Shown: positions 1 to 64,000 of the stretch, piece after piece
Position numbering within the stretch: the stretch's first letter is position 1
Layout of the letters: each line of letters starts with the position of its first letter
Source of the DNA: Tubulanus polymorphus
Lineage: Eukaryota > Animalia > Nemertea
Direction: 5' to 3'
Assembly: GCF_964204645.1 (NCBI RefSeq)
Contig: NC_134032.1
Coordinates: 5,258,275-5,322,274, forward strand
Length of the DNA stretch: 64,000 nucleotides
Made by a program: the position numbers and the translations under genes
The notes under the pieces: model-generated
Databases searched by the model: none
What the model saw: the letters and a program-made list of their open reading frames with translations, nothing else
What the model was told of the DNA's origin: nothing

Positions 1-503
1 GCGCAATTTTTAGTCCCAAAATTGAAATTTTGAGTGAATATTGAATAGTGAATATTGTTATCATTTGAAAGATGATTATTATATTAATATCTCTTATAAA
101 AATAAAAATAAAATATAAGCAGAATCAAATTTAATTTAATTTTAATTTAGAACCATCTAGAATTAAAAGAATTTTAGATGATGATGTTATAAGCGATGTT
201 ACAAAACAAGAAGTAGATCAACATTAAAGAGTATTTAAACAAAGAATTAAAGTATTACTTCAAATAATTAATGAAAATTTAGAAACAGAAACAACTTCAA
301 AACAGAATACAACTTCTTCATAATAAACCTGAATCAAATAAATTTCCTGTTGAAAAACTTTTTCCAAGTGGATTACTTGATGCACCCGGTCAAGAAATAT
401 ATTCTTCTAAACATATAATATTATTTGTAATTACAATTGTAAGTGCAATTATTTTTGGATTAGTAAATATGATGAAAATAGATAAGTAATTTTTTTCTAA
501 ATA

Positions 504-1595
504 AATGAGTGGAAGTTATATAAATCTTTCTAAGAATTCTAGATTATCTAATGCAGTTAAAGCAGAAAGATCTCATCACATTATTACTCATAATCATTCT
601 TTTATTAATCCAAATGAAATTTATATGTTAGAATTCTGTCATTAACACAAAATACTTTTTATGTACCTAATTCAATATATTTATTAGGTAATATAGAAGT
701 AACTGGTCATGATAATAATTATGTTAGATGGTATATATCAAATAAAAAGTTAACCATAATGTTGGATCAGAAACTGTTTTAACATTAGATAATTATAATT
801 TATTTGCACATTAAAAAGATTTGTGGTTAACTAAAGAGAATAGAAAAAAAATATATTTCAAGGTATTCAAACAGAAAATCAAGATAAACTAAGATCAAAA
901 GCTAATAATGCAATAATGCACTAATAATGGGACTAATTCTGCAGATAATTTAATCAAAAATATTACTGGAAGTAAATATTAAATTCCATTAGATTTTGAA
1001 TTGATAAATGATAATTTTCCTTTATATAAATATGCAATTCACGGTGATATTATATTTGAAAAAACTTTTGCTCTTGTTAATGAAATAGTAATATCTTGAA
1101 ATAGTAATTAAAGATATGAGTCATAAATTATCAAATATATGTTTAGAATATGACACAGTAACTGATGAAAATATTGCGAGTACAATTCAAACTCAGTATA
1201 ATCAAGGATTATCATTATTATATGATTATATAGATAAATTTGAAACTGTACAGTGCAAGTAATGTAATAATTAATAAAAATAGTAACTTTCCTAGAAGAT
1301 AAATTGAAGGAGTATTAATATTTTTTACCACAATATATTCTAATGGCTCAATAAATGTTGATAAATATTATAATCCTGAAATATCAAAAGTAGAAATAAC
1401 AATTGAAGGTATAGCATATAAAATATTTAGCCAAGGAATGAGAATGATACATCAATGGGTAGAAATTGTAAAACATTTCATGAATGAAAAAATAAAATCA
1501 TCTGAAGATTGTAATATCAATCAAATTGATTATTATTCTGGCAACTGAAGATAACTAATTACATGGCTCTGGGATAAAATTACAAAATACAAAAT
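504..1595 (+). pseudogene. Major capsid protein remnant
   Basis: TAAATGAGTGGAAGTTATATAAAT (MSGSYIN); colinear with 46986-48233 up to KLQNTK. Confidence 0.88.
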
Positions 1596-1597
1596 AT

Positions 1598-2766
1598 CAT
1601 GGCAAAGATTTAATTGCGATAAAAGAAAATTAAGTATAATGGTTTAAAATTATGGTTACAAGAACAACCCACATATCAGTTACATAAAAAGATTTTAAAA
1701 AAACTTTACAACTTGAAATGTTGATGGACATATAAAGACCAAAAATTGCTAGCAGATTTGGTGAATAAAACGTGGTGACGATATCTACAATGTCGAGAAT
1801 TACCCGCTTACAATAAAAATCCTGGCTATTAGAAAATCCATATTCAAAATGACCGTACGACCAACGCTATTGAAACTATATAAAATGTCTATAAACCTAT
1901 ACAAATCAAATAGAAACCCGTTACTAAAAAAGAATGTTAAAATGCGGGTGGAGGCCAGTTTCGCCTCGTCAGTCCAGCACGTTAAGCGTTACCGGGTCTG
2001 TTAAGTTGACGGCTCATATATTAGAATTCAATGTTGCTTAGATATTAGGTTCACGCCTACGTACATTCTTGTTCGCTCTTCTGACCTGGTAAAATTCTTT
2101 TACGCGATATTAATTCATAATAAATTACTATACGCAAATTCGAAATGATCAGACGCCGAGTTATTTTTCTCTCTGAATTACGTTTATAAGCTGTAAGTAG
2201 TTGAATCTGAGAGGAGATACATTTTATGAAAAAGATCTGTCTGGAAAGTGGAAAAGGAATAATCATGAGAATTGCAATACGGTTTTTGCGAAGCAGCAGA
2301 AACCCTAATAAATCCGGAATAGAAGTTACTAAGGCGTTCAAATTAATAATTAAAGGAGCTATTCCAGATAAATTACAATTTGATAAAGGAACTGAATTTA
2401 TAGAATGTATAATCATTTTACTTTTAAAGAAACAAATGGTCTGATATTTTAGATGAACTTGCTTCCGATTATGATAATTCTAAACATTCAAGTATTGGCA
2501 TGAAACATATACCAGCTGGAAAAGAAGATAATTCAGAAATAGTATGGAATAGCCAATATGGCGCAATTGAAACACATGATTTCGGTGAACTCAAATTTAA
2601 AGTTGATCAACATGTAATAATATCTAAATATAGAAAGATATTGGATAAAGGATATTATCCAAATTTCACAGAAGTGATTCGAGGCAGAAAATATAGCTTA
2701 GTAAAATATAAGTCTTATCCAGAAAAATTTAACGAATGGATATTATCAAGTTATCGAGCCTCATAA
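1598..2766 (+). pseudogene. Integrase remnant interrupted by ~530 bp of unrelated DNA (about 1772-2302)
   Basis: WLQEQPTYQLHKK; IPDKLQFDKGTEF; KYSLVKYKSYPEKFNEWI. Confidence 0.85.
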
Positions 2767-3240
2767 CACCTTAATAAGTGGCGTTACAAATTGTGGAAAA
2801 ACACACTTTATTTAAGATTTATTAGAAACTATATGTAAATATTTCAATGATTATATTGTTGTATTCTGTCCTACATTTGGATTGAATAAAACCTATCATA
2901 GAGATAGCGTAACTAAAAATAAAATGTTTATAATATTAAATCCTAAAGTCGTTACAGATAATTTAGCTAATTGTTTAAAGATAGTAGTTGATATTCAGCA
3001 GGAACAAATACATTGTTTATAATTGATGATTGTGCAAATCTACATGATTCAGAAATACGAGAAACAGAATTATGCTATTTAGCGTTTAGTGAGAGACATT
3101 AGGGAATTACAACATAGGTTTTCAATCGAAAATACAACTCAATTGTTATAGATTATCGTGAGAATGTAATGTTTGTAATATCATTTTTAATAAGGATAGA
3201 AAATCTATGAAACAAGCATTATAAGAAAATCAGATGATAA
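2760..3240 (+). pseudogene. Packaging ATPase remnant
   Basis: SGVTNCGKTHF and LFIIDDCANLHDS readable. Confidence 0.85.
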
Positions 3241-4074
3241 TGTAAATGATAAAACAATTGAAGATTAAGGTATGAACTGAATTGAAACTGAGTTCGGTTA
3301 GCAGTATAAACCTCCTAATTAACTTTCGGAATTATATATAAAAGAGTGAAGAGTGAAACATCAAGCCTTATACCGAATACACTTGTATAAATGAGAAAAT
3401 GCACACTAGGAAAATGGCTAATTTGCGACCTTAAAATGAAAGAAAGACTCGAATTTCTTTTATCACACGCGACACGCGAATCTCCTAATTTCTTCTAATA
3501 ATGAGCGAAAACTTCAGACGAATTAAATGTATCAGCTTTATAATTGAATGATGATTATGTACGCGTAACTTCAATGATTCGTATCGATCGGTAAATGAAA
3601 TTTCCATTTAAAGAATGCATTTATCAAATAACGTCCATTGGAAATGAAATTAGCTAAACTCGAGCCATATTACTATTTAGATTTATCGCAGTTGTCTTGT
3701 GAAAATTTATAACCAATCTTTATATAGTCCCCTGTAAAATCTAAACTCAATTTCTATATTATACACGTGATTTAATAACGATTTCTCAACTTCGTATTTA
3801 TTCTATAATGAGAAGCGCACTGATTAGATCTGATTTCAACAGATTGTCGAAAAAGTTACAGCAATTTACTGTTAGAGAAAGAAAATACTAAATCTATTAA
3901 GTTTTCTAAGATTATATGAAAGCGTCATACCATCTCATGCTCTAGGATATTGTGTATCGTAACATTTGAAATTCCTAAATCTACCTGGCTTCATTGGGTA
4001 CTGTTTTTTAAAAAGAAAAACAAATAACACCCAACGCATCAATACCTATAATTCTAAAAGTTCAGGTTATAACG

Positions 4075-4375
4075 TTTAGAATATTCCTCCCTAAGTCAAT
4101 ACTTTGAATATAAGACCAGAAGGTAAAATTCTCTTCGTTGGACTTTTGGAGGAATCGTTTGAATATCGGACCCCTTGGTCGAGTTTCCATCGATTGACAT
4201 TGGGAGGAATGTTCCTCCCGAAGTCGATACTTTGAATATCAGAACTGAAGGTCAAATTCTTTTCGTTTGACCTTGGGAGGAATATTCCTCCCAAAGTCAA
4301 TTGTTTGAATATCAGACCCTTTGGTCAAGTTTCCATCGATTGACTTTGGGAGGAATGTCCCTCCCGCAGTCAATT
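4075..4375. repeat. ~73-bp minisatellite with palindromic core GGGAGGAATRTTCCTCCC and two alternating unit variants
   Basis: Core near 4200, 4273 and 4346, degenerate near 4080 and 4146. Confidence 0.8.
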
Positions 4376-4689
4376 TTCACAATAGCGGTCCTCTTAATTG
4401 GTGATGATCAAATGAACGTGCGGCTCATATTTCTATTGTGTGCCTATCCGGTGTAACGCGCGACACGCTAACATAATCTTATCTGTAAATGTGAAGACCT
4501 CGGGGGCATTATGTTCTCTAAAGCCCGACATTATCCCACATTCGGGACTGTGAATGGGTTGATTATACGGCTGAGTCGACATGTTTCAACAATTTTTGAC
4601 TGTTCATTTATGAATATTTGAAGACTTATGAACTAAAAATTACCTAAATTTTTGATACATTTTGAGAAAGTCACAAAACATTTGAGACT

Positions 4690-5295
4690 GCGTTTTACAT
4701 ATAATGAATTAGATGATACGAAATCAGATGCTGTTATAAAAACCTCTAAACTCTATGAAGCCGAAACCAGCAAGGATTAATGATGCTTTATCTGAAACGA
4801 TAATTAAAGTTTAATCAAAATTGTGCAATCATTTTTTGCCAATAATAGATTAGACAATTAAATGATGAATTGATAAATGATTATTTTGTTATGAGCGAAT
4901 TAAATAATTGGGTTGGTTATTTATCATTTGAATAAGGCGGTTTTATGCCACTTTTCAACGGGCATAATTATATTTTCAAATATAAAAAAAACAAAGTAGT
5001 AATGATGAAACAAAGGAAATTTCTCAAAAAATAAATCTAGGATAATAAGAAAATTGTTAGTCTTGTTCCTGTTGAAAACCAAGAACCGAGAAACAAATTA
5101 CTCGGGCTAAAGAATTAGGAAGAAGATCTACTGAATTAGAAAAAAAGAAAAAATTAAATGAACATGACAATAAAATTAATGTTAATAATAGAAATTTTAA
5201 TAAATACTTTTATCTTACAACTGCTATATTAATATTTGGGTGTTTATCTTATTATGGTTATGAAAACATTTTTTCTAAAAATAATTATAATCATG
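4690..5295 (+). pseudogene. Remnants of the two small Polinton genes normally upstream of integrase
   Basis: ARINDALSE...SKLCN...NDYFVMSELNNWVGYLSF; PRTEKQI..AK...RRSTEL. Confidence 0.72.
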
Positions 5296-5673
5296 AGGCG
5301 CAGGAAACGAAAAATTAACTAGAGGACCAACGGTCCTGTGCTCTCGAGGCAAAGTTTTTTTTATAATATCAATGAAAACATATTACATTGATCATTCTTA
5401 CTCTTTTAATTAGGCAGATCTGTTCGCTCCACAACTGCTCTCGACACTACGGTGAGACTGGGCGCCTCAAGACAGTGGTAGGCAGGAACCATTATGAGTT
5501 TTCCGGTTTGCTCGGCTACCCGTACTGGCGGGGTAGTCTAGATAGGCAAATGAAAGCTCCGGTTTGCTGAACTACCCCTCTTTGCGGGGATGCGGTATGA
5601 TGTTTGATCTGACAGTTTCAAGTGGTTAATGGGTGTTTCAAGTGCTTACAACGATGCTTTTTATATATGATTT

Positions 5674-6115
5674 CGATATACCGCGTTATGGTGTCAAACT
5701 AGAAAGGATTCGCCATAAATATTGAGAATTCATAAATTGACCATCACTGACCACCACTGACCAATTCAAACTTCTCGAATATGAGAACGATATACCGCGT
5801 TATGGTGTCAAACTAGAAAGGATTCGCCATAAATATTGAGAATTCATAAATTGACCATCACTGACCACCACTGACCAATTCAAACTTCTCGAATATGAAA
5901 ACGATATACCGCGTTATGGTGTCAAACTAGAAAGGATTCGCCATTGAAAATTCATGAATTGACCATCACTGACCACCACTGACCAATTGAAACTTCTCGA
6001 ATGTAAGAAAGATATACCGGTACCGCATTTGGTGTGAAACTAGAAAGCATTCCCCATTAGAATTCATAAATTGACCATCACTGATCACCACTGCCCAAGT
6101 GAAACTTCTCGAATA
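5674..6115 (+). repeat. 114-bp tandem repeat, about 4 copies
   Basis: (C)GATATACCG at 5674, 5788, 5902 and about 6011. Confidence 0.92.
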
Positions 6116-9100
6116 TCGTCGAATTCGAAAGTGGTTGTCGTCGTATTGTTATTTCTAGAGACCAGCAGTTATGTTTTGCTACTGTTTCTGAATGGCGTTG
6201 ACATGATGGAAATATATTACTCCTAAATAGGTTACACATCTGGATCACAGCACCTCACTTGCCGCAGTGCGTAATTTTGACTGCATAGTAATGCTAATAC
6301 ATACACTTATTTACTACTTGACTCAAAGCTTGACGCGAATCATCTGAACAGTACTGCGTTTGAAAACGAATAGAAAATGTTTGCGAGAAGCACCTGCAAA
6401 TAAGTTATGATAAGATTAAATCTATGGTTAATCGATGCTTAAAAAACAATTAAATCACAGGCAAGATGACTAACAACCGTCTTTCAACCAATCAGCGCGA
6501 TGGCAATTAATTAAATCATTAAACGCATTAGGCTCCTAATATTTGTAATCATTTGTCGTTCTTTAAACTTGGCCACTTTTGTTTCAGAAAACCGCGTACT
6601 AGACCAGTGGTCACCAAGGCATTAAAAAAGTTTTGAAAATTCGATGGTAACGATTTGTCCGTCAAAAAACTGTTTCGTTAATATTTCAAGTTTTTTTTAA
6701 CTCTTGTACAGAATTCACTATATGAAAAGTGTTCATAGGAATTGAAATTCGGTGTGATATCAGTCACCTGTTACCCCTTTTTCAATGTCAGTTCTTTATT
6801 GCACTATCATGCGCTCTTCTAAAATAGAAAAGAACATGTGTGTTTCGTTATAAACAAGGTTAAATTCCAAACGCACATGAAATATCACACAATATACACA
6901 TCTAGCATTTTCTCTAACTAGGACCTTTCCAAATGGCAATTGTTTAGTTTTTTAACGGCCGACATTCAGAAGCACCTAAAAACCAGTGGTAGCGCTTGAG
7001 ATTTTCAGTGTAGGTCACATCTCACATAGACTCGGCACGCAGTCGGTTCGTTTAATAGGAACACATCTGGTTGACACTAGTTTCACAGTTGACGAAATCA
7101 GAAAACTTTTTTCAAATGCCTTTGATAACATCTTAAACATAGTATTCTTCTTAATTACATTTCGTTGATTCCATAGATATGTTTTTATGAAAATTGCTCC
7201 AGTTATAACGGATTCAAACATACATGTGAAATCATTATTTTCAAAATATTCAATTTTCTCCGCTTTTGAAGAAATTCTGACACAATATCATCTCCACTCG
7301 ACACATGATTTTACTTCGGCGCCTTTAAGGGAGTGTCCCTTAAAGTTGAGTTCTTACTTAGTCAAACAAGGAGATATGCCTGATTCCTTTTTAAAATTTA
7401 GATTTCGACAGATATCATCAAATTACTAGAAAGGGACAGCAGCGTTCGGTCATCCACGAAAAATATCTAAAATGCAGTTCTAGGGTTATGGAAAAACAGG
7501 ACACGAAACATACAGAAAAATCCTTTGTTTGGTTGACTGAAATTATTATTGAACTCTTAAATAGCGACATTCAGAGAAACAAAAACATAAGAATATAATC
7601 TCGCCCACCCGTTAAAAAACATAACGTAATGATATGAGGCCATGTGTCATCTTTAATTGAAATCACATTATATTCATTCTCATGCGAGGATGGGTCTCCA
7701 AATTCATAGGATAAGGAGAATAATGGTTTGAATGATGAATACAACTGATAAAGCGCCAATTTCACTGATTCTTGCATATAAATGCTCAAAGGCGCTTTAC
7801 AGTAATCGAGTAAACAGGTGCGTTTTTAGGAGTCTTTTGAATTTGAATTCAAATCGGGTGTTCATGACGACTATAGGCGCTTTTACGAAACTGAATCTTT
7901 GTAAATCGATTTAAGTTTCACGTTTACGGCACGCGGTTTAGTGAATCCGATTTGGTAAATCAACTCGTTTATGGACCCAGTTTAGTTTATTGATTTATTA
8001 AATCGACTAACTTGCTCGGCGAGCAAGTTAGTGGCGATTTAGTCAGTGAAATCCAACATGGCGTCCTCTTCGACCGCGGGCTAAAGACATCTATTGCAGA
8101 CCATCATCTATCAATAATTCGGTCACCATTGACGCCCATTTTCTTTCGAATCGCGACCTTTAGATTGATAAATTGATTCGACTCATTTACGAAAAAAACG
8201 ATTTGATTTACTAATCCTTACGTTTTCCAACATCGAATCGGATTTAGCTAAACCGAATCAGATTCAATTTCGTGAAACGTGTGGGATCGTCCGCCAAGGT
8301 ATCGCTAAGGAGTCATTCCGTGGTGGCTTTTGAAAGCGACGACCGCATATGAATGCATTGATTGAATGACATCTCAAAAGTCAGATTATATAAAATTAAA
8401 CATGATATACGGATAGGTTCTTCCAATTAGGCCTATACTGGTAAAACTGAAATGACCCAATATGTGATATAAATGTTCAATCAAAAAGTAGAAAGTGAAT
8501 CCGTAATTCAGTATGGTATTGTTACAACATCAAACACTCAAATTCAATCCTTTGTTAAATTGGAAGCCAGTGTAGATGAGCAAGTATCGTGGTCCCTGAT
8601 TTTAGTTATCGTAATAATTCAAACCACGCGATTTTGAACTGTTCAACAAGTTGGAGTTTGTGTAAAGATGAATGAGTTTGAAATGGAGTGGACTTCAGAT
8701 ATTACTGTTTGCATGCCTATGTCTATTACTTAATCTTTTTACTAATCATAGAAAATTGTGGTAAAATATTTGACTCGACGGTTGGTTTTAGATTGTATCT
8801 ATCCAAGCTAGAGGTAATCACGGATATCGGACTACAAAAAAATTCCTTGTGTAAAGCTCAACTTTGTAAATTCCTGGAAAAGCTCGCCTCGGATATTTCA
8901 ATAATGATTAAACATTAATTTTCCCAACGAAAAACCTAAACAACCAATGTACGCTTGCTTTAAGTTTGCCAATGCACTATCGTTGCTTTTTCTAGCTATT
9001 GGTACTGTTTGCCGCAAAAAGATTGCATCCTCTATTACAGGATTTAAGGATACAACTCTAAAACCAGTTAGTTTAAATTAACCATTATACAATATGATAC

Positions 9101-10499
9101 ATGACCAAATACACTGTTAATATGAAAAAGATCCAATATGTACACATTTCAAATCTCAAACCAAGTTTTATCATTAGAAATTAACGACACAACGTTCGAT
9201 CGTTCACTAAAGATCATCTTTTTGAATTTGTACACAGTGAATTTTCGTATCGTATTATGGTATTAACAATTCTCCGCATTTGAGTGTGACTATTCTACGA
9301 ATACAAAGTTATTTTTAGCAATGAAGTTTTAATTGTCATTTTAAATGTTAACTATCCACTGGTATGTAAACTTACTAACTTTTGGCAACTGACCTCAAAT
9401 CGTGGAATGGGCTCAGGTAGCCTGCTGATCCACTCTTTATTAATACTACTAAAGAAATATTCAGTATAAGAAGTAAAAAGTATATTAAAGTACTATTTAT
9501 CTTTATATCGCGATAATTTGTGTACGTATGATTGCAAAAACGATACTCTATGGAGTCTAATGTTACGTACTTATGATTATTGTGTATAAGATCAATAATA
9601 AGCAACCTTCCACGGATACCAAGCGGCCTAAGTTTACATCCTACCATAATTTTCTCTAAACTCTCAGCATTATATCAAGATCGGTCTTAGAAAATATATG
9701 GTGGACGTGTTCACAGGTTAACGAGGCCAAAAATCTTCCTCAAAATTTCAAATTTTTACGAGCAAAGATAATATACTTCATGCTTTTGGTGCAGAAATAA
9801 TGGATGTCCACAAATTGCAAATTGTGTTTTCAAAGTGAACGATCCGAGTGTGGAATTGTTTCGAATTCAGGGTTCTCCCATTTACTCTCCGGTATTTTAC
9901 AATGTTTAAATAAGATACGTAAGTCGCACTTTTGTTGTGATACAGCTTTCTCTATTGGTCAGCGTTGTGATCACTTAAAATTACCCATAAGTTTGAATTC
10001 TCACTGAACTACTACATCCCTTATAACGAATATATATTTCATATGAGGCGATTAACTTTGATGATGTGCGGTCAGTGGACAGCAGTTACGAAACATTCAA
10101 AACTACTACATTATCTTCCATCTATTCATTATTAATAGATATGATATTATATGATATGATATGATATGATATGATATAATATCTCCTTTAGTGTTCAGTT
10201 TAAACGTCTTGAACGCAATAGTTTGACAAGTTTCGCATAATGGTACCGATACGCACGTTCACACTAGTGAAATGTGCACGTTACAGGCTCAAATGCGCAC
10301 GTTACAATTACAAATCGAAACGTTGTTCGTTCAAAACCCGATGTGAAAATATTTTGCATTTAGTGGGAAATTTCAAAGTTAGCTCGCTTCCTACAATAAA
10401 AATTGGACAAGACTTTTAAAACGACACATTTTATAAGAATAGTACTGACGAAGGATTCAGGCAATACCCCGTGTTATTTCTAAAAAACATTTAACCGGT

Positions 10500-11130
10500 A
10501 ATTAGACAGTACTGGTGTAGCTTGTACAGGTAAAAGAGTTATTATATTTACGTTCAGACCGAATGAAATTATTTGATACGAGACACGACTAAGTTGTGTC
10601 CGAAAACAGATAAATATAGCTATGTGGTCAGTATTGGTCAAGATTTGGTCACTTGAATAGTTGTTAGATGAAAGCCCACATCATTTCTAATTATTTGACA
10701 CCAAACACGACTGTGTTGTTTCTAGAATAAACAAATTACTTTAAGGTCAGTATTGGTAAAATATTGGTCAGTTAAATAGTTGTAGATCATAGCCCGCACC
10801 GTATCTAGTAGCTCGACGCCCAAACACGATTTTATTGCTTTATTAAACATATAAATTACATATGGTGGGTTCTAGTTAGTGGTAACTGGTCAGTACTGGT
10901 CAAGCATTGGTCAGTTAAACAATTTTTAGTTTAATGTCCACATTATATCTAGTTATTTGACACCAAATTACTTAATTGTTTGCAAAACAGATAATTTACT
11001 ATATAGCCAGTACTGGTCATGCATTGGTCAGTTGATAAACCAAGGTCCACGCCACGAGTTATTTGATACTAAACATTATTGTATCGTTTCGGAAAATTTA
11101 TCTGTTGGGCAATTTGTGGTCAGCCCTGGT
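10500..11130 (-). repeat. Diverged ~120-bp tandem repeat related to the 5674-6115 unit, opposite strand
   Basis: Recurring GGTCAGTATTGGTCA and TTATTTGACACCAAA. Confidence 0.6.
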
Positions 11131-14100
11131 TCGTTAGTTCTTATTTTGCGGGCATTTTATCTCGAACCACCGAAAGACTGAATTACTAATTAATTCAACA
11201 GATCATTAATTAATGGAAATGAAGATCAGTGTTAACTAAGTCCTTAGTCTGAATAAAATGTATGTGGTATTATATGGGTGCTATGGTGCTGTACACCGAA
11301 CTGTAACTTTTTATTTTCACTACTACCGTGATTGACTATGATGTTTTCAAGTGGTCTTAAGTACCGCTAATAGCCGAAAGTCGTTGATTTATGTGAAATT
11401 TACACACAGCGCCACCCGTTGGTAGTAAAAGTCACCCGAGCAATACGGGTGTTAAATAGATACGCTAGCAAACCGGCATTCTCATAATGAAATACGTCAG
11501 ATCGATTTGTTATGGTCGGTTATTGTACAAAAAGATCGACAGACCAATGTATATCACTTTCAAAGTCTTTTTAGTAATAATGTGACCGATAATAACTTAA
11601 ATGAAAATCTATGATAAAGTTAACCTCATTCAAAAAAACTTATTTCACTGTATGAAAAACGCACGTATCAATATGAGCCTATGCCACTATGTGACTGTAG
11701 TGTGTGCAGTGTGAGATACTAGTTATATGCCAGCGCACGCTTGCCTCGCGTAGTATGGCTAGACGTCAACAGCTGCTACGCATTACGTCTGCAGTAAATG
11801 AATAAACACACGCCACACTGTCATACAACTCGGTGATAATTTCGGCCTAACTGTAAAAATTAGGACTTTCAAGGACATTGTCTGCCAACCTTTCGAAGTT
11901 TAAGACTCCCACTGATTTTCCCAGCAAAAAAAAAGGAATTTAAGACTGCCACGGTACCGACCCTTGGTGCAAGGTGCCCGTTCACACCCGAGTGATGTAG
12001 TTATCCGCATATTAATTCACCTTGTAAAATAAATCTATCCAAATCATGAATCTATACTATAAAGCAGAACGGACGGTATTTACCGCGACACATCGTATGG
12101 AAATTAATGCATGTATTAAAACGTCCTTTTACTGATTCTCAATGCCAGTTTTTCCCGTCGTCAAGTTACATGTTTCTAACAGATTGGTGGTCCGAGGGAG
12201 TCACAATATTCATTTTAAGCCCGGGCTAAAATTTGGTTTAAAAAGATGTGTTCGCCATCTACCAGTGAAGTACCGTACTATACCTCTGCAGTAATACTAT
12301 AGTAATTTACCATCCTCGCTTGCCAGGGGTCAGGTATCACTCCCGAACTCGCTTCCACCAGCCCCCTGGCCTCACGAAGCGTGATTTCATTACTGGCACG
12401 GTTGCGCATGACGTCATATATCGATTTGCGAAATACTTCCTTGTTCAGTAAAACGTTCGCTGATTGGTCTATTTAACGGGAAAACCAATAGAAGCCTAAA
12501 GTCGTTTGTTACAAGCGCTGTGATTGGTACGACCGGATTCTGGTCGGCTAGTAACGACTCCAACGACTCGTGAGGTCAAGGGGTTCGGCGTACAGCTTTA
12601 GCGTAGTGGGTTCGAATCCCTTGACGGGTGAACATGGTTATTTACCGACCTGACCGACTTCGGAAAACAACGCAGCATCATAACAGTGCATGACACAGTT
12701 CTCTCAACACTGAGTTGTTTAAAACATCGGTTAAAACATTCATACACGTAATCTTCGGATCAAAATTAGTATGATTGGACTTAGCGATATGTTCTGATCG
12801 TGTTGCCGACCCAGAGCAGCATCTCAGAATGGTTCTTAGAGGGGGACAGGCCCATTGCGCAGTTTTTTTCAGAATGGTTCCATCGCGAACAGATTACTGG
12901 CGGGTGTTCAAACTTCGCTGAATCACTGAATCACAGAATCACTGAATTGCCGAAACGCTAGATTCTGTGTTAATTATAATCTTTTTTCATTTCATTGATT
13001 TTTTTCAAATAATTGTAAAAAAACAATGTTAGGCTATAATCAATGATAAAAAGCATATAAATGACAGCATATTTGACGACGGTAACGCCTTTAGAGCAAG
13101 ATTAAAGTTATTAATAGCGCTCTAACATTGAATTGAATTCGCGGTAAGCGGCCCGGCAGGACAAACAAACGCCGGTTTATTTGTAATTACATCCAGCAGT
13201 CAACTATTTCATTTCAATCGTTTCCCTTCACTGACAGATAGGGAGGCCCAAACGCAGCCTCTCGGAAAGGCTCTGGGGGCTGCGGATGCGTGCGTTCCTA
13301 GCAAATTTTATAACAGAGCGTTCGAATAGTACATACGTTTATGGGGAGGGGTAAACAAATACTGTAGTAACTTTGTACAGGGAGGGGGCCAAAGAAAAAT
13401 GTACGTACTTTTCTGACAGGGTCTCTTAAGAAAATGTATGTATATATGAGAGATATCAAAAAATTATGTCAAAGAGTGATACAAAATACAGAATCCTAAT
13501 ATCATCGTCGAGCGACTCTGCAATTTTCGATTAACGGTAGTCCCACAATTTAAGCATAATATCATGCAATTCATTGGTATAGGAGGGACTTTTTAATTGG
13601 ACGTACGGGGGGTGTGGTCAATCTAGTAGTACAAAGATCAAATAAGGACGAGGGGCCTAAGAGCGGCTGGGGTAGAATTTACTGTTAAGTTATTTGAACG
13701 ATAGGTTTTGACCACGGACAGGTCAGACGGGGTAGAGGAGGTGTGGGGTTGGTTCCAAGAACTCTATATATTTGAAGCAATTAGATTCATTTTCTGGCCA
13801 ATTAAAATGAATGATTTGGTTAGCAAAAAATATCAGGATTCGGCATATATGCGCCGAGGTGGTGTGCTCACGACCAACATGCGCTCAACGCGAAAGCCGT
13901 CCATTGGACGGGTATTCAGCTAGTTATTAATAAAACATTATTCAAGAATCTTTTCAATACCAACTTCTATCACCATTCCACCCAATATAATCAGAAATAA
14001 TCTTGAATACAAATTGCTGGATCTATTTTTGCAGCGGATTTAACCCCATGGCGCTAGTCCAGTATACGACATTATAGTGCGTGCGTAGAGTTACACTGCG

Positions 14101-14344
14101 TTATTCGGCCAGTGTTCACATAAGTTGACCGTTGACAGTCGACACCTAAAGTAAACTATGAGAACAGGTGGCAACCTGTCAACCCGTCAACCAGCACTGA
14201 AGTATAACAGTTTTTCCACCCCTTTAACTGCTATTTGTCTTCATAATTTTCATTATCTCTCATAAATCCATTGCGTATTATGAAGTTGCGGATGATTCGG
14301 ATGATATCGGCATTTCGAAACACAAAAAGGCATGTATATATAAC

Positions 14345-14496
14345 AGTAATAGGGGTTTAGTTGTTCTAGATCAAAGGCCGAAAGGTCGAGCTCATAAAAA
14401 ATGAAAAATAAATTCTCGCACACTCGAATTTATTTTTCATTTTTTACTCACTCAACCTCTCAACCTTTAATCTAGAACAACTTAACCCCTATTACT
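14345..14496 (+). repeat. 152-bp hairpin terminus (short subfamily)
   Basis: AGTAATAGGGGTTTAGTTGTTCTAGA...TCTAGAACAACTTAACCCCTATTACT, then CTTAAAATATT as in the copy F TIR. Confidence 0.9.
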
Positions 14497-14555
14497 CTTA
14501 AAATATTAATCTAATAACTTCTAAAACAAATGTTAATGAAAAATATGTTATTAAA

Positions 14556-14897
14556 ATGGAGAGTAAACAAGTACACAGTGAATTCTTAAATAGAATAAAA
14601 GATACTTCAAACGTCAAATCTGTAGATTATAAATTCAAAAAGTTAACAGAATTAACAATCCATAAGAAATATCTAATTACAAATATTGATACAGTTACTA
14701 ACAAATATGGTAGTAAATTAGTTATCCACTTAGAATATGAAGGATTAAAGGGAAATACATATAAATTCAGAACATTTTTACCGGATAGATTTCATAGATT
14801 ATCAAGTGAAGATTTAGAAGAATTATGTTCTGGAGATTTCTATTTCATATACAAAGGTAAGAATAAAAAAGGGCACCATGAAATAGATTTCGAATAA
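14556..14897 (+). CDS. Homolog of the 117-aa (SSB-like) protein
   Basis: Near-identical to 53462-53815. Confidence 0.75.
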   Translation: MESKQVHSEFLNRIKDTSNVKSVDYKFKKLTELTIHKKYLITNIDTVTNKYGSKLVIHLEYEGLKGNTYKFRTFLPDRFHRLSSEDLEELCSGDFYFIYKGKNKKGHHEIDFE

Positions 14898-14911
14898 AAT
14901 ATGTGAAATAA

Positions 14912-15665
14912 ATGGTAGAATTAAAAGAATACAGAATATTTGTTGATTCTAGAAGACTTACAAATTATAAATCACATTATTTACTAGTACAATTAGATAG
15001 AGAATTTAAGAATTGTGTTGATTTAAAATTAGTAAATGTAAGTTTATATAATTCTTTTTACAATGTATCGGATAAGTCTATTGAACATAGAGTCTTTTTA
15101 ATTCATGATAAAAATAAAATTAAATGGTTTCATCTTTATCTTAAACCATGATTATATAATTTAGATACATTAGCGCAAGAAATAAATAGAAGAGCTCGGT
15201 TGAAAATGGGTGCATCTGCTGGATTTGGATTAAGACTGATTAAAAGTGATAGCTCTGATAAAATAAGAATAAAATTAGGTAATGAAGATCAACATCAATT
15301 TTTAGTTAAAAAACCTTTAGCTAAAATTTTAGGAATAACCCCAGATGTAAGGATACGCAATGCTGATGCTACAACAAATATAATGCCCTTTACGCATTTT
15401 TATATTTATTTCAATTTAATTGATCCTACAAAAACATTCGAAGCAAGATATAACTTGTAATTCTGGTTTATTAAACATTTTACCATTGAAGAATGTGAAA
15501 GAATTTGGAACACAAATAAATTATAATTTGACAGAATGTGATTTCAAACCATGCATTCCTCATTTTAATAATTTTAGATTAGAAATTAGAAATCATAATG
15601 GATATTTAATTGATTTGAATAACTTTCCTGTGATATATGAATTAGTTATAAGATGTAGAGAGTAA
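14912..15665 (+). pseudogene. Penton, nonsense and frameshift
   Basis: Three ORF pieces colinear with 52692-53447. Confidence 0.8.
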
Positions 15666-15682
15666 TTTTTTTCACTATATAA

Positions 15683-16024
15683 ATGAAGATAACTGTTGGA
15701 CCGAGTATATGTTTTGGGTTTGATTTTAAACATGGTAAAGAAATAAGAATTAAACTAAATTATGTAATTACTGATATAAAAAGTAAATCATTTAACAATG
15801 CATCAATGATTAATAAAGAAAATTATAATATAGAAAAAATAATTGATTTAATTAAAACACCTTTAGAATATTATGAATTAAATGAAGATGGAATTATTGA
15901 TGATATTAAAAACATATTATCCAAAATATTTGATAATCATAAAAGTAGTAATGAAATAAATGTTGAATTAATCATAGATAAGATAACTAAATATTTTGAA
16001 GATAGTAATTTTTTTGATAAATAA
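15683..16024 (+). CDS. Homolog of the 119-aa protein
   Basis: MKITVGPSICFGFDF...NFFDK. Confidence 0.72.
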   Translation: MKITVGPSICFGFDFKHGKEIRIKLNYVITDIKSKSFNNASMINKENYNIEKIIDLIKTPLEYYELNEDGIIDDIKNILSKIFDNHKSSNEINVELIIDKITKYFEDSNFFDK

Positions 16025-16643
16025 ATGAGTGATAATAAGTGGATAATTACTGGATTATAAAATGGAGCCTTACTATCAGTTGGAACTGTTGGTTATTCAA
16101 TGGTATTAAAAAAAGTATTTAAAATGGGAAGTGTTATCGTTATATTTGTAGCATATAAATTTACTAATTAGTAATTTTTTTTTGCTAAATAAATGGATGA
16201 TAAAGTTGATAATATTGATATTATTCCTCATGATATAAATAAAACTAAATTAAAAATATATTTAGAAAAACAAATATTAGAATTTGAAAGTGACTTAAAG
16301 ATAAAAAAGAAAAAATATTTAAAAAGTTAAATTATATATTATTTTATTATCAGTGGTTCAGTTACAATTAGTTCTGTAATAACATTTCTAGCAATATTCA
16401 GTCCATTAACACCTTTAGCTATATCAATTGGTGTGCTAGGATTAAGTTCAAGTGTTTTAACTGGTATAAGTTCAAAATTAAATATAAAAAACAATAAAGA
16501 ACAAATTAAAACTAATATAAAAGAAATTAATGAATTAAAAAACACATTAGATTATATAAAAAGTTTAAATGGTAACATAACAGTTGAAGAAAAAGACAAA
16601 TTATTAAAAGAATTAATAAATTATTAATATTTTCATTATATAA

Positions 16644-17948
16644 ATGGGGCTTGTAAAAGCTTTCCAATATAATAAATCAATTAAATATAATATTCCTGCA
16701 GTAGATTTTAATAAAAACATTAAATATAAAAATTTAGTTTTAAATTCATTAACTAATTTAGAAATTTATGTTACTGAAACACAGTTTTTTATTTCTAAAA
16801 TGGAAAATATATTTAATACATATGAAGTTATTTTTACTCGAGATGAATATCATATATATATAAAGTAAAATCTAATATGAAATATTGGCAGAATCAATTA
16901 AATTTTGCTGTTTATTGTGCAACAACTGGTTGTGGGGTATAAGTTGGAATGATCATTTAAATAACTTAGATACACATTTGAATTATTCTGATTTAAAATT
17001 AATTCACACAATATTTAGATTTCACACATATTTTCAAATCAGAATAATATTAAATGATTTAGAATGTCCTTTACCCGGATCTAAATATTTTAAAGAATTG
17101 GACAATAATATTAATCGATCTAAGTTTTATAAAATATGTAATGAATTTAATATAAATATTAATTCCGAATTTAGAGCGCATGGTAAATTGCAAGGTATTG
17201 GTGAACAGTATGAAATAAAAAGAATTGATTATATGCATAGAATTGGAGCTTAACATAATTATAAAATTGATAATAATAATGGTTGGATTAATTTCATTTT
17301 AGAAAATAGTAAAGGTTTTACAAAATCAAGTATACAAAGAATAAATCAATCAATTAGAACTTATTTGATATGTATTCTAGGTGCGCAAGTTGAAACAAGA
17401 TCACCAATAGTTGGAAATGATAACACTTCATTTGATACACAGAAACAATTCAAAGTATTATTTGAAGATTCCATTCATAATGATAAAAATAGATCGATTC
17501 CAGAAAACATTGTAAGATATCAAAATTATTTAGATAAATCACATATTAGATTAAATTATTGTATAGGCCCTAATCTATTAATTATTTCTAATGATTTAGT
17601 GTTAAAGATGGGAAATATAGTTGGTTATAATAATCTAATTAAAACTGCAACAACAAATAATTCATTTGGATTAAATGATATAAATAAAAAGATTATCACT
17701 GCTCCAAAATTAATGGAAGGTGAAAAAAATAAAAAACATATTCAATCATCAGAAACTAAAACTAAGAATATTAAATTAAATAATGATTCTAAACCGGATT
17801 ATAATACATCAGAAAATATTAAAACTGATAATATTCAACATGATATAATTAAAACTGATAATGATAATAAATCCCATGAAAATGCTAAATTAGCTATAAC
17901 TTGTATAGGAATTGTAATCGGAGGAATATTATAATATTTAAATTTTAA
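16644..17948 (+). pseudogene. Homolog of the ~460-aa TM-anchored protein
   Basis: Colinear ORF fragments. Confidence 0.78.
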
Positions 17949-17965
17949 TTTTTTTTATAATGTAA

Positions 17966-19323
17966 ATGGCAGAAGGTGGAGGAGATTATGAAATGGAAAA
18001 CATGGGAAATAATGATGATGATAATAATGATGCTGTAACTAATATTGATAATGATGATGAAACAGCGTATAGTTCTACTTTAGGAAATAGTGGTTCCAAT
18101 GCCCCATCAACAGATGAACCTATGATAGAAGAACTAGATCGAGAATAAATCCTGAAAATGAAAAACCAGATTTAGTAAAACAAAATTTAGAATATAATGA
18201 ATATATTCATCACTTCCAACCTATATTTGAAAGATCTGGGCATAATATAAATGCCAGAGGCGCCAGACTTTTAGTAGAAGAATTAACATTTTTAGATGGT
18301 GAATATTATTATCGTTTGAAAGATGATTATTATATTGATATCTCTTATAAAAAACAAAACAAAATATTAGCAGAATCAACTTTGCTTAAGTTAGACCTAT
18401 CTAGAATTAAAAGAATAAGAAATAGTAATGAAATAGAAAATGTTACCAGCACAGAAATGATTAAAAATGAAAGAGTATTAATGACTTATTTGAAACAATC
18501 AATAATAATTTAGAACCAGAAACAACTTCTTGTAAACTTAAATCAAATAAAGTTCCAATTGAAAAACTTTTACCAAATGGATTACTTGATGCAACAGATC
18601 AAGAATTAGAAGATTTAGATATATTTTCTGATAAAGCAATAAAAGAAATTATTAGTATAAGAAATGAAGCTGATAAATTTGCACATAATAAAAGTATAAG
18701 AGATTTTAAAATTAGAACTAGAATGATAAAATTAAAGAAATAGAACAACTAAAATTAGATAGATTAAAGGTTATTGAAGAAATTGAATTTAAAAAAAGAA
18801 ATGCATATTTAGAAAAAGAAAAAGATGATTTAGAATATAACATAGAATTTCAGAAAGAAGAAATTAATCTATTAACAAAATCATATGATTTAAATATTTG
18901 TTGATTAAACCAGATTCTGAAATTTCATTGAAAGATGGAATAAAATTATTATTTAAATTAGAAGGTATAACAATTCTTTCAATTCTAACAGCTGTAACTA
19001 TGGTATTTACAACAATAGGTTTAGCTATATCAAATTCATTAAAATCTACACCGAATCCCAATAAACCAGATAAACCACCAAATGATAATAATTCTATACA
19101 AGATAAAGTAAAGGATGGTTTTGAAAAATTAGCAAAATATTTATGGGAACTATCTAAAAAATCTGCTGCAGCTTTACCCGGAGTTATTGCATCAATTGTT
19201 GGTTTTATATTGAAATCTGCAGGAAACATTATTAACTTTGCTGCTGAACATATTATTTTATTTTTAATTACAGTTGTAAGTGCAATTATTTTTGGGTTAG
19301 TGAATATGATAAAAAATAGATAA
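17966..19323 (+). pseudogene. Homolog of the coiled-coil/TM protein
   Basis: MAEGGGDYEMENMG...SAIIFGLVNMIKNR in fragments. Confidence 0.78.
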
Positions 19324-19342
19324 TCAATTTTTTGTTAAATAA

Positions 19343-19848
19343 ATGAGTGGGAGTTATATTAATCCTTCTAAGAATCCTAGAATATCTAATGCTATTAAAG
19401 CAGAAAGATCTCATCATATAATTACTCATAATTATTATAATCTTGAAATAACAAAAGTAGAAATAACTATCGAAGGAATAGCAAATAAAATATTTTGTAG
19501 AAGGAATGAGAATGATAGATCTATGGCCAGAAATTAGAAAACATTTTATGAATGAAAAAGTAAAGTCATCTGAAAATTGTAATATTAATCAAATTGATTA
19601 TTATACAGGTAATAAATATGCACTATGGTTAGATTTCAGAACAACAGAGGAAAACTTATAACATGGTTTTGGGAAAAAACTACAGAACACTAAAGATGGA
19701 ATACAATTATTCATGACATACAATTATTCAATTATTTCATTATTCATGAAAGAAAAAACGAATCAAAAATTTTAAAATGCACATTTATATTATATCTGAC
19801 GCAAAATAAAATATTGTAAATTCTCAATTAAATAGTGTTATGTATTAA
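19343..19848 (+). pseudogene. MCP with a large internal deletion
   Basis: HIITHN joined directly to YYNLEITKVEITIEG. Confidence 0.85.
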
Positions 19849-20859
19849 AATTTTAATTTTAATAAAAAAATTTATGATAAATGGATGCAGGTAAAGTATA
19901 TAAACATATTCCATACATCGATAAACATGAAAATAATGATGGCTTATATTATGTAATACCTTGTAATATAGCTTTGATATTTGATCCTATTTTCAAAAAT
20001 TATAAAACTAAACTAATAGAAATCGATAATAATAAAAGTGAAGTTGCTGATAATTTAAGTAATGAAATTGATATCTTTGTGCATCGCTGGAGGGTTTCCG
20101 ATCCATATAATTGAATTTGAATTGGTGCGGTGGCGCTCTCATTGCGGAAGTTTTGGTGAATTTTTCAGTCGGCGACGGACGTTTATCGTTGTAAGTGATG
20201 TTATATGTAAAAAATGCAGGGAAACCTATCTCAATTTGTTTGTAGCGATGCAACGGAACTAATAAGGAACATTTTGATATATAACATGACTATAGTACAC
20301 TATCCCTGATGGAATAATAAGCTCCACTCGCATTTTTATCTCGGTTTCAGCACACACACAGCCCCTCTACCATCAATGCCTAACCCGTGTTCGACCAACT
20401 GTGGGCGTTTTCCTTTGAAACATAAGCCTAATTGTAAAAGATAAGCATTAATCTTAAGTTAATGCTGCATCTTTATCATGAAACCTAAGAAAGATTATTC
20501 TATTATTTAGGCCTATTCAAATTGTCTGTCCACTACCACGTGGAAAAAAGACCCAGTCAAAATTGTGCATCACGCTTTGACGAAGAAATTGGTTCTAGGC
20601 AATAAATTTTACGACTCAAACGAATCTTTTCCTCAACAAAGCCGCTTTTAGTTTGATGCAAAATGTCATTTGCTTTTAAAATGCGTAAATAGGCCTAATC
20701 AAAAGGATATTTCAAAAGCAAACTTTGCCGGGCCAAGAGCCATATTGAATTCAATTTTTTCCGAACCATTATGCCTCTTTCATCATAACATTATTTATCC
20801 TATTTCAAGATCTTAGGCCTACAAGTAGAGAGAGTACCTACGTTGGGTTCAAATCGGAA

Positions 20860-21370
20860 TTTTAAGATTTATTTCATTTAATTCCAGGTTTTCACTGTAG
20901 ATTATCAAAGACATGTGGCGTTGTGGGAGTTCATAGTTGTTTGATAATCCATCATTTGTAAGTGTAAGGCTACTTGAGGGATTCGAAACCGATATTTTGT
21001 AAATTTTGTAGCTTTATTACGTTTAATTCCAGATGTTTATCATGACACGTTTCATTTTGGGGGTTTGTCAGCGAGTTGGTATGCTGTCGGCAGAAGTAGT
21101 TTGATAATTCGTTTCATGTAAGTAAACAGCTATTTGAAGGATTCGAAACCGAAATCTGTATTGTGAATTTTTTAGTTGTATTTTGTTTGATTCTAGGTGA
21201 ATAGGACATGATTAATTTTGGGAGTTTGTCCGCGAGTTTGTATACTGTCAAATGAAGTTTCTTCGTCAATTTGTCGCATGTAAGTATCAATCTATAGGTT
21301 ATACATTAGGGGTTCGATACAGAAATTTGGTGAATTCCTCAGATTTATTTTAATTTATTCCAGGTTGTTA
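20860..21370. repeat. Diverged tandem repeat
   Basis: GG(A/G)TTCGA(A/T)AC, CATGTAAGT and TTCCAGGT motifs recur three times. Confidence 0.55.
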
Positions 21371-23614
21371 TCAGAAAAATATGTACTTTATTTCATAGGT
21401 TGGTCTTTGATTGAAAACTAAGAAGGGATGATAGTTCTAAATTTGATGTTGATTCACATGACCAATCTAGTAAGTATGGCTCACTCGTCTTTTAGAATAA
21501 GAGACCTAATGCATTAATCCTTCAATTCAAGTTGCTATACAACCTTTTATACAGATATTTACCTTATCAATACAAACATGTATTTGCCATTAGCCATACA
21601 ATTCAGTAAAACTTTTCCCGTCCAGATTTTGAAACATCATTTGACTCAATTTTTCCTCCTAGCAAATTGCTTTAGCTCATTCTAATGGTCGCAGTAAAAG
21701 TGAATTGTAGCATGTATGATTCCAATCCATCAATTTTCTCTTGTTTCGTATTTTTAGCGAAAATCTCAAAAAAGTCTGACGTCGAGGCAGCCCAGAAAAA
21801 GATATATTCTCGGGAAATATTTAAAGACGCATGGAAAACACACTTATTGTTCACTTTTTTCCTATCCTTATTTTGAAATTGAAGTATTGTAATAAACTAT
21901 TGATTTATTTTTGTTGATCAACGCAACTAGTTTTGTTGTTTTCTTTCTTAATTTACATTTGAATTGGATGGTCATCTTGCGTAGGAGTCAGTTTGTCATC
22001 GAAGCAATACAGTCTAACTTGTTGACGTCTCAGATGCAGCGGGTCAGGGTGGTCATTATATTGTGGACCTATCCAAATTACACTTACACAGCCCAACGTG
22101 TTTCAGTGTGTAAACTCCGTCGTACTCGGCATTATAAGACAGTGAGGAATTGAGTTTTAGTCACCAGAGCCCTCGGCTTGATTCGACCAAAAAGACCTTA
22201 ACTGACTTCACAGAATTTGATTATGAGTCAAGGATTTTCTAAATTTCTGAATGCTTTCTCTGGTTTTAAGATCAATTCAAATTCAATGTTTAAAATATTT
22301 TATTGAAAGAAATTCTACTGAACTCTAACTCTGTTGAAATGAAGGATATATCCAGGCAAATAATTACAGCAAAATCAACTGATGATCATCAAGGTGAAGT
22401 TTTCATTCATCTTCGGCTAATTTGTCTACCCCTGATGATTGAAGCATTTTGGTTACTCGCGCCAATTAGTCAGCCACAGTCGATTTTCATGCCATCTGAC
22501 CTCTTTTCATCTGTAATTAAGCAATCAAATGTAAGAATTACTTAGATAAGGAGCGAAATAATATATAGATATCTTAGGAGACTATTTGAAATCATGAGTT
22601 TGTTGTGAAAATCTATTACTACAGTATCGTAGAGCATAGACACCAAGCCACGTGGCATTGGTATTTTAAGGGCTATTCAGTTTACTCCAAAACAAATCAA
22701 TGATTAACATTAAAAAAGCTTCATATCAAGGGCATGTCGCAGGACTCGTGACGCCCATGAATTATCATCCCATAATTACAATGAATGCAATTCTGCATGT
22801 ACGTTAGCACGACTGATTACTAATCCAAATATGGCATTACAAAAAAAAATTACGCAAAACGTCAAGTACTTACAGCATCTGAGACAGTTGCGCTTCAGTT
22901 AGCGTGTTAAGTTACGTCTTTGGCTGTCAATGTCGAAAAAGCCTTATTTGAAACATACAATTGCGCACTGTGGGTTAATTTTCCTGCAAGAATCCGCAAA
23001 GGAATTGAAGACCGTAGTGACCAGTTCATTCCACGAATAATAGCTGGAAAGAAAGTAATCAAAATAAATTGTCATGCACATTCAGTGTAGACCAGGCCAC
23101 AACTAGCTGCTATTAAGGCATTCCACTGACTGGCTCTACCCATTATATTTAGGGCCTAAATCTATTCTAGGCGCATCCCCCAAAAAAGCTTGGCATTAAG
23201 TAAGTAGCCAACAATGATCATTACTACACCGAGTAGGCCTACTCATTTGCTACCATACTCATATTATAAAAGAAATCATTTAATACATTCCCTGGTTAAC
23301 GGATTCTCACCTTAAAATACATAAACTCCGCTGTCGTTGTCATCGATCCGAGTCGTCAACTGAACGCGGAAGTAAAATTCCGTGTGAAAATTCCTACAAT
23401 TTCTGTTCATATCACGTTGATTTGACCCCGAGATCTTCAGGAAATGTAACCCACGTAAATTGATTTACGAATAGAATTAATCAATTGACTCATTTTAGAA
23501 ATCATGGTTTCGTGAAATTCATTAAAGTCTTAAAACTCGCGATAAATTAAAGCCGAAAATGATTTCATTAATACAACAATTGTTGCGCGCCGGCGCTGTA
23601 CTGTGATAATGCAT

Positions 23615-23685
23615 GGTTTCACTGGGATTCGAACCCTCAACCTCTCAGTTGTGAGTCAAAAACCTTATCCACCCTGTCACAGGAC
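23615..23685 (-). repeat. tRNA-derived SINE head or tRNA pseudogene (CAC anticodon, Val-like)
   Basis: Minus strand TGACAGGGTGG (A box), CTCACAA loop, GGTTCGAATCCC (B box); acceptor stem does not pair. Confidence 0.6.
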
Positions 23686-24049
23686 AGAACGCGTCTTTCA
23701 CCGTTAGTGGGAGTACGCGACACGGCGAGTGGCCATTGCTACTTTTAGCGGGTGTTATCTTTCAGTAAGTAATTTTAAATTTAAAATAGGACGGAGAGTG
23801 CATAGATATAATCTACGCGGAGCGAATGTGGCTATATTACTATCAGAATTCTACATTTCGATTAGAAGATGTTAGTTGTCGAATCTGATAGAAGATGAAT
23901 TTTATGTGCGGAAAAAAAGTGGAAAATATGTAAATAATAATAATAACAATCAACAGAATTACAAGAGGGTTTTCGACGAAAGTCAGACAACCCTAATAAT
24001 AATCACCCGGATATCAATAGGGTTTTCTGTGAAATAACAGGGAACCCTA

Positions 24050-27000
24050 ATAAAAGGCCATACATGGAAGATGTAAGAAATTATATTAATTCATTAGATA
24101 ATAAAAAAGAAATAGAGATAACTGAAGCATATAAAAGTGATATTGGTCCAGCTGCTATTGAGTTTAAATTTCATAAAGGAAAAACATTAGAAGAAAATAA
24201 AAAACATTTAGAAAATATGAATAATATTATAAAAATAATTACAGATGTTGAATACCCTAAAATTAGCATATCTTCTAAAGTTAAGTTTATAAAATCTGAA
24301 GATAAACCAATATATAATATACATTCCCATTCACAACATATTATATGTAAACAACATATAGATGATAAATTAGATAAATGTTATAATGAAATAAAAAGTA
24401 AAATAGAAGAGAAATATTTTGAAGGATCAGGTTTAATATTTGATGAAATAATATTTATGACTTAACATGTTTATAACACAAAATATAATAAGTTAACTAA
24501 ATCAAAACCAATTGATGAAAATAATCTATCATATTATAAAGATGATAATATAAATGGATCGAGTTATATCAAATTACCATTTAAAACTAATGCTGTTATA
24601 GATGTACAAAATTCTGATGATAAATGCTTTCTATGGTCAATTATTAGTTGCTTACATCCTGAAACTGATAATATTTGTAGAGTATCAAATTATAAACCAT
24701 TTGGAAATAATTATAAGATAGATAATTATCCAGTTAGTATTAAAAATATCCCAAAAATAGAAAGAGATAATAATATAAAGATAAATGTGTTTTATTTAGT
24801 CAAATTGCCAAAAACAAAAGGTAATAATATTAAACATTATACATTAGAACCTTTATACTTAGCAAAAGATTATGATTCAAATGATGTTATAGATATATTA
24901 TATCATAAAAATCATTATATGTGGATAAAACGTATTGATTTTTTTTTCAAATCAGAAAATGATTTTGATAATAAAATATATCTATGTAGAAAATGTATAA
25001 CTACATTCAGAACCGAAAGTGCATTATTAAATCATAAACAATTATGTGAAAATCATGATTATTGTAAAATAGTTTTACCAAATGAAAAGGATAAAGTATT
25101 AGAATTCAAAAAATATGATTACAAGAATAAAGTACCATTTGTAATACATGGAGATTTTGAATCATTAAATAAAGAATTAACTATCAAGATAGAAAAGAAA
25201 TATATCATAAAAGAAAGCAATTAAATTCTAATGAAAATGATATAATTGATTATTCAGATCCCCTGATAACAAATACTATTAAAAAGATTCATCAATCAGC
25301 TGCAGCTTTCGGGTTATATATAAAATCTGATTATCCAGAAAGTGAGTATTATAATTATAGAAATGAAAATGTTATCAATCATTTTGTGACCTATTAATTG
25401 AGTATGAAATCAAATTTAGTAAACTATTAGATGCAAATAAAGAAATAATTATGACAGGAGACGAAAAAGAAGAATTAGAGTTTGCTGATAAAAGTTTTTA
25501 TTGTGAAAAGATATTTAATTTTAGAGATAAAAAAGTATGAGACCATGAATATTTGAATGGAAAGTTTAGAGGCGCAGCCCATGAGAATTGTAACTTACAA
25601 GCTAAGAAAATTAACTTTGTTCCAGTAATATTTCATAATCTTTCAGGGTATGATGCTCATTTATTCATCAAACAGCTATGTCATAAAATAGAAGAAATCA
25701 ATAATCAAATAGAAAGATTAAATTCATATAGATCAAAAGATAAAATACCAACATATAAATTTAAAATGTTAGCTAAGACATCTGAGAATTATATATCATT
25801 CCAATTCGGGTGCCTAAGATTTATAGATTCATATAGATTTTTGAGTAGTTCATTAGATAACTTATCAAAATCATTAGTTGATGATGAATTAAAGATATTA
25901 AAGCAACACTACCCAAATAATGATGATTTTCAATTAATGAGATATAAAGGCGCAATACCATATTCATTCTATAAATCGCATAATGATTTCAATATAACTG
26001 AATTATTAAAAGAACAATACTATGATGGATTAAAAAATGAATATGTTAAAGATGAAGTCTACAATAGAACATTGAATATTTGGAATCATTTTAAAATAAC
26101 AAATCATGGACAATTAGTACATTTATATCTAAAATCGGACGTATTATTATCATCGGATATATTTGAAAGGTTTAGAGATGTAAACCTAAAATATTTTAAT
26201 ATTGATCCTTGCCATTGTTATTCATCACCAGGATTAACTTGGGATTGTGGTTTAAAATTTACAGATGTAAAAATGGATTTGTTAACAAATATCAATTACT
26301 ATTATTTGAAAAATCTATAAGAGGAGGAGTTTCAGGTGTTTTAGGGGATAGATATTTCATTGCAAATGATACCCCTGGATATAAGTTATTATATATAGAT
26401 GCAAATAATCTATATGGTTGGACAATGATGGAACCACAACCTTATGGAGTATTTGAAATAAGTGAAGTTTTACAACATGAAAATAATGATAAATTTGATT
26501 GGAAGAAAAGAATTCTAGATATTGCAGATGATTCAGATACTGGTTACTTCTTTGTTGTAGACTTGGAATATCCTGAAGATAAAAAATTTAAACCTAGAAA
26601 TCTAGCATACTGTCCAGAACATAAAACTGTAACGCCTGAACAATTATCAAATTATCAAAAAAGAATTAAACCCGAAAATCATATTCATACAGAAAAGTTA
26701 ATGGTAACTCAGGAAAATAAATATAATTATGTAGTACATTATAGAATGTTGAAGTTTTATCTAAAACAAGGAATGATCCTAAAAAAAGTACATAGATATA
26801 TTTCATTTGGTCAATCTAAATGGTTAGAAAAATATATAGATTTTAACACCAAACAGAGAACTAAAGCTAAAACTGATTTTGAGAAAGATTTTTTCAAATT
26901 AATGAATAATGCATTCTATGGTAAGACTTGTGAAAATATTAGAAATAGAAATGATATTGAGTTAGTTAGTAATGGTTAAAGAATTAGGCATTTACAAACA

Positions 27001-27711
27001 TATCCTAAGTTCATGGGTAACAGAATATTTGATAAAAATTTAGCTGCAGTTAAAATGAGGAGAACTTCTATGAAATTTAATAAACCAATTCATGTTGGAG
27101 CTACAGTTTTAGAATTATCAAAGTTATTAATGTATGAATTCTATTATAACATATTACAGCCTCATTTTGGAGAAAACCATATAGAAATCTTATATTTTGA
27201 TACAGATTCTTACATATTAAAGATAAAAACTAATAACATAACAGATGATTTAAAAACATTAAAACATGATTTTGATTTCAGTAACTATCCTAAAGATCAT
27301 GAATTGTTTAGCAATGATAATAAAAAGGTGCCCGGTAAATTCAAAGATGAATTAGGAGGTGAAGAAATGATAGAATTTATAGGTATTAGATCTAAAATGT
27401 ATAGTTATAAAACTAAAACTCATGAATCTAAAAAGTTAAAAGGAATTACCAAAAGCGTTGTCGAAAAGATTATTCATTTCAAAGATTACATAAATTGTAT
27501 ATTCAAAGAAGAAGTTAGAAAACACAAGATGAAGATCATGAAATGTTTATTGAAGAGATAGAAAAGGTTAGTTTGAACCCATTTGATGATTAAAGATATA
27601 TTTTAGATGACGGAATTCATACAGTCGCGTATGGTTGCAATTTAGATGAATACTTAAGATTTAAAAGAGAAGAAACAAAAGAGTATGAAATAATGAACAG
27701 GATTATAACAT
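24050..27711 (+). pseudogene. polB: 5'-truncated, fragmented Polinton polB (copy C)
   Basis: ORF pieces with YIDANNLYG, KLMNNAFYGK and YFDTDS; colinear with copy F polB. Confidence 0.93.
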
Positions 27712-28410
27712 CAGCTGTCAACCGTCCTGTGTAGTCGTCACCTGACTTGTGTGTAGGGTGTCATCTGTCAACCGTCATTTAGAGTCATCACCCTAGTATA
27801 TAAGGTGTCGCGTGTCCCTAGCTGTAAAATATGATCTCCAATCAAGGATCTATTTTCATGGAACTTCTTTTAGTTCCATATTACTACGCTTTTATATATT
27901 TCAGCTTGCGCATTAATTCCCCGATTTACTCCAAAAGTAACTCTATACGTTGCACTATAATGTCGTATATCGGACTTGGGCCAACCCCATTTATCGGATC
28001 TTTCGATAATTCAATGACTGTTAAAATAGTGTGCTTTGGTTTGAGGTAAACATACACAACACGATACCGACACGCTCGTAATAGCTCTCTCGTTCCTGGA
28101 GAGCTAAAAATTAGAATAAACCTAAAATCAATGAAATGGAAATTTATTTTTTTACTCACTCATCCTCTCAACCTTTATAGCCTGAACCACTATTATCCCT
28201 ATTACTCTAATATAAATTAGTTATCCACTTAGAATTTGAAGGATTAAAGGGAAATACATATAAATTCAGAACATATTTACCAGATAGATTTCATAGATTA
28301 TCAAGTGAAGATTTAGAAGACTTACGTTCAGGTGATTTCTATTTCATATATAAAGGTAAGAATGAAAAAGGGCACCATGAAATAGATTTCGAATAAAATA
28401 TGTAAAATAA

Positions 28411-29166
28411 ATGGTAGAATTAAAAGAATATAGAATATTTGTTGATTCAAGAAGACTTACAAATTATAAATCACATAATTTATTAGTACAATTAGATAGA
28501 GAATTTAAAAACTGTGTTGATTTAAAATTAGTAAATGTAAGTTTATGTAACTCTTTTTATAATGGATCGGATAAAAGTTTTGATCATAGGTTGTTTATGA
28601 TTCATGATAGAAATATGAATAAATGGTTTCATCTATTTCTAAGACCAGGATTATATAATTTAGAAACATTAGCGCAAGAAATTAATAGAAGAGATTGGTT
28701 AAAAGTGGGCGGATCTGTTGGGTTAAACATTAAATTTAATACAATTGACAGTTCTAATAGAATAAGAATAAAGTTAACTAATGAACAATATAAATTCATA
28801 GTAAGAAAACCATTAGCTAAAATGTTAGGAGTTAATCCAAATAAAGTTTATTCAAATGTTGATACTACAGCAAATTTAATGCCTTTTACGCACTTTTATA
28901 TTTATTGCAATTTAATTGATCCTACAAAAACATTTGAAGTAACTAAAGATACAATTTGTAATTCTGGTTTATTTAATATTTTACCATTGAAGAATGTTAA
29001 ACAATTTGGAACTCAAATAAATTATAATTTAGCTGAGTGTGATTTCAAACCATGCATTCCAACAATTAACAATTTTAAATCAGAAATAAGAAATCATAAT
29101 GGGTATTTAATTGATTTAAATAACTTTCCTGTAATTTATCAATTATTTATAAGATGTAGAGAGTAA
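28411..29166 (+). CDS. Penton homolog (open, 251 aa)
   Basis: Same length and ends as 52692-53447. Confidence 0.75.
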   Translation: MVELKEYRIFVDSRRLTNYKSHNLLVQLDREFKNCVDLKLVNVSLCNSFYNGSDKSFDHRLFMIHDRNMNKWFHLFLRPGLYNLETLAQEINRRDWLKVGGSVGLNIKFNTIDSSNRIRIKLTNEQYKFIVRKPLAKMLGVNPNKVYSNVDTTANLMPFTHFYIYCNLIDPTKTFEVTKDTICNSGLFNILPLKNVKQFGTQINYNLAECDFKPCIPTINNFKSEIRNHNGYLIDLNNFPVIYQLFIRCRE

Positions 29167-29181
29167 TTTTTTGATATATAA

Positions 29182-29541
29182 ATGAATATAACTGTTGGAC
29201 CGGGTATATGTTTTGGATCTGATTTTAAACGTGAGAAAGAAATGAAATTTGATATTAATGATGTAATAACTGATATCAAAAGTATTACATTTTCTAATGA
29301 AACAACATTTGATTTTGAAACAACAATAAATAAACAAACTTTTAATATAGACAAGATTACTGATTTAATAAGAGGGTCATTAAGATTTTATGAATTAGAT
29401 GAAGATTTTATCATCGATTATATAAAAAAAATAATTACTGAAATATATAAAAATCATAAAAGTAGTAATGAAATAAATGTTGAATTAATCATAAATAAGA
29501 TAACTAAATATTTTGAAGATGGTGATTTTTTTGATAAATAA
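29182..29541 (+). CDS. 119-aa protein homolog
   Basis: Colinear with 52316-52675. Confidence 0.72.
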   Translation: MNITVGPGICFGSDFKREKEMKFDINDVITDIKSITFSNETTFDFETTINKQTFNIDKITDLIRGSLRFYELDEDFIIDYIKKIITEIYKNHKSSNEINVELIINKITKYFEDGDFFDK

Positions 29542-29763
29542 ATGGCAGATCAGAAGTGGATAATAACTGGGTTATATAATGGAGCATTACTATCAGTTGG
29601 AACCGTTGGTTATTCAATGGTATTAGAAAAAGTATTTAAAATGGGAAGTGTTAATGTTGATAGATTTGATATAAATGATATCTTAAAATTAACATTAGCA
29701 GTAACTTTGTCTAATTTAACTATTGATTATTTAGAAAAACAGAAATATATTCCTCCTTTATAA
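29542..29763 (+). CDS. 73-aa hydrophobic protein homolog
   Basis: Colinear with 52094-52315. Confidence 0.72.
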   Translation: MADQKWIITGLYNGALLSVGTVGYSMVLEKVFKMGSVNVDRFDINDILKLTLAVTLSNLTIDYLEKQKYIPPL

Positions 29764-30954
29764 ATGCGTAATTTTTTGCTAAATAAATGGCATCTGCAAT
29801 TATAACTATTATAGGGTCAGCAATTGTTTACGCTTTGGCATTTACTGGTGGTGGATAAAACAATATGGATTACATCAATAAAGAATTATATAATCAGAAA
29901 ATTACACATAGAGATTTTCAATCAGTTGATGAAGCTATGAGTTTATATAACGCAATAACAAATAAAGAAAAATTACATCTATATAAACCTAAATTATCGG
30001 ATTATTATACCCCAAGAAAAGAACAACAGAAATATGAAATAATATGGATTTTAGGTGGAACATTTATTATTATATTTGTTGCATATAAATTTACTTATTA
30101 ATTATATATTATTTTTTACTAAATAAATGGATGATAAAGTTGATAATATTGATATTATTCCTCATGATATAAATAAAACTACATTAAAATTATATTTGGA
30201 AAAACAAATATTAGAATTTGAAAGTAATAAGTAATGAAATTGATAATAATGTTTTACCTTCTACATATTATAATGAAATAAAATTAAATTATAGTGAAAA
30301 TAGAAATTATTGTAGTGAAGGTGAATTTTCAAACAGCCCATCAAATTGGAATAACCATATGAATACATTTGTACATATTACTAATGTTATAAAACGCGTT
30401 GGTTTAAGAGAATTTGTAGAACACCCATTTAGAATGTAACAAAGTTTATTTCAAATAAAGAAGTAAATGGTCAAAATTTATATAAAGATTTATTAGGTGA
30501 ATTTGTATCAAAGGAACCTGAACACAGTAAAGATGAATTAGATTTAATTGGTGCTAATAAAATATTAGGATCAAACATTGTAAATAAAATATTAATACTA
30601 ACCCAAACACTAAGAACGAAAATAAGGGAAATATAGTTACATATAAGCATATTGATAATGAAGATTATTTAGATACAGATTGGACAAAACATGAAGTAGT
30701 AACTATTGATGTTGCGGTAGATAGGTTGAAAAAGGATTATAATGAAGAAGCTTATGATGATCCGGTAGATAGGTTTAATAGATTGTTAGAGTCTGATGAT
30801 GAATTGGAGGATGATGATGAAAATGATGTTAATTATCTCACATTCACATAAAATAGTATTTGAAAATGGTATAAAATAATAGTTAATAAAAAAGGGGTTT
30901 TAAGCATTTTGGTATCTAATACGTGTATCTTATGCATAAATGCTTAAAATACCT

Positions 30955-31540
30955 TATTTTATAAATTAATATTCATAAGGAAATGTAGTCTCAAAAGTAA
31001 TTTTGAACCTTTATTATTCTTTGATTTATTCATTTAATTTGATTTTCTTCCAATGATTGTTGCATCGATTTTCTATCTTTATTGTGGAATAATACTAGAA
31101 ATCTTATATCCTCCCAAAAATCTTTAACAATTGAATTATATTTTTGATTTAAACCCCAAGTTGTTATCCCAAAATGTCTACCAGAGAAAGCTAGATAACA
31201 TAACTCACTTTCTTTAACTTTTGAATAATGTAAATTAGCACAATCATCTATGATGAATAATGTATTAGATCCTTTGTAAATATTGAATGCTACTTTTATA
31301 CAATTGTCTAGATTTTCTTTTACTGTTTTAGGATCTAATATAATAAACTTTTTTTATCTTAACTAAATCTCTATTATATGTTTTATTCAATTCATAAGTA
31401 GGACAGAATAATATTATATTATCAAAATGATTTTTATAAATAGTTTCTAATAAATCTAATATGAAATGTGTTTTACCACAGTTGGTTACTCCAGTAACTA
31501 ACATATTATGCGGTTCAAATATAAATAAATCTTTATTCAT
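30955..31540 (-). pseudogene. Packaging ATPase, frameshifted
   Basis: GVTNCGKT; colinear with 45346-45957. Confidence 0.88.
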
Positions 31541-32299
31541 TTATTCTTTTAGTTTTCCAAGATAAAATCCATTCATTAAATTTATCATCATACCCTTTAT
31601 ATTTCACAAGAGAATACTTTTTTCCTTTAAGAGTTTTTGTTTTGTAATACTTTTTCTATTTTGTATTCTATTTCATCTGGATTTGGTACAAGTGATAATT
31701 CTTGTTCATAAAAGTAACCTAATATTTCTTCATCTTTTAAATCTTCTTATTTATAAACAAAAGGTTTAGTTAATATTATCTTTTTAATCTTAAATATTTC
31801 TTCAGTAAAATTTGGAGTATAACCTTTATAAAATGTTTTCGATATTTAGATATTCTAACGTGTTGTCCAATTTAAAATTTTGGTTCTCCAAAATCATGTG
31901 TAACAAACGCTCCGTATAAATTATTCCAAACTATTTCTGAATTATCTTTTCAGTTTTATTTTTGATTGGAATACTCCATGCGTATCTACTGAATATATCT
32001 ATAACATTTAATATCCAAAAATATCGTTTATTGTATTCCTCTAAGTTCTTCATGTAAATTAAATCTGCTTGCCATTGTTGATCGATATATGAAACCATAA
32101 CTTTTCTTGTTAAATAATTTTTATCCATTTTCTTATGGATTTGATACGTTGGTTGATTTTGTAACCATAATCTTAGTTCAATATATTTCATATTTTCTTT
32201 ATCAGATTTAATTTTATCCCATAATTCTGAAATACTAGAATATGATACTTCACTCTCTGGGTTATAATATAAATCTCTTAAATATTTTTATTTTTTCAT
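31533..32299 (-). pseudogene. Integrase with an internal deletion removing the second D and the E
   Basis: SIPIKNKT joined near 31950 to the DNSEIVWNN region. Confidence 0.88.
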
Positions 32300-32305
32300 C
32301 TTCTT

Positions 32306-32650
32306 TTAATCCATTCGTAATAATCTTGGTTTATTTTCAATGGTTTTATCATTTGACTTATCTTCTGGTATAATAGGTTTATCATCGGAATCATTATTAT
32401 TAGATTTGAATTTATATTTATATATTACACCAGAGAATATAATAACTGTTACTAATCCAATTGTAACATATAATTCATTATTACTTCCAGCATTAGAAGA
32501 ATGAGATGGATTACCATTCGAATTAATAACAGATAATTTCTGTGGTTCATTTATATCAGTTAATTTCTTTTTCTTAGCTTTTTTTAATTCTGCAGATCTT
32601 TTAGCCCATTTAATTTGTTTCTCAGATCTAGGCTTAACATCTTCACTCAT
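32306..32650 (-). CDS. 114-aa basic protein with one transmembrane helix
   Basis: LYVTIGLVTVIIFSGVIY; TAAATG start; remnant homolog near 5080-5290. Confidence 0.7.
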   Translation of the reverse strand: MSEDVKPRSEKQIKWAKRSAELKKAKKKKLTDINEPQKLSVINSNGNPSHSSNAGSNNELYVTIGLVTVIIFSGVIYKYKFKSNNNDSDDKPIIPEDKSNDKTIENKPRLLRMD

Positions 32651-33200
32651 TTATTTTAGTTAATTTTTGTACTGATTCAATATCTTCTGATTTATTTTTA
32701 TCTTTGTATTCTATAGGTTTAATGTTAGAAAATGTTATAACTCCAGTAGAAATTAATGTCATAATTCCTCCTAATTGGAATGAAGCGTATCCAAACCATT
32801 TTTGCAGTTCTGTCATAACTAAGTAGTCATTTTTTAAATCAGTATATAATTCATTTTCTTCATCAATTGGTATTATCCGGTTACATAACTTAGAGTAACA
32901 TTTAACTATTCCATCACTTATAGAGTCGTTTATTCTAGCTAATCTAGCTTCTTCATATATTTCGAAATGTTTTATTACTTTATCTGGTTTCATGGCATCT
33001 AGTTCTTGATAAGTTATAATTTTTCCCAAGAAGTTTAGATTTGCCGCCGGCAATCAATAGTTCTAGATGGTGCTTACACGTCAAATAGTATTCATAATCA
33101 ATATTATAATCAATATTATTTTCAATTTTGGTTGGAATATCCTTATTATCACTAATGCCCAAATCATCTAAGATTTTTCAATATCAGATTTCTTTGACAT
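32643..33200 (-). pseudogene. Homolog of the 43802 gene, full-length with C-terminal hydrophobic segment, frameshifted
   Basis: CKHHLELLIAGGK; TYQELDAMKPDKVIK; FQLGGIMTLISTGVITF. Confidence 0.75.
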
Positions 33201-33481
33201 TTATTTTAGCAAAAAAGCGAAAAAAATATTATAAGTATTCTTCAAATGATGCTAATAACTCTTTGGGTTAATACTAGCTAGTTAAAGTTAAAGAATTTTA
33301 GTATTGACTAAGAATACTGGCTAGTTGAAGATATGTAATTTTTATTCAATTCTTATCAAAATATAAAGTATTCTCCTTTTGAAAAGAAATAATAGATTTT
33401 GAATAAAAATATAATAGAATTCATTATATAGTTGAAGTTATTGTTTTTTTTTTATATCTTCTATTTGAGATATACTAATCT

Positions 33482-34153
33482 TTAACCACTCAATAAAGAT
33501 TCAACATATTTTTCATTATTTGGATCAATATTCCATAATTCAATGAATTTCTTTGCATTATCTAATTGATCTATATATAATTTTGAATCTAGTTTGTCAG
33601 ATTTACTCATATTTTTTTTCTTTTCTAAAGGTCTTAGATTCTTCCAATTCCAAAATAACTTCTGATTGTATTCATCACTCATGTCAAATTTCGATATTGG
33701 TAAAACATGATCAATATGAAAATATTCACCATGATTATTCATATTCATTTTATCGTCGAACTGATATATAATCCACGATTTTAAGAATTTATCTGAACAA
33801 TCCAACAAATTTGTTAGTGTAACTGAACGCGTTTCTTTACTGAATAATTTTGATACTTTAGATCACAAACATTTTTTTCATTTTGTAATTAAAATCTGTT
33901 TGATATCTTTCCGTTTGATAATTGTTATTATACACTTTATTATGTTCTGGATTATTTGCCCGAAATTGTTTCATATGTTCTGGATTATTTTTGTAATATT
34001 GTTTATTATATAGTTTACGACAATTTTTGCAATAATAACCTTTACCATATTTAGTCTTTTTATCATTATAATATTCTGATAATGATTTATCTAATTCACA
34101 TTTTGAACATTTCTTATGGTGAATATTGATAGTTTGTGATGTTCTGACTCCAT
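33482..34153 (-). pseudogene. HNH endonuclease homolog
   Basis: GEYFHIDHVLPISKF...NLRPL; TAAATG start at 34153. Confidence 0.82.
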
Positions 34154-34300
34154 TTATAATTCATATTTCAAAATTAAAATTGTTTAACACGTTATAATCC
34201 TGTTCATTATTTCCTTTTCTTTTGTTTCTTCTCTTTTAAATTTTAAGTATTCTTCTAAATTGCAACCATAAGCAACTGTATGAATTCCATCATCTAAAAT

Positions 34301-35144
34301 CAGGGGCGGATCCAGACCGTATTAGCCGTATTGCCCAATACGGTCTAGAATTTTTAAGTGCCCTTCGAAATTTCACCGGCAGTATTTTTGACGGCATTAT
34401 TTCAGCAACCGCTAATTCCGTGTTTGTAATCCGGGCATAATTGTAAAATTAATCGGTATATACTGCTGCCGAGAAAGTGAGGAGAGATAATCATTTTGTA
34501 AAGCCTTTAATCATGATAAATTAAAAAGGGCACTTTCCGTTTGCAAGGGGCACTCATGCTTTAGATGAGGGCACCTTGTCCTTGCCTTTTCAGGGAGGGC
34601 TAAAGGGGCACTCGTACTTTAGAAGAGGGCACTATACGCGGAAAATGTTGGAGAAAAGGGCACTTTTTTGCCTAATTTTTAAAATTTTAGGGGCACTTTT
34701 GGTTTTGAAGATGGCACACGACATAAGGATAAATGTGAAGACGAGGCAATTTTTGCCGATTGTTAACAATGAAGGGGCACTTAGCCGTATTCTGTATAAT
34801 TGTTAAGGGGCACTTTTAAAGATTATAGGGGCACTAGGCGAAGTTGGCGACAACCATGCTTTCATGGGTTCGCCAGCTTCATTTTTTATCCGCATGTGTT
34901 GAAATCTTGTCTTGAATTCGTTTATTCTGGATTGCTCTGCTAGCCTCTAGAAGCCCTCTAAAAGCCTTTAAATGGTACCATATTTTCAAAGTTTTCTGGG
35001 GGTGGGCCCCCAGACCCCTCCCTATAAGGACTTCGCGCCTTCGGCGCTCGCATTGACCTGGATACTGGGTGTGCCCTAAGATCTGAAGGGTGCCCTTAAA
35101 TTTCCTTCCAATACTGTCTACCCATCCCCCTGGATCCGCCCCTG
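34301..35144. mobile_element. 844-bp non-autonomous DNA transposon (MITE)
   Basis: 15-bp TIR CAGGGGCGGATCCAG / CTGGATCCGCCCCTG; AAAAT duplicated relative to the empty site in copy F; many internal GGGCAC motifs. Confidence 0.92.
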
Positions 35145-36124
35145 AAAATATATCTTTTATCATCAAATGGGTTTAAACTTACCTTTTCAATTTCTTCAAT
35201 AATCATCTCGTGGTACTCAGATCTTAAACATTTCATCTTGTGTTTTCTAACTTCTTCATTGAATATACAATTGATGTAATCTTTGAAATGAATATTCTTT
35301 TCTACTCCGCTTTTGGTAATTCCTTTCAATTTCTTTGATTCATGAGTTTTAGTTTAATATGAATACATTTTAGATCGAATACCTATGAATTCTATCATTT
35401 CTTCACCTCCAATTTTTAGGATAATTACTGAAATCAAAATGATGTTTTAATCTTTTTAAATCATCTGTTATGTTATTAGTTTTTATCTTTAATATGTAAC
35501 TGTCTGTATCAAAATATAAGATTTCTATATGCTTTTCTCCAAGATGAGGTTGTAATAATAAATTTAGGGTATGTTTGTAAATGTCTTATTCTTTTACCAT
35601 TACTAACTAACTCAATATCATTTCTATTTCTAACAGTTTCACAAGTCTTACCAGAGAATGCATTATTCATTAACTTGAAGAAATCTTTCTCAAAATCAGT
35701 TTTAGCTTTAGTTCTCTGTTAAAGTCTATATATTTTTCCAACCATTTAGATTGACTAAATGAAATATATGTATGTACTTTTTTAGAATCATTCCTTGATT
35801 CAAATAGAATTTTAACATTCTATAATGTACTACATAATTATATTTATCTTCCTGAGTTACCATTAACTTTTCTGTATGAATATGATTTTCGGGTTTAATT
35901 CTTTTTTGTTAATTTGATAATTCTTCATGCGTAACAGTTTTATGTTCGGGACATTATGCTAGATTTCTAGATTTAAATTTCATGTTTTCAGGATATTCCA
36001 AATCTACAACAAAGAAGTAACCAGTATCTGAATCATCTGCAATATCTAGAATTCTTTTCTTCCAATCAAATTTATCATTATTTTCAGGTTGTAGAACTTC
36101 ACTTATTTCAACTGCTCCATAAGG

Positions 36125-37027
36125 CTTATTGAGGTACTTCTGAGGGATTTGCAGTTTGCTGACGATGCCGCCTTGGTCACCCACAGGAAAGAAGATCTGC
36201 AGCAACTCATGGACCGTTTTGCCCAGGCTTGCATAGACTTTGGGCTAACTGTCAGCATCAAGAAGACAAATATCCTTTGTCAAAACACCGATGACACACC
36301 AGAAATAGTCATCCACGACTGTGTGCTTGAAGTTGTCCACCAGTTCACCTATTTGGGTTCCACTAACTCTGATAAGCTGTCCTTGAAGTGCGAGATAGAT
36401 AGAAGAATTGGAATGGCATCATCGACATTCTCTCGTTTAACCAGTCGCGTCTGGTCCAACAACAAGCTCACAACGAGGACAAAGATAGCTGTCTACAATA
36501 CCTGTATTGTCAGTACCCTTCTCTACTGCAGCGAGACATGGACAACCTATGCTAAAGATGAAAGGCGACTAAATGCCTTCCACATGAGATGCCTCCGCAG
36601 AATTTTAGGTATTTCATGGCGTGACAGAATTACAAATGCTGCAGTCCTTGAACAGGCGGGTATTTCCAGTATGTACTCTCTGCTTAGACAGCGCAGACTC
36701 CGTTGTTTTGGTCATGTCCGGCGCATGGAAGACGCTCGCATCCCAAAAGATGTGCTGTATGGTGAGCTCACGCTCGGAAAACGATCCAGAGGCAGAGCTC
36801 ATCTACGCTACAAGGACAGCTGTAAACGTGACATGAAAGCTATTGACATCGATGTGAACATGTGGGAGGAGCTCGCAAAAGATAGATGTGGATAGCACCA
36901 GACTGTCAAGTCACATCTGCTCATAGGCGACGAGAAACTAGCAACTAGATGTACCCGTGCCAGGGACGTGAGAGGTCGACGATGTAATTCCATAGTCTGT
37001 TAAGACTGAAAGGGGCCTACTTACCTA
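36125..37027 (+). mobile_element. 5'-truncated RTE-clade LINE (RT C-terminal part, ORF 36149-36895)
   Basis: QFADD, FTYLGS, LLYCSETW, FHMRCLRRILGISW; 3' end CCATAGTC...GACTGAA...CCTACTTACCTACTT. Confidence 0.9.
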
Positions 37028-39029
37028 CTTGCTTGATGAATAAATGAGCATCACACCCTGATAAATTATGAAATATTACTGGAACAAAGTTAATTTTCTT
37101 AGCTTGTAAGTTACAATTCTCATGCACTACGCCTCTAAACTTTCCATTCAAATGATCATGGTCGCTAACTTTTTTATAATTAAATGTCTTTTCACAATAA
37201 TAACATTTATCAGCAAACTCAAATTCTTCTTTGTCTTCTACTGTCATAATTATTTCTTTATTTTTATTTAACAATTTATTAAATTTTATTTCATATTCAA
37301 TTAATAAGTCTCAAAAATGATTGATAACATTTTCATTTCTGTAATTATAATATTCACTTTTAATTAGTTCTGGATAATCTGATTTTATATATAACCTGAA
37401 AGCTGCAGCACTTTGATGAATCTTTTTAATATTATTTGTTATTAGAGGATCTGAATAATCAATTATATCATTTTCATTAGAATTTAATTTCTTTCTTTTA
37501 TAATATATTTCTTTTCTATCTTGATCAGTTAATTCCTTATTTAATGATTCAAAATCTCCATATATTACAAATGGTACTTTATTCTTGTAATTATATTTTT
37601 TGAATTCTAAAACTTTATCCTCTTCATTTGGTAAAACTATTTTACAATAATCATGATTTTCACATAATGATTTATGATTTAATAATAATGCCCTTTCAGT
37701 TCTGAATTTAGTTATACATTTTCTACATAGATATATTTTATTATCAAAATCATTTTCTGATTTGAAAAATAAATCAATTCTTTTAATCCACATATAATGT
37801 TTCTCATAATATAATATATCTATAATATCATTTGAATCATAATCTTTTGATAAATACAAAGGTTCTAATGTATAATGTTTTATATTATTACCTTTTGTTT
37901 TTGGTAATTTGACTAAATCAAATACATTTATCTTTATATTATTATCTCTTTCTATTTTTGGGATATTTTTAATTCTAACAGGATAATTATCTATCTATTA
38001 ATTATTTTCAAATAGTTTATAATGTGTTAATCTAAAACTATGTGTAATATCTTCTGTTGGATGTAAGCAACTTATAATTGACCATAGAAAACATTTATCA
38101 TCAGAATTTTGTACATTTATTACAGCATTAGTTTTAAATGGTAATTTAATATAACTTGATCCATTAATATCTGGTTCTTTATAATATGATAAATTATTTT
38201 CATCAATTGGTTTTGATTTAGTTAATTTATTATATTTTGTATTGTATACATAGAAAGTCGAAAATATTATTTCATCAAATATTAAACCTGATCCTTCAAA
38301 ATATTTCTCTTCTCTCTTATTTTTTATTTCATTATAACATTTGTCTAATTTATCATCTATATGTTGTTTTGAAATAATATGTTGTGAACGAGAATTTATA
38401 TTATATATTGGTTAATCTTCAGATTTTAAAAATTTAACTTTAGAAGATATACTTATTTTAGAGTATTCAACATCTGTAATCATTCTTATAATATTTTTCA
38501 TATTTTCTAAATGTTTTTTATTTTCTTCTAATGTTTTACCTTTATGAAATTTAAATTCAATAGCAGCTGGTCCAATATCACTTTAAAATGCTTCGGTTAT
38601 TCCAATATCTTTATTATCTAATGAATAAATATAATTTCTAACATTTTCCATATATGATTTCTTATTATTTAGAGTATCTTTTATTCTTTTAATTGTCTTC
38701 GGTTTATTTTTATCATTATCAAAATAATCTTCACCTAAAATATCATTATTCATATTTCTAATATGACTTTTAGATTTTAAATGTTCTTTATAATATCTTT
38801 TATCACTGAATGATTGATTACATGTATCACATTTCTTTTTCATGCTTTAATTCATCTAATTTAGTTTCTAATATATCATCGTTATATTCTAACTTTAATT
38901 TATTCTCTAAATGTGTTTTAGTTTTATTGTGTCTTGCTTTTTGAGATTTATCTATATCAATTTTACATGTTGAACAGTAGTACTTATTTGCTTCCATTTT
39001 AATATCAAATTTTTTATTAAAATTGAACA

Positions 39030-39405
39030 TAACACTTACCTCTCAACGCATCCCGCCGCCACGTGTGAGTCCCACCACGTGTGAGTCCCGCCTATTTATA
39101 CTACTCAACAGTGGGGAAAACCCAGCTGCGTGTTGAGGCTTGTAAATTATGAGGCTTGTGATTGGCTAGAGTAATGGGGAATACTCAACTGTGATTGGAT
39201 AGAGTAATATTCAACTGTGATTGGCTAGAGTAATGGGGAATACTCAACTGTGATTGGCTGGAAAAACTCAACTGTGATTGGCTAAAGTAATACTCAACTG
39301 TGATTGGCTAGTGTAGTTTTCTAGATGGATGGTTCTAGAATCAACATGTATTACGCAACATTCAACGTGTTGAGGCTTAATTTATGAGACTTGTGATTAT
39401 ATAGA
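39030..39405 (-). promoter_or_regulatory. CCAAT-box array, TATA box and splice-donor-like site upstream of copy D polB
   Basis: Six GTGATTGG (CCAATCAC on minus) at about 39158-39307; TATAAATA at 39100-39093; GAGGTAAGT at 39042-39034. Confidence 0.6.
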
Positions 39406-39527
39406 AGTAATAGGGTCTTAGTTGTTCTGTATCAAAGGTTGAATGGTCGAAAAATAAATGCGAGTGTGCGAGAATTTATTTTTCGACCCTTCGACCTTTG
39501 GTATAGAACAACTAAAACCCTATTACT
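39406..39527 (-). repeat. 122-bp hairpin right terminus of copy D
   Basis: AGTAATAGGGTCTTAGTTGTTCT...AGAACAACTAAAACCCTATTACT. Confidence 0.9.
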
Positions 39528-40225
39528 GGTGTATCAGCATTTACAGAATCGTGATACAATATTTCAATATTATCAACACCTAAATTTCCAAATTCAGGTT
39601 GTAATGTCTCATAATAAAACTTGTACATTAAAAATTTTGATAATTCTAAAACTGTTGCACCAATGAAAACTGGTTTATTGAATTTCATTTTAGTACGTTT
39701 CATTTTAACTGCAGCTAAATTCCTTGTTGTTTTGGATAACTTTAGAAATGCCTAATTCTTTCAGCATGAGTAACTTATTCTATGTCACTTTTATTTCTTA
39801 TATTTTCACAAGTCTTACCGTAGAGAGCATTATTCATTAACTTGAAGAAATTTTTTTCAAAATCGGTTATTGCTACTGTGCGTTGTTTTGTATTGAATTC
39901 TATATATTCTAGATATAATTCTAGATAACCATTTAGAAATTGTTTAAATTGAATATATCTATGTACTTTTTTAAGTATCATTCACTGTTCTGAATAGAAT
40001 TTTTAAGTTTTATAATGTACTACATAATTATATTTATTTTCTTGTGTTAACATTAATTTTCAGTAGACAGCATTTTCTTTGGTTTTATCTTTTTCTGATA
40101 CTCACCTAATTCTTCATCAATTACGTTTTTATGTTCCGGGCAATATGGATAATTTCTAGATTTATATCTAATTCCATCGGGATATTCTAAATCAATTATA
40201 AAACAATATCAAATTTTGGTTTTGT
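39528..40225 (-). pseudogene. polB: Diverged polB fragment (copy E), cut by the terminus of copy D
   Basis: KLMNNALYGKTCENIR; FNKPVFIGATVLELSK; ends EILYHDSVNADTP. Confidence 0.85.
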
Positions 40226-41442
40226 CAATTTTCTGATGTTGAGACTCTCCTGAATGAACGGAAAATTCAGCCCTACTCATAAGTGGCGATGGCAGATGCG
40301 ACTCGGCGAAGTATGTTCTATACACAGTGATTGATTTATTGAAGAATAAAATCCTTTGCATGTAACTTGTACAAGTAAGATCTTGATAAAGTTTTATGAT
40401 TTCGTAAAGTGTTTGGTATCATGAAAATAGCCCGGAAAAACTTATCAAATAATTCTTTGAGGCTGAACTGAAGATTATTCGTACTACGTTAATGAGCATG
40501 AATAAGACATCAGGTTCTGTAGAAAATCATTTTATCTTTGTTTTGAAATGATTCTTCATTATCTTCTGATGACTCTGGACAACTCTTCTGTGTAACTCAA
40601 TTTAGGTCTGCATTAAGTGGACAAGAAAGTAAACCTGCTTTTTATCCACCAGTAGCTTCAACCCATTACTTGCTTGGAAAACAATGGAATCAAAGTCCTT
40701 TGAAATTACAGGAGGTGATTTGGCACATGAAGATGAATACACTGATGGAGATGGAGCTTCTATGTCATCACTGTTAGAGATTAAGGACCCTTTTCCAAAT
40801 AAACACTGTTCTTTTTCAAGTCATGAAAATAGTTATGGCGTATGGTATGAGTGTGTGCGTTGTGGAGGTCAGGATGATGTGGACGATTTGGTAGTCAAAG
40901 TAAAGTTTCCTGAAGGATAGTAATCTTGTAACACTTTTGAAAGATATGTGATATGCGACACACGCACTTAACGCAGCTCCTTTCACAGTTCTTATTTTTG
41001 CCCACTAAGAACCTGAAAGATAAGAATGCAGAGCTCAAGAAATGAGATTCTTCCGGGGAGGGTGGATCCGAATAGACATAAACAAAATTATATAGGCCTT
41101 TGTATGGAGCTAGGCCTACTAGACGTAAATGTGATAGTAGGCTAAGCTAGTGCAAATGGTTTTCAATGGCCTAAAAGGGATGAAACCAAACGAAATTTTC
41201 TTGAACGGTTTGAGTTTCCGGTTATAAAAACCCTGAAATGAAACAAATTGAGTCGTATTTCTAGAATTGTTTGGGTGGATATGGAGCACCAAAATACATC
41301 AATAGGGTTGGAAGATTAACTCCATACCTACGCCCATGATGCCGACCTGTAAACCAAGTGGAAATTTGTTTGAAATGCACCCAAATTATGATAATTCCTG
41401 TTTTTCCAACTACGTTTTTCACTGTTAATGCGTTTATTAGCC

Positions 41443-41904
41443 AGTAATAGGGGTAATGGGCTTTCATACCAAAGGTCGAACGGTCGAGCCCATTAAAAAA
41501 CAAAACATTAAAAGTAATTAAAAACTATAATATATTTTCATAACCGCGTGCATTTTATATTAAAACTAAATATTTATTCTAAGATATCAATAATTTAAAA
41601 AGCATATTGTAAATAAATCAATTGGTCGCTCCGCTTCGCTCCGCTCCGCTCCGCGACCAATTGATTTATTTACAATACACAAATTCATATAATCAAATAT
41701 ATTCAAATAATAATAATTATTCTATTATTCAACTGAAATGCACGCGGTTATGAAAATATATTATAGTTTTAAATTACTTTTAATATTTGTTTTTAATGAA
41801 CTCGACCATTCAACCTTTGATATGAAAGCCCATTACCCCTATTACTCTTAAAATATTCATATAAATGAATAACATTTAAATCATTGAACTTCTAAAATCA
41901 ATTT
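41443..41904 (+). repeat. Left TIR of copy F; 41443-41846 is a self-complementary hairpin
   Basis: Reverse complement of 57888-58335; starts AGTAATAGGGGTAATGGGCTTTCATA, and TATGAAAGCCCATTACCCCTATTACT ends at 41846. Confidence 0.95.
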
Positions 41905-41926
41905 AGTAAAAAAATATGTATAATAA

Positions 41927-42580
41927 ATGGAACCAGAACAACCACAAACTATCAATATTACAAATAACACTGGTGTCATAAATATATACTACAAGAAATG
42001 TTCTAAATGTGAATTAGATAAATTAGCTTTAACAGAATTGAGTAAGCGTAAGATTAGCAAAGATGGTTTTCAATATTGCTGTAAAACTTGTTTTAAACTA
42101 TATACCAAACAATACCGAGAAGATAATATAGAACATTTTAATTATTATATGGCAGAATATATGAGAGAAAGATATCAAACAGATCTTAATTTTAGATTAA
42201 AACAATGCTTAAGATCTAGATTAACACAATTATTCAACAAAGAAACACATTCAGAAACACTATCTAATTTATTGGGTTGTACAAATGAATTTCTCAAATC
42301 ATGGATAATATATCAATTCGACGATAAAATGAATATAGATAATTATGGTGAATACTTTCATATTGATCATGTGTTGCCGATTTCTAAATTTAACATGAAT
42401 GATGAATACAATAAAAAACTTATTTGGGGTTGGAGAAATTTAAGGCCTCTTGAAAAGAAAGAAAACATAATTAAATCTAATAAACTAGATATACAGTTAT
42501 ATTTAGATCAACTGGATAAAGCAAAGACATTTGTTGAATTATGGAACTCACCACATAATGAAAAATACGTTGAATGTTAA
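41927..42580 (+). CDS. HNH endonuclease with N-terminal CxxC zinc motifs, NCLDV-like
   Basis: KKCSKC...CCKTC; LRSRL...LLGC...FDDKMN..NYGEYFHIDHVLP...NLRPL...N. Confidence 0.85.
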   Translation: MEPEQPQTINITNNTGVINIYYKKCSKCELDKLALTELSKRKISKDGFQYCCKTCFKLYTKQYREDNIEHFNYYMAEYMRERYQTDLNFRLKQCLRSRLTQLFNKETHSETLSNLLGCTNEFLKSWIIYQFDDKMNIDNYGEYFHIDHVLPISKFNMNDEYNKKLIWGWRNLRPLEKKENIIKSNKLDIQLYLDQLDKAKTFVELWNSPHNEKYVEC

Positions 42581-43539
42581 ACGCTTAGAAAACCGGTTTC
42601 TCTCGATCTATGTCAAACCGCCTGTATGTAATTGTATTAGGTTGTTTACAAAAGACATCTGTGCCGTATTTCATATTCAGTTGAATAGGGCGCACCTCAT
42701 TTGAATATTGATCGAACGTGCTATTTCAGTTGAAAAGGATTAATCAATTATATTACAAAAGAAGGAACATCTGTTGCACCAGACGGTGTTTAGCTAGTGA
42801 ATAACTACCAGTTATAAACGCGCAGCACATAAGCATAGGAACGTATTGGATATTCTCTCTTAAAACACGGTTTACAGTTCTAAATCTAAATGTAAGTAAA
42901 TATATTATGAAGTAGGGAAACCTTTAAACATATTTAAGTACAGTAATTCATTTTCACGACATCTTTTAGATTAAAATGGAATACAAAGATGAACCAGAAA
43001 TTCTAAGCCAACCATCGGAAAAGGAACTAATGCTGCTGGATAGTGAAACACAGGAATCAATAGAAATGGAGGATGAAACTCTCGTAACACACTGAAGGTC
43101 TTTAAGATATCAAAAAATGTAATCTCGATTGTATATATCTGTTTTAATATTGTATTGATTACTGTTAACTGTGTATTGCGCAATAACCGGTCCGATTGAA
43201 CCGCTTTTCTATTGTTCTCCATTGTTCTATTATTGATCGTTGTTAATGGCGGCGGTTGCTCAATATTGATTGGTTACAGTTCTATGTTTGAATGTTGTAG
43301 TTAACAGAATAAAAATATAACTGTGTATTGCGCAATAACCGGTCCGATTGGACCGCATTTCTATTGTTCTCCATTGTTCTATTATCGATCGCTAAAATTT
43401 GTATAATAAATATATCTGTTTATGAAATAATATTTCCACCAGTCGTTTCTTTGAATTTATTTTCAGTTGAGGATTTGATATCGAGTATCCGAAATGACTT
43501 ATCTGAACAGTTATAATTACTGCTCCTAATAGATAGACA
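42575..43539. mobile_element. ~0.96-kb foreign insertion inside copy F (unclassified, possibly LTR-derived)
   Basis: Absent from the homologous HNH-downstream region of copy D (33400-33500); higher GC; internal ~73-bp direct repeat (about 43167-43239 and 43318-43391); TG...CA edges but no TSD. Confidence 0.6.
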
Positions 43540-43801
43540 ATAGTAGTCAGATATCAAATAGAATTTAAATAAAATATAATAAAAAAACAATAACTTCAAC
43601 TAGCTAGTGAATTCTATTATATTTTTAATACTTTCTTTTCAAAAAGAGAATACTTTATATTTTGAATAGATTCAAATAGAAAATCTTTAAATTCAAATAG
43701 CTAGTATCAGTAGTCAATACTAGAGTTCTTTAACTTTAACTATCTAGTATCATTTGAAGAATACTTATAATATTTTTTTTTGCTTTTTTCCTCTAATATA
43801 A

Positions 43802-44264
43802 ATGTCAAAGAAATCGAGTAAGAATAATATTGATATTGAAAAGACATTAGATGATTTAGGTATAAGTGATAATAAAGATACAGTTGTTTCTAATTCTATT
43901 CAAGTTAATAACAATATAGATTATGAATACTATTTATATTGTAAGCATCATCTAGAACTATTGATTGCCGGTGGAAAAACTAAAGAGTTTTTAAATAGAA
44001 TCATTACTTATCAAGAACTAGATGCTATGAAACCCGATAAAGTAATAAAATATTTTAAGATTTATGAAGAAGCTAGATTAGCTAGAATAAATGATTCTAT
44101 TTCAGATGGTATTGTCAAATGTTATTCTAAGTTATGTAACCAGTTAATACCAATTGATGATGAAAATAAATTATATAGTGATTTGATAATAAACCTTTCA
44201 TACCAGAAAATAAGTCAAATCATAAAGTCATTGAAAGTAAATCTAAATTATTATTAATGGATTA
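43802..44264 (+). pseudogene. Conserved Polinton hypothetical gene fused by deletion to the tail of the next small membrane-protein gene
   Basis: 5' part matches 32643-33200; after about 44184 an alternative frame reads DNKPFIPENKSN...LLLMD, the C-terminus of the 114-aa ORF at 32306-32650. Confidence 0.8.
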
Positions 44265-44271
44265 AAATAAG

Positions 44272-45353
44272 ATGAAAAAAGAACAATATTTAAGAGATTT
44301 ATATTATAACCCAGAAAGTGAAGTATCATATTCTAACGTTTCAGAATTATGGAATAAAATTAAATCTGATAATAGTGATTTAAAATATGGTGAATTGAAA
44401 TCATGGTTACAAAATCAACCAACATATCAAATCCACAAGAAAATGGATAAAACTTATTTAACAAGAAAAGTTATGGTTCCATATATCGATCAACAATGGC
44501 AAGCAGATTTAATTGACATGAAGAACTTAGAAGAATACAACAAAGGATATTTCTGGATACTGAATGTTATAGACATATTCAGTCGATACGCATGGTCAAT
44601 TCCAATCAAAAATAAAACTGGAATAGAAGTGACAAATGCTTTTAAATCTATATTTAAAGAAGCTATTCCAGATAAGATACAATTTGATGAAGGTAAGGAA
44701 TTTTATAACAAACATTTCAAAAAACTATTATCTGATAACGATGTAAAATATTTTTCAACACACTCAGATAAAAAAGCATCTATTGTAGAAAGATTTAATA
44801 AAACATTGAAAACTAGAATGTGGAAATATCTTACTGCTAATGAAACATACAAATATATCGATGTGTTAGATGATTTGGTGAAAGGTTATAATAATTCTAA
44901 ACATAGTTCTATAAATATGAAACCTATACAAGCTAGAAAAGAAGATAATTCGGAAATAATTTGGAATAATTTATATGGAGCGTTTGTTACACATGATTTC
45001 GGCGAACCTAGATTCAAAATTGGACAACATGTTAGAATATCTAAATATAGAAAAACATTTTATAAAGGTTATACTCCAAATTTTACTGAAGAAATATTCA
45101 AGATTAAAAAGATAATATTAACTAAACCTTTTGTTTATAAATTAGAAGATTTAATAGATGAAGAAATATTAGGTTATTTCTATGAACAAGAATTATCACT
45201 TGTACCAAACCCAGATGAAATAGAATACAAAATAGAAAAAGTATTGAAAAAACTCTTAAAGGAAAAAAGTATTCTTTGGTGAAATATAAAGGATATGATG
45301 ATAAATTTAATGAATGGATTTTATCTAGTAAAATTAAAAGAATAAATGAATAA
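44272..45353 (+). CDS. Retroviral-like DDE integrase; chromodomain-like C-terminus displaced by a frameshift near 45250
   Basis: QWQADL, QFDEGKEF, ASIVERFNKT triad; YKIEKVL / KYSLVKYKGYDDKFNEWI split across two frames. Confidence 0.93.
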
Positions 45354-45957
45354 AGATTTATTTATATTTGAACCGCATAATATGTTAATAACTGGAGTAA
45401 CCAATTGTGGTAAAACACATTTCATATTAGACTTGTTAGAAACTATTTATAAGAATCATTTTGATAATATAATATTATTTTGTCCTACTTATGAAATGAA
45501 TAAAACATATAATAGAGATATAGTTAAGATGAAAAAGTTTATTATATTAGATCCTAAAACAGTAAAAGAAAATTTGAATAATTGTATAAAAATAGAAATT
45601 GATACTTATAAAGGATCAAATACATTATTCATTATAGATGATTGCGCAAATTTACATGATTCAAAAGTGAGAGAAAGTGAGTTATGTTATTTAGCTTTCT
45701 CCGGGAGACATTTTGGGATAACAACTTGGGTTTTAAATCAAAAATATAATTCAATTGTTAAAGACTTTAGAGAAAACATTAGATTTCTAGTTTTATTTTA
45801 TAACAAAGATAAAAAATCTATGCAACAATCATTGGAAGAAAATCAAATTATACCTACTGAATTACATGATGAATATATGAATAAATTAAAGAATAATAAA
45901 GGTCCAAAATTATTACTGAGACTACAATTTCCCTATGAATATAAATTTATAAAATAA
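45346..45957 (+). CDS. A32/FtsK-like DNA packaging ATPase
   Basis: Walker A GVTNCGKT, Walker B LFIIDD, A32-type GRH..I.TW.L.Q motif. Confidence 0.93.
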   Translation: MNKDLFIFEPHNMLITGVTNCGKTHFILDLLETIYKNHFDNIILFCPTYEMNKTYNRDIVKMKKFIILDPKTVKENLNNCIKIEIDTYKGSNTLFIIDDCANLHDSKVRESELCYLAFSGRHFGITTWVLNQKYNSIVKDFRENIRFLVLFYNKDKKSMQQSLEENQIIPTELHDEYMNKLKNNKGPKLLLRLQFPYEYKFIK

Positions 45958-45979
45958 CTATTTATATATCTATGTATTA

Positions 45980-46060
45980 GAAACCCTAATACCTGGTACC
46001 CCATTAGATACCCTAATACCTGATACCCTAATACCTGATACCATACCTGATACCTTAAAT
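45980..46060. repeat. Short ATACC(C/T)-rich tandem repeat between convergent gene blocks
   Basis: ATACCCTAATACCTG reiterated, followed by CCCCCTTTTTT. Confidence 0.7.
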
Positions 46061-46116
46061 ACTTAAAACCCCCTTTTTTATTTACTATTATTTTATACAA
46101 TTTTCAACCTTTATTA

Positions 46117-46953
46117 TTATTTGATTGTTAGATAATTAATTTCTGAATCACTTTCACTATCAGACCCTAACAATTTATTCAAATGCTCTACTGTATCTTC
46201 ATAAATAATTGGTTTATTGATATACTTATTAGGCATCTCAACTATATCTTTATTTTCTGATTTATGTTTCATAGAATCTTTATTATCAAAGTTATCATTA
46301 TTTTCTACTTTATGTTTCATAGAATCTTTATTAGTGTTTGCTCCTAATATTTCATTTACAGTGTTTGATTCTAATATTTCATTAGCATCGGTTAGATCTA
46401 ATTCATCTTTATTAGGTGTTGCTAATAATAAATCTTTATATAATTCTTTACCATTTACTTTTTGATTTGAAACAAATTTTGTAACATATCTAAATGGGTG
46501 TTCTATAAATTCTTTTAAACCAACACGTTCTATTACATTAGTAATATGTGAATTTGTATTCATATGTTTATTCCAATTTGATGGAGCGTTTGAAAATTCA
46601 CCTTTACAATAATTACAATAATTTCTATTTTTACTAACATTTAATATTATTGCATTATTATACGTAGAAGGTATTACATTATTAGATGTAGTAGGTATTA
46701 CATTATTAGATGTAGTAGGTATTACTGTAGTAGGTATTACTGTAGTAGGTATTACATTATTATCAATTACATTACTTAAATTATCAACAACACCACTTTT
46801 ATTATTATCGATTTCTATTAGTTTAGTTTTATAAATTTTGAAAATAGGATCAAATATCAAAGCTATATTACAAGGTATTACATAATATAAACCATCATTA
46901 TTTTCATGTGTATCGATGTATGGAATATGTTTATATACTTTACCTCCTTCCAT
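46117..46953 (-). CDS. Zinc-finger protein with internal peptide repeats
   Basis: CNYC-x12-H-x5-H finger; VIPTT repeats; DNKDSMKHK-type duplicate; acidic tail. Confidence 0.7.
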   Translation of the reverse strand: MEGGKVYKHIPYIDTHENNDGLYYVIPCNIALIFDPIFKIYKTKLIEIDNNKSGVVDNLSNVIDNNVIPTTVIPTTVIPTTSNNVIPTTSNNVIPSTYNNAIILNVSKNRNYCNYCKGEFSNAPSNWNKHMNTNSHITNVIERVGLKEFIEHPFRYVTKFVSNQKVNGKELYKDLLLATPNKDELDLTDANEILESNTVNEILGANTNKDSMKHKVENNDNFDNKDSMKHKSENKDIVEMPNKYINKPIIYEDTVEHLNKLLGSDSESDSEINYLTIK

Positions 46954-46985
46954 TTATTATATATATTTTTATTAAAGTTAAAATT

Positions 46986-48233
46986 TTAATACATAACACT
47001 ATCTAATTGTGAATTTACAATATTTAATTGCGCGTCAGATATAATATAAATGTGCATTTTAAAATTTTTGATTCCTTTATTCTTTGTCATGAATAATTGT
47101 ATTCCATCTTTAGTGTTTTGTAGTTTTTTTCCAGAACCATGTAATGAATTATCCTCTGTTGTTCTAAAATCTAACCATAATGCATATTTATTGCCGGTAT
47201 AATAATCAATTTGATTAATGTTACAATTTTCAGATGATTTTACTTTTTCATTCATAAAATGTTTTCTAATTTCTGGCCATTGATCAATCATTCTCATTCC
47301 TTGACAAAATATTTTATTTGCTATTCCTTCGATAGTTATTTCTACTTTTGTTATTTCAGGATTATAATAATTATCAACATTTATTGCGCCATTAGTATAT
47401 GTTGCAATGGTAAAAAATATTAATATACCTTTAATAGATCTTCTTAAAAAGTTAATATTCTCATTAATTATTTCATCATTTGCATTAATAGTTACGGTTT
47501 TAAATTTATCAATATAATCATATAATAATGAAAATCCTTGATTGTACTTAGTTTGAATTATACTTGAAATATTTTCATCAGTTACTGTATCATATTCTAA
47601 ACATATATTCGATAATTTATAACTCATATCTTTATTAACGCTAGATAATACAATTTCATTTACAGGAGCAAATGTTATTTCGAATATAATATCTTCTTGA
47701 ATTGCGTATTTATATAAAGGTGCATTATTATTTATCAATTCAAAGTCTAATGGAATTTTATATTTGCTTCCATATATACTTTTTATCAATTTATCTACAG
47801 CATTAGTTAATATTGCGCTATTAGCTTCTGATCTTAATTTATTTTGGTTTTCTGATTGGATGCCTTGAAATATCATATTATTTCTATTTTCTTTAGTTAA
47901 CCATAAATCTTTATAATGCATAAATAAATTATAATCATCTAATGAGAAAACTGTTTCCGGACCAATCTTTATTGTTAACTTTTTAATCAAATATCTTCCA
48001 ACATTATCAACAACATAATTATTATTATTACCGATTACTTTTATATCGGCCGATAAATAAATACTATTTGGAACATAAAAAGTATTTTGTGTTAATCGAG
48101 GAATTCTAACGTATAAAGTTTCATCGGGATTAATATTTGAAGGGTTATGAGTAATTATACGATGTGATCTTTCTGCTTTAATAGCATTAGATATTCTATG
48201 ATTCTTAGAAGGATTGATATAACTCCCACTCAT
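46986..48233 (-). CDS. Major capsid protein (double jelly-roll, predicted)
   Basis: Intact 415-aa beta-rich ORF; PSNINPDETLYVRIP, IKKLTIKIG, YKIPL, LSNICLEYD, YALWLDF resemble Polinton MCP; size and context fit. Confidence 0.8.
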   Translation of the reverse strand: MSGSYINPSKNHRISNAIKAERSHRIITHNPSNINPDETLYVRIPRLTQNTFYVPNSIYLSADIKVIGNNNNYVVDNVGRYLIKKLTIKIGPETVFSLDDYNLFMHYKDLWLTKENRNNMIFQGIQSENQNKLRSEANSAILTNAVDKLIKSIYGSKYKIPLDFELINNNAPLYKYAIQEDIIFEITFAPVNEIVLSSVNKDMSYKLSNICLEYDTVTDENISSIIQTKYNQGFSLLYDYIDKFKTVTINANDEIINENINFLRRSIKGILIFFTIATYTNGAINVDNYYNPEITKVEITIEGIANKIFCQGMRMIDQWPEIRKHFMNEKVKSSENCNINQIDYYTGNKYALWLDFRTTEDNSLHGSGKKLQNTKDGIQLFMTKNKGIKNFKMHIYIISDAQLNIVNSQLDSVMY

Positions 48234-48257
48234 TTATTTAACAAAAAAATTGATTAT

Positions 48258-49736
48258 TAATTTTTAATCATGGTTACTTGATATCTTTTGATACCATATT
48301 TACTAACCCAAAAATAATAGCACTTACAACTGTAATTAAAAATAAAATAATATGTTCAGCAGCAAAGTTAATAATGTTTCCTGCAGATTTCAATATAAAA
48401 CCAAAAATTGATGCAATAATTCCTGGCAATGCTGCAGCAGATTTTTTAGATAGTTCCCATAAATATTTTGCTAATTTCTTTAAACCATCTTTAACTTTAT
48501 CTTGTATAGAATTATTATCATTCGGGGTTTATCCGGTTTATTGGGAGTAGGAGTAGATTTCAAAGAATTTGATATTGCTAAACAAATTGTTGTAAATAAC
48601 ATAGTTACAGCTGTTAGAATTGAAAGAATTGTTATTCCTTCTAATTTAAAAAATAACTTTATTCTATCTTTTAATGATATTCCAGAATTTGGTTTTATTA
48701 GATATCTTTTAAAAACATCTTTTAATCTTTTAAAATTATTACCAAATTCTTTTAATAATATATCTCTTTCACCTTTTTGTACTTCTAAACTATCTTTTAA
48801 ATTATCAATTTCTTTTTCTAAACGTAATTCTTTTTGTCTATACTCTATTTCATCAATTACTTGTCGTTCTAAATCAGACTTTAGTTGTTCTATTTCTTCA
48901 TTTGCATTAGTTAATTCTTTTTCCAAATACATAATTTTTTGATCTCTTATACTTTTATTATGTGCAATTTTATCAGCTTCATTTCTTATACTTATAATTT
49001 CTCTAATTGCTTCATCAGAAAATATATTTAAATCTTCTAATTGTTGATCTGTTGCATCAAGTAATCCATTCGGTAAAAGTTTTTCAGTTTGAACTTCGTT
49101 TGATTTAATTTTACTAGTTTTGGAAGTTTTATTCTGTTCAGAAGTTGTTTCTGTTTTTGAATTATTTTTGATTGTTTCAAATAATTCATTAATTCTTTGT
49201 TTAAATACTCTTTCATTTTTAATAATTTCTTCTTGTGTTACATTTTCTATTTCATTACTATTTCTTATTCTTTTAATTCTAGATAGGTCTAACTTAAGCA
49301 AAGTTGATTCTTTTAATATTTTGTGTTGTTTTTTATAAGAGATATCAATATAATAATCACCAGTCAAATGATAATAATATTCACCATCTAAAAATTCTAA
49401 ATTTTGTGCTAAAATTCTGGCGTCTCTAAAATTTATATTATATTCAGATCTTTCAAATATATGTTGTAATCTAAGCGCTTGGTTTATATTTTCTAAATCT
49501 TGTCTTATTAAATATGGATTTTCATTTTCAGGATTTATTCTCGATCTAGTTCTTCTATCAAATTCATCTGTTGATGGGACTTTAGAACCACTATCTGCTA
49601 AATTAGAATTATATGTTGTATCATTATCATTATCAATATTAGTATCAGCAGTCATATAATCATCATTGTTAGTATTGGCATCATCATTATTTCCCATGTT
49701 TTCCATTTCATAATCTTCTCCACCTTCTACATCCAT
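48258..49736 (-). pseudogene. Acidic/coiled-coil protein with C-terminal membrane segments, frameshifted near 48525
   Basis: 418-aa ORF; the hydrophobic tail (AAALPG.IASI.GFILK...) continues in another frame and is in frame in copy B (18898-19323). Confidence 0.75.
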
Positions 49737-49752
49737 TTACATAATAAAAAAA

Positions 49753-51176
49753 TTAAAATTTAAAATATAATATTCCTCCGATTACAATTCCTATACAAGT
49801 TATAGCTAATTTAGTATTTTCATGGGATTTATTATCATCATTTAATTATATCATGTTGAATAATATCAGTTTTTATATTTTCTGATGTATTATAATCTTT
49901 TATTTTAGAATCATTATTTAATTTAATATTCTTAGTTTAAGTTTCTGTTGATTGAATGTGTTTTTTATTTTTTTCACCTTCCATTAATTTTGGAGCAGTA
50001 ATAATCTTTTTATTTATATCATTCAATCCAAATGAATTATTTATTGTTGCAGTTTTAATAAGATTATTATAACCAATTATGTTCCCCATCTTTAATACTA
50101 AATCATTAGAAATACTTAATAGATTAGGGCCTATACAATAATTAAGCCTTACATGAGATTTATCTAAATAATTTTGATATCTTATAATGTTTTCTGGAAT
50201 CGATCTATTTTTATCATTATGAATTGAATCTTCAAATAAAACTTTAAATTGTTTTTGTGTATCGAATGATGTATTCAAATTTCCAAATATCGGTGATCTT
50301 GTTTCAACTTGTGATCCTAGAATACAAATCAAATAAGTTCTAATAGATTGATTTATTCTTTCTATACCTGATTTAGTAAAACCATCACTATTTTCTAAAA
50401 TAAAATAAACCCAACCATTATTGTTTTCTTGTTTTAAATGATCATAAAATTTCGGTAATTTATTGAAATTTAATGTTTCTAAATCCTTTGTTTCTATTTT
50501 ACCATAACCTAATTTATTATTATAGATATTATAAAAACTATTAGATGGTATGGGAAGTGCACAATATTCTGCAACCTTTTTAGGGCAAGGAAGTGATCTT
50601 ATTGTTCCAATTTTTGTTCTAAAATCAGAATTATTTATATCTATATCAAATTCATTACAAATTTTATAAAACTTTGATAAATTAATATTATTATCTAATT
50701 CTTTAATCGATCCTGGTAAAGCACACTCCTGATAAAGCATATATATATAGATATAGATCCTGGTAAAGCACACTCTAATTCATTTAATATTATTCTGATT
50801 TGAAAGTATGTATGAAATCTAAATAAACTTTGAATTAGTTTATATTTAGAATTATTCAAATGATCATTCCAACTTATTCCACATCCTGTTGTTGAACAAT
50901 AAACAGCAAAATTTAATTGATTCTGCCAATACTTCATATTAGATTTTAATAACCATTGTTTTTCATCTTTCAATTTTTTAAAATTAATTAAATATACATG
51001 AAATATATTTTCCATCTTTGCATTAAAATAATTAGTTTCAGTAACATAAATTTCTAAATTAGTTAATGAATCTAAAACTTGATTCTATATGTTATATCTT
51101 TATTAAAATCTATTGCTGAAATATTATATTTAATTGATTTATTATATTGGAAAGCTTTTGGAAAACTATCTGCCAT
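49753..51176 (-). pseudogene. ~460-aa conserved Polinton protein with C-terminal transmembrane anchor, disrupted
   Basis: Pieces 50695-51015 and 49937-50773 join (WQNQLNFAVYCSTTGCG; INQSIRTYLICILGSQ); tail LAITCIGIVIGGILYF; homolog at 16644-17948. Confidence 0.78.
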
Positions 51177-51192
51177 TTATATAATTAAAAAA

Positions 51193-51627
51193 TCAATAAT
51201 TAACTAATTCTTTTAATAATTTATCTTGTTCTTCAACTGTTATATGACCATTTAAACTTATGATATAATCTAGTGTGTTCTTTAATTTATTAATTTCTTT
51301 TATATTAGTTTTAATTTTTTCTTTATTACTTTTTATATTTAATTTTGAACTTATACCGGTTAAAACACTTGAACTTAATCCTAACACACCAATTGATATA
51401 GCTAAAGGTGTTAATGGGCTGAATATTGCTAGAAATGTTATTACAGAACTAATTGTAACCGAACCACTTATAATCAAATAATATATAATTTTACTTTTTA
51501 GATATTTTTTCTTTTTTATCTTTAAGTCACTTTCAAATTCTAATATTTGTTTTTCTAAATATGTTTTTAATTTAGTTTTATTTATATCATGAGGAATAAT
51601 ATCAATACTATCAACTTTATCTTCCAT
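51193..51627 (-). CDS. Two-helix membrane protein
   Basis: IIYYLIISGSVTISSVITFLAIF and LAISIGVLGLSSSVL; homologs in copies B and D. Confidence 0.75.
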   Translation of the reverse strand: MEDKVDSIDIIPHDINKTKLKTYLEKQILEFESDLKIKKKKYLKSKIIYYLIISGSVTISSVITFLAIFSPLTPLAISIGVLGLSSSVLTGISSKLNIKSNKEKIKTNIKEINKLKNTLDYIISLNGHITVEEQDKLLKELVNY

Positions 51628-51646
51628 TTATTTAGCAAAAAAATAA

Positions 51647-52069
51647 TTAATTAGTAAACTTATAAGCAACAAATATAACAATAACAGTTCCGCCTAAAAT
51701 CCAAATTATTTCATATTTCTTCTGTTCATTACTTGGGGTATAATAATCTGACAATTTAGGTTTGTATAGATGTAATTTTTCTTTATTGGTTACCGCGTTA
51801 TATAAACTCATTGCATCATCAACTGATTGAAAATCTCTATGTGAAATCTTCTGATCATATAATTCTTTATTGATGTAATCCATATAGTTTTGTCGTTTTT
51901 CTGTATATTCTTCTGCAGCTTTATTATATTTCTCTAACGCTAAGTTATGCCTTCTTTGTTCTCCTAATGAACTATTTTTATCAATATGTTTAAATAAATA
52001 ACCGCCACCAGTAAATGCTAAAGCGTTAACAATTGCCGATCCTATAATAGTTATAATTGCAGAAGCCAT
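51647..52069 (-). CDS. Small protein with N- and C-terminal hydrophobic helices
   Basis: MASAIITIIGSAIVNALAFTGGG...; IIWILGGTVIVIFVAY; conserved across copies. Confidence 0.75.
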   Translation of the reverse strand: MASAIITIIGSAIVNALAFTGGGYLFKHIDKNSSLGEQRRHNLALEKYNKAAEEYTEKRQNYMDYINKELYDQKISHRDFQSVDDAMSLYNAVTNKEKLHLYKPKLSDYYTPSNEQKKYEIIWILGGTVIVIFVAYKFTN

Positions 52070-52093
52070 TTATTTAACAAAAAAATTATGCAT

Positions 52094-52315
52094 TTATATG
52101 GGAGGAATATATTTTTGTTTTTCCAAATAATCAATAGTTAAATTAGATAAAGTAACTGCTAATGTTAATTTTAAAATATCATTTATATCAAATCTATCAA
52201 CATTAACACTTCCCATCTTGAATACTTTTTTTAATACCATTGAATAACCAACAGTTCCAACTGATAGTAATGCGCCATTATATAATCCAGTTATTATCCA
52301 CTTATTATCACTCAT
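52094..52315 (-). CDS. 73-aa hydrophobic protein
   Basis: Nearly identical intact ORF at 29542-29763. Confidence 0.75.
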   Translation of the reverse strand: MSDNKWIITGLYNGALLSVGTVGYSMVLKKVFKMGSVNVDRFDINDILKLTLAVTLSNLTIDYLEKQKYIPPI

Positions 52316-52675
52316 TTATTTATCAAAAAAATTACTATCATCAAAATATTTAGTTATCTTAGTGATGATTATTTCAACATTTATTTCATTACTAGTTTTA
52401 TGATTATCATATATTTCAATTATTATTTTTTTAATATCATCGATGATAAAATCTTCATCTAATTCATAAAATCTTAAAGATTCTCTAATTAAATTAGTAA
52501 TCTTTTCTACATTTAAAGTTTCTTTATCTATTGTTGTTTCATACTCAAATGTTGTTTCATTATAAAATGCAATATTTTTGATATGTGTAATTACATAATT
52601 AACGTTAAATTTCATTTCTTTCTCATGTTTAAAATCAAACCCAAAACATATACTCGGTCCAACAGTTATATTCAT
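52316..52675 (-). CDS. 119-aa hypothetical Polinton protein
   Basis: Open homologs at 15683-16024 and 29182-29541. Confidence 0.75.
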   Translation of the reverse strand: MNITVGPSICFGFDFKHEKEMKFNVNYVITHIKNIAFYNETTFEYETTIDKETLNVEKITNLIRESLRFYELDEDFIIDDIKKIIIEIYDNHKTSNEINVEIIITKITKYFDDSNFFDK

Positions 52676-52691
52676 TTATATAATGAAAAAA

Positions 52692-53447
52692 TTACTCTTT
52701 ACATCTTATAATTAATTCATATATCACAGGAAAGTTATTCAAATCAATTAAATATCCATTGTGATTTCTTATTTCTAACTTAAAATTATTAAATTTTGGA
52801 ATACAAGGTTTGAAATCACATTCTGTTAAATTATAATTTATTTGAGTTCCAAATTGTTTAACATTTTTTAGCGGTAAAATATTTAGTATACTAGAATTAC
52901 AAATTGTTTCTTTAGTTGCTTCGAAAGTTTTTGTAGGCTCGATTAAATTGCAATAAATATAAAAGTGTGTAAAAGGTATTATATTTGAGCTGCCTTCTGC
53001 GTTTCCAGTAACTGTAAGCGGTTTAATTCCTAACGTTTTAGCCAGTGGTTTGTTTACCATAAATTTATGTTGTTCATTAGATATCTTTATTCTAATTTTA
53101 TTAGTACTATCAATTTTATTAAATTTAATTTCAAATACAGAAGTGCCCCCGATTTTCAACCGAGCTCCTCTATTAATTTCCTGCGCTAATGATTCTAAAT
53201 TATATAATCCTGGTTTTAAAAATATATGAAACCATTTATCTTTATTTCTCATATAAATCATAAACCCTCTATGTTCAAAAGTTTTATCCGATACATTGCA
53301 AAAAGAATTACCTAAACTTATATTAACTAATTTTAAATCAACACAATTTTTGAATTCTCTATCTAATTGTACTAATAAATTATGTGATTTATAATTTGTA
53401 AGTTTTCTAGAATCTACAAATATTCTGTATTCTTTTAATTCTACCAT
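52692..53447 (-). CDS. Minor capsid protein (penton, single jelly-roll, predicted)
   Basis: N-terminal IFVDSR, FYIYCNLI, C-terminal LEIRNHNGYLIDLNNFPVIYELII, typical of Polinton/NCLDV pentons. Confidence 0.72.
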   Translation of the reverse strand: MVELKEYRIFVDSRKLTNYKSHNLLVQLDREFKNCVDLKLVNISLGNSFCNVSDKTFEHRGFMIYMRNKDKWFHIFLKPGLYNLESLAQEINRGARLKIGGTSVFEIKFNKIDSTNKIRIKISNEQHKFMVNKPLAKTLGIKPLTVTGNAEGSSNIIPFTHFYIYCNLIEPTKTFEATKETICNSSILNILPLKNVKQFGTQINYNLTECDFKPCIPKFNNFKLEIRNHNGYLIDLNNFPVIYELIIRCKE

Positions 53448-53461
53448 TTATTTTACATATT

Positions 53462-53815
53462 TTATTCGAAATCTATTTCATGGTGCCCTTTTTCATTATT
53501 ACCTTTGTATACGAAATAGAAATATCCAGAACATAATTCTTCTAAATCTTCACTTGATAATCTATGAAATCTATCCGGTAAATATGTTCTGAATTTATAT
53601 GTATTTCCTTTTAATCCTTCATATTCTAAGTGTATAACTAATTTATCTCCATAGTTATTAGTAACTGTATCAATATTTGTAATTAGATATTTCTTATGGA
53701 TTATTAATTCTGTTAACTTTTTGAATTTATAATCTACAGATTTTACATTTGTAGTATCTTTAATTCTATCTAGAAATAATTTGTTGTTCTCACTGTGCGC
53801 TTGTTTACTCTCCAT
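53462..53815 (-). CDS. 117-aa protein, possibly an OB-fold ssDNA-binding protein
   Basis: FKKLTEL...YLI...TNNYGDKLVIHL...FRTYLPDRF; conserved in copies B and D; function inferred. Confidence 0.6.
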   Translation of the reverse strand: MESKQAHSENNKLFLDRIKDTTNVKSVDYKFKKLTELIIHKKYLITNIDTVTNNYGDKLVIHLEYEGLKGNTYKFRTYLPDRFHRLSSEDLEELCSGYFYFVYKGNNEKGHHEIDFE

Positions 53816-53844
53816 TTTAATAACATATTTTTATTAAAATTTGA

Positions 53845-56800
53845 TTAACACGTTAGAATTCTTTTCATTATCTCGTTCTCTTTTGTTTCTTCTCTTTTAA
53901 ATTTTATGTATTCATCTAAATTGCAACCATAAGCAACTGTATGAATTCCATCATCTAAAATATATCTTTTATCATCAAATGGGTTTAGACTTATCTTTTC
54001 AATTTCTTCAATAAACATTTCGTGGTACTCAGATCTTAAACATCTCATCTTATGTTTTCTAACTTCTTCATTGAATATACAATTGATGTAATCTTTGAAA
54101 TGAATATTCTTTTCTACTACACTTTTGGTTATTCCTTTTAACTTTTTAGCTTCATGTTCTTTAGTTTTATATGAATACATTTTAGATCTAATACCAATGA
54201 ATTCAATCGTTTCTTCACCGCCTAATTCATCTTTGAATATACCGGGAACTTTTTTATTATCATTGCTAAACAATTCATGATCTTTAGGATAGTTACTAAA
54301 ATCAAAATGATGTTTTAATGTTTTTAAATCATCAGTTATGTTATCAGTTTTTATCTTTAATATGTAAGAATCTGTATCAAAATATATTATTTCTGTATGT
54401 TTTTCTCCAAAAAGTGGTTGTAATATATTATAATAGAATTCATACACTAGTAATTTTGATAATTCTAAAACTGAAGCGCCAACATAGATTGGTTTATTAA
54501 ATTTCATTGATGTTCTTCTCATCTTAACTGCGGCTAAATTTTCATCAAATATTCTGTTACCAATGAACTTAGGATATGTTTGTAAATGTCTAATTCTTTT
54601 ACCATTACTGACTAACTCAATATCATTTCTATTTCTAATATTTTCACAAGTCTTACCATAGAATGCATTATTCATTAACTTGAAGAAATCTTTCTCAAAA
54701 TCAGTTTTAGCTTTAGTTCTCTGTTTGGTGTTAAAATCTATATATTTTTCTAACCACTTAGATTGACTAAATGAAATATATCTATGTACTTTTTTTAGAA
54801 TCATTCCTTGATTTAGATAAAACTTTAACATTCTGTAATGTACTACATAATTATATTTATCTTCTTGAGTTACCATTAACTTTTCTGTATGAATATGATT
54901 TTCGGGTTTAATTCTTTTTTGGTAATTTGATAATTCTTCATGAGTTACAGTTTTATGTTCGGGACAGTAAGCTAGATTTCTAGATTTAAATTCAATATGT
55001 TCAGGATATTCTAAATCTACAACAAAGAAGTAACCAATATCTGAATCATCTGAAATATCTAGAATTCTTTTCTTCCAATTAAATTTATCATTATTTTCAT
55101 TCTGTAAAACTTCACTTATTTCAAATACTCCATAAGGTTGTGGTACCATCATTGCCCAACCATACAAATTATTTGCATCTATATATAATAACTTATATCC
55201 AGGGTTATCATTTACATTGAAATATCTATCACCTAATACACCTGAAACACCTCCTCTTATAGATTTTTCAAATAATAGTAATTGATCTATATTTGTTAAC
55301 AAATCCATTTTTATATCTGTAAATTTTAATCCACAATCCCATGTTAATCCTGGTGATGAATAACAATGACAAGGATCAATATTGAAATATTTTAGGTTTA
55401 CATCTCTAAACCTTTCGAATATATCGGTTAATAATAATACATCTGATTTTAAATATGAATCTACTAATTGCCCATGATTTTCTATTTTGAAATGATTCCA
55501 AATATTCAATGTTCTATTATAGACTTCATCTTTAACATAATCATTTTTTAATTCATCATAAAATTGTTCTTTTAATAATTCAGTTTTGTTAAAATCATTA
55601 TGATTTTTATAGAAAGAATATGGAATTGCTCCTTTATATCTCATTAATTTAAAATCATCAATATTTGGGTAGTGTTGTTTTAATATTTCTAATTCATCAT
55701 CAACTAATGATTTTGATAAGTTATCTAATGAACTATTTAAAAATCTATATGAATTTATAAATCTTAAACACCCAAATTGGAATGATATATAATTCTCAGA
55801 TGTTTTAGCTAACATTCTAAATTTATAAGTTGGTATTTTATCTTTTGATCTATTTGAATTAAATATTTCTATTTCATTATTGATTTCTTCTATTTTATGG
55901 CATAACTGTTTGATAAATAAATGTGCATCATATCCTGAAATATAACTGGTACAAAGTTAATTTTCTTAGCTTGTAAGTTACAATTCTCATGTGCAGCGCC
56001 TCTAAACTTTCCGTTCAAATGATCATGGTCTCTTACTTTTTTATCTTTATAATTAAATATCTTTTCACAATAATAACATTTATCTGCAAACGCAAATGGT
56101 TCTTTATCTTCTTCTGTCATTATAATTTCTATATTTGTATTCAATAATTTACTAAATCATATTCAATTAATAAGTCACAAAAATGATTGATAACATTTTC
56201 ATTTCTGTAATGATAATATTCACTTTCAATTAGTTCTGGATAATCAGATTTTATATATAACCCGAAAGCAGCAGCTGATTGATGAATCTTTTTAATAGTA
56301 TTTGTTTTTGGTGGTTCATCTGAAAAATCATTTTCATTACAATTTAATTTCTTTCTTTTATAATATATATCTTTTCTATCTTGATCAGTTAATTCTTTAT
56401 TTAATGATTCAAAATCTCCATATATTACAAATGGTACTTTATTTTTGTAGTCATATTTTTTGAATTCTAATATTTTATCTTTTTCATTTGGTAAAACTAA
56501 TTTACAATAATCATGATTTTCACATAATTGTTTATGATTTAATAATGTACTTTCATTACTGAATCTATGTAAACATTTTCTACAAAGATATATTTTATGG
56601 TGATCATTTTCTGATTTAAAAAATAAATCGATTTGTTTAATCCACATATAATGATTCTCATAATATAGTATATCTATGCAATGGTTTGAATCATAATCTT
56701 TTGATAGATATAAAGGTTCTAATGTATAATGTTTTATGTTGTTACCTTTTGTATTTGGTAATTTGATTAAATCAAATACATTTATCTTTATATTATTATC

Positions 56801-57865
56801 TCTTTCTATTTTTGGGATGTTTTTAATTCTAACAGGATACTTATCTATCTTATAATTATTTTCAAATGGTTTATAATGAGTTAATCTAAAACTATGTGTA
56901 ATATCTTCTGTTGGATGTAAACAACTTATTATAGCCCATAGAAAACATTTATCATCTTCATTTTGTACGTTTATAACAGCATTAGTTTTAAATGGTAGTT
57001 TGATATAACTCGATGCTTCAATATCTGGTTCTTTATAATATGATACATTATTTTCATCGATTGGTTTTGATTTAGTTAACTTATTATATTTTGTGTTATA
57101 AACATGTAAAGTCATAAATATTATTTCATCAAATATTAAACCAGATCCTTCAAAATATTTCTCTTCTATTTTAGTTTTTACTTCATTATAACATTTATCT
57201 AATTTATCATCTATATGTTGTTTAGATATAATATGTTGTGAATGAGAATTTATATTATATATTGGTTCATCTTCAGATTTTATAAACTTTACTTTAGAAG
57301 ATATACTTATTTTAGGATATTCAACATCTGTAATTATTTTTATTATTTCTTTCATATTTTCTAAATGTTTTTTATTTTCTTCTAATGTTTTACCTTTATG
57401 AAATTTAAACTCGATAGCTGCTGGGCCAATATCACTTTTAAATGCTTCGGTTATCTCTATATCTTTTTTATTATCTAATGAATTAATATAATTTCTTACA
57501 TCTTCCATGTATGGTCTTTTATTGTTTAATTTATTTTTTATGCTTTTAATTGTCTTCTGTTTCTTATCGTTATCATTATCAAAATAATCTTCACCTAAAA
57601 TATCATTATTCTTATTTCTAATATGACTTATAGATTTTAAATGTTCTTTATAATATCTTTTATCACTGAATGATTGATTACATGTATCACATTTGTATGT
57701 TTCTTTTTCATTCTTTAATTCTTCTAATTTAGTTTCTAATATATCATCTTTATATTCTAGTTTCAATTTATTCTCTAAATGTGTTTTAGTTTTATTGTGT
57801 CTTGCTTTTTGGGATTTATCTATGTTGATATTACATGTTGGACAGTAGTACTTATTTGCTTCCAT
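53845..57865 (-). pseudogene. polB: Protein-primed family B DNA polymerase (~1340 aa) with two small frameshifting deletions
   Basis: YIDANNLYG, KLMNNAFYGK, YFDTDS; N-terminal C2H2 fingers; DDKCFLW...NHYMWI (vOTU-like); DHDHLNGKFRGAAHENCN (EndoVII-like); deletions near 56155 and 55920 relative to copy C. Confidence 0.95.
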
Positions 57866-57887
57866 TTTAATACTAAATTTTTTATTA

Positions 57888-58335
57888 AAATTGATTTTAG
57901 AAGTTCAATGATTTAAATGTTATTCATTTATATGAATATTTTAAGAGTAATAGGGGTAATGGGTTTTCATATCAAAGGTTGAATGGTCGAGTTCATTAAT
58001 AACAAAACATTAAAAGTAATTTAAAACTATAATATATTTTCATAACCGCGTGCATTTCAGTTGAATAATAGAATAATTATTATCATTTGAATATATTTGA
58101 TTATATGAATTTGTGTATTGTAAATAAATCAATTGGTCGCGGAGCGGAGCGACCAATTGATTTATTTACAATATGCTTTTTAAATTATTGATATCTTAGA
58201 ATAAATATTTAGTTTTAATATAAAATGCACGCGGTTATGAAAATATATTATAGTTTTTAATTACTTTTAATGATTTGTTTTTTAATGGGCTCGACCGTTC
58301 GACCTTTGGTATGAAAGCCCATTACCCCTATTACT
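57888..58335 (-). repeat. Right TIR of copy F; 57946-58335 is a self-complementary hairpin
   Basis: Near-identical inverted copy of the left TIR; loop has 2 TCCGC units versus 5 on the left. Confidence 0.95.
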
Positions 58336-61300
58336 TTAGCCGTTAGTAAACGGAGGATATCACTTTTCATCATCGGAGCATCCTTTTCATCCTCCCTTTG
58401 ACTAAAGCAGACACCAATCTCAAGGTCCTTGTATAAAATTGTGTTGTGTTTTAGGGATTAAAAACTAACTACACATGTAACGGCGAAGCCTTTATCTAGT
58501 TCGGTGTATTTTCGTCGCGAGATTAATTCGACGAGTTCATTTCAAAAAGTCTGTCCCAAGCAATCAGAGCGCTATAATGATCACGTCATTGATTAGAGTG
58601 TTTTGATTAGTAGTCGAATCTGAGTGAAGATACGTGTTTTGTTAAAAATAAAGGGGACAAATAATAATCACGGCGATAACAATAGGGTTTTCTGTGAAAC
58701 AACAGAAAACCCTAATAATAATATCTAATAAATGTATAAGTATTGTATACGTCATCCTCGCTTGCCAGGGACCCGGTATCGCTCCCCAAACTCGCTTAAA
58801 CAGCTTAAGCGTAGTGTCTACTGGATATCCACCATGAAGGTTAAGAAGGAGACGTTGATGGAAAGCTTTTTAAAGGTTTTTCGTGTGTCGGTCAGGTTTC
58901 AATAAGAGGAATGAATGGACGTTTTATTAACGTTTAAGAATAAAATTTTTCGAAACGTTTCTTCAAGGTTTTCAAGGTTTTGACAAGGTTTCTTATGTTT
59001 TTTATGTAAAAACGTTTGTGAAACGTTAAAATGTTCACGGGATAACATTTCAGAAACGTTTCAAAAGAACTTTTCCAATACTAAACCTTGAACGTTCTTA
59101 TGTTAGCTAGGTATGCCGCGCATGAACATGGGATTTTCAACACTGTAGAAGATCCTTGTCATTTCTCTTTTAGTTTATGTAGATAGGATGAGGTTTACTA
59201 ATCTTATCCAGTTCATATCTTTTGAAGTGGGCAATTCCACAGCTCGCGTACAATGGACCGGTTTGCTGAGTTGAAAGACGCCAGCTGCCTACGCGCGTGA
59301 ATGAGTGCCGGTCTTGTGAGTGCCCAAAATACATTCCTAAGCCTCGTATCATAACCAAAATGAAAGGTGAAAAAATTGAGTCCACAAAAATTATACAATG
59401 CTTGTATTATTAATGTATGCAAACACAGCATTATTGAATAATAGATACTATCAAATTATACACAATTTCAACAATAATTTCTAATGGATGCTTTTTGAAC
59501 AATGGAATTGGAAACGACTTATCTAAATATCTAGCTTATATGACTCGTATGTCAAATGTATTTATAGGTTTTATCGAATGAAATGAATTCTCACTGAACA
59601 ATCATGAACATCATCCTAATCAGATCAAAGTCAATTATATCCTGATCTGGCTTGGGTAGACTTGACCGTAATTATTTAGAATTTTTGATAAATACATGTT
59701 TTGATCATCTAGTACCATATGAGCATTTATTATCAATCGAAGTGTGTTTTGTTAAAATAACGCTCAATGGAATTTTACAATTGACGTCTTGGCGTAACGA
59801 AGGTGGTACAGTGTTTTCTGGATTGTGTTAACGATTATTGGTTCCCCATCATTGAAACAAATTCTGAAATGGAAAAGTAAAATAAAGGTCAAGAATATAG
59901 CTACAAATCAGCGATACTGCAGTTTTCAATTCTGTAAGTAGGAAAGGTACCTATGACTTAGTATCGACAATAGGCAGTGACATGGCTAACAGATTAATCT
60001 ATCATCTTTAGAAGAATGTATAACTTAACCAGCTAAGCGCCGTTGTTGGTCAGCTTTTTTCAACCTTAATTGCCAACTTTTGTCTTCATCAGCCCAGTAG
60101 CAGATGGCATGTTGCACATAGGTACATTCACATATATCCCAAGATATATGAACTGTGTAATGAAAAGTTATGAATAAAATCTAAAAACTATATTCTAAAT
60201 TGAGTTTTTAAAGATGTACGCCCCTAGCGGTAAAAGTGAGTTTACTTATTGTGTAAAGTTTATGCTGTCATTTGACATTCAATACGTGTGTATCAACTTG
60301 CATCGAAATCCCTTTACCCAATTGAGGTGGCACTAGTGAAACATGGATAGACGAATCCAGGAAGAAAGACACTCTAAATATTTGGATAGATATATGAAAG
60401 CTGTGGGTACTGGAGTGTTTAATGGGTAGTGTAGTGTGATCTGTGTGCATTTGTGGCCAGCACACAGATCACATTGTTCAATGGGGTTTGGTCCAGGACT
60501 CGCGAGATTTTCAACAACACGGAAGTAACGTGTAATAAATGATGACTTGAATTGCATGACTACCTACCACCCCTCATTATTGTTGGAAAACTAAACGTTC
60601 GGCACTGACTAAAAATTAGTAATAACATTTTAGAAATGGCCAGAATTTTAACTTAGGTTCTATCTCATTTTTATTTTACAATTGCGATTGGTATAATTTT
60701 TTTTTAAACGGCCGTTTCGCCTGCAATTCACTGCAAATAGTTACGCAACTATGCACATTTCAGTGTTTTTGGCAGCTTTACGTACACTCAACCGGCACCG
60801 TTCGTGACTAGCTTCACTGCGGAATTATCATTAATTAAAATCGCCATATCACATCATCAACTTATATTGTGCCTTAAAAACCTAACAGCCGAAATAATTG
60901 AAATGCACACACGATTTCTATCATTGAAAATTGAGAGAGTGGCCATGTTTGTGTTTGCTGCTTCGCGTAAATCCCGCGCGGTGGCACATCCGCGCGGAGT
61001 GGGGCCGATACGTCAAGAGCCACCCTGTCAAACGATACATTATCATAGGTGTAATTAATGGCTTCTGAATACAATCAATGGCTAGTGGAACCACAGTTTC
61101 CTTCTAAGGAGCTAGAAGCTAAAAACTGCTCTTGTAAATCGGGGTAGCCATATATACCCCCATAGCGCCACAATGGTTGGGCCTAGAAAGGTGCAACCAC
61201 TGGAAAAATTGACAACTGGTTGCTATAACTTTTCCACTGACATCAAGCTGAAATCCAAAGTATTTCAATTTTTGTCAATCAAACAACTTTTGGATCTCTG

Positions 61301-61617
61301 ACATTTGAAAATGTTTAGTGCCCCAAGCAGACGAACAAAATTCAATGAAATAAGAGTTGTATGTAGGTATTGAGGCATAAAATGTGTCCAGCAAATTTGG
61401 TATTGGCAATAGAATACATCTGCTGTACATCAAATGTAATGATAAGTTCAAAGATAGCTGCAAAGCAGCACTATTATGGTTTGCTGGTTTTGACCGCACA
61501 GTGTACGCTTACTAAAATCAATTGGATAGATGTAGATGGCGGCCTAGTGGACGCACGCAAATAGTGGAGCTCCGACATTACTTGTCAATTATTGGATAAT
61601 ACTTTAATACTTTAATC

Positions 61618-63001
61618 ATGAATTATACTTTAAACAATTCATGTAAGTTTGATTTGAGGCAGTTCGGGAGAAAACTGTCACATTTGGACATAGTGAACGC
61701 TCTGAAAGAGAAAATTGACGTTAGCAAGGTTATATCGGTCCAGCTGACGAACTCGTACTGTATCGTGACAACCGCCGACGCAGCTACCAAGGACAAATTA
61801 TTTAAAACTGAGCTGAATATTTTAGATCGTACTGTAGAAATTACAGATGTGTCGGTAAATTTCATCAACGTGAGATTGGTCGACGCTCCAAATGAGATGG
61901 ACGATACGATTATAGCTTCATTCATCTCGAAATTCGGGGACTATGTTAATGGATCTATTAAAAGAGGAGTGATAAAGGGAACCTCTTTCTTCACCAGAAC
62001 AATATATTTGAAGCTTTATAACATCAAGGAGATCATGCCGAATTTCACAAAAAATCGGGAATTTTGATATACGTTTATATTGTGACACCTTATGTCAGCT
62101 TTGCATGAGTAGTGCTCATAAATTCTATAACTGCCTGCAAAGGGATAGTGATCGCCGCGATCGTCGCCTTTGCTGTGAATGTGAATCACCCAATCACGTG
62201 GTCCGAGACTGTCCGTTAATTAAGGAAACTGTGATCAAACCAGTTTCCAGCGATGAATTAATCACAGCAGTTAACTGTCCGCTAAATCAATCGGTTGAAA
62301 GTGATCCCCAAAAATCAGTTCAACCAATATCAGACCCAGCCGACCAAGTTAGCAGGAATACTGATACCCTAGGCGATTCCAACATGCGCGACTTCTTATA
62401 CGACGGTGGTACGGTAATTTACCAATCTGGAGCGACAGCTGAAAATATCGACCAATTATTGTCAAAAGTAGACTCTAAAATTTTGGATCGCACTTCCGTT
62501 ACCGAGGCTATTGTACACCTCGGCACAGACGACTTCAACCGTTACACGTCAGACATTGGTTGTATTAAACTTAACATGACGCTAGCCATTGCCAAAGTGC
62601 AAGAAAAATTTAAAAACGCAAATGTCTGCGTTTCAAGCGTAATTCCGAAGAAAGGGGTTAACCACACTACAAAAGATTTTAATGCTGCATCGAGCATGGT
62701 CAACTCGTGCATGGATCGTTTCTGTAGCAAACAAAATCTACTTTTCAATAACAACGATACAATTCTGAAACCTTCTGGATCGATCAGAGATCGCTACTAC
62801 AGCCCTAGTGACAAGAATGGCATTCACTTAAACGAACTCAGGAAATCCGCACTCGCATCACACTTCTACAACATTCTTTTTGATAGTCAAGCTGAAGTAT
62901 TCAGTACTCCCGTCACGAATAAGCGGAAGGATCGCTCACTAACACAGACACCACCAAGTACCGAAAAAGCAACCAAGAAACAAAATGTTGATAGAAACTA
63001 A
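61618..63001 (+). pseudogene. LINE ORF1 with zinc knuckle and SGNH esterase-like domain, frameshifted
   Basis: CECESPNHVVRDC; LGDSNMR, VHLGTDD, NGIHLN. Confidence 0.75.
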
Positions 63002-63099
63002 ACTGGTATTGTATAGTGGGATATCAAATTATTTGTTCCCAAATATGCTTGAAGTCTCTATAATCTTATTTGATCTGAATACTTTATTTAATCTAAACA

Positions 63100-64000
63100 T
63101 ATCTATCGAATGGATCTACCTGAAATGGATCAATCTGAAATCTAGTGATGGAGTGCGCTTTAGTGTATTCCATTCTAATGTACGCAGTGCCAGGAAAAAC
63201 TTTGACAGTTTGGCTGAATATATCCATATAATTTACCATGATTTTAGTATAATTGGTTTATCGGAAACTTGGACAGACTCCGATGTACCAAATGAATCTT
63301 TGTTTCATTTACCTGGCTTCACTAGTGTCTTCCGAAGTAGACTAAATAAGGGAGGGGTGGGGTCGGTCTTTTGATCAATAATGCTATATCTTTTAAGATC
63401 AGGGATGACTTAAATCTAGCTGAGTCCTTATTTATTGAAACAACTGCAAATTCTAAACGTAAGCTAATTTTTGGCGTTCTATATCGCGCTCCGGACTCAG
63501 ATTTACTCGATTTTCGGACTGAATTTGATGTATTTGCCCAAGAGGTTAACGGTCTAAATGTTATTCTCATGGGCGATTACAATATTGACTTCGGTAAGTT
63601 TGGCAAAAATTACTGAAGTGACAATTTTATGAATACTGCGATTTCTAATTCCTTTTCGCCCCTCATCACTTTACCTACTCGTGTCACCGAGCACTCTGCG
63701 ACAGTTATTGATAACATTTTATTTAACTTTCTCGACGAATTCCAAACTCTAAGCGGCGTTTTTTAGCTGATCTCACGGATCATTACCCAATTTTGCCGCC
63801 ATTCAAGGTGTGTATGAGACTAAACCCGACAAATCCCCTTCGAAAACGCAGGTCCATGATATTAACTCATGGTCAATTGAACATTTGAACATGTTTGAAC
63901 ATTCTCCCGCTCTTTGTTGGCCAGTAACTGGCAGAATGTATATAATAATGACGACCCTGAGATGTCGTGTAACGAATTTTATAAAATTGTGAACAGCTAT
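63100..64000 (+). pseudogene. LINE ORF2 APE endonuclease (CR1/L2-like), runs off the window
   Basis: HSNVRS, IGLSETW, GGV, LYRAP, MGDYNID, PTRVT, IDNI, TDHYP. Confidence 0.85.

Follow-up and report, generated by a model that had tools for sequence, protein, structure and literature searches.

The window analysed here, a 64,000-nucleotide stretch of the genome of the nemertean Tubulanus polymorphus, is a dense nest of decayed element copies, A to F. Copy F spans 41443–58335 with the TSD TTAGCC on either side. Its TIRs (41443–41935 on the plus strand, 57857–58335 on the minus strand) are 94% identical; the left one consists of a 404-nt hairpin, an inner flank and an A-rich motif and continues through that motif into the ATG of the HNH gene, and the right one includes the motif copy that precedes polB. 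The order given in the initial annotation is borne out and reads in full TIR>HNH>o151>INT>ATPase><o278<MCP…<o251<117<polB<TIR.

What does copy F encode? Its polB matches PF03175 (E 3.6e-13), has mostly animal sequences among its named homologues, and carries zinc fingers and Endonuclease_7 as its only further Pfam domains. The integrase is retroviral-like (PF00665, E 1.2e-9), the packaging ATPase matches PF04665 (E 1.5e-12), and the HNH protein matches phrog_1035 (E 2e-13). The structural model of the MCP (pLDDT 58) matches the double-jelly-roll MCPs of SGIV, PBCV-1 and mavirus (best E 5e-11). With TIRs in the range of 100–1500 bp, a TSD in the range of 5–8 bp, polB, integrase, ATPase and MCP, the F element has the traits of a Polinton/Maverick. 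We take o251 to be a candidate minor capsid protein by resemblance; it has no match in Pfam, PHROGs or PDB sequences. The product of the 117-aa gene is likely an OB-fold ssDNA-binding protein, judging from weak OB-fold rows that Foldseek returned for its model (best E 0.015 in the PDB and 0.0023 in BFVD). Pfam profiles detected no tyrosine or serine recombinase among the 17 F ORFs, and no protease family, although a profile scan may miss a divergent protease.

In copy D, the block from HNH to the 117-aa gene is inverted relative to polB when compared with F: D 28212–34168 matches F 53646→41912 in reverse orientation, and D 34148–39026 matches F polB in direct orientation. The plus-strand part of D begins with a remnant of a B-type terminal hairpin, its inner arm without the outer one (28140–28206; 82% identical to B 14440–14510), and continues with the 3′ part of the 117-aa gene (28212–28396; tblastn, aa 58–117) and a decayed structural arm that retains fragments of o251, o119, o73, o140 and o144/o278 and has lost the MCP region (28411–30850). 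On the minus strand follow the ATPase, the integrase, a 114-aa ORF and o151, all decayed (30957–33203), a broken HNH/endonuclease-VII-like gene (33494–34153; tblastn to F HNH), and the protein-primed polB, which is interrupted by two insertions as well as by deletions (34184–38997; PF03175 on the F copy). The polB stop codon (34186–34184) and the HNH ATG (34153) are, as first annotated, 30 nt apart, and the spacer between them (34154–34183, minus strand) is A-rich motif. The inverted block in the annotated order of D thus stands, whereas what had been called its left TIR amounts to a single hairpin arm, the inner one.

Four junction types are seen in all: TIR-117, polB-HNH, TIR-HNH and polB-117. 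F contributes two reciprocal switch points, the motif before HNH (41895–41926, plus strand) and the 29-nt motif spacer between the polB stop and the 117-aa gene (53816–53844, minus strand). The TIR>117-aa junction is intact in copy B and in a metagenomic relative, L007. In B, a 152-nt terminal hairpin (14345–14496) leads through inner-TIR sequence and the A-rich motif (14497–14555, plus strand) to an intact 117-aa start at 14556, so the earlier placement of a TIR directly before this gene was correct. The B hairpin belongs to a short class together with the right hairpin of D, in contrast to the 404-nt hairpin of F. Thus, B is more than an F copy that has lost polB, as a mere polB deletion would have it.

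The ends of D are mismatched. Its left arm shows no hairpin fold (z −1.6), matches the TIR motif at 28168–28205, and is unlike D's own right hairpin (39406–39527, 122 nt, z −15.7), which aligns with the B hairpin. A deletion has fused the left arm to the 117-aa gene at codon ~58, so the motif, and with it the second switch point, has been lost there. At the other end, similarity to F stops at the 5′ edge of the A-rich motif before polB (38998–39026, minus strand), and ~380 bp of D-specific subterminal sequence follow (39027–39405, minus strand), with 26-bp repeats holding CCAAT, TATA-like and CACGTG words. This segment has no match among loci L001–L104, and a sigma-70 scan of 38990–39540 found no promoter, this being a bacterial-type scan ill-suited to a eukaryotic element. 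The hexamer at the right flank of D has no partner in 27701–28212. Two ways of fitting D into its surroundings were rejected: C and the left part of D are not one F-type element, since a hairpin arm and ~430 bp of other sequence intervene, and D was not inserted into fragment E, since the remainder of E is absent to the left of D.

D and F are 77%–94% identical, depending on the gene. By sequence comparison, B is no nearer to D than to F (differences unique to F, D and B number 79, 85 and 116 among 1442 sites), and gene identity gives no grouping of B with D. The suggested link between gene order and hairpin size agrees with B, D and, through a half-hairpin, L007, but very few copies bear on it. 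Divergence between D and F, as a fraction of the distance to the outgroup, is 0.75 for HNH and 0.58 for o151, against 0.27–0.49 for five other stretches. This exceeds what a clean flip would leave, so exchange between subfamilies was probably involved too.

Where do the gene orders change? An A-rich motif lies upstream of 5 of 14 genes tested (HNH, o278, o251, 117 and pol), and this A-rich class covers ~1% of F. All ends of the architecture junctions, three of whose positions were placed by eye, fall within the 32 nt before the ATG of a gene of this class, whereas none of 30 decay breakpoint ends in copies A, B, C and D falls within the class. The 32-mers before HNH, 117 and pol match one another with a score that at most 0.06% of 32-mers sampled from F reach. 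The shared switch-point motif proposed in the initial annotation is therefore above chance; its left copy in D is deleted, however, and it also precedes o278, o251 and pol. The junctions form a reciprocal set: on the upstream side of the motif core the sequence goes with whatever adjoins it, be it TIR flank or polB stop, and on the downstream side it goes with the gene. Homology between motif copies is imperfect and extends over ~20–25 nt. The motif is likely a promoter, and two candidate promoter classes can be put forward, an A-rich one (pol, 117, HNH, o251 and o278) and a T-rich one (MCP and several small genes). Because the intergenic spacers are almost entirely motif, selection for gene integrity could by itself place surviving breakpoints there, with homology not needed.

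The polB-HNH junction is found outside the window as well, in the metagenomic relatives L006 and L007, with a 16-nt spacer and the order polB>HNH>o151>129-aa>INT. By blastn, L006 3946–5653 aligns to D 34300–32717 straight through the junction, which is evidence against a chimera or a peculiarity of D. A ~440 bp segment within D 30957–33203 is also shared with L006 and absent from F. L006 and L007 lie outside F, C and D in the polB tree (support for the F/C/D clade 99/99). L006, L007 and L010 are 99.6%–99.8% identical and so count as one data point for polarity, and the D-type order is represented by a single copy in hand. A third order, TIR>117>polB>HNH, is found in L007. More distantly, polB>HNH is present in L024 (43% pol identity), and in L011 HNH adjoins polB in converging orientation. 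In the metagenome scan, 22 of 64 parts were covered and 80 of 477 confirmed loci considered. In the 74 loci where sequence continues for 400 bp or more past polB, the neighbour is an integrase in 14, HNH in 4 and unrecognised in 56; the 117-aa gene, detectable only in close relatives, is beside polB in none of them. Scans of viral contigs with the F 117-aa protein and the MCP alignment as queries gave no relative, those with HNH and polB turned up nothing closer than distant elements or giant-virus loci, and a scan of genome contigs gave only distant polB. Matches to the TIR motif at 120 viral-contig loci were set aside as chance, none being accompanied by a match to F proteins.

Public sequencing runs contain joints from motif to motif. 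The joint 41910/53824 occurs in 4 of 4 runs and 53828/57878 in 3 of 4, and motif joints are present in both samples. Summed motif-joint depth relative to depth at the polB stop is 318/4443, 83/1644, 27/556 and 5/30 in runs X1 to X4; the ~5%–7% in X1–X3 is a lower bound, drawn from the 15 of 185 joints listed, and depth is not copy number. At the polB stop, contigs with polB-117, the F order, dominate. Among the contigs listed, one crosses the polB-HNH spacer (X1 record 3, 93 nt with 16 differences, reaching 10 nt into HNH). X2–X4 give no cover over 34140–34169, and the junction of D itself has no close match among the pieces listed; such a gap is no evidence of absence, the best run holding 0.38 of the words. 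Several contigs in X1 and X4 run from the polB stop into gene starts that have no assignment.

How did the two orders arise? D and F represent two orders of a single Polinton family, and on balance we lean towards a rare microhomology inversion at the motif as the source of the difference, inherited thereafter, with the D order probably the older. Exchange between two inward-facing motif copies would invert everything except polB. If the motif is a promoter, an exchange inside it would keep the upstream signal of each gene working and both TIRs intact, and products with working signals and intact TIRs would survive and spread. The route would be template switching, or annealing of strands, while the element undergoes protein-primed strand-displacement replication, rather than a site-specific recombinase. 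The direction would run from a D-like order to F. The order of L007 may be one more such inversion from D, between the pol and o251 motifs, if its far end has o251 beside the TIR.

An alternative that we consider unlikely is that polB itself was relocated: the TIR-polB end would have been copied to the other end by TIR expansion (or by recombination between elements), and one polB then deleted between direct motifs. F polB is indeed bracketed by direct motif copies, whose score of 19 is the highest among pol, 117 and HNH pairs, and the F TIR runs into an ATG. The read joint 53828/57878 is an exact motif-to-motif skip of polB, and the surplus divergence of HNH and o151 points to exchange between elements. 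Gene-containing TIRs are described in butterfly polintons (in the available part of 10.1101/2025.02.07.637071), and replicases bracketed by repeats are described in the available part of 10.64898/2026.10.13.758929. Relocation requires two events, however, to reach the end product that inversion yields, no two-polB element was found in the window or among loci L001–L104, and the B hairpin is not of the F type. This route and the third order in L007 go beyond what the initial annotation had considered.

The initial annotation also raised ongoing isomerisation. In active elements the inversion would then take place again from time to time, perhaps through panhandle-assisted template switching, and the HNH nuclease of the element might make the initiating cut. 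The same kind of step links three orders (F, D and L007), motif-to-motif joints occur in both samples, and B and D form no clade. The 30-nt spacer of D, closer to the F polB-117 spacer than to the 16-nt one of L007, seems derived from a longer form of the motif, and a back-inversion would fit this resemblance too. We nevertheless judge recurrence improbable: the homology is short and imperfect, no recombinase was detected among the F ORFs, D and F are diverged rather than isogenic, and one order predominates in contigs. What stands of the recombination reading is that the orders differ by one inversion with its ends in the motif. That D is instead a mis-assembly, or a composite that formed after insertion when deletion brought nested or tandem copies together, with B a polB deletion and only one order ever functional in this genome, is more improbable still: the window is densely nested, D has mismatched ends and no partner for its flanking hexamer, copy A has an MCP/INT join in mid-gene, so composites do occur here, and tandem-deletion mosaics have been proposed (10.64898/2026.10.13.758929, in its available part), but L006/L007 share polB>HNH>o151>ORF>INT and align over the junction, both genes are intact at the join with the motif spacer kept, unlike the 30 of 30 decay ends, and a second, diverged contig in X1 crosses the spacer. 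The left end of D alone might still derive from another copy.

Inward-facing inverted repeats whose flip changes gene neighbours are familiar from the Mu G segment with Gin, from Hin, from shufflons and from herpesvirus genome isomers. Unlike programmed inversion, the present case has no recombinase found, short and imperfect repeats, diverged forms and strongly unequal abundance. Among animal elements, Polintons/Mavericks, as far as the available parts of PMC10748475 and PMC8097293 describe them, resemble the F element in length (~17 kb), TIRs near 490 bp, a 6-bp TSD, two inward-facing gene arms, pPolB, rve integrase, A32 ATPase and double-jelly-roll MCP, and module orientation is known to differ between species, as in cane toad and Xenopus. 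Here, by contrast, no protease was detected, each TIR is a long hairpin, the end motif is AGTAAT rather than (AGT)2, and order differs among ~90% identical copies of a single genome, the breakpoints lying in an upstream motif that several genes share. The element is not classed with adintoviruses (PMC8502044), whose adenain protease gene was not detected here; the OTU-like N-terminal domain of their polB is not among the Pfam matches of the F polB. In the Polisuviricotina, polB is a movable, repeat-bracketed module beside a putative homing endonuclease and replicase classes are gained or swapped, whereas here one and the same polB switches ends, bracketed by ~25-nt promoter-like motifs that other genes have too; the available part of that paper (10.64898/2026.10.13.758929) contains neither “inversion” nor “promoter”. 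EMALE virophages likewise have upstream motifs common to several genes and an order that varies between types, but they are protist virophages with synteny within a type, and “inversion” does not occur in the available part of PMC8547959. Order variation among Polintons and their relatives is therefore already known, and a nucleotide-level mechanism is absent from the cited papers. Our literature search listed no paper on inversion isomers within a Polinton family; supplementary gene maps could show such cases.

What are the implications of these junctions? First, reciprocal junctions are kept among close relatives, all of them in a promoter-like motif, which offers a countable model of how these genomes may be reordered with genes and ends left whole, and of the way in which polB becomes movable. 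Second, candidate promoter classes are flagged in elements about whose transcription little is known. If the inversion was a one-off, its importance would be modest. A bolder, doubtful possibility is that animal Polintons shuffle end-proximal promoter-gene cassettes, with the A-rich promoter as the joint and at least three orders that may interconvert in replication, triggered by the HNH nuclease. The two genome ends would then repeatedly exchange polB, the ssDNA-binding gene and the HNH nuclease.

The window is AT-rich and contains a nest of Polinton/Maverick copies, the polB of which has its named homologues mostly in molluscs, sponges and arthropods, making an animal host probable. Copy F (41443-58335), with 94% identical terminal inverted repeats (TIRs) and a 6-bp TSD, encodes pPolB, an rve integrase (INT), an A32 ATPase and a double-jelly-roll MCP; because no protease was detected in it, it is filed as a Polinton and not as an adintovirus. 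A stretch of ~440 bp, covering the end of o151 together with most of the ORF after it, is kept in copies D and A and in the metagenomic locus L006 but is missing from F (44184-44185). Outside the elements, a 298-aa frame (62105-63001) has a weak GDSL-lipase-like match.

How do the copies differ in gene order? With F as query, D 28212-34168 aligns in reverse orientation to F 53646→41912 and D 34148-39026 in direct orientation to F polB, bearing out the initial annotation's claim that the block from HNH to the 117-aa gene lies in opposite orientations relative to polB. As also claimed, 30 nt separate the polB stop from the HNH start in D, and copy B has its TIR directly before the 117-aa gene: a 152-nt hairpin, inner TIR flank and motif are joined to an intact start. 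The equivalent end ascribed to D was overstated. Beside the 117-aa gene there is indeed one arm, the inner one, of a B-type hairpin, but it does not fold and is unlike the right hairpin of D, and a deletion has brought it up against a mid-gene position, so that the gene's start and the left switch point are lost. Between the right hairpin and polB, D has ~380 bp without counterpart in F (39027-39405). Marked by CCAAT repeats, CACGTG words and a TATA-like word, this segment may be an insertion or else a promoter of host type; a splice-donor-like word stands just before the motif. The polB of D also carries a MITE-like 844-bp insertion with short inverted ends (34301-35144) and a GC-rich insertion (36125-37029) whose 228-aa frame, by eye, resembles the C-terminal portion of a LINE reverse transcriptase, with a weak DUF6451 match.

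The switch points had been placed in a shared motif upstream of HNH and the 117-aa gene. A comparison of 14 F genes over the 32 nt that precede each one confirmed the motif there, with mutual scores for HNH, 117 and pol matched by at most 0.06% of 32-mers sampled from F, but showed that it is not limited to them: an A-rich class, a putative promoter from its position, precedes HNH, o278, o251, 117 and pol. A T-rich class (a T-run, then TAAAT(AAAT)G; 43802-52675) precedes MCP and several small genes (o418, o144, o140, o73, o119 and, only loosely, o151), clusters apart from the A-rich class, and presumably resembles the late promoters of large DNA viruses. INT and ATPase fit both classes poorly. 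At the junctions, the side upstream of the motif core tracks the neighbor (TIR flank or polB stop) and the downstream side tracks the gene, placing the exchange point within ~20–25 nt. All architecture ends fall inside motifs (three positions set by eye), the lost left switch point of D aside; the five A-rich motifs, which total ~1% of F, contain none of the 30 breakpoint ends that decay has left in A, B, C and D. As the spacers consist almost entirely of motif, selection for intact genes could alone have placed the breakpoints there, with no guidance by homology.

Among the loci that a polB alignment detected in metagenomes are L006, L007 and L010, which are 99.6–99.8% identical and thus represent one lineage. 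Their polB, ~80% identical to each of F, C and D, branches outside the clade that these three form (99/99; tree of ten rows, midpoint root). Fragment E (39535-40226), a divergent polB piece abutting the right hairpin of D (73–77% to F, C and D), lies outside the group of F/C/D and L007. In L006 and L007, polB is followed by HNH after a 16-nt spacer, and L006 continues through o151 and a 129-aa ORF to INT; the polB–HNH junction (34153-34184) is therefore not unique to D and is unlikely to be chimeric. L007 begins with a half-hairpin carrying the TIR motif of the Polinton family, followed by 117>polB>HNH, a third gene order. Across 74 loci with sequence beyond polB, its downstream neighbor is HNH in the same direction in 3, converging HNH in 1, integrase in 14 and unrecognised in 56. 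With one close and two distant lineages showing it, the polB–HNH adjacency is a native arrangement that probably predates the F order. Yet another local order, HNH converging on polB and then MCP, is seen in a distant relative (L011, 1-4939; 54% pol identity). In the more distant copy A (14-5297; 74–87% to F), MCP is joined mid-gene to a same-strand integrase; ATPase comes next, followed by o151 and the ORF after it. This copy represents either a fourth order or a fossil that has been rearranged. Tandem arrays of 114-bp and 73-bp units (5674-6116 and 4153-4375) lie beside it.

Four sequencing runs assembled as Logan contigs (X1–X4; two samples, one study) contain the family. Among 15 of 185 joints of contigs on F are 41910/53824, on opposite strands (all four runs), and 53828/57878, skipping polB (three runs); all four positions lie within the motif. 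The first would represent TIR–117 and not polB–HNH, because the polB-stop contigs listed include none of those depths. In X2, three polB-stop contigs add up to full depth (1643.6), and in X2 and X3 all those reaching far enough run on into the 117-aa gene. The two joints combined amount to ~5–7% of polB-stop depth in X1–X3, depth not being copy number. In X1, a single contig of 93 nt, with 16 differences, spans the polB–HNH spacer and 10 nt of HNH; the junction of D itself had no read confirmation in the four runs.

Each terminal repeat is a long imperfect hairpin of 122 to 404 nt (41443-41846, 57946-58335, 14345-14496, 39406-39527; L007 1-120), edged by the same tip sequence, inverted, giving two tip copies per end. 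The 117-aa protein (53462-53815) probably binds single strands through an OB fold: its nearest named Atlas cluster is phi29 SSB (0.82, a lead only), and a fold search gave weak LEF-3/RMI/SSB rows.

What explains the two orders? On balance, we favor a fixed, rare inversion. Most likely, two motif copies facing inward annealed or served for a template switch, probably in the course of protein-primed strand-displacement replication, the established biology of pPolB. Relocation of polB, the main rival though a doubtful one, would arrive at that product through expansion of a TIR and then deletion between direct motif copies bracketing polB; gene-bearing TIRs are reported for butterfly polintons (10.1101/2025.02.07.637071). 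Recurrent flipping, the ongoing isomerisation initially offered as one option, is improbable, and a fixed difference is favored, because D and F have diverged by 6–23% by gene, no recombinase was found in F, the motif copies share short, imperfect homology, and one order predominates. Least credible is a composite or artefact, since L006 aligns to D unbroken over the polB–HNH junction. A rare inversion with F as the derived form fits the proposed association with hairpin size, in that B, D and probably L007 combine a short hairpin with TIR>117, and F has the long hairpin; however, B is not nearer to D than it is to F. This finding, a D–F divergence in HNH and o151 exceeding that of five other stretches relative to the outgroup, and a polB–HNH spacer in D like the long form of F and unlike the short form of L007 mean that exchange between subfamilies or back-inversion may have played a part.

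Available parts of published work describe a conserved layout in vertebrate Mavericks with species-level exceptions in module orientation (PMC8097293), EMALE types with differing gene order and upstream motifs (PMC8547959), replicases bracketed by repeats with tandem-deletion mosaics proposed (10.64898/2026.10.13.758929) and polB replacement in nematodes (PMC10748475; preprint 10.1101/2023.08.22.554363); definitions alone were drawn from PMC11131425 and PMC8502044. The word “inversion” is absent from the parts available of the first five and of PMC11131425, and a literature search of partial coverage, with supplements outside it, turned up no case of inversion within a family at a promoter motif. 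Whereas module orientation in vertebrate Mavericks varies between species, order here varies inside one Polinton family. We regard this polymorphism of architecture as real, its breakpoints lying in a motif that resembles a promoter. Should the far end of L007 prove to be o251 at the TIR, one further inversion of this kind would separate that locus from D. An inversion product would retain both TIRs and a motif before every gene, and so would be able to spread.

Follow-up and report, generated by a model that had tools for sequence, protein, structure and literature searches.

Integrated small double-stranded DNA viruses whose genes share a single motif have been described for mavirus and EMALE virophages with CroV (PMC8547959) and for Tetraselmis Polinton-like viruses (PLVs) with TetV-2 (10.1101/2025.10.09.676808). 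In these systems, the motif matches the late promoter of the large virus, and clades differ in their motif, implying different helpers; it is through shared promoters that virophages are known to be activated (PMC8547959). PLVs have also been found in entomopoxvirus occlusion bodies and proposed to be poxvirus parasites (AHEV_PLV1/2 and CBEV_PLV1; Barth et al., 2024, PMC11296320), two of them being diverged members of the mavpol-capsid group. As for poxviruses themselves, vaccinia late promoters are described as placing TAAAT(G) across the start codon, the 10th nucleotide upstream being a conserved T, while intermediate promoters have TAAA without that T and an AT- or A-rich stretch 15–19 nt upstream (PMC11980589). 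A spacer of about one helical turn matters for vaccinia promoters (PMC12917281).

Here we describe a 16.9-kb integrated Maverick/Polinton ("copy F", 41443–58335) in a 64-kb stretch of DNA (the window). With animal Maverick/Polinton "adintoviruses" (Starrett et al., 2021, PMC8502044) it has in common terminal inverted repeats (TIRs), a 6-bp target-site duplication (TSD), pPolB, an rve integrase, an A32/FtsK ATPase, and a double jelly-roll capsid, but their adenain-type protease was not detected in it. Like the virophages and Tetraselmis PLVs, it is an integrated small virus with one motif common to its genes; unlike mavirus and EMALE, it has TAAATG and not TCTA, a Maverick-type gene set, and a host that is likely an invertebrate animal. 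The entomopoxvirus PLVs, compared by description only, have genes for a PLA2-like protein and for a protease of the adenovirus type, and no known integrase is present in AHEV_PLV1 (PMC11296320); by contrast, the present element carries an rve integrase and an EndoVII-pPolB.

Literature searches brought up no title or abstract describing a TAAATG or poxvirus-type promoter in Polintons; subscription papers and supplements could hold such analyses. The words "promoter" and "helper" are absent from the text of PMC8502044; "promoter", "motif", "transcription", and "upstream" from that of PMC11296320; and "promoter" from PMC11131425, 10.1101/2024.03.23.586382, 10.64898/2026.10.13.758929, and 10.64898/2026.06.19.733378.

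The element and its genes

The first-pass annotation had placed an element at 41900..57890. The element is indeed there, but its limits lie further out (Table 1), and the left terminus is confirmed by raw reads (1,619 + 500) whose flanking sequences are unrelated and whose match stops at 41443/41442. The TIRs of ~490 bp (mutual identity 94%), the 6-bp TSD on both flanks, pPolB and rve integrase (both frameshifted in copy F), the double jelly-roll major capsid protein, and the A32-like ATPase assign it to Mavericks/Polintons. The outer ~405 bp of the left TIR form an imperfect palindrome with a predicted DNA hairpin of -122 kcal/mol. The start signal of g1 sits in the inner end of the left TIR. 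The right TIR contains the start signal of polB, which no gene precedes.

The family comprises at least hundreds of insertions: 19,333 of the 951,646 contigs of run X1 map to the element, and in raw reads of run X5 the TIR depth is ~2,700 compared to 0–31 in the flank. The remaining copies within the window are fragments, and copy F itself is frameshifted in polB, g8, g7, and the integrase gene. Runs X6, X7, and X8, of unrecorded type or guessed to be RNA, yielded 3, 3, and 7 contigs on the element, X6 and X7 resembling one data set, and run X9 yielded no contigs at its left end; these runs are uninformative on expression.

Table 1. Features of copy F. Positions are those of the window; the start signal includes the ATG, and the run is the homopolymer class upstream of it.
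Feature	Position	Strand	Start signal	Run	Basis
Left TSD, TTAGCC	41437..41442	+			sequence; identical hexamer at 58336-58341
Left TIR	41443..41935	+			94% match to right TIR
g1, EndoVII/HNH-type endonuclease	41927..42580	+	TAAATG	A	PHROG phrog_1035, E 2e-13
g2, conserved, shorter than versions in relatives	43802..44257	+	TAAATG	T	sequence comparison
rve integrase, frameshift near end	44272..45347	+	TAAGATG	neither	PF00665, E 1.2e-9
A32-like packaging ATPase	45346..45957	+	TAAATG	A	PF04665, E 1.5e-12
g5, no assigned function	46117..46953	-	TAAATG	A	sequence
Major capsid protein (double jelly roll)	46986..48233	-	TAAATG	T	predicted structure
Example of T-run signal upstream of capsid gene (T7 at -16..-10, TAA at -3..-1)	48234..48250	-			sequence
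g7, coiled-coil, hydrophobic C-terminus, frameshifted	48286..49736	-	TAAATG	T	sequence
g8, conserved core gene, four frames in copy F	49768..51176	-	TAAATG	T	homologue search
g9, SLATT-like 2TM protein, under curated cut-offs	51193..51627	-	TAAATG	T	profile search
g10, small conserved protein, hydrophobic ends	51647..52069	-	TAAATG	T	sequence
g11, small conserved hydrophobic protein	52094..52315	-	TAAATG (TAA doubles as g12 stop)	T	sequence
g12, no assigned function	52316..52675	-	TAAATG	T	sequence
g13, putative minor capsid protein	52692..53447	-	TAAATG	A	size and conservation
g14, small gene adjoining polB	53462..53815	-	TAAAATG	A	sequence
polB, frameshifted	53845..57865	-	TAAAATG	A	PF03175, E 3.6e-13; PF02945, E 2.3e-6
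Right TIR, ~392-bp imperfect palindrome	57857..58335	-			TIR comparison
Example of A-run signal upstream of polB (AATAAAAAA, T at -12, TAAA at -4..-1)	57866..57890	-			sequence
Right TSD, TTAGCC	58336..58341	+			sequence

The integrase matches PF00665 with 38.8 bits (cut-off 32.6). The weak PF03175 match of polB (49.7 bits, cut-off 25.8) suggests the divergent Beta PolB class; an intact relative of 1,363 aa matches at 84%. The capsid model (pLDDT 84) is matched by Foldseek to the capsids of PBCV-1, iridovirus, and mavirus (E 1e-16 to 1e-11), the predicted likeness to mavirus being one of common fold only, at 10–12% identity. The relatives of g1 in two large-virus contigs are mimivirid-like, and the start-motif pattern is not common to them.

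The core gene g8 has 1,372 representatives at E<=0.001 and an intact relative with a confident fold prediction, and has no match in Pfam, NCBIfam, PHROG, Atlas, or PDB sequences or folds (best VIA Z 3.8). The conserved g13 (251 aa), a candidate for the single jelly-roll minor capsid protein, is likewise without a match to Pfam, NCBIfam, PHROGs, or PDB sequences. An earlier SSB label for g14 was not confirmed; no family in Pfam, PHROG, or NCBIfam matches it. Profiles of the same three collections yielded among the element ORFs neither a peptidase, such as an adenovirus-like cysteine protease, nor an RNA polymerase family; g2, g5, g8, and g12 are without a family. Rfam and tRNA searches gave no matches, and IMG/VR contained no relative of the capsid or the ATPase.

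Start signals of copy F

Twelve of the 15 starts are TAAATG, at all positions originally listed, and the exceptions are likewise as first described: polB (57865) and g14 (53815) have TAAAATG, and the integrase (44272) has TAAGATG. The first-pass annotation had suggested comparing starts with composition-matched ATGs and host genes. Against the other ATGs of the element the excess is strong: TAAATG occurs at 33 of 616 non-start ATGs (5.4%) in 41900–57890 (Fisher p=1.5e-12). The share is similar for non-start ATGs on the sense strand (18/329) and for the first ATG after a stop, true starts removed (32/441; binomial p=7.9e-12), while a T5 run combined with TAAATG is found at none of the 616. In three parts of the window outside the elements, 15/378, 2/152, and 5/202 ATGs, which are not gene starts, are preceded by TAA.

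A T-run had been reported upstream of most structural genes. It is present in eight of the 15 genes; six have an A-run instead, and the integrase has neither. The spacers are short, as claimed: nine of 14 are below 50 bp in the ORFs as called, and three longer ones are inflated by frameshifts. The geometry is fixed. A T is found at -12 in 13 of the 15 starts; in the T-run class the run spans -13, and the position corresponding to the "10th nucleotide" is T in 8/8 T-run genes and A in 6/6 A-run genes. Thus, the late features of vaccinia, TAAAT(G) on the start codon (12/15, and 49/57 in relatives) and a T, among other Ts, about 10 nt upstream, are found together in eight genes, and the intermediate ones, TAAA with no T at the 10th position and an A-rich stretch 15–19 nt upstream followed by T, in six of 15. 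The likeness extends to the fixed spacing. The differences are that the signals here are carried by a 17-kb integrating element without a detected RNA polymerase, that T is most sharply conserved at -12 relative to the ATG, within one base of the "10th nucleotide" (PMC11980589), and that no early-type promoter class is seen in the element.

Eight of the 12 TAAATG starts read AATAAATG, and we therefore tested an overlapping poly(A) hexamer as a rival source of the motif. More generally, the motif could be a by-product of gene packing, composed of an upstream AATAAA poly(A) signal, a TAA stop, a T-run serving as terminator or splice-acceptor tract, and an ATG in an A-rich Kozak context. T-runs often lie close behind the upstream stop and are depleted on the sense strand of coding DNA (T5 reaches 0.49 of expectation), so a terminator role is possible. 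A TTTTTNT-specific avoidance signature was rejected, as sense-strand T-run avoidance is general (T5NT 0.29, T5NG 0.30 of expected). Packing is largely refuted by head-to-head genes. In pairs 19–72 bp apart, 14 of 16 starts carry the motif, as do both TIR-adjacent genes, with no same-strand gene upstream, and only 5/16 head-to-head starts have AATAA-ATG. Moreover, the TAA is the upstream stop in one of 12 copy F starts, the stop abuts the start in 1/36 tandem cases (scored as gap 0), no AG separates T-run and ATG in 8/8 genes, and position -3 is T. The splice-acceptor, Kozak, and stop-start explanations, which the first-pass annotation had named as able to refute its reading, thus all fail, and we regard packing as very unlikely.

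Conservation among copies and relatives

The motif is kept in other copies, as had been stated. An alignment of 26 rows, less two for copy F itself and four duplicates, gives 20 distinct starts, 17 with TAAATG, two with TAAAATG, and one with GAAGATG; rows had to span the start, which favours conserved sites. With rows not deduplicated, identity between copies is 77/78 bases at -3..-1, 131/156 at -9..-4, and 271/312 at -30..-18.

Among loci with capsid identity of at least 50% (n=14, near-duplicates included), 39 of 46 starts carry the motif, compared to none of 37 in more distant loci (n=13); in 12 non-redundant related loci it is found at 49/57 starts. In these relatives, T is at -12 in 46/49, T at -13 in 38/49, and A at -18 in 38/49. 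The run class of a given gene varies: g14 belongs to the T class in L003, while g10 in L009 and the capsid gene in L006 belong to the A class. All motif-positive loci form a single capsid clade (support 100/98) and so represent one evolutionary event. Two of them, L006 and L007, keep the motif at GC 0.40–0.44, against a background of 6/121 and 4/179.

The promoters could be a relic of a helper-dependent ancestor, present copies spreading by occasional host read-through and the integrase without a living helper. The frameshifts of copy F, the fragmentary state of other copies in the window, and the absence of a helper from the IMG/VR motif scans (below) are in line with this. Yet positions -3..-1 are near-invariant between copies while flanking ones are less so, and the motif has outlasted a capsid divergence of 50% and a change in GC from 0.20 to 0.44, which requires continued selection in copy-producing lineages. 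We consider a relic quite improbable.

Neighbouring clades (L015–L023) retain the two-part geometry with another initiator, T-run-N9-TATA; TATA lies within 22 nt of the ATG at 22/35 starts compared to 57/868 in the background. This resembles the ASFV late initiator TA(+1)TA, which the present clade does not; the ASFV late 5' UTR has a median of 9 nt (PMC7163114). At -3, T occupies 40/46 starts of close relatives, and a purine 31/37 of distant ones.

The polymerase reading the signals

Since nearly all genes start at the two-part signal of later poxvirus genes, activation by a co-infecting pox-like virus seems likely. Judging from the start regions, we find it moderately probable that the RNA polymerase of a pox-like helper uses these signals as promoters and that the element is a virophage-like Maverick. 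Each gene, beginning at a T- or A-run and TAAA(T)G in fixed geometry, would be transcribed when a pox-like large DNA virus infects the same cell, by the multisubunit RNA polymerase of that virus. The helper's post-replicative polymerase would initiate within TAAA, and slippage would add a 5' poly(A) leader, so that neither a templated leader nor a Kozak context would be needed. The A-run genes (polB, g14, g1, ATPase, g5, and g13) would be expressed before the T-run genes (capsid, g2, and g7–g12), just as intermediate genes precede late ones in vaccinia. Progeny particles would then bring the genome to new cells, where the integrase would insert it with a 6-bp duplication.

Of the original proposal, the promoter reading is well supported by a fixed spacing like that of the vaccinia consensus, head-to-head starts, T at -3, and GC-independent conservation in the clade, while the helper virus was not found in IMG/VR. 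Two motif scans of IMG/VR revealed no poxvirus-like locus among the matches listed. The first gave eight loci. One is an ASFV-like isolate contig, others are mimivirid-like or phage contigs, and in L048/L052 the motif match and the following ORF lie in different frames. The second gave at least 120 loci, and those richest in TAA-ATG starts included nothing poxvirus-like; pooled over the matches listed, 120/785 starts have TAA-ATG. A literature search for poxviruses of marine invertebrates returned nothing usable.

Several observations count against a helper, among them the single origin of the motif, the inconstant run class of some genes, and the lack of TTTTTNT-specific avoidance. Being short, the motif also occurs outside the clade of the element: in prasinovirus-like contigs roughly one ORF start in three is TAA-ATG (5/15, 5/14, and 5/16), as are 4/14 starts of a 165-kb large-virus contig. 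Prasinoviruses are not known to have an RNA polymerase of their own. In corals, hallmark genes of polintoviruses, irrespective of their clade, are expressed in bulk RNA in about half of 49 elements (PMC11131425). A nuclear, helper-free cycle explains hundreds of insertions more simply.

Alternatively, the signal could be a true promoter that host RNA polymerase II recognises in the nucleus as a non-canonical initiator, with an autonomous element and a convergent or ancestral likeness to poxviruses; an element-encoded factor, e.g., g8, conserved and without structural match, would possibly redirect the polymerase. This fits the very high copy number and the transcription of coral polintoviruses, some of which encode a VLTF3 homologue (PMC11131425), and the two-part geometry of neighbouring clades could be a design intrinsic to the lineage. 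On the other hand, five listed head-to-head pairs have starts only 19–30 bp apart, leaving no room for the canonical TATA-to-start distance; transcripts initiated within TAAA would be practically leaderless without slippage; and T at -3 is a poor start context in eukaryotes. Nuclear poly(A) hexamers are also not avoided in coding DNA of the element (AATAAA, 193 observed vs 180 expected, in a test without host-gene control). On balance, transcription by polymerase II appears unlikely.

Returning to the pox-like helper, a broad group of animal Mavericks could, with rather low probability, parasitise cytoplasmic large DNA viruses as virophages do, their start signals recording the helper: poxvirus post-replicative in the present clade, with an intermediate-to-late cascade of its own, and an asfarvirus-like TATA initiator in its neighbours. 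This wider reading would predict undiscovered pox-like viruses of aquatic invertebrates, and under it the hundreds to thousands of germline copies would constitute an inducible anti-poxvirus reserve in an animal. The clade-wide, position-exact likeness to poxvirus late and intermediate promoters bears on the transcription and autonomy of animal Polintons and makes the former addressable at the bench. If the helper reading is true, virophage-style dependence would reach beyond protists to elements integrated in animal genomes, and start-signal motifs could predict the infecting large virus in hosts without a known poxvirus.

Structure and copy number of the element

Copy F belongs to the Maverick/Polinton family by its terminal inverted repeats (TIRs), the TTAGCC duplication flanking it on both sides, and its genes for pPolB with an EndoVII domain, rve integrase, A32 ATPase and double jelly-roll capsid. 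Apart from these and the nuclease gene g1 there are nine further genes; no copy F gene matched an RNA polymerase or protease family. Frameshifts affect polB, g8, g7 and the integrase. The relatives of g1 may go back to an exchange of genes with large viruses. Two polB relatives (P0188 and P0215) have intein matches, PF14890 with PF14528 or PF05204.

Features in and around copy F (positions in the window)
Feature	Positions	Description
Maverick/Polinton copy F	41443-58335	TIRs ~490 bp, 94% identity
g1	41927-42580	EndoVII/HNH endonuclease; relatives in mimivirid-like contigs
g8	49768-51176	widespread core gene; 1,372 representatives
Terminal palindromes, copy F	41443-41847, 57944-58335	long, imperfect, one at each terminus, ~400 bp each
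Terminal palindrome, another copy	about 14347-14500	~155 bp
Terminal palindrome, another copy	about 39406-39530	~120 bp
Further copies (at least four)	36-3258, 14341-20073, 24048-34300, 35145-40193	fragmented and rearranged, 70-92% identity
Host-side ORFs	62105-63001, 36209-36895	weak GDSL/SGNH match and weak DUF6451 match; we take them to be probably from retroelements

All four palindromic ends share the stem base and, as read from the printed sequence, the arm orientation. Together with the EndoVII domain of polB, the palindromes might reflect priming by fold-back or the resolution of hairpins. The copy at 14341 passes straight from its left terminus into g14, and polB is absent.

Run X5 is a different sample with the same species label; among its raw reads, 1,619 and 500 join 41443/41442 to unrelated flanks, and the depth is ~2,700 in the TIR vs 0-31 in the flank, which puts the family at hundreds of insertions or more. 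This host has the family in great abundance: over 39700-41630 and 41950-57840 of the window, 19,333 of the 951,646 contigs of run X1 matched the element. The gene set and the flanking DNA suggest that the host is an invertebrate animal.

The start motif and its distribution

The first-pass annotation listed TAAATG at 12 of the 15 copy F starts, TAAAATG at polB and g14, and TAAGATG at the integrase, and this list is borne out. By comparison, TAA precedes 33/616 other ATGs of the element (Fisher p=1.5e-12), and the enrichment still holds against sense-strand non-start ATGs (18/329), first ATGs following a stop (32/441) and the TAA frequency within the spacers themselves (44/555). Not one of the 616 non-start ATGs combines a T5 run with TAAATG. 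The motif is also kept in the other window copies, as had been claimed: TAAATG is found at 17 of 20 distinct homologous starts, remaining from 26 rows once six that were duplicates or came from copy F had been removed.

A capsid profile search yielded 40 metagenomic loci and two in genome contigs. Among starts with a homologous N-terminus, TAA-ATG is present at 39/46 in 14 loci with capsid identity of at least 50% and at 0/37 in 13 more distant loci, several loci being near-duplicates; with L002 and L014 left out and all mechanically called ORFs counted, the close set gives 49/57. Two of its loci (L006, L007) retain the motif at GC 0.40-0.44, where the background is 2-5%. A midpoint-rooted capsid tree was built from 36 rows, of which 14 have the motif, five lack it and 17 are proteins with no DNA; duplicates and fragments were excluded. 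In it, the motif-bearing rows form one side of a 100/98 branch. Judged from these comparisons, TAA-ATG is a clade trait and not a matter of base composition, and the clade counts as a single evolutionary event rather than as independent repeats. The TAAATG start signal is real, strong and clade-wide.

Neighbouring clades have a purine at -3 and, in place of TAAATG, TATA within 22 nt of the ATG, at 22/35 starts vs 57/868 background in L016, L017, L020, L019 and L022 and at 10/10 vs 44/268 in L015, L018 and L023. In the former five, a T-run lies 8-10 nt before TATA at 14/35 vs 7/868. Given the established spacing, a TATA so near the ATG cannot serve its gene as a canonical TATA box. It matches the late initiator TA(+1)TA of ASFV, whose late leaders have a median length of 9 nt (PMC7163114). 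Endogenous mavirus-like elements also have motifs differing by clade, a difference interpreted as adjustment to different giant viruses (PMC8547959); clade-specific motifs fit lineage-intrinsic promoter design as well.

Geometry of the probable promoters and alternative readings

In vaccinia late promoters, TAAAT(G) spans the start codon and the 10th nucleotide upstream is a conserved T amid other Ts; intermediate promoters have TAAA but lack this T, and 15-19 nt upstream they are AT/A-rich, with a T following (PMC11980589). In a structural study, the polymerase reads TAAA directly and the spacer measures roughly one helical turn (PMC12917281), and poly(A) leaders are added to vaccinia post-replicative mRNAs at TAAAT (PMC7163114). 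Like late promoters, the copy F capsid, g2 and g7-g12 have T at the 10th-nucleotide position, all with T-runs; like intermediate ones, polB, g14, g1, ATPase, g5 and g13 have A there, all with A-runs. The integrase falls in neither class. Position -12 is T in 13/15 copy F starts, and among 49 starts of relatives, 46 have T at -12, 38 have T at -13 and 38 have A at -18. The class is constant among the closest relatives for g5, g13, g2 and most capsid and ATPase genes; since it switches for some genes, a two-stage cascade is only a suggestion.

Several readings other than a promoter were considered. Splice acceptors are unlikely, as AG between T-run and ATG is absent in 8/8 genes. A Kozak context does not fit -3 being T in 40/46 starts, vs purine in 31/37 in distant loci, nor does stop-start coupling fit an upstream stop that is the TAA of the motif in only 1/12 copy F cases. 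An overlapping poly(A) signal had to be weighed, as 8/12 TAAATG starts of copy F read AATAAATG. Yet TAA-ATG stands at 14/16 head-to-head starts, which lie 19-72 bp apart and have no same-strand gene upstream, and only five of them are AATAA-ATG; both TIR-adjacent genes bear the signal too, and coding DNA shows no avoidance of AATAAA (193 observed vs 180 expected).

In coding regions of copy F and L001-L023, sense-strand T-runs are rarer than expected (T5 at 0.49 and 0.47 in two clades, vs 0.89 and 0.92 in viral controls). The scarcity is not confined to TTTTTNT, so avoidance specific to that signal is not the pattern; it is compatible with U-tract termination, and the T-run may also serve as a terminator.

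The main surviving rival is that host polymerase II reads a genuine promoter here, perhaps together with a factor from the element. In its favour, g8 is conserved and an intact relative (L003:2996-4324) folds confidently (pLDDT 88), with no structural match found for the fold. We consider this rival unlikely, and with moderate confidence the start signals are best explained as promoters for the RNA polymerase of a pox-like helper.

The proposed helper and the likely lifestyle

Of the earlier proposal that a pox-like helper reads these promoters, the promoter part is supported by the geometry, the head-to-head starts and the clade-wide motif; for the helper itself, two IMG/VR motif scans (8 and at least 120 loci) gave nothing poxvirus-like among the examined loci. 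TAA-ATG occurs at about one third of starts in contigs whose sequences look prasinovirus-like, and the hexamer alone therefore cannot name the helper. Two AT-rich 165-kb IMG/VR large-virus contigs (L048, L052) encode eIF2-alpha and class II tRNA synthetase homologues and have TAA(A)ATG at 6/14 starts. Bulk RNA shows expression of coral polintoviruses (PMC11131425), an argument against helper dependence across the board.

The closest precedent is PLVs in entomopoxvirus occlusion bodies (PMC11296320); the word "promoter" does not occur in that text. In the openly accessible main texts that the search covered, we found no report of a TAAATG motif in Polintons. Most likely, the element, a candidate virophage, works like a provirophage. 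Pox-type promoters would be surprising for animal Mavericks.

Follow-up and report, generated by a model that had tools for sequence, protein, structure and literature searches.

Self-complementary tips in a Polinton family of the nemertean Tubulanus polymorphus and their possible function as fold-back ends

Both tips of a 16.9-kb Polinton at positions 41443–58335 of the window, i.e. of the whole 64 000-nucleotide stretch of DNA analysed here, are self-complementary, with a palindrome of 404 bp at the left end (41443–41846) and one of 390 bp at the right end (57946–58335). This terminal hairpin belongs to a Polinton family and not to one copy. An earlier reading of the sequence alone had proposed that such a structure could serve as a working fold-back end, and this idea has gained ground, as the palindrome recurs at other lengths in sister copies, its arms change together (in 10 of 45 columns) and mismatches between them favour the 3'-terminal strand. 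Whatever its function, a fold-back of the 3'-terminal strand is likely to have been under selection in these elements.

Palindromic tips and gene content of the element

With TIRs of about 490 bp, a 6-bp TSD and a length of 16.9 kb, the element at 41443–58335 passes Polinton/Maverick criteria, for which ranges of 100–1500 bp, 5–8 bp and 13–25 kb, respectively, have been given (bioRxiv 10.1101/2023.08.22.554363; here and below, papers are cited for those parts of their text that were available). The TSD, TTAGCC, is located on the forward strand at 41437–41442 and, in identical form, at 58336–58341, and it adjoins the outer AGTA ends only, not the inner AGTA. The left TIR (about 493 bp, 41443–41935, forward strand) aligns at 94% over 495 columns to the right TIR (57857–58335, reverse strand), which includes the right palindrome as delimited by this alignment and by folding. 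As the TIR outruns the hairpin, it continues inward of the inner AGTA for about 90 bp that are not palindromic. The earlier statement that each TIR is itself a hairpin thus holds for the outer 404 and 390 bp, but not for the TIR as a whole.

By self-alignment and folding, the left palindrome, which has no strand of its own, consists of an outer arm (41443–41555), one side of a bubble (41556–41604), an inner stem (about 41605–41630) and a TCCGC loop, followed on the return side by the inner stem again, the second bubble side (41678–41735) and the inner arm (41736–41846). Pairing extends over 103 of the 113 aligned columns in the outer stem and about 25 bp in the inner stem, the bubble sides without pairing measure about 49 and 58 nt, and the loop holds five TCCGC-type units on the left (one of them TTCGC) and two on the right. 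Self-complementary tips of roughly 400 bp with precisely these parts had been described before from the letters alone, and alignment and folding confirm them; so does the count of the terminal sequence, since AGTAATAGGGG or its complement is present at 41443, 41836, 57946 and 58325, i.e. four times per element. Computational folding, which had been proposed as a check, gave predicted DNA folding energies of −119 to −132 kcal/mol, as compared with means of −28 to −33 kcal/mol for 40 dinucleotide shuffles per hairpin (z −24 to −32). In the predicted fold, the 3'-terminal base of the tip, a T, pairs flush with the inner A, giving the geometry of a primer–template junction.

The genes between the tips include an rve integrase (44272–45282, forward strand; PF00665, E 1.2e-9), an A32-like packaging ATPase (45346–45957, forward strand; PF04665, E 1.5e-12) and a probable major capsid protein of 415 aa (46986–48233, reverse strand). 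The last of these matches Capsid_N (PF16903) below cut-off (E 0.011), as do 13 of 32 aligned relatives (E<=0.05, likewise below cut-off); it has 927 homologues, and a PDB sequence search with it gave no match. One homologue at 54% identity (P0046) is filed under a Bartonella assembly, where it is probably host contamination. Among the 18 ORFs of the element, Pfam searches matched neither a protease of the kind expected for an adenain-like maturation enzyme nor a HUH nickase with SF3 helicase. A non-coding gap of the element carries a 74-bp direct repeat (96%; 43166–43391).

The protein-primed DNA polymerase (pPolB; PF03175, E 3.6e-13) is spread over three ORFs on the reverse strand (53845–57865), to which Pfam, alignment and a structure model assign zinc fingers, a terminal-protein (TP)-like domain, a vOTU domain and the start of the exonuclease (56141–57865), an EndoVII/HNH insert (55890–56120) and the polymerase (53845–55815). 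In the relatives P0121–P0123, pPolB is unbroken, i.e. encoded by single ORFs of 1319–1365 aa with 68–71% identity over the N-terminal region. The EndoVII-like insert, already named in the earlier reading, is confirmed by a match to PF02945 (E 2.3e-6). A second, stand-alone EndoVII/HNH-like nuclease of 217 aa (41927–42580, forward strand) adjoins the left TIR on its inner side; it matches PHROG 1035, endonuclease VII (E 2e-13), finds no match in Pfam, and has homologues at 56% in two of the relatives described below (L009 and L010). For the first pPolB ORF, an alignment-based model (mean pLDDT 75, used in place of a single-sequence model with pLDDT 36) places an alpha/beta domain at residues 136–256, and structurally the model most resembles Y-family polymerases, over 110–125 columns (E 0.015, where the tool draws its line at 0.001; probability 0.98). 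Terminal proteins resemble Y-family polymerases structurally, and their linking Ser or Tyr sits beside a Gly between helix 2 and strand 4 (PMC11161782). Ser241, within a GSG, occupies this place and is conserved in 73 of 74 aligned rows; in the same alignment, the vOTU residues Cys307 and His405 are kept in 74 and 73 of 74 rows, respectively. Given this TP-like domain and these conserved residues, protein priming looks retained in a Polinton that also has terminal hairpins, as judged by model and alignment.

The hairpin in sister copies, reads and relatives

All four complete ends in the window are palindromic, with lengths of 404, 390, 152 and 122 bp, different centres and unrelated loops. 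The 152-bp palindrome (14345–14496) terminates a truncated sister copy with homology to about 20073 and is followed by the inner sequence CTTAAAATATT, as in the main element. The 122-bp palindrome (39406–39527), which lies some 380 bp past the start of polB in another sister, has no TSD of its own and the usual inner flank is missing; it is the probable right end of a copy at 28.2–39.5 kb, whose left end is a lone inner arm (28130–28206, start approximate) that has lost its outer arm. Like the 404-bp palindrome, these two were recognized by alignment and folding and have no strand.

Several other features of the window accompany these copies. Decayed sister Polintons with 72–90% identity cluster at 14345–20073, 24049–27709 and 28130–39527, with fragments at 36–3239, and their gene modules are rearranged, the 117-aa gene coming next to the hairpin in the sisters and polB being continued by the EndoVII-like gene. 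One sister polB is interrupted by a GC-richer insertion of about 840 bp with inverted ends CAGGGGCGGATCCAG (34303–35144), which is probably a small DNA transposon. Between the polB start of a sister and the 122-bp hairpin, a tract at 39100–39400 consists of tandem CTGTGATTGG units, which are CCAAT-box-like, and AGTAAT(GGGG) motifs, and could be a TIR of a different type or have inserted separately. Tandem arrays are present at 4079–4373 (period about 73–128 bp, with internal palindromes) and 5665–6131 (period 108–114 bp), and a 298-aa ORF outside the element (62105–63001) has a weak GDSL-like lipase match below cut-off (PF13472, E 1.4e-5).

Raw reads of the same species, taken from about 12% of one run of total genomic DNA (X5), extend this picture to the genome. 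Read depth is 3–6 on two flank bins, about 1150–1800 on the hairpin body and about 650–900 on the adjoining gene, which occurs at the left end only; this suggests a few hundred ends, roughly two per element, with the single-copy depth that underlies this estimate being poorly fixed. At the outer tip, two read analyses found 2249 and 2545 loose-end reads, whose flanking sequence is mixed, as expected from many insertion sites. Joints within reads also revealed shorter hairpins of about 90–150 bp, in which the first 36–57 bp of both arms are kept (seen in the 15 rows listed of 39), and Logan contigs of three further runs (X1–X3) break inside the palindrome.

Relatives outside the species were sought in a metagenome scan, which covered 23 of 64 parts and from which 80 of 553 confirmed loci were retained, and in scans of viral contigs, where the pPolB alignment found eight distant loci, while the capsid candidate, its alignment, the integrase and two DNA patterns found no match. 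None of the 90 loci carries a complete terminal palindrome, most of them being short contigs without ends. One locus, L010 (78% to P0121), starts with a 16-bp apex stem and an inner arm ending in TATTACT, followed by the 117-aa gene, polB and the EndoVII-like gene; this start would fit a contig broken at the apex of a palindrome. L012, with 64% pPolB identity to P0121, has an outer arm and no inner arm. Its tip region (L012:157–360), with the outer tip motif at 30 bp, stands on a 6.5-kb contig that has none of the 13 other ORFs of the window. Four more distant loci (L006, L031, L070 and L007; 26–40% pPolB identity) have AGTAGT ends, that of L070 being uncertain, and no terminal palindrome, yet L006 and L070 share the HNH motif in pPolB. 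Since L012 lacks an inner arm and HNH-bearing distant relatives lack the palindrome, the hairpin is confined to a lineage and independent of the EndoVII insert in polB. The link between the two that had been drawn from the window is accordingly weak, and the stronger proposition that every HNH-bearing pPolB has hairpin ends is ruled out by L006 and L070. The stand-alone EndoVII-like gene occurs in two of the 90 loci (L009 and L010), too few for a statement on linkage. Non-palindromic TIRs in other members, which had been named as evidence against a hairpin function, do exist outside the close family, as in L012.

Some further candidates were set aside. Two matches from a pattern scan of prokaryote genomes (L089 and L090) are not palindromic at the match and were judged to be due to chance. 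Palindromes at contig ends in L083 and L058 are possible assembly fold-backs, that in L058 mirroring coding sequence. Hairpins of 166–168 bp without AGTA tips just downstream of distant pPolB genes (L083:4776–4941 and L088:5567–5734) are either real ends or assembly artefacts.

Covariation and asymmetry of the arms

In the alignment of the four hairpins, 10 of the first 45 columns have changed in both arms together, transversions included. Variants in the reads are mirrored as well, with even frequencies in the two arms at 41453/41836 (29%/34%), 41458/41831 (36%/36%), 41468/41821 (41%/47%) and 41547/41744 (71%/74%), and less even ones at 41467/41822 (37%/53%) and 41551/41740 (41%/71%). As an argument for selection, this has to be set against templated repair, which alone can produce mirrored arm changes. 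The mismatches that do occur are not evenly distributed between strands: nine of ten distinct transition mismatches pair as G·T on the 3'-terminal strand (one-sided binomial p 0.011), one transition and two transversion mismatches run counter to this pattern, and in all four hairpins it is the 3'-terminal strand that folds better, by 3–10 kcal/mol. Because the hairpins are related and C>T/A>G deamination of one strand gives the same bias, this p value overstates the case and the statistic is suggestive only; three of the nine G·T sites are CpG.

One difference between the arms is fixed. At 34 nt from the tip, all four hairpins have C in the outer and T in the inner arm. This position is part of a conserved motif, AGG-Y-Y-GA..GGTYGA, found 30–31 bp from the tip, whose outer form, AGGTCGAACGGTCGA, lies at 41473–41487 on the forward strand, with C at 41477 in the alignment as opposed to the T-type inner arm (A at 41812). 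The motif is also present in L010, in its inner, T-containing form, and in L012, in its outer, C-containing form. Even where a single arm is left, its type corresponds to its place, with T in the inner arms that stand alone at 28 kb and in L010, and C in the solitary outer arm of L012. Rare exchange between the arms is indicated by two joints within them at which reads switch strand (7 and 6 reads).

In line with this asymmetry, all four hairpins in the window have the same orientation. The variants diagnostic of a flip, 41477 C>T and 41812 A>G, do not appear among the 40 listed of 55 read variants, so the flip/flop isomers that had been suggested as something to look for do not show up as a frequent form. 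Judged by the loose ends at the inner AGTA (below), less than about 18% of ends are solo hairpins or flipped outer arms, which is a bound and not a count, since reads are placed on the better-matching arm and can thus hide flips.

Possible functions and relation to known systems

By analogy with viral hairpin ends, we tentatively favour a model in which the fold on the 3'-terminal strand primes second-strand synthesis and the fixed arm difference makes resolution one-sided. In this model, TP-primed strand displacement would begin at the open outer AGTA end, and the 3' end of the displaced strand would fold flush on the inner AGTA and be extended, so that a 17-kb panhandle would not be needed. 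Another round of protein-primed synthesis, running through the closed end, would yield a dimer with one palindrome shared between its halves. The C-type arm alone would then be nicked by a nuclease of the element, for which the stand-alone EndoVII/HNH protein is the likeliest candidate, such that the ends would be rebuilt in one orientation, and the integrase would insert the open-ended duplex with its 6-bp TSD. A precedent for the asymmetry is the left end of MVM, where a bubble restricts resolution to one side. What counts for fold-back priming are the palindromes at four of four ends, the mirrored arms, the G·T strand bias, the single common orientation, the TP-like/vOTU module and the separate EndoVII-like gene; against self-priming, an element with intact protein priming could in principle do without a DNA primer, and no extrachromosomal, hairpin-closed or dimer forms were seen in the reads of total genomic DNA. 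The complete hybrid cycle, i.e. protein priming at open ends, hairpin self-priming and one-sided resolution by the element's own EndoVII-like nuclease via a single conserved G·T mismatch, is rather doubtful as a whole. If true, the adenovirus-type and the parvovirus/poxvirus-type modes of replicating ends would be bridged by a living lineage.

An alternative that would dispense with self-priming is that the folded 3' end recreates a duplex AGTA at which TP and pPolB start protein priming, replacing the TIR-to-TIR panhandle, with the inner T disabling the inner site for the integrase or for origin proteins. Such a local origin agrees with the retention of the TP-like domain, the linking-site Ser and the vOTU, with the mismatch bias towards the 3' strand and with the existence of HNH-bearing relatives without hairpins, and a single orientation would follow even without a nuclease. 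We nevertheless regard it as unlikely, because any polymerase could readily extend a flush paired 3'-OH, which would need to be blocked, and because the complete TIR persists at 94%, so that the long panhandle has not been lost. Alternatively, the hairpin could have no selected role at all, if fold-back repair of damaged 3' ends maintained the symmetry of an old terminal duplication and the G·T bias were due to deamination. That palindrome length and centre vary freely (90–404 bp, with unrelated loops), that relatives manage without a palindrome and that strand-switch joints testify to arm-to-arm exchange would all be in keeping with such a by-product. Homogenizing repair should, however, erase the difference at position 34, which is fixed and lies in a motif shared at 30–31 bp with L010 and L012, making this explanation distinctly unlikely.

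Other readings place the function of the fold outside of replication. Element ends might extrude as cruciforms from the chromosome and be cut diagonally by an EndoVII-like or host resolvase to release a hairpin-capped element. The junction would then fall exactly on the boundary between element and host, two EndoVII-like domains would be at hand and the 122-bp hairpin without TSD could be accommodated; yet both strands would have to pair, whereas the mismatches favour one, the 49/58-nt bubble would block branch migration in the long form and solo hairpins are not abundant, all of which renders this rescue from the chromosome improbable. A role as RNA, with an outward transcript folding by way of G·U pairs and feeding small-RNA or termination pathways, could draw on the 3'-terminal strand being favoured still more as RNA (by 8–31 kcal/mol), but is quite improbable, as RNA would not need the flush fit to the DNA tip, the flanking genes face inward and Rfam gave only two sub-threshold matches. 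Finally, the hairpin had been thought capable of mobilization as a MITE, inserted at element ends or escaping from them, in favour of which one can cite its AGTA ends facing both ways and the 39406–39527 copy without its usual inner flank. This is very improbable, since the hairpin alone has no TSD, X5 depth does not fall across the inner AGTA at 41846 (2447 just before and 2478 just after), and loose ends at 41846 are absent from the six best-supported rows (smallest 558 reads, ahead of 195 further rows), i.e. there are fewer than 558 as against 2545 at the outer tip. As an abundant form, a MITE is largely ruled out by the absent TSD and the steady depth.

The ends of this family are short and well delimited, and they follow three rules that can be measured: pairing on the 3' strand, a mismatch fixed at position 34 and a single orientation. 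With two candidate nucleases in addition, priming and resolution can be tested on oligonucleotides. To our knowledge, the exit of Polintons from the chromosome and the start of their replication are a model without direct evidence.

The closest known systems are Polintons with a nuclease-bearing pPolB (pPolB2, bioRxiv 10.1101/2023.08.22.554363; TP-vOTU, PMC11161782), with which the element shares the TP-like and vOTU domains, the HNH insert, rve, the ATPase, TIRs, a 6-bp TSD and an AGT-type tip; its putative membership in pPolB2 is read from the HNH insert and not from a tree. Unlike in these elements, the TIR tip here is self-palindromic and reads AGTAAT rather than (AGT)2. Neither 'hairpin' nor 'palindrom' occurs in the available text of the nematode paper (10.1101/2023.08.22.554363) and of the vertebrate Maverick survey (PMC8097293), and no description of terminal palindromes in animal pPolB Polintons was found in the accessible parts of the literature searched (including PMC11296320, PMC12220804 and 10.64898/2026.10.13.758929), the coverage of which is incomplete, such that an earlier mention is possible.

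Parvovirus hairpins are likewise 3'-terminal imperfect palindromes with a bubble, to which the present ends compare in being able to self-prime in the predicted fold, and some parvovirus termini occur in one form, i.e. in a single orientation, only (PMC8242256). In contrast to parvoviruses, the Polinton is an integrating pPolB virus-like transposon in which no HUH Rep/NS1 was found and AAV-type flip/flop was not seen. Poxvirus telomeres resemble its ends in being AT-rich imperfect hairpins whose mismatches matter; they are, however, covalently closed flip/flop isomers with mismatches that serve packaging (PMC8956199), whereas flips are rare at most here.

Within the wider group of virus-like elements, palindromes in TIRs beside the TSD, together with a proposal of hairpin priming, have been reported for Halocafeteria seosinensis virophages (subtypes 1, 2, 5 and 6) and a PLV (subtype 4) (bioRxiv 10.64898/2026.07.28.741278), so the concept as such is not new. 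The location inside the TIR and next to the TSD is the same in both cases, but the Halocafeteria palindrome measures 52 nt (subtype 5) and goes preferentially with non-pPolB replicases, as opposed to 90–404 bp with pPolB and TP kept in the present family (10.64898/2026.07.28.741278). Arm covariation, strand bias and fixed asymmetry are not reported in the available text of that preprint's section on hairpin priming (10.64898/2026.07.28.741278). The present family adds the co-occurrence of such a palindrome with a terminal-protein module that has been kept, together with a mismatch bias towards one strand and a fixed asymmetry of the arms. Terminal hairpins can thus coexist with a retained terminal-protein module, against the trend in protist virophages and PLVs.
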